Source: Octopus bimaculoides (lineage: Eukaryota). From it: a stretch of 37,432 bases of DNA. The stretch lies in assembly GCF_001194135.2 (NCBI RefSeq), contig NC_068988.1:30405726-30443157 (forward strand), given 5' to 3'. This document shows positions 1 through 37,432 of the stretch, one piece after another. The number at the start of each line of letters is the position of its first letter. Within the stretch, counting starts at the first letter, position 1. The position numbers and the translations under genes are program-made. Under the pieces are notes generated by a model. That model worked only from the letters and a program-made list of their open reading frames with translations. It made no database searches and had not been told where the DNA came from.

Positions 1-348
1 CAGTAATGTGCACAACTCTTCTATAATAATATTTTGTTGTATACTCAATTGAATATTAGCTAATAACCCATTTTCTATAGCGATGTTTGAACAAAAATTT
101 AAATAATTTTATATTTTGTTGAATTTACCTGTATTTACCTGTAATTAAAGTCACTTTGTGACAAAAATTTTGGTATAGAATTGGTTGAGAACCTTTCGTT
201 AATTTATCTTCCAAAAATCACATTAATATGTTGATAAATAAAAAAGTTAGAGTTGTTTAATGAAACCAGCCTAAATTTATGATTATGTTAGAAATTAATT
301 GAAACACATAAGGGGTGTAATTTGGTTAGAAATATGGTAACGAAAGGG
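1..348 (+). mobile_element. Right end of piggyBac-like element
   Basis: Ends TGGTAACGAAAGGG|TTAA; nearly identical to 7399-7736. Confidence 0.8.
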
Positions 349-614
349 TTAAAGGTTTGGCAAAAGAAACCGATAGAATAAGTATCAGACGTCTAAAAAT
401 AAGTACTAGGTTTGATTTGTTTGATTAAACCTTTCAAGACAGTACTCCAGCATGGCCTCAGTCCAGTGATTCAAACAACCAAGAGATAAATTTCAATTTT
501 CTGCCCCCCCCCCCACTCTACCAAATTTTCTGTTCCACCCTGATTTAATGATGACACTTTTTTTTTTGTGGAGACACCTTGCATAACATGTTTTGTTGTT
601 GTTATTGTTTTTAG

Positions 615-851
615 ATTATGGAGAATGCAGAAATCAACAACCTGATCAAAATTCTTGGACTTCAGTTCAAAGAAAAATACGAAGACATTGAGAAGTTGCG
701 CACTCTTCGTTATGGTAAAATTATGATAATGACAGATCAGGATAATGACGGATCTCACATCAAAGGATTGATAATCAACTTCATCCATCATTTCTGGCCA
801 AACCTTTTGAAACATAATGTTGTAGAAGAATTTATTACACCAATTGTTAAG
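615..851 (+). CDS. TOP2: TOP2 exon (TOPRIM; IMENAEIN...FITPIVK)
   Basis: ttttag acceptor, AAG|GTAAGT donor, 237 nt, phase 0-0. Confidence 0.97.
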
Positions 852-3800
852 GTAAGTTCTTTATCTTTGTTGTATGTGTGTGTACCCCACCTCGTCCCCA
901 TAGAACCACATTCCCACTTGGCCCTTAACCTTTTTTTTTTCTCACTGTTCTTTCTTTCACACCACCTCTCCTCCTTTATATTTTTTCCCTGTGCTGGTGC
1001 TATATAGAAATTGTCCTTGCTGGTGCCATGTATGAAGCACTTGTACTGGTGCCACATATAAAGCACCTGTGCTGGTGCCACGGAAGACAATCACTCTGTA
1101 AAGCTGTTGACATCAGGAAGGGCATCCAGTCATAGAAACCATGTCAAAACAGACAATAGGAGCTTGGTGCAGCTCTCTGGCTTGTCAGCTCCTGTCAAAC
1201 CGTCCAACCCATGCCAGCATGGAAAACGGACATTAAATGATGATGGTAAAGGTGAAATGTGTATGTTCATGTGAATTACTGAACAAACATTTGCATGTCC
1301 GTGCATACTCCTCTGTGTGTGTGTGCATGCATATAAATGTACTCTAATTTCTCATCACCTGGCATATAACTGCCTCCCTCAACACCATTCCCTGCTCGGT
1401 TTTCTTGCAGGTTACTTGGTGATCTTACTAGTGTGGCTGCTGTAAAGTGGTTGGTGTTAGGAAGGGCATCCGACCATAGAAACCATGTCAAAACAGAGGG
1501 CATAGCTTGGTACAGCCTTCTGACTTACCAGCACTTGTCAAACTGTCCAGCCCCTGCCAGCATGGAAAGACATTCAAAGATGATGATGATGTGAAAATCT
1601 GTAGTTCCTATTAATGGAGCTGTTATTATAATATTGGTGATCGTTTGATTCTTACAGGTGACAAAGAATAAAGTGGAAAAGGCTTTCTATTCCATTCCTG
1701 AATTTGAAGAATGGCAACGTGGTACACAAAATTGGCATACATGGAAGATCAAATACTACAAAGGTTTTTTTTTTTTTAAACACTTTTTAGGACTTGGTAT
1801 ATATTATGTTAATATATGCAAAGTAAACATCTTAGTTAATGATAAAGCTATTTCAAATATTAATTGCTATAAAGTAATGCGTAAGTAAATGGAAAAACTA
1901 CTGAGGCGTTTTGGTTGTGCAGTGAGATATTTTGTAGATGTCGTTTGGTTTCAGTCAAATTTACTTTACAACTCAAATGCTTTTTACATTTGTATTAACT
2001 TGCATGACATATACTATCAGCACTATCTTCAGTGTTTGGTGTTTTACTGTCATTTTTTTGCTTATAAATTATATCCTAAAACTGCAAATCATATTTCACT
2101 AATTACTTATCTTTGTAATTAGAGAGAATAAAATTTACTGTAGTTTGACTTGGGAAGTTGCATCTAACTGACTTGTTAGGATGTTAGCTGATTGGCCGTA
2201 GATGGCTTTTCTGTATTCTGCCATTGATGCGATAATATATCCCTAAAGAAGCCCCTTGACCCTCATTGTCCTGTTTGTGGCGAATTGTGGAATTAAAGAC
2301 AGCTGAAGGTTTTGGGATGCATTAGCCGTGTGCTTGAAGTGTTTTGTTTTATTGCCAAACTAAACTCAGATACTCCTTTTATTCATTCTTTTACTTGTTT
2401 TAGTCATTTGAGTGCGGCCATGCTGGAGCACCGTCTTTAATCAAGCAAATCGTCCCCAGGACTTATTCTTTGTAAACTTAGTACTTATTCTATAGGTATC
2501 TTTTGCCAAACTGCTAAGTTACGGGGACAAACGCTCACACAAACATATATATATATATATATATATATGATGGGTTTCTTTCAGTTTCTGTCTACTAAAT
2601 CCACTCACAAGGCTTTGGTCAGCCCGTGGCTATAGCAGAAGACACTTGCCCAAGGTGCTGCACAGTGGGACTGAACCCGGTACCATGTAGTTGGTAAGCA
2701 AGTTACTTACCACACAGCCACTCATGCGCTGTGTGTGTAAAAATATGCAATAAACTGACATAAAATTGAGCAGCTGCAAAATACCATGTTATTTTTCTTG
2801 TAATGATGTTGGATAAAAGGGTTACAATAAAATAGGCAAAGTGTATTTATCCGTCAACTTGAATCTAAACCAATTCATAAAAGCGTTTTTGTATTTTGAA
2901 CTTGCTAGGTTTGGGTACCAGCACAGCAAAAGAAGCCAAAGAATATTTTTCTGATATGGAACGCCACAGAATACCTTTCAAATATGAAGGGCCTGAAGAT
3001 GACGCCTCAATAAACCTGGTACGTTATTTTTACTGGCTCCTATTTTCGCTTAATTACTTTTTATATATTGTTTCTCAGTATTTCCTTTTTAAATTTATTT
3101 GTGTGTCGTTTGCTTACTATTTTTCTTTTTAAAATTTTAGGCGTTCAGTAAAAAGAAGATTGATGAAAGAAAAGAATGGCTTACTAATTGGATGGAGGAA
3201 AAACGGAGAAGACTGGAAATGGGACTTCCTGAGGTAAATATCGTAATATATAGTGCACAGGTGGAACTTTAAGAATTTTTTGACATGTTAGTTTACTATA
3301 TTAGTGGCATGTAAAAAATACCATCTGAATGTGGTTGATGCCAGTGCCTCCTGACTGGCTCCCCTGCCGGTGGTACATAGTAAGCACCATCTGAATGTGG
3401 TCGATGCCAGTACCCCTCGACTGGTTCTTGTGCCGGTGGCACTTAAAAAGCACCATCCAGATGTGGTCGATGCCAATGCCTCCTGACTGGCTCTTGTGCC
3501 GGTGGCATGTAAAAAGCACCATCTGAACGTGGCCGATGCCAGTTCCGTGTGACTGGTTCCCGTGCCAGTGGCATGTAAAAAGCACTCATTATACTCTTGG
3601 AGTGGTTGGTGTTAGGAAGGGCATCCAGCTGTAGAAACCTTGCCAGATTAGATTGGAGCCTGGTGCAGCCTACTAGCTTGCCAGTCCTCAGTCAAACCGT
3701 CCAACCCATGCCAGCATGGAAAGTGGATGTTAAACAATGATGATGATTAGTTTATGATGTTAGGTGATTTATTAATTTCCTGGAAACTGACATTTACGTA

Positions 3801-6800
3801 TAAGTTGCTGCTGTGGCCATGCTGGAGAACCACCGTGAAGAGTTTACGTTGAACAAATCAACCCCAGGACTTATTTTTGAAACTTAGTACTATCGGTCTT
3901 TTTTGTCAGACCATTAAGTTATAATAGCATAAACACACCAACAAAAACTTCTTTCAGTTTCTACCAAATCCACTCACAAGGCTTTGGTTGGCCCTGGGGC
4001 TATGATAGAAGACACTTACCCAAGGTGCCATGCAGTGGGACTGAACCCAGAATCATGTGGTTGGCAAGCAAGCTTATCACATAACCACAAACCATACCTT
4101 GTTAAGTAAAATTATGTTGCAGGCTTTTAATTTGGCTATGGATGGTTTGAAATGAGCTGGTTTGTAATAAAACCTTGGATACTCTCAGACAGAGTGGTAT
4201 TAAACAGCTTAAATATATTGGTTGATATTTAGAAATGTTTACTAATCCATGGGCCATGCAAAGAGACCAAAGCTGGAGACATGTGGTTTTCGTACAAACA
4301 TGTTTGTCATACAGCTAAGCCTCCTTACAGATGGGTGTTGTAAAGCACATCTGTATGATTGAATGAACATATCTAATTGATTTTCTGTTGAAAAATAAAA
4401 TTGCAACTCTACCTATTGTTAAAAGGAAAGTTAATTTTAGATGTCTTGATTGCTCCTGCTAATGATTTATTTTTATTATTATTTTATTCTTTTTTTCTAG
4501 TTGTATTTGTATGGGAAAGGAGTAAACCAAATCTCCTTCAATGAATTTATCAACCGGGAGTTAATTCTGTTCAGTTTCACAGATAATAACCGTTCAATCC
4601 CTTCGCTTGTTGATGGTCTGAAACCTGGTCAACGTAAAGTAATCTTTACTTGTTTTAAGAGAAATGACAAAAAGGAGGTGAAAGTCGCCCAGTTGGCAGG
4701 TTCTGTTGCAGAACTCTCAGCATACCATCATGGTGAGGTAAGAAATTACATTAAGCAGGTTTCTTCTTTTTTTTTTCTTTTATATTAACCGTCTGAGCCT
4801 ATAAAGATTTGTTACCACATTATTAATTAGTCCACATCACTCTTTTAAGGAGCATAGGGTTGATTTCCTGGTTTCTGTGGTGTGTATACCGCTCCCTGGA
4901 TGGGACTCTGGTCCATTGTAGAACCAGCTGAGTGGACTGGAGCAACATGAAAGGAAGTGTTTTGTTCAAGATCACAATGCATTGTCTAGTCCAGGAATTG
5001 AAACCATGATCTTAAGCTCATGAGTCTAACACCCTAACTAGTAAGCCATGTGCCTCCACTCTCTATACTAACATATTAGGTTACTTTTCTGAAACCCCAG
5101 TCATGTAGTAACACCAGCCAATGCCCACTTGTTATTCACCGCATAGGAGAACGCATTATGTATATTGGACCAGTGGTCACTGTAGGAGTTGGTTTCTACT
5201 TGGAATTACAGTCATGTAGATAGATTGGAGAAGGTGTCTCAGCTCCTATCAAACCACTGCAAGTCCCAAATGGGGATCATTGAAAAAAAGCATATTTGTC
5301 CTTTTCTATTCAATTGCTGTAATAAACATTTTAGTTTTTTAGAAACTATAGTATCAAATGTGAATGTGTATGAAATATCGATGAATGATATAGATGCGAA
5401 ATGCAAAAAAAAACTTTTTTTGGAAAAGTCAGTGTTTTTGTAGTTCAAAAATTGCGATTTATGACATAAAATGTCCCCCAGAATTAACCAGAGCTAATAA
5501 TGACAAACTTTAATTACTAAATATTGTTAAACACACCTCTGCAAATGCTATGTACATAAGCCATTCACTTTCAATACAACGAACAGCTGGCAGTGAGACT
5601 GTTTTGAGCAGATCCCCAAATGGGGATCCCCAAATTGAGCAGATCCCCAAATGGGGCTCGTTAAACAGTAGTGATGGCAATGGCGGCAGCGGTGGTGGTG
5701 GGGGAGTATAATGTAAGTTATGGCAAACTCGTACATGACCATTGGTGGTGAGATTGTTCTTGTATTTGTTGTGTTCTTGTGCCAAGGGTTTTTCTTCTGC
5801 ATATATCAGTTAAAAGAGACAATCAACTCAGTTTATGAGAAGTATAACAATTATAGTGATAAGTATTCAATAAATGTATATTGTTGGCAATACCGTGTGT
5901 GTGTGTATGTATGTGTTGATTGAAGCAAGACCTATGGATTCAAAAATTACATTTGTTTGTTTATGTATTTAACAGGCTTCACTTATGAGTACAATTATCA
6001 ACTTAGCCCAGAACTTTGTTGGTTCAAACAACATAAACTTACTGCTGCCCATTGGTCAGTTTGGAACCCGGTTACATGGTGGCAAAGATGCTGCCAGCCC
6101 CCGTTATATCTTCACACTTTTAAGGTACCAGCTTTTTAAAATTGTTATTTTAATTGTTGTTGTATTTATGTATAACTTCCAATGCTAAACGTTATTTATA
6201 AAGAATGATACTTTTTGAGATCCACATTTTTGGTCTTTTTTTTCCTGGTCTAAGACACAGTGTTTTATTGTTTACCCTTTTAGTAAGTTCATTCATGCCT
6301 TAACTCTTTCGTTACCAAACCGCCCAAAGCCGCCCGAAAAAAATTTTGGTTCATGTGACCAAGCCGCCCAAAACCGCCCGTAATCACCTATTCATATTTA
6401 AATGAGAATATCCGAGCAAATCTCGTTAGTACATTTGTGTAAACAGTTCAGCTATAGTTTTGTACGACGACCAACGTGTTTTTTTAATTTTGTGAATTTT
6501 GGGAGATTTTTTTCCAAATTTGTTCCTGTTATGTTTTCAAAATTTGTAATCCTGACAAAAAAATGGATACGAATTTTATTCTGTCAAGCAGCGAGTCAGA
6601 ATTCGAAGGATTTTCCGTTGAAGACCTTGATAAATCTAACTCTGTANNNNNNNNNNNNNNNNNNNNNNNNNNNNNNNNNNNNNNNNNNNNNNNNNNNNNN
6701 NNNNNNNNNNNNNNNNNNNNNNNNNNNNNNNNNNNNNNNNNNNNNNNNNNNNNNNNNNNNNNNNNNNNNNNNNNNNNNNNNNNNNNNNNNNNNNNNNNNN

Positions 6801-9800
6801 NNNNNNNNNNNNNNNNNNNNNNNNNNNNNNNNNNNNNNNNNNNNNNNNNNNNNNNNNNNNNNNNNNNNNNNNNNNNNNNNNNNNNNNNNNNNNNNNNNNN
6901 NNNNNNNNNNNNNNNNNNNNNNNNNNNNNNNNNNNNNNNNNNNNNNNNNNNNNNNNNNNNNNNNNNNNNNNNNNNNNNNNNNNNNNNNNNNNNNNNNNNN
7001 NNNNNNNNNNNNNNNNNNNNNNNNNNNNNNNNNNNNNNNNNNNNNNNNNNNNNNNNNNNNNNNNNNNNNNNNNNNNNNNNNNNNNNNNNNNNNNNNNNNN
7101 NNNNNNNNNNNNNNNNNNNNNNNNNNNNNNNNNNNNNNNNNNNNNNNNNNNNNNNNNNNNNNNNNNNNNNNNNNNNNNNNNNNNNNNNNNNNNNNNNNNN
7201 NNNNNNNNNNNNNNNNNNNNNNNNNNNNNNNNNNNNNNNNNNNNNNNNNNNNNNNNNNNNNNNNNNNNNNNNNNNNNNNNNNNNNNNNNNNNNNNNNNNN
7301 NNNNNNNNNNNNNNNNNNNNNNNNNNNNNNNNNNNNNNNNNNNNNACTGGGTACTGCTCTGGATTTTAATTTTATACTGGCAAAAGAGACAGTAATAAAT
7401 CCAGTAATGTGCACAACTCTTCTATAATATTTTGTTGTATACCCAATTGAATATTAGCTAATAACCCATTTTCTATAGCGATGTTTGAACAAAAATTTTA
7501 ATAATTTTATATTTTGTTGAATTTACCTGTAATTAAAGTCACTTTGTGACAAAAATTTTGGTATAGAATTGGTTGAGAACCTTTTGTTAAATTATCTTCC
7601 AAAAATCACATTAATATGTTGATAAATAAAAAAGTTAGAGTTGTTTAATGAAACCAGCCTAAATTTATGATTATGTTAGAAATTAATCGAAACACATAAG
7701 GGGTGTAATTTGGTTAGAAATATGGTAACGAAAGGGTTAAACACTATAAGTACCTGTGTATCAGTCACAGTATTTTATACTCGTTTTTAAGTGCAAAAAC
7801 TGGAGCAGGTCTTACACACTGTGAAAGTTTGACCATGATGTGGAAAAGGTTCTGCACTAAGATTTAACACTAAATAAAGGGTGCAACATGTACATGAGTG
7901 TGATTCACGCATGAGTAAATACGGTTATGTGGTTTTGTGGTACTTATTTAATTTTTCTTTATTTGCAGTTCGGTTGGAAAAAGAATATTTCACTCTGACG
8001 ATCTTCCTCTCTTGAAAAACCTCTATGATGACAACCAGAAAATTGAACCCGAATACTATGTTCCTATTATTCCAATGATATTGGTGAATGGAACTGATGG
8101 CATTGGCACAGGGTGGAGTACAAAAATACCCAACTATGATCCAAGAGAGATCATAACAAATATTAGGCGAATGTTGTCAGGAAATGATCCTCTAAACATG
8201 GTGATTACTTTTACATCTTATTGAGATTTTTCCCTGTTCTTAGTATAACTATTTCTTATTTCTTTTTATGCAGCAGCATGTTTATTTCAATATTTCATAA
8301 CAACTTTTAATAGCTAGAGAACTTCAATTATGAACTACAGTTTATGGCTCTCATGCTGGTGGCACGTAAAAAGCATCATTCAAGCGTGGTCGATGCCAGT
8401 GCCACCTGACTGGCCCCTGTGCCCGTGACATGTCAAAAGCACCCACTACACTCTCGGAGTGGTTGGCATCAGGAGTGGCACCTTGTGCAAGTGTCTTCTA
8501 CTATAGCCTCAGGCTGACCAAAGCCTTGTGAGTGGATTTGGTAGACGGAAGCTGAAAAAAGCCCTATATATATATGTGTGTGTGTGTCTGTGTTTGTTCC
8601 CCCACCATCACTTGGCAACCAATGTTGGTGTGATTACGTCCCTGTAACTAAGCAGTTCAGCAAAAGACACTGATAGAATAGGTACTAGGCTTACAAAGAA
8701 TAAGTCCTGGGGTCAGTTTGCTCGACTAAAGGCAGTGCTCCAGCATGGCCGCAGTCAAATGACTGAAACAAATAAAAGAATGAAAGAATTCCAATTAAAA
8801 ATGGGAGGGAGGTGGGGCAGGAGTGGGAAATAGAGAGAATGATGGTTAGCAATGAAAGAAGAAAAGTTATTGGTGGATATTAGATAAGATCCAGTGGGGT
8901 GTCATCCATTGACACAGAAAAAAAGATAATAGCAGTAGGTGGGTGGGTGCATTCATAGAAAGTTTGGGTATCAAGTTGAGAGAATAAGAAATGCCAGCAG
9001 AGAAAGCTATCGTCATCATCATTGAAATGTGCATTCCATGTTGGTATAGGATGCAGTGAGCTGCTGTTCTCACATGTGGCATGGTCTGAACAGCTGGGTG
9101 CTTTTTATGTGGCACCAGCACGAGTGAGGTCGCCGAGTAACTTGCAAGGCAGAAGAAGAACAGGAAGAAATATATATGTTAAAAAGAAAAAAAAAAAAGA
9201 CCTCGTCCGTCGTTCCTTCACCATTCTGTTAAATATGTAGAAAAAAAAAATACAAAATACTGTTTAAACAACTTAGAGAAAAACGGTTTTTGTTTGATTG
9301 GTGTAATAATGTTGTTATAAATTCTGTGAGATATAATTTCATTTGTGTTTTCTTCCAGGTCCCATGGTTCAAGAACTTCAAAGGTACAATTGAAGAGTTG
9401 AGTGAGAACAAGTACCTAGTGAGTGGTGAGATTTCTGTTTTGGATGAGACAACAGTTGAAATTACAGAACTCCCCATCCGTACTTGGACACAAAACTATA
9501 AAGAAGAGGTGTTAGAACCTATGTTACATGGATCTGAGAAAAATCCATCTGTGATAATGTAATTATGAAATTTGTATATCTACCTTATAGGTGTGTGCTT
9601 GCGGAGAGAGAGAGAGTAAATACTATGTAACAGGACAAAGTTCTGTCATAATGCCAGAAACTCAAAAATCTGATTTTATATAAATTAACTAGGCATTGGC
9701 ATGAGTGTATGGTAAGAAGCTTGCTCTCCCAACTATTAGATTTCAGGTTCAGTTCCATTGTGTTCCTGCTTGGGCTAGTGTCTTCTATAACTTTGACCAA

Positions 9801-12800
9801 AGCTTTGCGAGTAGATTTTTTAGATGGAAGCTGGAAGAAGCTCATTGTGTGTGTTTGTGTATGTATACACACGTGTGAATGTGTGTGTGCGTTTGTGTCG
9901 AACTCACTACCTCATGATTGTGAGCCTGACACTCTAACCACTCAGCCATGCAGCTTGGAGTAAATTTTGATATTTAGAATGACATAGGATAGGTGTGAGA
10001 GTTTGGATCTTGGTGATTTAAACATAAAACGGAATGTTTGGGCCGGATATGGTTGGTCTAAAAGAGAAATGTTTTAATATTGGCACACTTTTTTTTAACA
10101 ATGACAAGGTTATGGCCCAAATTACGCATTCATTGTTGCCTGCCAGTGTTTTGAACAGCAGTTTTTTGCTGTTGGTACTTTCTATTTGTAATTGAGATTT
10201 TTTTTTTCTTTTGCAACTCTTTTAGAGATTATAAGGAATACCATACTGACACATCAGTCAGGTTTGTCGTGAAGATGTCAGGTGAGAAGCTTGCCAATGC
10301 TGAAGCATCTGGTCTTCACAAATTCTTCAAACTGCAAACAACATTCTCTACAAACAGTATGGTAAGTATTAAAGACATTAATAATAACGATATTAATAAG
10401 CAAAGAAATATTCACATCTTTTCCACTTCTTTCTCCTTACTTAACTATTTACACAGCCGAACATGTGATCATCTCTGCTACCCCTGCATCAGTAGAGGTA
10501 GATAAGATGATATCAACAAAACATGTCTAAGGTTGTACTTGCATTAAGTATGATACATAGCTAACTATTTTAATTCAATACTGCCTCGGTTGTACATGAC
10601 TGATTTTTACTCAGCTGGATGGCTGGTGAGATGTGGGCTGGTCCACTACTAATAAATAGTGGACGGACACAGCCAGTAATGTCAGTCAGCGAGGTACGAA
10701 ATATGCCATTATAATATTGAGCATAACAGTTTTGCAAGGTAGTAGATGATCATGTTGGTGCTGGTACCACATAAAAGGCACCCAGTACACTGTAAAGTGA
10801 TTGGTGTTAGGAAGGGTATCCAGCCATAGAGACCGTACCAAAACAGACTTTGGAATTTGGTGTGGATCCTGGTCTTGCCAGCTCCTGTCAAACCACTCAG
10901 CCCATGCCAGCATGGGAAACGGTTGTTAAACAATGATAATGATGAGGATGATGCTAAGCTTCAGTCTAATTCAAGCCCAACAGTAATCATCACCGATTTC
11001 TGTGAAATCATCTTAATTTTTATTTTGTTCTTTGTAATATGGAAAATGTGTTGATGTGGAGACTTGATATATCGAATTGCAGGTATTATTCGATCAGAAT
11101 GGTTGCATCCGGAAGTATGACAAGGTGGAACAAATAATGCGTGAATTTTTTGACCTCCGACTTGATTATTACAAAAGAAGAAAAGACTATATGGAAGGAA
11201 TGTTCAAATCTGAATCCCTCAAGTTTGATAACATTGCTCGCTTCATCATGGAGAAAATTGATGGGCTTGTCAAAATTGGTGAGAAGAATATTTTAATAAT
11301 CCTCTTACTTTTGAATTCATTAAAAAAAAAAAAATTTCAATTGGTTCACATTTTTGTTTAGAATCTAGTGTTCTGTTTTACTATCATTATGATGTGTATA
11401 GAATAATATAGTTATTCATTATTTACATTTGACGGATATTTGTCCTTACAACATTTCGGTTGATATACCATCCAGCCTTCATCAGGCGTCTTGAGGAAAT
11501 CTAGAATTGGAATATGGTTATTCTTTTAAATGTCTCTCTCTTCCATATGGGGGTAATCATGTACATTTCCTACTGCGAGGCACCTATTCCTGTCCTTATA
11601 TTATCGTTTAACCTCTCATCCCCTTCCCTCACTACTTCTCAGTTGAGGGGCATTGACTTGCAAGTTGCTTGGTAACCTCACTGGTGTAGGTGCAACATAA
11701 AAAAAACACTGCCCAGTACATACTGTGAAGTGGTTGGCGTTAGGAAGGGCATCCAGCTATAGAAACCATGGCAAAGCAGATGTTGGTCCTTGGCACAGAT
11801 CTCCAACTTATGAGATCCTCTCGAATCGTTGAACCTATGCCGGCATGGAAAATATTGGAGCCTGGTGCAGCCTTCTGGCTTGCCAGTCCTCAGTCAAATC
11901 GTGCAACCCATGCTAGCATGGAAAGTGGATGTTAAACGATGATGATGATGTCAACAGCGACTAGCTGTTATTGGTGTTAGGAAACTCTGCCAGAGAGTAT
12001 AAGTCAATTACATCGGCCCCCAGTGCTAAACTGGTACTTATTTTATCGACCACGACATGATGAAAGGCAAAGTCAACCCCAGCAGCATTTGAACTCTGAG
12101 TGTAAAGTCAGAAGAAATGCTGTTAAGCAGTTTGTCTGGCATTCTATCAGCTCACTGCCTTGCTTGTACAAAATGTATTGGAAAGGTTGATGCATCAAAA
12201 AGTGTGACAAAAAGCAAATTCTAAAGTGACCTTTGAACTGACCGAGTGAAGTATGCAAAAGTCCACATGCCACAAAACCAATGTGGCAGAAATAACACAA
12301 TCATGGGTTTTTTGTTTTTTTTCTCTGGAACCATTTCATTTGAAATTTTGGGTTTAATCTGCAGTTTCCAAAAGTTGTGCTGCTATGGTTTTAGAAAACT
12401 GGTTCAGTTATTATCCTAGAATTACTTGTAAGGGAACATAAGTTAGTTTCACCGTGAATTGACATATTCTCTTCCTACACACACACACACACAGGCGTGC
12501 ATGCGCGCGTACATGCGGCACTGTATTTAATGTTGAAATGTTGGTTTTGTTTTGTTCTTTCTAGAAAATGTATCAAAGAAGGATCTGATTCAATTATTGG
12601 TCCGTAGGGGCTATGATTCTGACCCAATCAAAGCATGGAGAGAAAGTCAGTCAAAAAATAAGGTAAAATTCTCTCCACATTTGTCTTTTGCTGAACACAA
12701 ACTTATCTTCCATTTATTTGTTGCTGATAAACTGAATAAACGAAAAGTTTTAAAAAACCAAAAAAAAAACAACCTGTGATGAGGGTTTAACCCTTTCGTT

Positions 12801-15800
12801 ATTGTATTTATTTTGAGTTGCTCTGTCAGGTTTCTTTCAATTACTTTAAATATAACAAAGAATTTAGTAAAATAACTTAGTTATCATTCAGCTAGTGTTA
12901 GGAACATAAATTGTGACTAAGGTTGGGTGGAAGATTTTAATTCAAAACTTATGAAAACAAGACATTTGTACTCAGAGCCAGTTTCAGCTGGGTTGGTATC
13001 AAAAAGGTTAAGAATTGTTTCTCTATTATATATTTTAACCTTTTTGTTACCATATTTCTGTTAAGATGCTCTGTGTTTCTTTCAATTACTTNNNNNNNNN
13101 NNNNNNNNNNNNNNNNNNNNNNNNNNNNNNNNNNNNNNNNNNNNNNNNNNNNNNNNNNNNNNNNNNNNNNNNNNNNNNNNNNNNNNNNNNNNNNNNNNNN
13201 NNNNNNNNNNNNNNNNNNNNNNNNNNNNNNNNNNNNNNNNNNNNNNNNNNNNNNNNNNNNNNNNNNNNNNNNNNNNNNNNNNNNNNNNNNNNNNNNNNNN
13301 NNNNNNNNNNNNNNNNNNNNNNNNNNNNNNNNNNNNNNNNNNNNNNNNNNNNNNNNNNNNNNNNNNNNNNNNNNNNNNNNNNNNNNNNNNNNNNNNNNNN
13401 NNNNNNNNNNNNNNNNNNNNNNNNNNNNNNNNNNNNNNNNNNNNNNNNNNNNNNNNNNNNNNNNNNNNNNNNNNNNNNNNNNNNNNNNNNNNNNNNNNNN
13501 NNNNNNNNNNNNNNNNNNNNNNNNNNNNNNNNNNNNNNNNNNNNNNNNNNNNNNNNNNNNNNNNNNNNNNNNNNNNNNNNNNNNNNNNNNNNNNNNNNNN
13601 NNNNNNNNNNNNNNNNNNNNNNNNNNNNNNNNNNNNNNNNNNNNNNNNNNNNNNTTGAAGCCATAGCATTTCAACGATTAGCTAACTATAAATTTCGCAT
13701 TCTTAAAGTATTTTGTACATTTTGTGGCCAAGAATGATACACCAGGGGCCTCATTACACCAATAATAAACACATGCACTGGTTCTATTATTATCATTATT
13801 ATTATTCTGAAAGACTCTTGGATAGTTCTTAATTACCAGTTGTTCTTTATTTGAAAGCAGGCAATAACAAATCACCAAAGGTTTCAAGTAGTGCCTTCTC
13901 CCGTGACTCAAAGAGACAATACTCTCCTTAGAATGAGAGCTGTACTCAACAATGCTGTCTACTGGATCACTTCGAGCCTGACAGCAGATCCAATATTCTT
14001 AATATTATTATTGTTATTATTTCCAAAAATTGTTTTGTATGGCCAACAAGTAGAGAGATTCTGTGATTAAAGGAAGACCCATCCATAGGAATCACTAGAA
14101 TGCCTACACAAAGTTATTGCCTAGATCAACCTGAGTGAATTGTAACTTGCAATCAACAGACATATTTGTTCAATCCCATGCTAAGTCAAAAATCATCAAT
14201 GTCCCCATTGCGACTTGATAACAAAATCCATTCCTGGACTCAAGTTACATTGGCACATCCATTCTAAATAGATGCAGCTTCTTTTATTTATTATTCCTTT
14301 TTGTTTTAAATCCTTTCCTTCAAACACTCATACATCGAAATTGACGGGAGTAACCGTCAGTATCATTAGTTAATATGTTTACATTTAACCAATTAACTGA
14401 TCACTTGTTTGGTCAATGAATCAAACAATTTATCAAAGTCCTTTTGTTGCCATTTGCGATCTCAGTGACCTGCATTCTCCACTCATATATCTGCATCAAC
14501 TCTGACTTTGTTTTTATTGTTGGCATCATGACCCTCCCAACATAGAACAAAATTTGTTTCCACACATGAGTTCACATCTAGAATCTTGCAAACCAAAATA
14601 TAAAACCAAACCCCCAAAAAATAAATAAATAAAACAAAATGATTTCTTAGTTTGGAAATTTCTCTAAATTGTGTATTGAATGACTTTTAAAATTTAATTA
14701 TTGTTAGGAAAAAGATGAGAGTTCAGATGATGAGGAGAAAGAGGAAACAACTGGTCCGGACTTTAACTACATCCTCGGTCTACCCCTGTGGTGTTTAACC
14801 AAAGAAAAGAAAGAAGAATATATCCGTCAACGAGAAGCCAAGGTAAATTGATTCTTAATTTCTGACTTTATCCCATCAATTGAGGCGGGGGGGGGGCACT
14901 TATTGGATTATCACCCTTTACATTCTCTTGGATTTGGTTTTTAATTTCATTATTTTACACAAGATGCAGGCATGGGTGAGTGGGAGGGTAATAAGTTTGC
15001 TTCCCAACCACATAGTTTCAAGATCAGTTCCACTTTGTGGCACCTTGGGCAAGTGTCTTCTGGTATAGCCCCAGGCTACCAAAGCCTTGCGAGTGGATTT
15101 GGTAGACAGAAACTGAAAGAAATCTATCAGTGAAATACCTGTTTGTGCTGATCCTGATTCTTGTTCAGGGCCTGCATACCTATGACAGGAATGGTGGGGC
15201 CTCAGTGTTTGAAACAGAGTGAATTCTGCTAAAGTTACCTAAAAGCTAGGCAGAGACGGGAAACCAGTCAATAGAAGACTGCTCCAATCTGATCTGGCAA
15301 GGTTTCTACAACTGGATGCCCTTCCTAACGCCAACCACTCCAAGAGCGTAGTGGGTGCTTTTTACGTGCTACCAGCATGAGGGTCAGTCAGACAGTTCTG
15401 GAATCGACCATGCTTGAATGGTTCTTTTTACACCACTGAAGATAGAAATTTTATTAGATTTAAAACACAATTTTAAACTTACTAATTTTACTATGTTTTA
15501 TATTTCAAGAAGGGATATATACAATGCATGTTATCTTTATTTTGTTACATATCTTTTCAATAAAGAATTTTATGCCCTGAGGCATGCTTTTACAATCCAT
15601 GCAGAACATTTGATCAGAAACCCATGCTATCAGAGATCAATTTGTAATTAGTGGAACAATTCATTAAGAGTGCACCATGTTATCCTGGGTCAGTTATGAA
15701 TGAATCAGTGATAAATTTGGCTAGATCTTATATGAATTCCATGTTATTCCAGTTAAATTGTTTTTTTTTTGTTTTTTTTTTGGTGATGTATTTACTGATA

Positions 15801-16971
15801 AATTCTGCTTCAGTTGCATATTTTCACAAACTCTTAATATTTTGCATGTGCATTTGGTCTCTGTTTCCACCTTCATTATAATAACAAGTATTGTTATTAA
15901 CACTTTATTTGTTAGTGTCAGTATTATAAAGTTGAGTTTAACTTTGTGTGTTTTTATTCAAAGGCTGACGAACTTGAACGTTTGCGGCGCAAAAGGCCAG
16001 AAGACATTTACCGAAATGATTTGGATGTCCTTCTAACTGAGCTAGATGTGAGTTGGTTTTGTCATTGAACAAGTTTCAAATATTTTCTAAGCAACGATCA
16101 CCTTTTTTTGGTATTTTTCTTTATAAAATTCACCTTTCATGTTTTCTATATTTAACCAATTGTGAAGATGTGTGGCTTCGTGGTTCGAGTATTTTGGCTC
16201 ACAATTCTAAGGTCATGAGTTCAATTCCCAGCAGTACATTGTGTCCTTGAGCAAGACACTTTATTTCACGTTGCTCCAGTCCACTCAGCTGGCAAAAATA
16301 AGTTGTACCTGTAATTCAAAGGGAGCCAGCCTTGTCACATTCTGTATCACTTTGAATCTCTCTAAGAACTACATTAAGTGTACACAAATCTGTGGAGTAC
16401 TCAGCCACTAGCATTTTAATTTCACGAGTTGCCTGTTCATTGATTCGGTCAACTGGAACCCTCATCGTCATACCTGACTGAGTGCCATTTATTTTATTAC
16501 TGCATATGACGCGGCCATGGCTATGCAGTTAAGAAGTATTGTGGATTGTTTATGTGTATGGATGAGGATGGGGGGGGGGTGGCGATCATATTAATTCTTG
16601 TAGTTGATTGCTGCCTCACTTTATGGACCCTTTAAGGATGAGAGGCCTTGACCTTGTTGCAATTTGAACTGAGAACATAAAGAGCTAGAATAAGAAACTG
16701 CAAGATATTTTGCCTGATGCTCAAATAATTCTTCTAATTGATTGTTCTGGAGTAAATACATAATAAATGAAAGATAAAGTTCATATAGTTTGTGAACCAA
16801 TGTATTTCATTGTAAACAAGTTGGAATTTAAACAAAAATATTGTGGGTGGGTGAGTTGGGAATAAAACTTGAGAAAGTCTTGACATATTGACAGGCATTT
16901 GGCATAGTGGTCAAGAGCATGGGCTACTAACCCCAAGATTCCGAGTTTGATTCCAGGCAGTGACCTGAATG

Positions 16972-17011
<40 letters not shown>

Positions 17012-20000
17012 CACCACCAACAACATCGAAAAATACCTTAGGAATGAGAACCCAGGTTTGAAATTTCCCCATGACACCTGATGCAGGCTGGAGGGTATAT
17101 CAGCCGAAACGTGTTAATGACAAACGATGAGGACAAATATCCGTCAAATGTAAATAATGTACATAATTCCTCATCTCTTAAATATAGAATTATATTGTTG
17201 TTATTTGGTTTTCTTTTACGTAGCAATTTGAAGAACAAGTGCGGGAAGACGAGAAAGTAGATATCATCAAAACCCAGAAGACTTCAAAGGGTCGTGTAAA
17301 ACAAAAGAAGATTACACTCGAGGAGACTCTTCCCTCTCCTGTTGGTCGACGTATTCAGCCTGTCATTGATCATGCTACCAAAGTGAAGGCTGAGAAAGAA
17401 GTAGCTTCTAAGAAGCGACAACAAGTAAGCGTTGATTCTTACGCGTCTTTTTGGCATTTTAGGGTAGTTGTTTGAGGCCAGTTTGAACTTATTTGGGGCC
17501 GGATTGGCCAGTTTAAATGCTAAAGGATTAAGCTTACCCTCCCCAAGTTTGTGTGAATGTTCCCCTACGTCAGTATTTCTCAACTATTTTTTTACCCATG
17601 GACTTCTTTGATTCCTGTTTTTAGCTAGTGGACCCCTGTAGCCATTTGCTGTGTAAAAATCCTGTCATACTTTTATATTTAAATATTATTAGGAATTGGA
17701 AAAAAAAAAAAATTGTTAAACTATTTTATGTATTGAAGAAACAAAATCTTATATGGACCCCAAGGGTCATATAGACCTCAGTTTAGAACCACTGATCTAT
17801 TAGAGTTGCTTTGAACTATGATATGAAATATTTTGCTTTAAGGTAGAAAAGAAGAGTGAATCAAAACGACTATCAAAGAAATGACCATATTTTTCAAAAA
17901 CACATTTTACTTCAATTTTCTTTCTTTTATTTTTACAGATCAGAAAGGAAATGAAAGAAGAAATTGGTGATGAAAATTCACAAGAACCTAAAAGCCTCAT
18001 TGAACGCCTTGGAGAACTTAAGCCAGGTGAGTTGACATTTTCCAAAATCTCTTTTCCTTTTCTGTTACTTTCTTTTCATCATTTGCTTCTTTATTTCACT
18101 CCACCTTTCTCTTCCTCTCTCTTCTCGCTGTCCCTTTCAATTTTCCCTATTTTTAATTGCTCTCTTTCTTCANNNNNNNNNNNNNNNNNNNNNNNNNNNN
18201 NNNNNNNNNNNNNNNNNNNNNNNNNNNNNNNNNNNNNNNNNNNNNNNNNNNNNNNNNNNNNNNNNNNNNNNNNNNNNNNNNNNNNNNNNNNNNNNNNNNN
18301 NNNNNNNNNNNNNNNNNNNNNNNNNNNNNNNNNNNNNNNNNNNNNNNNNNNNNNNNNNNNNNNNNNNNNNNNNNNNNNNNNNNNNNNNNNNNNNNNNNNN
18401 NNNNNNNNNNNNNNNNNNNNNNNNNNNNNNNNNNNNNNNNNNNNNNNNNNNNNNNNNNNNNNNNNNNNNNNNNNNNNNNNNNNNNNNNNNNNNNNNNNNN
18501 NNNNNNNNNNNNNNNNNNNNNNNNNNNNNNNNNNNNNNNNNNNNNNNNNNNNNNNNNNNNNNNNNNNNNNNNNNNNNNNNNNNNNNNNNNNNNNNNNNNN
18601 NNNNNNNNNNNNNNNNNNNNNNNNNNNNNNNNNNNNNNNNNNNNNNNNNNNNNNNNNNNNNNNNNNNNNNNNNNNNNNNNNNNNNNNNNNNNNNNNNNNN
18701 NNNNNNNNNNNNNNNNNNNNNNNNNNNNNNNNNNNNNNNNNNNNNNNNNNNNNNNNNNNNNNNNNNNNNNNNNNNNNNNNNNNNNNNNNNNNNNNNNNNN
18801 NNNNNNNNNNNNNNNNNNNNNNNNNNNNNNNNNNNNNNNNNNNNNNNNNNNNNNNNNNNNNNNNNNNNNNNNNNNNNNNNNNNNNNNNNNNNNNNNNNNN
18901 NNNNNNNNNNNNNNNNNNNNNNNNNNNNNNNNNNNNNNNNTTCGTTTTTGGTTTCTGTTTTTAGTTTTGTCATTCCTTTTCTTCACCCCAAATACATCGT
19001 TTCTCTGTTGAGCTTCCTGTTAGTCTTAAATCCTTTTATTCTTATAAATTTCCTTTGAATTCACTATAATCGTCTTGTTTTCTTCTGATCTATGATAGTC
19101 AGTCCTTTAAGCTTTCTGACAACATCTTTTGAGTTTGTAGGCCCCTTCTTTTTCTTTTCTGTAGTCCCTTACACTACAATGGCTTCAAGCCTTGTTTGGG
19201 ACAAAATCCTTGAAACAAACTAAAAAAAAAAAAAAAAAACCAAGATTTAATTACTTATAACGAGCTCTCAAGAATTTCTGTCGTCATTCCACCCTCTCAC
19301 TTAAATTTCTTATCTCTCTTGTTTCTCTTTTCCTTTTCTGTTACTTTCTTTTCATCATTTGCTTCTTTATTTCACTCCACCTTTCTCTTCCTCTCTCTTC
19401 TCGCTGTCCCTTTCAATTTTCCCTATTTTTAATTGCTCTCTTTCTTCAGGTTTCTTAGTCTCTTCTTCATCTATTCCCCATCTCTTACATTGCCTATATT
19501 TTAGTTTATTCTTTATATATGTAAAGGTCTTGTTTTAATAACTTCAGAGGATATTCAAAATGAAGCCGGTTGCTCAGAAGCTTCTTGTTGATGCTAAATG
19601 CCTATTTTTCCATCCTGTATCCGTATTATCCATTTGACCATTTGTCTGCTGATAACTTATTGACTGCTAGGGATCATTCTGTAAGGGTTCAGTATTCTTT
19701 TCTACTTTAAGCACAAGGCCTGAAATTTTTGGGGAGGGGGCCCAGTCGTTTAGATTGACTCCAGTATGCAACTGGTACTTAATTTATTGACCCTGAAAGG
19801 ATGAAAGGCAAAGTTGACCTCTGTGGAATTTGAACTCAGAATGTAAAGACAGATGAAATACCGCTAAGCATTTTGACTGGCATGCTAACGTTTCTGCCAG
19901 ATCGCTGCCTTATATAAGGCAAATGAACTATATCCAGTCCAAAATTCTATCTGTTTTGTGTTCAGGTTGGCCAGATTTGACCTCTCACACCAACCCTACA

Positions 20001-23000
20001 ATGTCTTTCTAAAAATAAACAATCACATCATCAACATCTCAAAGCTATGAGATAAAGTATGATTCATTCAAACCAACGTGAATAAATAAGTATCACATTT
20101 GACAGAAAAATTTGGATACTAAAGGGTTTTTGCAGTTTCTTACATTTTTATTGCTGATAGTTTGTGATTTTTAAGAAAAAAAATTCATATATTATGAAAT
20201 ATTTGATTTGTGTCTTTTTTTCTTCTTTTCTTAAATATAGCTCAAGCAATTAAATATAATTTTGGTGATGATGATGATGAAGAAGAATATTATCCCGTAC
20301 TCCATGAAAACCAGGCAGATGATTCCCCACCAGCTGATGTTTGCAATAACATGAATACGGGGGCAGAAGAAAATGATGTAGATGACGATGATGATGATTT
20401 TTTTGCTCCTAAAAAAGAGTAAGTTCAAAAAGTCAAACAAGTCCATTCGTTGAAGTAGTTGTATGCTGTCAACTTAATGTGACAGTCCCCTGAAGGGAAT
20501 AATACTACTGTTGGTTAGACCTAGGAAGTTGCACCGCTTCCTAGGTCTAACCAACAGTAGTATTATTCCCTTCAGGAGACTGTCACATTAAGTTGACAGC
20601 ATACAACTACTTCATCGTATCACTACTGCATAAATCTCTCTGAGAGATTTAGAAATGTATTATTTCTGAAGTTCATTCGTGTTATTTTGACAAAATCATA
20701 ATTTTAGAATTGGTAAAATTTGAAGAAAGATAAAAATTTTGGACATTTAAGAATATATATTCATAATTCATTTTAATAATTTTTTGTCAACCTTTAATGG
20801 GTTAAGTCATCCTTAAATGAGATAACCCTATGATTTCTTTAAAATTCAATAATATCTCCAGATAGTTTCTAACTTGGACAAGTATCTTTATATGTCTGTG
20901 TGTGTATGTGTGTACCCTTGTCTAGACATCACGTGATGGTTGTAAATGAGCATTATCTTCATATGAGTGAGGCTGTTTCCTTTCCCGCTTTCTTTGCAAA
21001 TCATGTCTCGCTTTGGGAAAAATATTACCCTGCTTGGATGTTGATGGGGGTTGGTGACAGGAAGGGCATCTCAGCTGTAGAAATCTGCCTCAACACACTG
21101 AGCCATGCTTGGATGGAAAAGTGCACATTGAAATGATGATGAGGCTTGTAATCCAGCCAAATAATGATCCCCATCTAATCAGTTTGACAACATACTGTGA
21201 ATGTTTCCATGTTTGCAAACTGTCACTCAGCTTAAGTTGTTGAAAAGAATTACTGTGGAATGTAATGGTGGACAAAAAGTATTGTTTCTACTCTAGGCAC
21301 AAGGCCTGAAATTTTTTGGGGAAGGAGCCAGTTGATTAGATCGACCCCAGTACACAACTGGTACTTAATTTATTGACCCCGAAAGGATGAAAGGCAAAGT
21401 TGACCTCAACAGAATTTGAACTCAGAATGTAGCGGCAGATGAAATACCGCTAAGCATTTAGCCTAGCGTGCTAACGTTTCTGCCAACTCACTGCCTTGGT
21501 GGACAAAATGTATTGACAAATGTGTGTTTATATGAGTTTTGGGCCACATTCAAATATAATGGATTTCAATGAAGAATGAGAAGTAGACAAGTGCAATGTA
21601 GATGTAGGTGAATTCCCAACACCAAGTGACAGGGTAAGATTTCTCGGTTAGAAAAAAGAATATTTCACTCTGACTGTAACCATGAAATTTATGCTAATAT
21701 TGGCCTAATAAGCCACCGCAGGACCTACGATGAGTAAAGCTTCTAATCTGGTCAGAGACCTGAAAGATGAATGTCAGGTGAAAGTCCCTGATATACTCTT
21801 TTACTTGTTTCAGTCATTTGACTGCGGCCATGCTGGAGCACCGCCTTTAGTTGAACAAATCAACCCCAGGACTTATTCTTTGTAAGTCTAGTATTTATTC
21901 TATCGGTCTCTTTTGCCGAACTGCTAAGTTACGAGGACGTAAACACACAAGCATCGGTTGTCAAGCGAAGTTGGGGGGACAAACACAAACACACACACAC
22001 ACAATAGGTTTCTTTCAGTTTCAGTCTACCATTTCCATTCACAGGGCTTCAGTTGGTCTGAGGCTACAGTAGAAGATACTTGCCCACGGTGCTACGCAGT
22101 GGGACTGAACCCAGAACCCTGTGTTTGGGCAGCAAACTTCTTACCATGCAAGCACATCTGCACCATTGGTAGATTTTTTTTGTTTTTTAACGATCCTTGA
22201 AACGTTTGTTTCTTTTGCAGTGCAAAGAAGCCCACTTCTCCTGCGAAGCCCACTTCTCCTGCGAAGCCCACTTCTCCTGCGAAGCCCACTTCCCCTGCAA
22301 AGGCAGCCAGCCCCAAGTTTGACGATGATGATTCTTCTGAGGATGAAAATGCCGACTTGTTTAGCCGAGTCAGTGAACAAAACAAGAAAGCTCGAGACGA
22401 CGCTGTCTTTGGGATATCAACTACACTTATAAAACCATCAATTAAAACCACAATTCCCAAAGAACCTATGAAAAGTGAGTGCTTTTGGCTTTCTTTATAA
22501 ATTTCTGATTATGATATTATATCTTGTAGTAAAAATTGTTTGCCAACATAACATGGCAGTCCTGGTTTAGGACGAATGTTGCTGAAATTAAACCCCAGGA
22601 GACATCGTCTCCCGCTGGCTATACGACACGATCTGTGTCCTTATATTTTCGAACAATATAAGGACACAGATTGTGTCATATAGCTACCTGGAGGCGATGT
22701 CTCCTGGGACTAAATTTTAGTAACATGTTATGTTGGCAAACAATCTTTACTTCAAAGTACTGTTGCTGAATATCTCATGTTATGAGATTTAAAAATAGTA
22801 ATTTTCTAATTTATAAATCAGTGACTAGTTGTCACTTTGAAAACTATATATTTCGAACGGGAATTTGGTAGCGCCACCTCTAGCTGAGCAATTATTCTGT
22901 TGAAGGGAAATAACCCAGAAATCGCGATACACAGATATTGTTTTGAGCTGAGCTGGGGTGTTAGATTCCCTTGTTCAAAAATATAAGGACACGAATCATG

Positions 23001-26000
23001 TCATATAGCCAGCTGGAGACGATGTCTCCTGGGGCTAAATTACAGCAACATTCGTCCTAAACCAGGACTGCCATGTTATGTTGGCAAACAATCTTTACTA
23101 CAAAGTACTGTTGCTGAATATCTCTCGTTGTGAGATTTAAAAATAGTAATTTTCTAACGATATATCTTGTCACATCTAAAAATAAAATCTTTTTTTTTTT
23201 TTTTCTTGTCTGCAATCCTGTTTGTTTTTCATTTTATTTTGCAATGTTGTGCCTCAAGACATCAGCAGTCTTCAGCCTTCATGCAAATCTATCAAAACTT
23301 CCCAGTTGTGGGCTTCACAAATTTCTCATTTCTTGGATCAGTTGCTTTCTATCAGAGCATATCATTGAAGCATACCTTGATGGAGTTCTTTCTTCCCTGT
23401 ACTTAACCGATCCTGGTGTCCTGCTGAGCTCGGTTCTCTTCCTGCATCTCTTTCTTACTCGCTGCCTCATGCAACACTGCCCACTCGTATTCAGATGGCA
23501 CAAACCATCTCTAGTTACTAGACATCATCTACACACCACATACCAAACCTGTATTGATTTCATGAATAGAGTCCTTGAAAGTATCCTTCAGTGGGGTCAA
23601 ACCAACCTTGTTTCTTTTTCACAACTAACAAACTCAAGCAACACTCATATGAAGAACCATTCACTCCCTCTAATATGAGTGGTACTCAGTTCAAGTCCTC
23701 ACAGTCGGTTCAAACAAATTCTGGGCCTCACTATCATCAAGGCTCTCTCATAGAAAAAATGCACCCTCTGTGTAACTAAGACTGCATCCCAAAGGCTAAC
23801 CCTACTCTTTAGGGCCAGAAGTTATTTCAGCCCCTGACAGCTGTTGACACAAGCCTGTAATGAGGTCCATAAACTCCTTAAACTTCCAGTTATTTTATGC
23901 TCCTTTATTGATATTTATTTACATGCATGCTTAATAAATGTTCCTCAGAATAATTGACTTCAATTGTCAAATATTGTTTTTGTTTGAATTTAAATATAAT
24001 ATTAGTCCACCTTCTATTTACAGGCACCATCACTTACCATTTATCTAGCGACGATGAGGATAAAGAACTCGACTTTGTACCTGAAGAACCTCTGAAGAAA
24101 GCAGTAAAGAAAAAGGCTCCCAAAAAAGAAAAGACAACAGAAAAATCCGGTAAATAAGAGTTTATATATCTTTTGTGATTCCGTGTGACGGAGGGAAGGC
24201 AAATAAAACTGAACATCGTGAGACTTTAGCTTAGAAGGGATGTATTTTGCATCGCCATTAAGAGTAGTGATGATGGAAATCTCTACATGGTTGTGTACCA
24301 ATGAGGGATTCTTTGTGTATTTACTAAATCTGCTTAAGGGGGGAATTCCCCTCCTCTTTTTTTCTTCTTTTTGCTTTTGCACATATTTGCTAGAGTAACT
24401 GTTCTTCTATCCAGAAATCCAACTCAACATAGTCTCAGTAGCAAGTAATGCCTTTCTGTCCTCTTTCGACCCAACTCTGTGGGTGCCATGTTATTTCTGC
24501 TCCGAAGCCATTATTTGCCTGCAATGAAGTGACTCTATTGACATTTAACTGACCATATCCAGCCCGAATATTCTACCTGTTTTATGTTCAAATGAACCAG
24601 ATCTGGCTTGTCACACGTGTCCTGCAATGTCATTCTGAAATAAACCACCACATATGAGGTAATAGACGATTCATTGAAAACAATGTGAAGGTATAAAACA
24701 TTACATTTGTCAGAGCAACCTGAATGCTAAATGGTTCAGCCAGCTGTGTCAGTTAATAAAAAAAAAAAGCTCTCCCCCTCACACGATAACATTTCAATAG
24801 TTTTATCATTATTTTATGATCTATTTGCACTACTATTTATTGAACACCAATTCTCTACATTTTGGTAATGCTTCAAGTGAACTACAACATGTTTCTCTTT
24901 GGGAATGTTCTTCCATTGCTGTTGGATAGCCTCATTTTATCTGGAGTAACCACTTTTTGCCCATTGACTCCTTTGCTTGCTATTTTAACTCAGGTGGACC
25001 CTCATAGACAAACAATGTCTAAAAGAAACCTTATATATTTATAATTAAATACCTCTTATATGGGCCCCACTTAAGAACCACTGCTTTCTAGCAAATAATT
25101 ATTACCTTCAAATATCGTCATGATGTGTGTTTCTTCCCTATTAACAGCTTGTTTGCTATTCTGCTGATGTGTGTGCATACGTATATGTGCTTTTTCTGTT
25201 TAAGTTTTGTGAGATGATTCCTATCTGCTTGTGAATTAACTCCACCATAACAACGCTTTTTCCTTGTTTAATTGTGTGCAACCACTATGTTGACTTAATT
25301 TAGACCGCAAAGAACGTGAAATCTTTAGAGCTTTTAGACGAAGTGTTTCACAAAGCGAACCAAGTCAATCCAGCAAATCCAAGCCTCCAAAAACAACTCC
25401 TGGTACTTCTTATTTTTGTTACTGTTGGTTAACGTTCACTAAAACTTTTTCTTAGTTAGCTTGTTTAATTACTGACTAAATTCCTGATAACTAATTCCAG
25501 AGCTGAATTTTAATTTTCGATTGGATTTTCAATTCGTTTTCGTTTACTAATGCATTTGGAAACAAGCGTATTACCATTTCAGTTTGTTCTTGACTAGGAA
25601 TGTAAGTTTGCATGCTTAGCCAGAGAAAACGGTTTGAAAGTTACAGCAATGTATCCTGCCTGAAACATTGTAATAGAGTTATAAGCCTGGTATACTTTAA
25701 GCCCAGAACATTTACTAGTTAAGACCATGTAGTGAAGATCGTATGTCATCTAGGCAAAGTACTACAGCCATGTTGTCATTTTGGCAAATAAAAATACATA
25801 ATAAATAGTTTAAAAACTATTTTCTTAGCCGTTTTCCTATAACTACTGGCTGTCCTACTTAAAGCTAATCTTTCGGTGGCTCATTGGAGTGAACAGAGAG
25901 TTACAGCCCTTGCTGGAGCAATGTACAATGGCTGTCATAAGATTGAAACTTTTATGTGACCAGCTGGAGCAATCAGCATAACCTCACAGACAACTCATTA

Positions 26001-28399
26001 CATTCAATAGCACTCGCACTTTTAGTTTCTCCACTGAAACAATCTCCCCTTCATTGTACTGCTGTCTGAAACCTATTCGTTCCATCCAGCTGTAAAAACT
26101 GCCAAAACAGAGACTGAAGTCTGGTGCAGTCTTCTGCCTGGTCAGATCCTGTCAAACCGTCCAACCCATGCCAGCATGGAAAGGCAGATGTTAAACGATG
26201 TTGATGATGACAATGCTCATTTACGACCATAACATGATGTCCAGGCAAGGGTACACACAGACACACAATTATCCATAGTGATCTATTTACACACACACAC
26301 ACACACATTATGCTTCTAGCTTTCATCCGTCAAGTGCACTCAGTAGGACATGGGTAGCTAGGATGTATATAACAACGAGGGCCTCTTTAGCAAGTAGGAC
26401 CTTTATAAGAAGGTCACTGGGACCTGTATAACAACTGCATCAGCCTCTGCACATTTCCCAGCTAACACTACTAACAATTATTTGGATTTAGTTGTATTGA
26501 ACTCTTTGTTAATTATCCTATTCATTATTTCATAATAAGCAATTACTTCTTTTCTGGGTATACTAATTACCACTTCAATAAATGCAAGTCATGTTTTCCT
26601 TACTCATTTTCTGTACCAATCACTGACTCCTTGTTTTCTATTCTGTTGTATTCTATTCAGCTTGTTTTCTATTCTGATGGTGTGTGTGCTTATGTGTGCT
26701 TTTTCTTTTTAAAGTTTTGTGAGATGATTCCTATCTGCTTGTGAATTAACTTCACTTTAACAATGCTTTTTCCTTGTTTGATTGTCTGCAAAAACTATGT
26801 TGACTTAATTTAGGCCGAAACCAACCTGTAATCTTTAGTGCTTTCAAAAGAACAGTTTCAGAAGATAAACCAAGTCAAACCAGCAAATCCAAGCCTTCAA
26901 AAACAACTTATGGTACTTCTTATTTTTGTTGCCGTTGGTTAACGTTCACTAAAACTGTTCTATATTTTAGAGATGACGAATTATGTCCATTATTTACATT
27001 TGATGGATATTTGTCTTCATCTTGTCTGTCTTTAACACAGTATTTCAGCTGATATACCCTCCAGCCATCATCAGGTGTCTTGGGGAAATTTCGAACTTAG
27101 GTTCTCATCCCTCAGGTATTTTTCAATGTTATTATTATTATAATTATTAGTATTATTATTCAGTTCAGTGCCTGGAATCGAATTTGTAATCTTGGGGTTA
27201 GTAGGACACGCTTTTAACCAGTATGCCATAGGCGTGGGTGTATGGCGTTGTGGGTAAGAGTGCGGTCTACTAATCCCAAGATTGCGAGTTTGATTCCAGG
27301 CAGTGACCTAAAAACAAAAAAGGAAAGTTCGAGCAAGGTTGTTGCCATTGCCGCTGGACTGGCTCCTGTGCAGGTGGCACATAAAAAAACACCATTTGAG
27401 CGTGGCCGTTGCCAGTACCGCCTGACTGGCCCTCGTGCCGGTGGCATGTAAAAGCACTCACTACTCTCTTGGAGTGGTTTTCGTTAGGAAGGGCATCCAT
27501 CTGTAGAAACTCTGCCAGATCAGATTGGAACCTGGTGCAGCCAATCTGTTCGCCAGTCCTCAGTCAAATCGTCCAACCCATACCAGCATGGAAAGTGGAC
27601 GTTATTGAAAAATACCTTAGGAATGAGAACCCAGGATCGAAATTTCCCCAAGACACCTGATGAAGGCTGGAAGGTATATCAGCCGAGACGTTGTGTTAAC
27701 AACAAACAAGATGAGGACAAATATCATCAAATGTAAATAATGTAAATAATGCTTACTAAAACTTTTTCAAAGTTAGCTTGTTTAATTACTGACTAAATTC
27801 CTGATAACTAATTTCAGAGCTGAATTTTAATTTCCGATTGGATTTTCAATTCGTTTTCGTTTACTAATGCATTTGGAAACAAGCGTANNNNNNNNNNNNN
27901 NNNNNNNNNNNNNNNNNNNNNNNNNNNNNNNNNNNNNNNNNNNNNNNNNNNNNNNNNNNNNNNNNNNNNNNNNNNNNNNNNNNNNNNNNNNNNNNNNNNN
28001 NNNNNNNNNNNNNNNNNNNNNNNNNNNNNNNNNNNNNNNNNNNNNNNNNNNNNNNNNNNNNNNNNNNNNNNNNNNNNNNNNNNNNNNNNNNNNNNNNNNN
28101 NNNNNNNNNNNNNNNNNNNNNNNNNNNNNNNNNNNNNNNNNNNNNNNNNNNNNNNNNNNNNNNNNNNNNNNNNNNNNNNNNNNNNNNNNNNNNNNNNNNN
28201 NNNNNNNNNNNNNNNNNNNNNNNNNNNNNNNNNNNNNNNNNNNNNNNNNNNNNNNNNNNNNNNNNNNNNNNNNNNNNNNNNNNNNNNNNNNNNNNNNNNN
28301 NNNNNNNNNNNNNNNNNNNNNNNNNNNNNNNNNNNNNNNNNNNNNNNNNNNNNNNNNNNNNNNNNNNNNNNNNNNNNNNNNNNNNNNNNNNNNNNNNNN

Positions 28400-28451
<52 letters not shown>

Positions 28452-30850
28452 TGTGCTTCTAGCTTTCATCCGTCAAGTGCACTCAGTAGGACATGGGTAG
28501 CTAGGATGTATATAAGAAGGGCCCATGTACGACCTCTAGAACAAGGTCACTGGGACCTGTATAACAACTGTATATTTCTTGGCTAACATTACTAACAACT
28601 ATTTGGATTTAGTTGAATTAAACTCTTTGTTAATTAACCTAATCATTATTTCATAATAAGCAGTTACTTCTTTTCTGGGTATACTAATTACCACTTCAAT
28701 ACATGTAAGTCATGTTTTCCTTACTTGTTTTCTGTACCAATCACTGACTCCTTGTTTTCTATTCTGATGGTGTGTATGCATATATGTGCTTTTTCTGTTT
28801 AAGTTTTCCTATCTGCTTGTGAATTAACTTCACCTTACCAATGCTTATTCCTTGTTTGATTGTCTGCAAAAACTATGTTGACTTAATTTAGGCCGAAACC
28901 AACCTACAATCCTTAGTGCTTTCAAAAGAACAGTTTCAGAAGATGAACCAAATCAAACCAGCAAATCCAAGCCTTCAAAAACAACTTATGGTACTTCTTA
29001 TTTTTGTTACTGTTGGTTAACGTTCACTAAAACTTTTTCTTAGTTAGCTTGTTTAATTACTGACTAAATTCCTGATAACTAATCCCAGAGCTGAATTTTA
29101 ATTTCCGATTGGATTTTCAATTCGTTTTCGTTTACTAATGCATTTGGAAACAAGCGTATTACCATTTCAGTTTGTTCTTGACTAGGAATGTAAGTTTGCA
29201 TGCTTAGCCAGAGAAAACGGTTTGAAAGTTACAGCAATGTATCCTGCCTGAAACATTGTAATAGAGTTATAAGCCTGGTATACTTTAGCCCAGAACATTT
29301 ACTAGTTAAGACCATGTAGTGAAAATCGTATGTCATCTAGGCAAAGTACTACAGCCATGTTGTCATTTTGGCAAATAAAAATACATAATAAATAGTTTAA
29401 AAACTATTTTCTTAGCCGTTTTCCTATAACTACTGGCTGTCCTACTTACAGCTAATCTTTCGGTGGCTCATTGGAGTGAACAGAGAGTTACAGCCCTTGC
29501 TGGAGCAATGCACAATGGCTGTCATAAGATTGAAACTTTTATGCGACCAGCTGGAGCAATCAGCATAACCTCACAGACAACTCATTACATTCAATAGCAC
29601 TCAAACATCTAGCTAACACTACTAACAATTATTTGGATTTAGTTGTATTAAACTCTTTGTTAATTAACCTAATCATTATTTCATAATAAGCAATTACTTC
29701 TTTTTCTGGGCATACTAATTACCAGTTCAATGGTATCTACACTTAAGTCATCTTTTCCTTTTATGGTTAAATCGTTTATCAGATTCCAGCTTTGTCTTTT
29801 GCTATCCATACACCAGGTTCATTGCAGCATGGTCTCTCCATTCTTCTTAGAATGTAATTAGAGACTCAATGTACCCTGGGTGGTGGTTAGAAAAATACAG
29901 CATTTGTCTGGTGTTTCGTTAGTTATGACACAAATGTCATGCGTCATCATAATAATGTTTTATTCCAGAACGAGTGTTTTTCATTTTTCCAGCTGTTATC
30001 GTTTTTATTGCAGTGTTTTGTTGGTCCTTTTTAGTGAAGGATGAAAATTTTGTACTAAAATTTAAAAGGGAGTCAGAGGTGCAACTTATACAGAAGTCAT
30101 CATCATCATCGTTTAACATCTGTTTTTCATCCTGGCATGGGTTGGACAGTTTGACAGGTTTAGAGATCCAGCGGCTGCACCAGGCTCCAATCTGATCCGG
30201 CAATGTTTCTACAGCTGGATGCCCTTCCTAATGCCAACCACTCTGAGAGTGTAGTGGGTGCTGTTTTTACATGCCACTGGCACAGGAGTCAGTCAGTTGG
30301 ACCTGGCATTGATCACATTCGGATAGTGTTTTTTATGTGCCACTAGCATGGGGCTCAGTCAAGTGGCACTGGCATCGGCCACATTTGGATGATGCTTTTT
30401 ATGTGCCACCAGCATGGAGGCCAGTCTGTGGGGTACTGGCATCAGTCACAATAAGATGGTGCTTTTTACATGCCGCAGGCACAGGGGACAGTCAGGCGGA
30501 CCTGGCATCGATCATGTTCGGATAGTGCTTTTTAAATGCCACCGGCATGGTGGGTATTCAGGTGGGTACTGGCATTGGCCACGTTCAGATGGTGCTTTTT
30601 ACGTGCCACCAGCAAATATAGTAAATGTGAATATCTCTGTCCTGTTGGAATAAATGTGTCTTTGTCTTTGAATTTTAAATGTTTTCAGGAATTTCATTGA
30701 TGAAGTTAAAGAGATTTTATTGATTTCTTTATTGTTATTGTCCATTTTCTAGAAAAACCTGTTAAAAAGAGAAAAACCAAAAAGAAGGAAGACAGTGATT
30801 CCGACAGTGGTTTTGTCCCTAAGAAACCCAAAGTAACTAAAGTCAAGAAA
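615..30850 (+). CDS. TOP2: DNA topoisomerase II (type IIA), multi-exon, 5'-partial and probably 3'-partial; 22 exons traced
   Basis: Hallmark motifs [16 protein letters not shown] (TOPRIM), [39 protein letters not shown] (catalytic Tyr), [10 protein letters not shown] and ELPIRTWTQ join across canonical GT-AG introns with matching phases. Confidence 0.98.
990..1246 (+). mobile_element. Octopus-type SINE-like repeat, family S1 (AGGAAGGGCATCCAG ... (ATG)n tail)
   Basis: Shares core with more than 10 copies in the window; a further copy lies at about 1392-1592. Confidence 0.7.
1658..1763 (+). CDS. TOP2: TOP2 exon (VTKNKVEK...KIKYYK-G)
   Basis: ttacag acceptor; weak donor G|GTTTTT; 106 nt; phase 1 joins next exon to give KGLGTS. 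Confidence 0.93.
2371..2729 (-). mobile_element. tRNA-derived CORE-like SINE, family S2 (OR2-like)
   Basis: Minus-strand head GTGGCTGTGTGG / GGTTCAGTCCC (A/B box-like), CACCTTGGGCAAGTGTC core; related copies at about 350-470, 3806-4100, 8478-8790, 14960-15122 and 21792-22155. Confidence 0.75.
2909..3018 (+). CDS. TOP2: TOP2 exon ([14 protein letters not shown]...ASINL)
   Basis: ttgctag acceptor, CTG|GTACGT donor, 110 nt. Confidence 0.97.
3141..3233 (+). CDS. TOP2: TOP2 exon ([14 protein letters not shown]...MGLPE), absent from ORF track
   Basis: ttttag acceptor, GAG|GTAAAT donor, 93 nt; conserved AFSKK..ERKEWL motif. Confidence 0.96.
3304..3747 (+). mobile_element. S1 SINE with 4+ copies of an internal 66-bp unit
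   Basis: Units start at 3304, 3370, 3436, 3502 and 3568, followed by the AGGAAGGGCATCC core and GATGATGAT tail. Confidence 0.8.
3806..4100 (-). mobile_element. S2 SINE copy
   Basis: Homologous to 2371-2729. Confidence 0.7.
4501..4737 (+). CDS. TOP2: TOP2 exon (LYLYGKG...DGLKPGQRK...YHHGE)
   Basis: ttctag acceptor, GAG|GTAAGA donor, 237 nt. Confidence 0.97.
4850..5060 (-). mobile_element. tRNA-derived SINE, family related to 16166-16486
   Basis: Shares CAGCTGAGTGGACTGGAGCAAC block (reverse complement at about 16270-16290); tRNA-like head on minus strand. Confidence 0.6.
5976..6124 (+). CDS. TOP2: TOP2 exon with catalytic tyrosine (ASPRY; Tyr codon 6105-6107)
   Basis: aacag acceptor, AG|GTACCA donor, 149 nt; [11 protein letters not shown] and [12 protein letters not shown] motifs. 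Confidence 0.97.
6304..7736 (+). mobile_element. piggyBac-like element spanning a gap
   Basis: TTAA|CTCTTTCGTTACCA ... TGGTAACGAAAGGG|TTAA; acidic ORF start [22 protein letters not shown] at 6563 could be a transposase N-terminal relic. Confidence 0.8.
7969..8200 (+). CDS. TOP2: TOP2 exon (SVGKRIF...[12 protein letters not shown]...DPLNM)
   Basis: ttgcag acceptor, ATG|GTGATT donor, 232 nt, phase 2-0. Confidence 0.96.
8356..8790 (+). mobile_element. S1 fragment fused to S2 3' portion
   Basis: One 66-bp-type unit, then GGCACCTTG...GACTGAAACAAATAAAAGAAT. Confidence 0.65.
9359..9558 (+). CDS. TOP2: TOP2 exon (VPWFKNFKG...ELPIRTWTQ...PSVI)
   Basis: ttccag acceptor, AT|GTAATT donor, 200 nt. Confidence 0.96.
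10226..10361 (+). CDS. TOP2: TOP2 exon (DYKEYHTDT...STNSM)
   Basis: ttttag acceptor, ATG|GTAAGT donor, 136 nt. Confidence 0.96.
10725..10953 (+). mobile_element. S1 SINE copy
   Basis: AGGAAGGGTATCCAG core and GATGATG tail; another copy at about 11655-11950. Confidence 0.7.
11083..11278 (+). CDS. TOP2: TOP2 exon (VLFDQNGC...KIDGLVKI)
   Basis: ttgcag acceptor, G|GTGAGA donor, 196 nt. Confidence 0.96.
11410..11500 (-). mobile_element. Truncated hammerhead-bearing repeat (family H1)
   Basis: Reverse complement reads GACGC CTGATGA A GGCTG...CAACC GAAA TG TT. Confidence 0.7.
12565..12662 (+). CDS. TOP2: TOP2 exon (ENVSKKDL...[10 protein letters not shown]...KNK)
   Basis: ttctag acceptor, AAG|GTAAAA donor, 98 nt. 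Confidence 0.95.
12791..13007 (+). mobile_element. 217-bp piggyBac-like MITE
   Basis: TTAA|CCCTTTCGTTA ... AAAAAGG|TTAA; a related copy starts at about 13039 and runs into the gap. Confidence 0.75.
14708..14842 (+). CDS. TOP2: TOP2 exon (EKDESSDD...[22 protein letters not shown]...EAK), absent from ORF track
   Basis: tgttag acceptor, AAG|GTAAAT donor, 135 nt; conserved FNYxLxxPLWxLTKEK motif. Confidence 0.95.
15964..16047 (+). CDS. TOP2: TOP2 exon ([28 protein letters not shown]), absent from ORF track
   Basis: ttcaaag acceptor, GAT|GTGAGT donor, 84 nt; matches the ELxxLxxKxPxDLWxxDL segment. Confidence 0.9.
16166..16486 (+). mobile_element. tRNA-derived SINE with CORE-like segment
   Basis: GTGGCTTCGTGG / GAGTTCAATTCC boxes; TGTGTCCTTGAGCAAGACACTT core. 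Confidence 0.7.
16894..17189 (+). mobile_element. H1 element: tRNA-like head + (AAT)n + hammerhead-motif tail
   Basis: A box TGGCATAGTGG 16900-16910, B box-like GAGTTTGATTCC, hammerhead motif 17073-17115; homologous to both arms of 26957-27754. Confidence 0.8.
17224..17424 (+). CDS. TOP2: TOP2 exon (QFEEQVRED...[13 protein letters not shown]...KKRQQ)
   Basis: cgtag acceptor, CAA|GTAAGC donor, 201 nt; LPSPxGxR motif. Confidence 0.93.
17571..17794. mobile_element. hAT/Charlie-like MITE
   Basis: Termini CAGTATTTCTCAA ... TTTAGAACCACTG; no clear TSD. Confidence 0.5.
17939..18026 (+). CDS. TOP2: TOP2 CTD exon (IRKEMKEE...[12 protein letters not shown])
   Basis: ttacag acceptor, G|GTGAGT donor, 88 nt, phase 0-1. 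Confidence 0.9.
19690..19909 (-). mobile_element. tRNA-derived SINE with Deu/Nin-like domain, family S3
   Basis: Minus strand GCCTTTCATCCTTTCAGGGTCAATAAATTAAGTACC; copies at about 12000-12160 and 21282-21497. Confidence 0.7.
20241..20418 (+). CDS. TOP2: TOP2 CTD acidic exon ([16 protein letters not shown]...FFAPKK)
   Basis: aatatag acceptor, GA|GTAAGT donor, 178 nt, phase 1-2. Confidence 0.85.
20451..20614. mobile_element. 164-bp palindromic MITE-like insertion with 4-bp TSD TCGT
   Basis: 78-bp arms with 1 mismatch, 8-nt loop, TCGT on both flanks. Confidence 0.8.
21282..21497 (-). mobile_element. S3 SINE copy
   Basis: Homologous to 19690-19909. Confidence 0.7.
21792..22155 (-). mobile_element. 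S2 SINE, near full length
   Basis: Homologous to 2371-2729. Confidence 0.75.
22221..22474 (+). CDS. TOP2: TOP2 CTD exon with (KPTSPA)4 repeat (AKKPTSP...PKEPMK)
   Basis: ttgcag acceptor, A|GTGAGT donor, 254 nt, phase 2-1, open in the expected frame. Confidence 0.87.
22228..22299 (+). repeat. Coding 18-bp minisatellite x4 (KPTSPA)
   Basis: AAGCCCACTTCTCCTGCG units, near identical. Confidence 0.95.
22524..23157. mobile_element. Foldback MITE with 133-bp TIRs and an extra right arm plus flank
   Basis: 22524-22656 is the reverse complement of 22971-23103; a second right arm occupies 22655-22755. Confidence 0.75.
23240..23800 (+). mobile_element. Decayed non-LTR (CR1/Jockey-like) reverse transcriptase fragment
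   Basis: LSKLPSCG...SWISCFLS...LDGVLSS...PGV resembles the segment before GVPQGS; frameshifted YSDG at about 23488 matches the YADD position; [12 protein letters not shown] resembles WxxxNxxxFN. Confidence 0.7.
24024..24149 (+). CDS. TOP2: TOP2 CTD exon ([14 protein letters not shown]...KTTEKS)
   Basis: ttacag acceptor, G|GTAAAT donor, 126 nt, phase 1-1. Confidence 0.87.
25304..25402 (+). CDS. TOP2: TOP2 CTD 99-nt exon, copy A ([33 protein letters not shown])
   Basis: ttaatttag acceptor, G|GTACTT donor, phase 1-1, open frame. Confidence 0.7.
26814..26912 (+). CDS. TOP2: TOP2 CTD 99-nt exon, copy B ([33 protein letters not shown])
   Basis: same splice sites as copy A, phase 1-1, open frame. 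Confidence 0.72.
27034..27079 (-). ncRNA. Degenerate hammerhead motif (H1)
   Basis: GACAC CTGATGA T GGCTG..CAGCT GAAA TA CT GTGTT on minus strand. Confidence 0.55.
27652..27697 (+). ncRNA. Hammerhead motif (H1) with A14G change
   Basis: GACAC CTGATGA A GGCTG..CAGCC GAGA CG TT GTGTT. Confidence 0.6.
28892..28990 (+). CDS. TOP2: TOP2 CTD 99-nt exon, copy C ([33 protein letters not shown])
   Basis: same splice sites as copies A and B, phase 1-1, open frame. Confidence 0.75.
30097..30612 (-). mobile_element. S1 SINE with about 5-6 internal 66-bp units
   Basis: (CAT)n tail, GGATGCCCTTCCT core, tandem units. Confidence 0.8.
30753..30850 (+). CDS. TOP2: TOP2 CTD exon with basic NLS-like cluster ([33 protein letters not shown])
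   Basis: ttctag acceptor, AAA|GTAAGT donor, 98 nt, phase 1-0; no stop codon, so more exon(s) must follow. Confidence 0.88.
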
Positions 30851-31075
30851 GTAAGTATTTTGTCATTTCTCTCTCCATTTGTATCTTCCTCATATTGCCA
30901 TAATTTCCATAACAGCTACTACAGGAGATCATTATTTCTTAACGAACATTGATTATTCTCATAATTTCATTCTAATTTGAATTGTTTTTATTGCCATTTC
31001 TGTACGATGATAGGATTGTCTGTGAAGTTCTGATACTGTATCGTTGAAGTACTTGCTTAACCCTTTAGTATTTAA

Positions 31076-31299
31076 CCCTTTCCATACCAACCCACCTGAA
31101 ACCAGCTCTGGCTCTGTAGTACAATTGTCTTGTTTTCATCAGTTCTGAATTAAAATCTTCCACCAAACCTTAGTCACAATTTATGTTCCTAACACTAACT
31201 TAATAATGATAACTAAGTTAGTTTACTAAATTCTTTGTTATATTTAAAGTAATTGAAAGAAACACAGAGCATCTCAGAATAAATACAGTAACGAAAGGG
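31076..31299 (-). mobile_element. piggyBac-like MITE, same family as 12791-13007, opposite orientation
   Basis: TTAA|CCCTTT ... CGAAAGGG|TTAA; reverse-complement similarity along its length. Confidence 0.75.
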
Positions 31300-31344
31300 T
31301 TAAAATTGGAGAGAGAATAAAGTGGGCCTTAACGATAATGATGA

Positions 31345-31345
<1 letters not shown>

Positions 31346-31395
<50 letters not shown>
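31346..31395 (+). repeat. (TATC)n microsatellite running into a gap
   Basis: Read directly; other microsatellites include (CA)n 28400-28450, (ATG/ATA)n about 35600-35710 and (CT)n 36551-36589. Confidence 0.95.
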
Positions 31396-32956
31396 NNNNN
31401 NNNNNNNNNNNNNNNNNNNNNNNNNNNNNNNNNNNNNNNNNNNNNNNNNNNNNNNNNNNNNNNNNNNNNNNNNNNNNNNNNNNNNNNNNNNNNNNNNNNN
31501 NNNNNNNNNNNNNNNNNNNNNNNNNNNNNNNNNNNNNNNNNNNNNNNNNNNNNNNNNNNNNNNNNNNNNNNNNNNNNNNNNNNNNNNNNNNNNNNNNNNN
31601 NNNNNNNNNNNNNNNNNNNNNNNNNNNNNNNNNNNNNNNNNNNNNNNNNNNNNNNNNNNNNNNNNNNNNNNNNNNNNNNNNNNNNNNNNNNNNNNNNNNN
31701 NNNNNNNNNNNNNNNNNNNNNNNNTTTTTTTTTAACTTATTTCGTGAATTTTATTTTATTTTTTAAAAAAAAGAAACAAAACAAAGCCTTTTTTTTTTTT
31801 TTAAATATTTCCTTCAGATTTCATAATAAAAGATTTTAGGAACTTCTCCCATCCCATAACAACTCCATCCCTTGTTAGGTTTCATTCATCTTGTTAATTC
31901 TCTCCATGACTTCATCTTCTTTTTATCTTTATAACAACTTTCCACCAGTCTTCTTCCACTTACCTTTCTCACAAAAGCCGTGTTTGTTCAGTTCAAGTCA
32001 GGCTTTTGAACTGAGGTGGTCGGAGGTATAAAACATCCAGATATTCATTCCATTTCTGTCTCATCTTCATTAATTTTACTGCAGCGATTGTGAACCACTG
32101 ACCCAACCACACACAAAACAACCATCCTTGTCAGGTGATATTGCTCTATTCTGGCGTGGCTGTCTGTCTGTCTGTCTGTTTCTTTGCATGGAAAGCTGTT
32201 AAATTCTTGTACTTACCAATTTCCATAACTTATTCCTTTCACTCAATGCTGTCATATTTCTTATCTCATTCGCAAGAAATGGTCTAATGTTGGCATTGAA
32301 GACTCAAACAAAAAATGGAAAGAAAAAAAAAAGAAGGGGTCATTTGGCAATCTCAACATGTTTTCCCTTTGACAATGGACTGCGTGTGTAAAGTGAATGG
32401 TGTATGTGATGCAGAGATTGGATTGTGAGTTTCTGTCCTTGTCTGTTGTTTGTTTAAATGCCTGCAGTATTAAGGGAGGAAGGAGAACACTACTTTCTTT
32501 TCTTTTCTTTCTCTCTATCTCTCTCCCTCTCTCCCTTCTCTTCTCTTGGTTCTCAGATTAATGAAAAAAAAGCATCGATGGTTCTTACTACCATCCACAT
32601 TGCATACAAACAGAGTTGGACTGAAGGTGTTGCTGTGACAGCAATCAAGTGGAGTGTGCAGCAGTGCATAAATGTGATTGTAAATGATGTGCCATGTCTG
32701 AAGGAGTGAATGTCTGTTGGCACACCACCACAATTTCCGTGGTTGGATCATGTGGGTTACTGTTACAATTTTCAGCAGGACTTCTATATATCAGTCACCA
32801 AATCACCCTGAGTCTAAGGGATTTGGCCAACGAACCTCAGTGTTTTAAATAAATCTCCACATATTTACACACATGTTGTTGTTGTTCTTCTTTATTTATT
32901 TTTTTTTTTTTCCCTCAACACATACAGATGTTTGTCGACGAAGTGCTTTTGGTATT

Positions 32957-33400
32957 CATCATCATCATCGTTTAACGTCTGCTTTCCATGTTAGCATGGG
33001 TTGGACGATTTGACTGCAAGCCAGAAGGCTGCACCAGGCTCCAATCTGATCTGGCACAGTTTCTACAGCTGGATGTCCTTCCTAATGCCAACCACTCTGA
33101 GAGTGTAGTGGGTGCTTTTACTTGCCACCGGCACAAGGGCCAGTCACACGGTACTGGCAATGGCCATGCTCAAAGTGGTGTTTTTTATGTGCCACCTGCA
33201 CGGGAGCCAGTCCAGTGGCACTGGCAACGACCTCACTTGAATGATTTTCTAACGTGCCACCAGCACAAGTGCTAGAAGGCAACGCTGGTAATGGTTACGC
33301 TCAAATGGTGCTATTTAAGGGCCACTAGCATGGAAGCCAGACAGCTGCTCTGGCAATGAACACACTCAGACAGTGCTGTTAGTGCTCCACTGGCGCGGTG
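32957..33400 (-). mobile_element. S1 SINE with degenerate internal units
   Basis: (CAT)n tail and core as in the other copies. Confidence 0.75.
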
Positions 33401-33912
33401 CCAGTTATTGAGTATGGTTCAATTACGATTTCACTTGCCCGAACAGGTCTTTGCAAGCAGAGTTTTATCTCTAGAGATAGAAAAAAAAAAATGAAAAATT
33501 TTAGTAAGACCCCTTAATGCAGGCCCTGGGTAGGATTGAACCCTGCCCAGGATGTTCAATGTGGCTGTCTAATTATGTCTCTACCCACGAGACCACCAAG
33601 ACATCCAACATTAATGTAGTAAATTAAGAGATATTTAACTCTATCATAACTAAAGATAAAAAAACAAAAACTATCTCATCACAGCTGTAGCTCAGTAATT
33701 AATCCCAAATTTGGGGACCTGTTTAGATGCCTTTGTAGGTAAGGACATTGATTAGTAAGTAGGGATTTAATGCACTGGGAGAGGGTTTCAATCTGTAACT
33801 CTCCCAAGGAATTACAAGAGCAGTGGAGTGCGGAGAGTTAATATTTCTGCTGGGAAACCAATTTCCAGGTGCTGAACTTCTCTTGTGAAAGCCTGGGGCC
33901 TTGTGATTAGGG

Positions 33913-34175
33913 CAGTGTTTCTCAATCAGAGTTCACACGATCCTTGCGGGACCATATAAGATTTTGTTGCTTAAATTTATGCGGGATAAATTGGTAATAC
34001 TTTTGCAATGCACAAAATGTTTTTATACAGTTAATAATAACATTTAATTATAAAAGTGAAATAGGATTGTGTTTTTTTATTTTTCATTTCAAACACCAAA
34101 TGGCTTTGAAGATCCAGTAGAGTAAAGTATGAAATCAGAAGGGATCTTTAGGCATAAAACGGTCAAGAACCACTG
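33913..34175. mobile_element. hAT/Charlie-like MITE
   Basis: CAGTGTTTCTCAA ... AAGAACCACTG termini. Confidence 0.5.
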
Positions 34176-34759
34176 GGTAAGGTTATGCCACTCATGGTAG
34201 CAAGATCGTGGTTTCAGTTCCTGGAGCAGGTGGTGTGTTTTGTCCTTGTGCAAAGCATGTTGCTCCAGTCGACCTTGACTGAATGAATAACCCTGCTATG
34301 GACTACTATATCAATCAAAAGCAATGTTGTGGCCTGAAAGCTGTGGAAACCAGGTGACCAACCCTATGAGTCTTAGGGCTTGAGGACTAATGTTCTCAGG
34401 CTGGTGATGATGGTGGAACTTCACAAAGACTGGTTGAAGGGTTGATAGAACTTGACAAGTGATGAAATGAAACAAGTCTGTTGTTCATAGCACTTCAATC
34501 TACACAACTAAACAAATACCATGAAGGGGCAACTTACTGCAAGCAACAGCGAGGACTTGGGTTCTGGTTAAGATACAGTACAGAGCTGATTTTGTTTAAT
34601 GGTTATGGGCAAGTTAATGCTAACCTAATCAATATATTGAGCATGATAAAGTAATTAGAAACATCTTCCATTACAGCTCCAAGTTGACCTCACATGGATT
34701 TGTGTATTTATGTATACAGTAATCCTTCGCCATATCGTAGTTTATTATTTTAAGCTTAC

Positions 34760-35588
34760 ATTGATTCCTCCGTGGTGTTGTTTTGCATTTATAGTAAAAT
34801 AAATATATGCAATCACGGAGATGTACTTGCATAGTAAGTGGCTTGATCTGAGATCGTGTGCTGAAACAAAAACAATTGCAGCATGGAAGGTGTTTATAAG
34901 CCATTTAAAATACACACACAAAAACCATTGGATTCATCATCATCATCATCGTTTAACGTCCGCTTTCCATGCTAGCATNNNNNNNNNNNNNNNNNNNNNN
35001 NNNNNNNNNNNNNNNNNNNNNNNNNNNNNNNNNNNNNNNNNNNNNNNNNNNNNNNNNNNNNNNNNNNNNNNNNNNNNNCACATACCTGCATACATACACT
35101 CACACACACACACATATACAAATATGTAAGTACATTCTTGGATTCTCTATTTTGCTGTTTTAGAAATACGAATGAGATTAAAGAAAAACAGACAAACGTG
35201 CTATGCTAATAATATATATATAATTAAAATGCAGAAATTATTCTAAACATTACAGAAATGCATTGTATAGATATCTCTATCGTCTGCTGTGTAAAACAAA
35301 ATACTAGCAAAAGAGTATTTCAAAACAAGGGAGACGTAAAGTTTATATGCGAAGAAGGAGAAACTATAGAAAGAAGAAGAGAAAAAGAGATAGGTATGAG
35401 GTGGGGAAAAAAAGGGTGATTAAGGGAATTGATAAATTAGTTAGTTATCGAGAATTGATTTTCAAACGATACTTACTTGTGTTTGGTACCTGAGTGTGAA
35501 TCCGAGAGGTAAATAGTACCAGTAACAGCACAGCCAAAGTCCCAGGACAACCTGCAAGTGCTGTCTTCATTATCAATTTGACTCGCTT
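34760..35588 (-). other. Candidate antisense two-exon segment (35588-35477 and 34860-34760), possibly encoding a signal peptide
   Basis: Polypyrimidine-AG acceptors, GTAAGT and GTAAGC donors; MKTALAGCPGTLAVLLLVLFTSRIHTQ; no recognisable homology. Confidence 0.3.
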
Positions 35589-36550
35589 CTAAATTGAAGA
35601 AGAGAATGATAGTAATAAATAAAATAATAGTAATAATGATAATAATATTAATACTAATATTAATGATAATGATGATGATGATAATGATGATGATGATAAT
35701 GATGATGATACTTAAATGAATAATTGTAATTAAAAAAAAAGTTGAAATGTATACCAGAATGTAACAACAAACCGGAACGATAACGGCCAAAGAAAAAAAA
35801 AAAAAGATAAACAAAGTAGAAAGACAAAAATGTAATAAAACAATAAAAAGAATAAGAAATGTACAGTAAAAGTAAAACAAAAAAAACAATGGAAAATTAA
35901 GAAAAAAGAAAACGAATGAAAATAAACTAAAACAAAAAAGAAAAAAAGAAAAAAAGAAAAGGAAAAGCCATTACTTGCGTAAATACTCGAGAAAAGTGTT
36001 GGGAGTTTGTTAGTGGTGAGTGGAGTGTGAGTGAACACTTGTCATCTCTTTNNNNNNNNNNNNNNNNNNNNNNNNNNNNNNNNNNNNNNNNNNNNNNNNN
36101 NNNNNNNNNNNNNNNNNNNNNNNNNNNNNNNNNNNNNNNNNNNNNNNNNNNNNNNNNNNNNNNNNNNNNNNNNNNNNNNNNNNNNNNNNNNNNNNNNNNN
36201 NNNNNNNNNNNNNNNNNNNNNNNNNNNNNNNNNNNNNNNNNNNNNNNNNNNNNNNNNNNNNNNNNNNNNNNNNNNNNNNNNNNNNNNNNNNNNNNNNNNN
36301 NNNNNNNNNNNNNNNNNNNNNNNNNNNNNNNNNNNNNNNNNNNNNNNNNNNNNNNNNNNNNNNNNNNNNNNNNNNNNNNNNNNNNNNNNNNNNNNNNNNN
36401 NNNNNNNNNNNNNNNNNNNNNNNNNNNNNNNNNNNNNNNNNNNNNNNNNNNNNNNNNNNNNNNNNNNNNNNNNNNNNNNNNNNNNNNNNNNNNNNNNNNN
36501 NNNNNNNNNNNNNNNNNNNNNNNNNNNNNNNNNNNNNNNNNNNNNNNNNN

Positions 36551-36596
<46 letters not shown>

Positions 36597-37107
36597 GACA
36601 TTCTCAACCTTTTAGTTTTTTTTCAAAGTCAAATGTTTGAAATTTTTTTTCTGTTTGAAGTATTTGACTTTTATGCATCCACGTATGTATGCGGATATCT
36701 ATAAACATGTATGGATGTAGGCATACACGTGTGTATGTAGATATGCATACATGTAGGTATGTTTGCATGTAGGTATGTACATAGGTGTACGTAGGTATAT
36801 ATACACTTTTGCATGAATGTAGCCTCCTATGTATGTAGACACGCCGAAGTTCAGAAATAGCAGCTAAAGTGCTATTAATAAATTAATAATCCTTTACCCT
36901 TTTATTTGTAATAATTATTCACTCCCTGATAGTAAACCGCAGATTTTCTGCGGTATTGCTTGTGACGCACATGGTAATTCTTGAGGAGGGATAAGGACTG
37001 ACAGGCCTATGTAAGTTCGGAGGTGCTGGTTATTTTATGTTGATGCATGATGTCGCTTGGTCGAGCATGCATAATTTGCCTGCATCTTCAAATTTGCAAA
37101 CTAGAAT

Positions 37108-37167
37108 ATCATACTGATGACGGGAATGAAGGTTTTTACTATTCTGATCCAGAAACGCGTCTATGAT
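37108..37167 (+). ncRNA. Minimal type I hammerhead ribozyme motif (family H2)
   Basis: ATCATA CTGATGA [stem II] GAAA CGCG TC TATGAT: 6-bp stem I, intact core, palindromic stem III ACGCGT, UC cleavage site. Confidence 0.75.
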
Positions 37168-37432
37168 TAACTAAGACTGGTTAGTTTCGTTGTTTTTTTC
37201 TTCTTGTTTTGCCTTTGTGAGTTACAAGTATTGCTATCTGTTGGAGTTTTAGCACTTTAGTTGCTATTTCTGAACTTCGGCATGTGGTGAAGCAACTGTT
37301 GCTGATCCCTTAATTATGTCTATAAATGTATGGTGTTTACATACCGAAGGGCTTGGTAAAAATTATTAATTATTAATCTATCAATAAATCAATAATCCTT
37401 TACCCTTTTATTTGTTATATATATATATATAT

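Follow-up and report, generated by a model that had tools for sequence, protein, structure and literature searches.

In the classical exon-duplication model, symmetric phase 1-1 exons are duplicated and the internal repeats that result expand disordered regions of the protein. Tandem duplication of exons within a gene is a well-described class of event (PMC8373072, PMC6071210), and the framework applied here to the features that enforce mutually exclusive exon use is drawn from the same literature (PMC6071210). The C-terminal domain (CTD) of TOP2 sets localisation, chromatin binding and regulation, with vertebrates dividing roles between two paralogues, TOP2A and TOP2B, whose main difference lies in their disordered CTDs (10.1101/2024.10.15.618281). 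In the literature no report was found of a tandem exon duplication in TOP2. The locus described below, in which a putative 99-nt exon of the TOP2 tail occurs three times in tandem, would place this known kind of event in that gene.

The window, meaning the whole 37,432-nt stretch of Octopus bimaculoides DNA that was analysed, carries most of one eukaryotic TOP2 gene on its + strand. A Toprim-type sequence of 16 residues begins near 615, tblastn places distant TOP2 proteins on exons 9359–17421, and Lys/Ser/Asp-rich tail exons are found at 17224, 20241, 22221, 24024 and 30753, the start at 24024 being a correction of the position given earlier. A protein search from which low-complexity segments were removed, and in which the end of the core domain was included, returned distant TOP2s only (37–49% identity) and no cephalopod TOP2, the best named match being a land snail TOP2 at 49% identity; PF00521 and PF08070 are present in the distant TOP2 proteins matched in this way. 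With the whole tail construct as query no match emerged from 8000 candidates, low-complexity words having probably swamped the candidate list, and a Pfam scan of four tail variants gave nothing significant, DTHCT (PF08070) finding no match in this part of the tail. The tail exons flanking the array carry DFVP and DSDSDSxF(V/I)P motifs, both of which occur in a snail TOP2. From its sequence, the host gene of the array is identified as TOP2.

Between the last two of these tail exons lie the three 99-nt segments, copies A, B and C (Table 1), which differ from one another at 21 (A/B), 23 (A/C) and 5 (B/C) positions without a single indel, and are thus 77–95% identical. Their AG and GT splice flanks are the same throughout, each copy being of phase 1-1, preceded by the same 20 nt (actatgttgacttaatttag) and followed by the same 12 nt (gtacttcttatt), with downstream identity extending over at least 25 nt. 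The coordinates, difference counts, absence of indels and shared splice sites listed in the sequence-only reading of this DNA proved exact, as did its assertion that every difference between B and C changes an amino acid (5/5 differences, in 4 codons); frame and flank analyses likewise agree with its description of a symmetric phase 1-1 segment in the CTD region of TOP2 that has been triplicated together with identical splice signals. A single reading frame is open in A, B and C alike, and it is the one demanded by the exons 24024–24149 and 30753–30850 on either side. Since a codon is left at its first base where the upstream exon stops, and every copy supplies the two bases that complete it and finishes on the first base of another, any subset of zero to three copies joins in frame, and so does the direct join of 24149 to 30753. 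Each copy encodes a 33-residue module rich in Ser, Lys, Pro and Thr, with the core I-[FL]-x-A-F-[KR]-R-x-V-S and the tail SKSKPxKTT; 17 of 32 positions are invariant between the three modules, I..AF.R.VS and SKSKP.KTT among them. The core also brings to mind a PIP-box-like QxxIxxAF motif and a basophilic kinase site (F-K-R-x-V-S), both of which are assumed resemblances and are not claimed here.

Table 1. Features in and around the putative exon array (positions are those of the window)
Feature	Position	Strand	Details
TOP2 tail exon upstream of array	24024..24149	+	phase 1 at end (..TCC G, then gtaaat); DFVP motif comparable to snail TOP2 tail
Tandem unit 1 (approximate limits)	25138..26652	+	exon A, with 165 nt before and 613 nt after it; then a spacer holding a SINE-like element and (AC)n
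Cassette copy A (putative exon)	25304..25402	+	99 nt; encodes (D) + 32 residues
SINE-like dispersed repeat, unit 1-2 spacer	26083..26211	+	complementary to 30096-30158
Tandem unit 2 (approximate limits)	26653..28740	+	plan as unit 1; enlarged by transposon, interrupted by N gap
Cassette copy B (putative exon)	26814..26912	+	99 nt; encodes (G) + 32 residues
~793-bp element, unit 2 only	26957..27749		~148-nt terminal inverted repeats; 9-bp target-site duplication ACTAAAACT; 44 nt past exon B donor
Assembly gap, 512 N, B-C intron	27888..28399		975 nt after B, 492 nt before C; flanks colinear with unit 1
Tandem unit 3 (approximate limits)	28741..29760	+	without 26016-26459-type spacer; carries 12-nt deletion
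Cassette copy C (putative exon)	28892..28990	+	99 nt; encodes (G) + 32 residues
Inverted SINE-like copy, intron after array	30096..30374	-	complement of 26148-26211 (enclosing B+C) and of 27343-27604 (enclosing C alone)
TOP2 tail exon downstream of array	30753..30850	+	(E) + 32 residues; 54.5% identity over 22 aligned positions with snail TOP2 tail, E=0.036

Comparison of the window with itself resolved three tandem units, whose homology continues deep into intron sequence (868 nt at 93%, 671 nt at 85%), and found the unit nowhere else in the window, its SINE-like piece excepted. A repeat that reaches so far into the introns, built on a unit otherwise absent from the window, argues that the similarity is not due to chance, and the array is probably a lineage-specific tandem exon duplication. 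The copies had been described as lying in tandem units of about 1.5 kb, a figure that holds for the step from A to B (1510 nt) but not for that from B to C, where a period of 2078 nt takes in the ~793-bp transposon and the 512-N gap. The final 150 nt of unit 3 (29611–29760) correspond to upstream sequence of units 2 and 3 and mark the end of the array, as expected where a tandem array stops. Two pairs of inverted SINE-like sequences span parts of the array: 26148–26211 with 30096–30158 (91%), bracketing B and C, and 27343–27604 with 30114–30374, bracketing C. Rfam and tRNA scans of the interval returned nothing above threshold, and a snoR160 match inside the transposon was rejected at 27.8 bits, below the 42-bit gathering score.

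The assembly is a draft with 7 gaps in 37 kb, one of them within the array. This gap is intronic, contacts no copy and leaves the reading frame unaffected. Its left edge corresponds to position 25570 of unit 1 and its right edge, an (AC)n tract, to position ~26289 of the same unit, so that ~715 nt are presumably hidden there, most simply of ordinary unit sequence. Copy number across the gap is a separate matter, as further units could have been collapsed within it, or B and C could have been mis-joined.

Divergence is distributed unevenly along the units. For the pairs 1/2, 1/3 and 2/3, respectively, it amounts to 13%, 15% and 9% in the 165 nt upstream of the exon, to 21%, 23% and 5% in the exon itself, and to 5%, 1.0% (6/612) and 5% in the downstream intron. 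Sites at which a single unit stands apart follow the same course: from −61 to the exon end unit 1 is the odd one at 25 sites, unit 2 at two and unit 3 at five; downstream the counts are one, five and one, and further upstream seven, six and seven. B and C go together in the exon and its proximal upstream sequence, units 1 and 3 in the downstream intron, and units 1 and 2 in sharing the spacer insertion. Three segments with three groupings point to exchange between units, by gene conversion or unequal crossing-over, to which the mosaic may be ascribed, assembly chimerism being the less likely source.

The patch in which A diverges strongly from B and C consists of the exon and ~60 nt upstream, and it ends at the donor. 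Copies A and C differ at 23/99 exon positions vs 6/612 in the downstream intron (p=4e-16), and A and B at 21/99 vs 10/168 (p=3e-4), while measured against the upstream 165 nt the excess divergence of the exon is not clear (p=0.09 and 0.13). Exon divergence so far above that of the downstream intron implies that the A type and the B/C type have a history that is either older or faster-evolving than the surrounding unit. Positive selection was considered as the cause of the excess and rejected, synonymous and non-synonymous divergence being equally high (dS 0.24, dN 0.25). In our reading an older split that escaped later homogenisation fits better than adaptive change; it may have escaped either through selection for separate A and B/C types or through a divergence (20%) that is in itself a barrier to conversion.

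Comparison between the copies gives no sign of protein-level constraint or purifying selection, with dN/dS close to 1 (1.04 for A/B, 1.23 for A/C). The B/C changes comprise five non-synonymous and no synonymous substitutions, and cassette differences fall on the three codon positions as 8/7/6, with no third-position excess. That all copies are open, as had been pointed out previously, is correct for their one shared frame, but carries no information, since in simulations a frame remained open in 43% of cases after 21 random substitutions and in 80% after five. The AT skew of the copies (+0.32 to +0.38) is set against an intron/interval median of −0.11 and a range of +0.2 to +0.5 in neighbouring tail exons, and only 0.2–1.1% of the 99-nt windows in the 6.6-kb interval match it. 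Such an A-rich composition, like that of real tail exons and among the highest 1% in the interval, speaks for an ancestral segment that was a genuine exon. Indels are absent from the 99 nt of each copy, the flanks having accumulated indels of 4, 12 and 20 nt.

The splice sites themselves are weak. On an approximate consensus matrix, suited to ranking only, the cassette donor (CTG or ATG followed by GTACTT) scores −0.8 to −0.9 and most donors of the gene 2.3–8.5; a score at least equal to that of the cassette donor is reached by 12–14% of all GTs in the interval, and one further exon of the gene has a GTACCA donor. The polypyrimidine fraction (0.55–0.65) is at the low end for the gene. A length of 99 nt, divisible by three, and sub-optimal splice sites are together the attributes of a skippable cassette, and adjacent homologous segments on the same strand of one gene, with splice sites, length and phase all kept, are those of a tandem exon duplication. 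Beyond the window the module appears isolated: no counterpart was found in six invertebrate TOP2 tails, so that it is not a conserved element of the TOP2 tail there; it has no Pfam match; an HMMER scan of 1.84 billion representative proteins, run with a profile built from the peptides of A, B and C, found no relative; and a search of metagenome contigs for an exact pattern taken from the cassette's conserved 3' part gave 0 matches. The single profile match, a bacterial polyketide synthase (PKS) in which five ACP domains contain ILSAFQRT, was set aside as a chance motif match. We infer that the copies would descend from a real exon and that two or more of them may be spliced into mRNA; that the three include at least one genuine exon is judged likely to very likely.

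The explanation considered most likely, which we hold at about an even chance of being correct, is a lineage-specific tandem triplication within the tail-coding part of TOP2, the copies of which act as independent in-frame cassettes. A ~1.5-kb unit made up of ~165 nt of intron, the symmetric phase 1-1 99-nt exon and ~750 nt or more of intron would have been triplicated, with gene conversion or unequal crossing-over between units, and transposon insertions, reshaping the array. If one copy is recognised, the others would most likely be recognised too, since identical splice signals and near-identical proximal intron leave nothing visible to make the spliceosome prefer one of them. The weak sites would lead to frequent skipping, and copies behaving as independent cassettes would yield a disordered tail with zero to three modules and not a strict choice of one out of three. 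A hairpin formed by the transposon next to the B donor might conceivably bias the outcome, and pairing of the inverted SINE-like sequences might loop out B and C together, or C by itself, in which case A alone would be favoured.

Several other readings of the array have to be weighed against this one. It is quite unlikely that no copy is an exon at all, and that an intronic 1.5-kb segment containing a chance open AG...GT interval was triplicated, with 24149 spliced to 30753. Such an account accommodates the in-frame join of these two positions, a 33-residue module without homologue in other TOP2 tails or the proteins searched, a donor and an acceptor no better than 12–20% of random GT/AG sites in the interval, and substitutions without codon-position bias. 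It is opposed, however, by the exon-like composition in the top 1% of the interval, by a length of 3n whose sole shared open frame is the frame that the flanking phases need, by a peptide make-up (S/K/P/T, SKSKP) resembling that of neighbouring tail exons, and by the coincidence of the excess-divergence patch with the exon up to its stop at the donor. Somewhat more credible, although still rather unlikely, is a single working exon, constitutive or cassette, accompanied by two recent and unused by-products of duplication that are skipped and drift neutrally. Neutral drift would agree with dN/dS values of ~1, with the 5/5 non-synonymous changes between B and C, and with a B/C exon conserved no better than its introns (5/99 vs 50/625, p=0.41); skipping would agree with the weak splice sites, the transposon tolerated 44 nt from the B donor, and the inverted SINE-like pairs around B+C and C that could loop them out. 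Yet the splice signals are identical over the 20 nt before each copy and at least 25 nt beyond it, so that a used copy could not be told from an unused one, frame is kept and indels are absent in every copy, and the A type and B/C type have stayed distinct even though the adjacent intron was homogenised to 1%. Still less probable, and in our estimate very unlikely, is that the assembly created a spurious third copy, B and C representing two haplotypes or a repeat collapsed or expanded across the gap in a true array of two units. A gap-ridden draft, in which one gap separates B from C and lies close to a transposon that only one of the two carries, and the 99% identity of the 612 nt downstream in unit 3 to unit 1 would be compatible with such an error. 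On the other side, a B/C divergence of 5% in the exon and of 8–9% with 7 indels upstream looks too great for alleles, colinearity with a full unit holds on either side of the gap, and unit 3 has a structure of its own, without the 26016–26459 spacer and with a 12-nt deletion.

The remaining alternatives concern the mode of splicing. The sequence-only reading had proposed inclusion of zero to three copies or mutually exclusive splicing; every inclusion pattern is indeed in frame, but the usual enforcers of exclusivity are absent or at chance level. Of short introns, U2/U12 incompatibility and frameshifts leading to nonsense-mediated decay (NMD), none is found in the array: introns of 1411 and 1979 nt between the copies impose no steric block, all cassette splice sites are GT-AG, and with 99 nt a multiple of three and co-inclusion in frame NMD cannot act as a filter. 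A search for docking and selector sequences found only three 10-nt complementarities to outside intron sequence that are common to all units, about the number expected by chance, and the longer inverted repeats are transposon copies that do not occur in every unit. A true mutually exclusive cluster, in which exactly one of A, B and C per transcript gives rise to alternative tail isoforms, is against this background highly improbable, despite the tendency of homologous, equal-length, adjacent exons to become mutually exclusive (PMC6071210, PMC8373072) and the 21–23% divergence of the A type from the B/C type next to a homogenised intron. Long introns, GT-AG sites, a length of 3n and the lack of an enforcer make independent cassette inclusion the most likely mode. 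We hypothesise that copy inclusion might in this way generate diversity of TOP2 CTD isoforms. The more ambitious proposal, in which A-type and B/C-type cassettes (zero to three copies) would be included in a tissue- or stage-specific manner, held distinct by selection despite homogenisation of the intron, with splicing doing the job of TOP2A and TOP2B, is distinctly improbable; regulated CTD isoforms find no support in the tests applied, dN/dS being ~1, the donor and polypyrimidine tract weak and a transposon lying 44 nt from the B donor.

Should the CTD indeed be varied through the number or choice of exon copies, the array would represent an independent invertebrate route to TOP2 isoform diversity, and a natural experiment relating module number in a disordered tail to function. 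If a single copy is used, it would be an ordinary young intragenic duplication, of value mainly in showing that gene models built on a gapped assembly call for caution. The interest of the locus is moderate to low unless transcripts show regulated use of the A vs the B/C type.

Set beside known systems, the array resembles described tandem exon duplications (PMC8373072, PMC6071210) in its adjacent homologous exons of the same length and phase, with identical splice sites and preservation of the frame, and in the duplication of flanking intron along with the exon. In old exon clusters exons are conserved and introns are not, whereas in this array divergence is higher in the exon than in part of its intron; the putative exon copies of TOP2 differ from the class also in showing no sign of purifying selection. 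With the Dscam, srp and ATE1 clusters (PMC6071210, PMC7797038) the locus shares an array of similar exons derived from tandem genomic duplication that included intron, but, unlike in these docking/selector clusters, no pairing above chance was found, its introns are long and its co-inclusion is in frame. The analogy with vertebrate TOP2A and TOP2B is conceptual only: in both cases it is only the disordered tail, the part governing localisation and chromatin behaviour, that varies, with the catalytic core untouched, but the vertebrate diversity stems from whole-gene duplication and not from exon copies in one gene, and no counterpart of the octopus-type module could be detected in the vertebrate or other invertebrate TOP2 tails searched. 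The classical model of exon duplication is departed from in that one copy has a transposon nearby and inclusion of all copies is only predicted, and is matched in the arrangement itself, a phase 1-1 exon of length 3n repeated in tandem, each copy of which would add one low-complexity repeat to the tail.

The tandem unit that carries exon B, the second of the three 99-nt exon-like copies (cassettes A, B and C) in the TOP2 gene, is the only one of the three units to hold a non-autonomous element of ~793 bp, inserted 44 nt downstream of the exon B donor. The element is bounded by terminal inverted repeats of ~148 nt each (26980–27127 and 27604–27750) and a 9-bp target-site duplication (ACTAAAACT), and encloses both a palindrome (27159–27312) and a segment (27343–27458) related, in inverted orientation, to a 66-nt tandem array. 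At least 10 copies of a SINE-like repeat, in both orientations, are dispersed across the TOP2 introns in the window, and inverted pairs of these bracket exons B and C together as well as exon C individually, an arrangement that could form long-range RNA stems.

Repeats, inserted element and gaps in the TOP2 region
Feature	Position	Details
SINE-like copies	3622–3747, 26083–26211, 27494–27595, 30096–30221
SINE-like copies, further	1123–1245, 10818–10945, 11856–11954, 32956–33075
Non-autonomous element	26957–27749	~793 bp; terminal inverted repeats, target-site duplication
66-nt tandem array	30264–30614	5.3 copies, 73% matches; intron 3′ of cassettes
18-nt coding tandem repeat	22227–22302	4.2 copies, 96% matches; tail exon 22221–22474
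Gaps 3′ of exon 30753–30850	31396–31724, 34979–35078, 36052–36550

The TOP2 gene model is incomplete within the window in two regions, 17434–20240 and 30851–37432. In the former no exon bearing the conserved NPWSD motif is visible, and it probably sits inside the assembly gap at 18173–18940; exon 17224–17433 has a phase-0 end, whereas exon 20241 requires a single base carried over from upstream. Past 30850, the gap-containing remainder of the window yielded no terminal exon.

Searched against the protein database, a profile of the three cassette peptides had as its sole match a bacterial polyketide synthase (P0007, 1659 aa), through a motif, ILSAFQRT, that recurs across its five acyl carrier protein (ACP) domains. 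This protein was rejected as a cassette homologue, the short motif reflecting chance convergence.

The 18-nt repeat encodes (PTSPAK)x4, rich in S/T-P sites, and gives the disordered TOP2 tail a second repeat expansion, this one of microsatellite type. Its exon is anchored as genuine TOP2 tail by the segment ENADLFSRV (22340–22370), which fits the conserved D(D/A)LF(D/K)xM motif that P0001, P0002 and P0004, all distant invertebrate TOP2 proteins, carry in their tails.

What the first reader, a model, noticed from the sequence alone, without database searches (positions are those of the whole stretch)
25304..29602. Duplicated exons about 20 times more diverged than their adjacent introns
Seen: exons A and C differ at 23/99 nt (only about 3 changes synonymous), with differences up to 2 nt before the donor. 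The introns immediately after them (25403-26015 vs 28991-29602) differ at only about 7 of 612 positions. The intron upstream of A is about 10% diverged from that of B. Inference: either gene conversion or unequal crossover homogenised the intron with a breakpoint at the donor while selection protected exon differences, or the exons are under strong diversifying selection, which would be unusual for a housekeeping enzyme.
Basis: partly seen in the sequence, partly recalled or inferred. Interest (0 to 1): 0.7.

Follow-up and report, generated by a model that had tools for sequence, protein, structure and literature searches.

The report
Patchwork triplicated exon in topoisomerase II tail
A 99-base exon in the floppy tail of the DNA topoisomerase II gene sits in three tandem copies whose old and young segments are mixed, most likely because neighbouring copies overwrote each other's introns, which is an ordinary pattern and not a sign of unusual selection.

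Summary
The numbers are right. Exon A (25304-25402) and exon C (28892-28990) differ at 23/99 nt. The introns after them differ by 6 substitutions and one 1-nt indel in 612 nt. The A and B upstream introns differ by 10.5%.

The reading needs correcting in four ways.
1. The gene is DNA topoisomerase II, but these exons encode its disordered, fast-evolving C-terminal tail, not the enzyme core.
2. The diverged block is not confined to the exon. It runs 25242-25400, and the intron part outside the invariant 20-nt acceptor region is 21% diverged, like the exon.
3. dN/dS is about 1.0-1.2 and differences are spread 9:8:6 over codon positions, so diversifying selection is not supported.
4. The units are a two-breakpoint mosaic: C groups with B inside the block and with A on both flanks (0/5000 permutations).

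Best explanation: an old tandem exon triplication whose introns were repeatedly homogenised by non-allelic gene conversion or unequal exchange, leaving one old island. Whether selection or mismatch density spared the island cannot be told here.

The gap (27888-28399) is intronic and its flanks are colinear with unit 1. No reads, transcripts or orthologues were reachable, so an assembly artefact stays a minority rival. This is an ordinary kind of pattern, of low to moderate interest.

The parts
24049..24149 (+). Upstream tail exon of TOP2 (…[34 protein letters not shown]). It ends in phase 1 (…TCC G|gtaaat).
   Evidence: Sequence and frame read. It joins in frame to the exon ending at 22476 (AG|C) and to any of A, B or C.
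25148..25241 (+). Distal part of the upstream intron segment 'r' of unit A. This is the left edge of the tandem unit and it is young: close to copy C.
   Evidence: A-C 1/59 ungapped sites, A-B 5/59, B-C 6/59. Homology with B and C starts at about 25148.
25242..25400 (+). Old divergence island of unit A: 62 nt of intron plus exon A. A differs from B and C at 29-32 of 159 sites, while B and C differ at 8.
   Evidence: block 25247-25400, 0/5000 permutations. Transitions to transversions 14:18.
25284..25303 (+). 20 nt before the acceptor (CTATGTTGACTTAATTTAG region), identical in all three copies inside the otherwise roughly 21% diverged island. It is a likely branch-point and 3' splice signal under constraint.
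   Evidence: Alignment. 0/20 differences against 9/42 just upstream. The functional reading is inference.
25304..25402 (+). Exon A, 99 nt, phase 1-1, encodes [33 protein letters not shown].
   Evidence: The frame is open, with AG|…G|GTACTT boundaries.
25403..26015 (+). Downstream intron segment 's' of unit A, 99% identical to s of unit C.
   Evidence: It is not a dispersed repeat: only the three copies occur in the window.
26016..26459 (+). Inserted stretch between s and q in unit 1. It holds a SINE-like fragment (about 26083-26213), an (AC)n run and segment 'p' (26289-26459).
   Evidence: many dispersed matches to 26083-26213. p matches 28432-28570 at 88.6%. The stretch is absent between s_C and q_D.
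26460..26813 (+). Segments q and r of unit B (the intron upstream of exon B).
26814..26912 (+). Exon B, 99 nt, phase 1-1, encodes [33 protein letters not shown].
26913..26956 (+). First 44 nt of s in unit B.
   Evidence: 2/44 differences from A and from C.
26957..27754 (+). 798-nt transposon-like insertion in s of unit B, with terminal inverted repeats of about 148 nt and the 8-bp target duplication ACTAAAAC.
   Evidence: Related copies occur elsewhere in the window.
27755..27887 (+). Continuation of s in unit B up to the gap. The first 8 nt (27755-27762) are the duplicated target site.
   Evidence: 97% identical to both A and C over 133 nt.
27888..28399 (.). Assembly gap inside the intron after exon B. 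It is expected to hide the rest of s_B and a J1-like stretch, about 715 nt in all.
   Evidence: Flanks are colinear with unit 1.
28400..28891 (+). (AC)n run and segments p, q and r of unit C.
28892..28990 (+). Exon C, 99 nt, phase 1-1, encodes [33 protein letters not shown].
   Evidence: 5/99 differences from B, all nonsynonymous.
28991..29602 (+). Downstream intron segment s of unit C.
29611..29731 (+). q_D: the q segment that closes the third unit and leads into the unique downstream intron.
   Evidence: 95% identical to q_B and 94% to q_C.
30753..30850 (+). Next tail exon ([33 protein letters not shown]). It begins in phase 1, so any subset of A, B and C stays in frame.

Best explanation
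The region is a tandem triplication of a roughly 1.1-kb unit inside the DNA topoisomerase II gene. Each unit holds upstream intron r, a 99-nt phase 1-1 exon, downstream intron s, and q.

The three exons encode a 33-residue lysine/serine-rich module of the disordered C-terminal tail. The first duplication, A against the B/C ancestor, is old: about 20% divergence survives in the island 25242-25400. B and C separated later, at about 5-7%.

Since then, non-allelic gene conversion and/or unequal crossing-over between the units has overwritten the intronic flanks several times. The latest exchange made the distal upstream intron and the whole 612-nt downstream intron of A and C about 99% alike.

The exon therefore looks 'hyper-diverged' because its flanks were rejuvenated, not because the exon evolved unusually fast.

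Shown: the mosaic, the breakpoints, the discordant trees, neutral-like dN/dS, and equal divergence of exon and adjacent intron.

Inferred: the mechanism (conversion or unequal exchange), the order of events, and that all three exons are spliced.
For: Gene identity:
- Core exons hit TOP2 (PF00521) at E down to 4e-146, and tblastn maps them to 2911-14845.

Architecture:
-.

Divergence by segment:
- Exon: A-C 23%, A-B 21%, B-C 5%.
- Proximal upstream intron 25242-25283: A-C 21%.
- Distal upstream intron: A-C 1.7%, against 8.5-10% to B.
- s: A-C 1.0%, A-B and B-C 3.6%.
- p 10.7%, q about 7%.

Mosaic:
- Site patterns give a block 25247-25400 where C groups with B, flanked by sites where C groups with A. 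0/5000 permutations reach the statistic.
- The single breakpoint falls at 25400, 0/2000.

Selection tests:
- dN/dS is 1.04 (A-B) and 1.23 (A-C), with differences 9:8:6 over codon positions.

Age of the differences:
- The few A-C differences in s are 5 transitions, 1 transversion and a 1-nt indel, one of them at a CpG. This is as expected for recent real mutations. The island has 14 transitions to 18 transversions, as expected for old divergence.

Alternatives for s:
- s is not a dispersed repeat. It holds no Rfam family and no notable RNA structure (best z = -2.6 of 76 windows). Constraint on a hosted element therefore does not explain its identity.

Precedent:
- Exons more divergent than introns, with conversion tracts mostly in introns, is documented for primate L/M opsin genes (PMC3213168). 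The general theory is in PMC3924837.
Against: - Only one assembly of one individual was available, with no reads, transcripts or orthologues.
- Homogenisation of both flanks of A and C around an untouched middle needs two tracts, or one discontinuous tract, between non-adjacent units. That is less simple than a single event.
- The alternative single event, a short B-to-C conversion of the island, conflicts with the ages. B-C island divergence is 5.0% against 1.0% for the A-C flanks (p = 0.003).
- The window contains at least one suspicious exact duplicate across a gap, so assembly quality is imperfect.
Confidence: 0.6

Rival explanations
1. Gene conversion is real, and the island coincides with exon A because selection removes every conversion that would overwrite it. 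Exon A would then encode a functionally distinct tail module, possibly an alternative cassette or mutually exclusive exon. This would resemble the primate L/M opsin genes.
For: - The right-hand boundary falls within 2 nt of the exon end and the island contains the whole exon.
- All three exons keep an open frame, the same length and the same phase.
- The 20 nt at each acceptor are invariant inside the diverged island.
- The 3' third of the exon (SKSKPxKTT) is much less diverged than the 5' two thirds.
- Precedent: PMC3213168.
Against: - dN/dS is about 1 and differences are even over codon positions, so there is no sign of constraint or adaptation in the coding differences.
- The island extends 62 nt into the intron at the same divergence.
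- A randomly placed 159-nt island would contain the exon in about 8% of placements, so chance is not excluded.
- A dense-mismatch barrier to heteroduplex formation explains the same boundaries without selection.
Confidence: 0.25
2. Assembly artefact. The near-identity of s_A and s_C (and of distal r) comes from repeat collapse, from gap-filling with reads of the wrong copy, or from two haplotypes of one locus threaded behind different exons. The true copies would then be as diverged as their surroundings.
For: - The scaffold is a gap-rich draft, with 7 gaps in 37 kb, several abutting microsatellites.
- The gap at 27888 starts inside s_B, within the 182-nt stretch where s_A and s_C are identical.
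- 18048-18172 is 100% identical to 19324-19448 across another gap.
- 1% divergence is within the range of allelic differences in some marine invertebrates (my background knowledge).
Against: - s_A and s_C each lie inside a contig, anchored on both sides by copy-specific sequence (exon A and J1; exon C and q_D plus unique intron).
- They differ at 7 sites with a transition-biased spectrum.
- B's s copy carries its own 5 private differences and a private transposon insertion.
- Mis-threading swaps segments between copies but does not lower the divergence between them.
Confidence: 0.13
3. Units B and C are diverged haplotypes of one unit wrongly scaffolded in tandem, so the gene really has two copies (A and B/C).
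For: - B and C are joined only through the gap 27888-28399.
- Their homologous parts p, q, r, exon and s are colinear.
Against: - Divergence of 5-11% with several indels and an 798-nt insertion difference is far above usual allelic levels.
- Unit C lacks the p-containing insertion after s that unit 1 has. This fits three distinct positions in an array.
- It would not remove the A-C anomaly.
Confidence: 0.06
4. Diversifying (positive) selection accelerated the exons while the introns show the true, low neutral divergence of a recent duplication. No conversion is involved.
For: - Nonsynonymous divergence (24%) exceeds the divergence of the upstream intron as a whole (9%, p = 0.003) and of the downstream intron (1%).
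- All 5 B-C exon differences are nonsynonymous.
Against: - Synonymous divergence within the exon is equally high (pS 0.20, dN/dS 1.0-1.2).
- Intron 25242-25283 is 21% diverged.
- The introns themselves range from 1% to 11% and give conflicting trees, which selection on the exon cannot produce.
Confidence: 0.03

Closest known systems
Primate X-linked L/M opsin genes: introns homogenised by gene conversion, central exons kept distinct
   Same: Tandem paralogous units in which exon divergence significantly exceeds intron divergence. Exons and introns give different trees. Conversion tracts lie mostly in introns (PMC3213168).
   Different: - There whole genes are duplicated; here single exons inside one gene are.
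- In opsins the protected sites are known spectral-tuning residues and purifying selection is demonstrated with population and orthologue data. Here no functional difference is known and dN/dS is about 1.
- Here the island includes 62 nt of intron.
Mosaic divergence and concerted evolution of tandem paralogues by interlocus gene conversion (general model)
   Same: A patchwork of old and young segments, apparent duplication ages that differ by segment, and exchange that stops where pairing is disrupted by accumulated divergence (PMC3924837; a modelling preprint 10.1101/2025.10.29.685298 is listed by title and abstract only).
   Different: This is an intragenic case with three roughly 1.1-kb units. 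Direction, number of events and tract ends cannot be resolved with one genome.
Tandemly duplicated alternative or mutually exclusive cassette exons (e.g. Kondrashov & Koonin 2001; Letunic et al. 2002; from my memory, not checked here)
   Same: Adjacent exons of identical length (99 nt), identical phase (1-1), recognisable sequence similarity and identical splice-site sequences.
   Different: - Because 99 is a multiple of 3 and the phases are symmetric, all three can also be included together as a 3 x 33-residue repeat.
- There is no transcript evidence for any splicing pattern.
- Classic mutually exclusive clusters usually have unalignable introns, whereas these are 90-99% alike.
Venom and toxin genes with conserved introns and hypervariable exons (e.g. 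snake PLA2 'accelerated evolution'; from my memory, not checked here)
   Same: Exons are more divergent than introns between paralogues.
   Different: In those genes dN exceeds dS and the introns are uniformly conserved. Here dN is about equal to dS, part of the intron is as diverged as the exon, and the segments have conflicting trees.

Membership tests
DNA topoisomerase II gene (eukaryotic type IIA) | Conserved breakage-reunion core (Pfam PF00521 and neighbouring domains) encoded colinearly on one strand | tested here: met
   The concatenated exon translation hits TOP2 proteins at E down to 4e-146, with PF00521 and PF16898 annotated. tblastn places the exons at 2911-14845 on the + strand in order.
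DNA topoisomerase II gene (eukaryotic type IIA) | Exons A, B and C belong to the non-conserved, charged, disordered C-terminal tail | tested here: met
   They lie 10 kb downstream of the last conserved core exon. They are K/S/P/T-rich. They have no detectable relatives in 1.84-5.8 billion proteins. The tail's disorder and variability are described in PMC11172036.
Mosaic paralogues made by non-allelic gene conversion or unequal exchange | Significantly heterogeneous divergence along the aligned copies, with localisable breakpoints | tested here: met
   Max-chi-square breakpoint at 25400, 0/2000. Two-breakpoint block 25247-25400, 0/5000.
Mosaic paralogues made by non-allelic gene conversion or unequal exchange | Different segments support different trees of the copies | tested here: met
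   In the island 27 sites group B with C. In the flanks 10 sites group A with C.
Mosaic paralogues made by non-allelic gene conversion or unequal exchange | Paralogous introns more alike within a species than orthologous introns between species | not testable with these tools
   No cephalopod or other close relative's locus could be retrieved.
Mosaic paralogues made by non-allelic gene conversion or unequal exchange | The copies are real, with read-level support for each copy and its linkage | not testable with these tools
   No reads or second assembly were available.
Exon under diversifying (positive) selection | dN/dS significantly above 1 | tested here: not met
   1.04 (A-B) and 1.23 (A-C), Fisher p = 1.0 and 0.77. 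B-C has 5 nonsynonymous and 0 synonymous differences, p = 0.58.
Exon under diversifying (positive) selection | Excess divergence confined to coding sequence | tested here: not met
   Intron 25242-25283 is 9/42 (21%) diverged between A and C. Proximal intron against exon is not significant (p = 0.22).
Tandemly duplicated alternative or mutually exclusive exons | Adjacent exons of the same length and phase with sequence similarity and intact splice sites | tested here: met
   Each exon is 99 nt, phase 1-1, with AG|…G|GTACTT in all three. The flanking exons end and begin in phase 1.
Tandemly duplicated alternative or mutually exclusive exons | Transcripts contain one (or a regulated subset) of the exons | not testable with these tools
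   No transcript or protein of this or a close species is in the searchable collections.
Tandemly duplicated alternative or mutually exclusive exons | Competing intronic RNA pairings (docking and selector sites) or another exclusion mechanism | tested here: inconclusive
   The only long inverted repeats are transposon- or SINE-derived. There is no outstanding structure in s. A single species allows no covariation test.

The most novel reading that the evidence does not exclude
Exon A and exons B/C are alternative (perhaps mutually exclusive) cassette exons. They would give topoisomerase II isoforms with different regulatory tail modules. Selection would keep exon A distinct by purging conversions while the surrounding introns evolve in concert. 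This would be an opsin-like 'protected island' at the scale of a single exon inside an essential gene.
Probability: 0.15. Interest if true: 0.5.

Novelty: new member of a known kind. Interest (0 to 1): 0.25.

Why it matters
If the assembly is right, this is a clean small example of how exchange between tandem repeats makes duplication ages look different segment by segment. It also shows how an exon can look 'hyper-diverged' simply because its flanks were rejuvenated. That is a caution for scans that use adjacent introns as the neutral yardstick.

For topoisomerase II it would show the tail growing by exon triplication. The copy number or choice of a 33-residue lysine/serine-rich module could tune tail-dependent functions such as nuclear targeting, chromatin binding and phosphorylation. 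It does not bear on the catalytic mechanism and does not point to a new kind of system.

Tried and rejected
- Orthologue or transcript evidence, word-indexed search. A search with 251 residues of the tail found nothing at E <= 1e-3.
- Exhaustive HMMER search with 167 residues. It found one low-complexity hit (E 2.4e-5, 25% identity, a 2448-residue protein with 10 stretches), which is uninformative.
- Core-region search. It found only distant TOP2s (at most 64% identity, vertebrates and arthropods, fragments of at most 716 residues) and no cephalopod or mollusc. Local phmmer of the exon peptides against those 120 proteins gave nothing.
- Independent assemblies. Three exact-ORF look-ups (a TOP2 core exon ORF, an ORF in s_A, an ORF in J1) are not on record.
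- A functional element explaining the conservation of s. There is no Rfam match at gathering score in the window. The only sub-threshold hit, snoR160 (27.8 bits against 42), lies in the transposon junction.
- RNA structure in s. Sliding-window folding gave a best z of -2.6 among 76 windows.
- s as a dispersed repeat. It is not one.
- Docking or selector-type pairings. Only transposon-derived inverted repeats were found.
- Further diverged copies of the exon in the window. None were found by nhmmer or hmmsearch.
- An unusually weak donor as a sign of alternative splicing. GTACTT is weak, but core exons of the same gene use GTACCA and GTACGT, so no conclusion follows.
- One short B-to-C conversion of the island as the whole story. 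Rejected on ages: 5.0% against 1.0%, p = 0.003.
Full report
**What the window is**

The + strand carries the 3' half of a DNA topoisomerase II gene.
- Concatenated open exon frames from 7952-17420 hit TOP2 proteins with PF00521 and PF16898 at E down to 4e-146.
- tblastn of six of those proteins places conserved exons in order from 2911 to 14845.
- Downstream of that the exons are short, charged and lysine/serine/aspartate-rich.
- This is the C-terminal tail. In TOP2A the tail is an intrinsically disordered region of about 400 residues and the most variable part of the protein (PMC11172036).
- The best database relatives are only 55-64% identical (vertebrates, arthropods).

- Exon A (25304-25402) and exon C (28892-28990) differ at 23 of 99 positions. 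The last differences are at 25399-25400, 2 nt before the donor.
- The following introns (25403-26015 and 28991-29602) differ by six substitutions and one 1-nt indel.
- The intron upstream of A differs from that of B at 16/152 sites plus two indels.
- Exon against downstream intron gives Fisher p = 4e-16. A max-chi-square scan puts the change point after 25400, with 0 of 2000 permutations reaching it.

**Anatomy**

There are three tandem units. Each unit consists of:
- r, about 150 nt of upstream intron;
- a 99-nt exon;
- s, 612 nt of downstream intron;
- q, about 120-200 nt.

The coordinates are:
- Exons: A 25304-25402, B 26814-26912, C 28892-28990.
- s: A 25403-26015. B is 26913-26956, then a 798-nt transposon-like insertion (26957-27754, terminal inverted repeats of about 148 nt, 8-bp target duplication ACTAAAAC), then 27755-27887, then the gap. 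C is 28991-29602.
- q: 26460-26660, 28581-28750 and 29611-29731. The last closes unit 3 and runs into the unique downstream intron.

In units 1 and 2 an extra stretch lies between s and q. It holds a SINE-like fragment, an (AC)n run and segment p. In unit 3, s runs almost directly into q.

All three exons have the same boundaries (…TTAATTTAG| and G|GTACTT) and are open only in the frame set by the upstream exon. That exon, 24049-24149, ends …TCC G|. The next exon, 30753-30850, starts in phase 1. Any subset of A, B and C therefore stays in frame.

The encoded peptides are:
- A: [33 protein letters not shown]
- B: [33 protein letters not shown]
- C: [33 protein letters not shown]

No further copy exists in the readable window.

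**The gap**

The gap (27888-28399) lies in the intron after exon B.
- Its left flank ends at the position equivalent to 25570 in unit 1.
- Its right flank starts with the (AC)n run equivalent to about 26283-26307 and continues with p, q and r, in the same order and orientation.
- By analogy about 715 nt is missing where 512 N are written. No coding frame crosses the gap.
- The gap begins inside the 182-nt stretch where s_A and s_C are identical, a natural place for an assembler to stop.
- That contig 28400-31395 follows contig 18941-27887 rests on scaffolding only.

First, divergence is not 'exon against intron'.

| Segment | A-B | A-C | B-C |
|---|---|---|---|
| Distal r (25168-25241) | 5/59 | 1/59 | 6/59 |
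| Proximal r (25242-25303) | 8/62 | 9/62 | 3/62 |
| Exon | 21/99 | 23/99 | 5/99 |
| s, first 168 nt | 6/168 | 2/168 | 6/168 |
| s, remainder | hidden by the gap | 4/444 | hidden by the gap |

- All differences in proximal r fall in 25242-25283, which gives 9/42 = 21% for A-C. The 20 nt at the acceptor are invariant in all three copies.
- For the other segments, p is 10.7% diverged between units 1 and 2, and q is about 7% in all three pairs (B-C, B-D, C-D).
- The A-specific block is therefore 25242-25400, intron plus exon, and its intronic part is as diverged as the exon (proximal intron against exon, p = 0.22).
- The proximal intron is significantly more diverged than the distal intron (p = 0.017).

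Second, the coding differences look neutral.
- Nei-Gojobori gives Sd 4.5 and Nd 16.5-18.5, pS 0.20, pN 0.21-0.24, and dN/dS 1.04 (A-B) and 1.23 (A-C). Neither differs from 1.
- Differences fall 9:8:6 over codon positions.

Third, the copies are a mosaic.
- Among sites that group C with one other copy, C groups with A at 5 sites in distal r. It groups with B at 27 of 29 sites in 25242-25400. It groups with A again at 5 of 6 sites in s.
- The best two-breakpoint block is 25247-25400, with 0 of 5000 permutations reaching it.

Fourth, the ages differ.
- The island has 14 transitions to 18 transversions, a saturated and old spectrum.
- The seven A-C differences in s are five transitions (one at a CpG), one transversion and a 1-nt length change. 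That is what recent real mutations look like.

**Most likely history**

- An old duplication produced A and the ancestor of B/C. About 20% divergence is still visible in the island.
- A later event produced B and C, at about 5-7%. It may have been an unequal crossover within s: unit 2 combines a C-like exon with the p-containing insertion of unit 1.
- Exchanges between units then kept rejuvenating the introns. The most recent one, about 1% ago, involved A and C on both sides of the island.
- This is concerted evolution by non-allelic gene conversion or unequal exchange with one unconverted island. It is described in general terms in PMC3924837 and documented for primate L/M opsin genes. There exon divergence exceeds intron divergence and GENECONV tracts lie mostly in introns (PMC3213168).

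**Why the island was spared is open**

- Selection against overwriting exon A is possible. In its favour, the island contains the whole exon, its right edge is at the exon end, the acceptor-proximal 20 nt are invariant, and the 3' third of the exon (SKSKPxKTT) is conserved.
- A dense-mismatch barrier to heteroduplex formation predicts the same borders.
- A randomly placed 159-nt island would contain the exon in about 60 of 711 placements (8%), so chance is not excluded.

**What s is not**

- It is not a dispersed repeat.
- It holds no Rfam family.
- It holds no outstanding RNA structure.

Constraint on a hosted element therefore does not explain 99% identity over 612 nt.

**Assembly caveat**

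Points for caution:
- The scaffold has seven gaps in 37 kb, several next to microsatellites.
- 18048-18172 is an exact copy of 19324-19448 across another gap.

Points against an artefact at this locus:
- s_A and s_C are each anchored on both sides by copy-specific sequence inside one contig.
- They differ at seven sites with a mutation-like spectrum.
- s_B has its own private differences and a private transposon.

I give an artefact about 0.13, and a false B/C haplotype tandem about 0.06.

**Verdict**

- The diversifying-selection half is not supported.
- The pattern is a new instance of a well-known kind, of low to moderate interest.
- It becomes more interesting only if transcripts and orthologues show that exon A is a separately conserved alternative tail module.

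Noticed in passing
window 18048-18172 and 19324-19448 (gap 18173-18940 between them): A 125-nt stretch ending exactly at the left edge of a gap is 100% identical to a stretch 384 nt to the right of that gap. This looks like an unmerged contig overlap or false duplication made by scaffolding.
   Followed up: no
window 1-353 and 7402-7741: A 353-nt direct repeat at 94.9% identity in TOP2 introns. The second copy starts 57 nt after gap 6647-7345. It may be a dispersed repeat or a segmental copy.
   Followed up: no
window 26957-27754: A 798-nt non-autonomous DNA-transposon-like insertion private to unit B. It has terminal inverted repeats of about 148 nt (87% complementary) and an 8-bp target duplication ACTAAAAC. 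Related pieces lie at 16900-17189, 3333-3732, 32973-33267 and elsewhere.
   Followed up: partly
window 26083-26213, 27343-27604 (+) against 30096-30614 (-): Copies of the same SINE-like or satellite-bearing element lie in opposite orientation in the introns before exon B, after exon B and after exon C (arms up to 93 nt, 86-91% complementary). In the pre-mRNA they could pair and loop out exons B and/or C. This is untested.
   Followed up: no
window 22227-22302: An 18-nt tandem repeat, 4.2 copies at 96% identity, inside a coding tail exon. It encodes (AKPTSP)4 and is a second sign that this TOP2 tail grows by internal repetition.
   Followed up: no
window 30264-30614: A 66-nt tandem array (5.3 copies, 73% matches) inside a dispersed element in the intron before exon 30753-30850. 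Similar arrays occur at about 3300-3600 and 33100-33270.
   Followed up: no
window 28400-28450, 31345-31395, 36551 onward: Three of the seven gaps abut microsatellites: (AC)25, (TATC)13 and (CT)n. The gaps are therefore repeat-induced contig breaks.
   Followed up: partly
window 22724-22809 and 23072-23157: An 86-nt direct repeat at 95% identity in the intron between the tail exons ending at 22476 and starting at 24049.
   Followed up: no
window 25370-25398 (and the equivalents in B and C): The 3' third of the exon (SKSKPxKTT) has 1 A-C difference in 29 nt, against 20 in the first 66 nt. This suggests constraint on that motif or on a splicing enhancer.
   Followed up: partly
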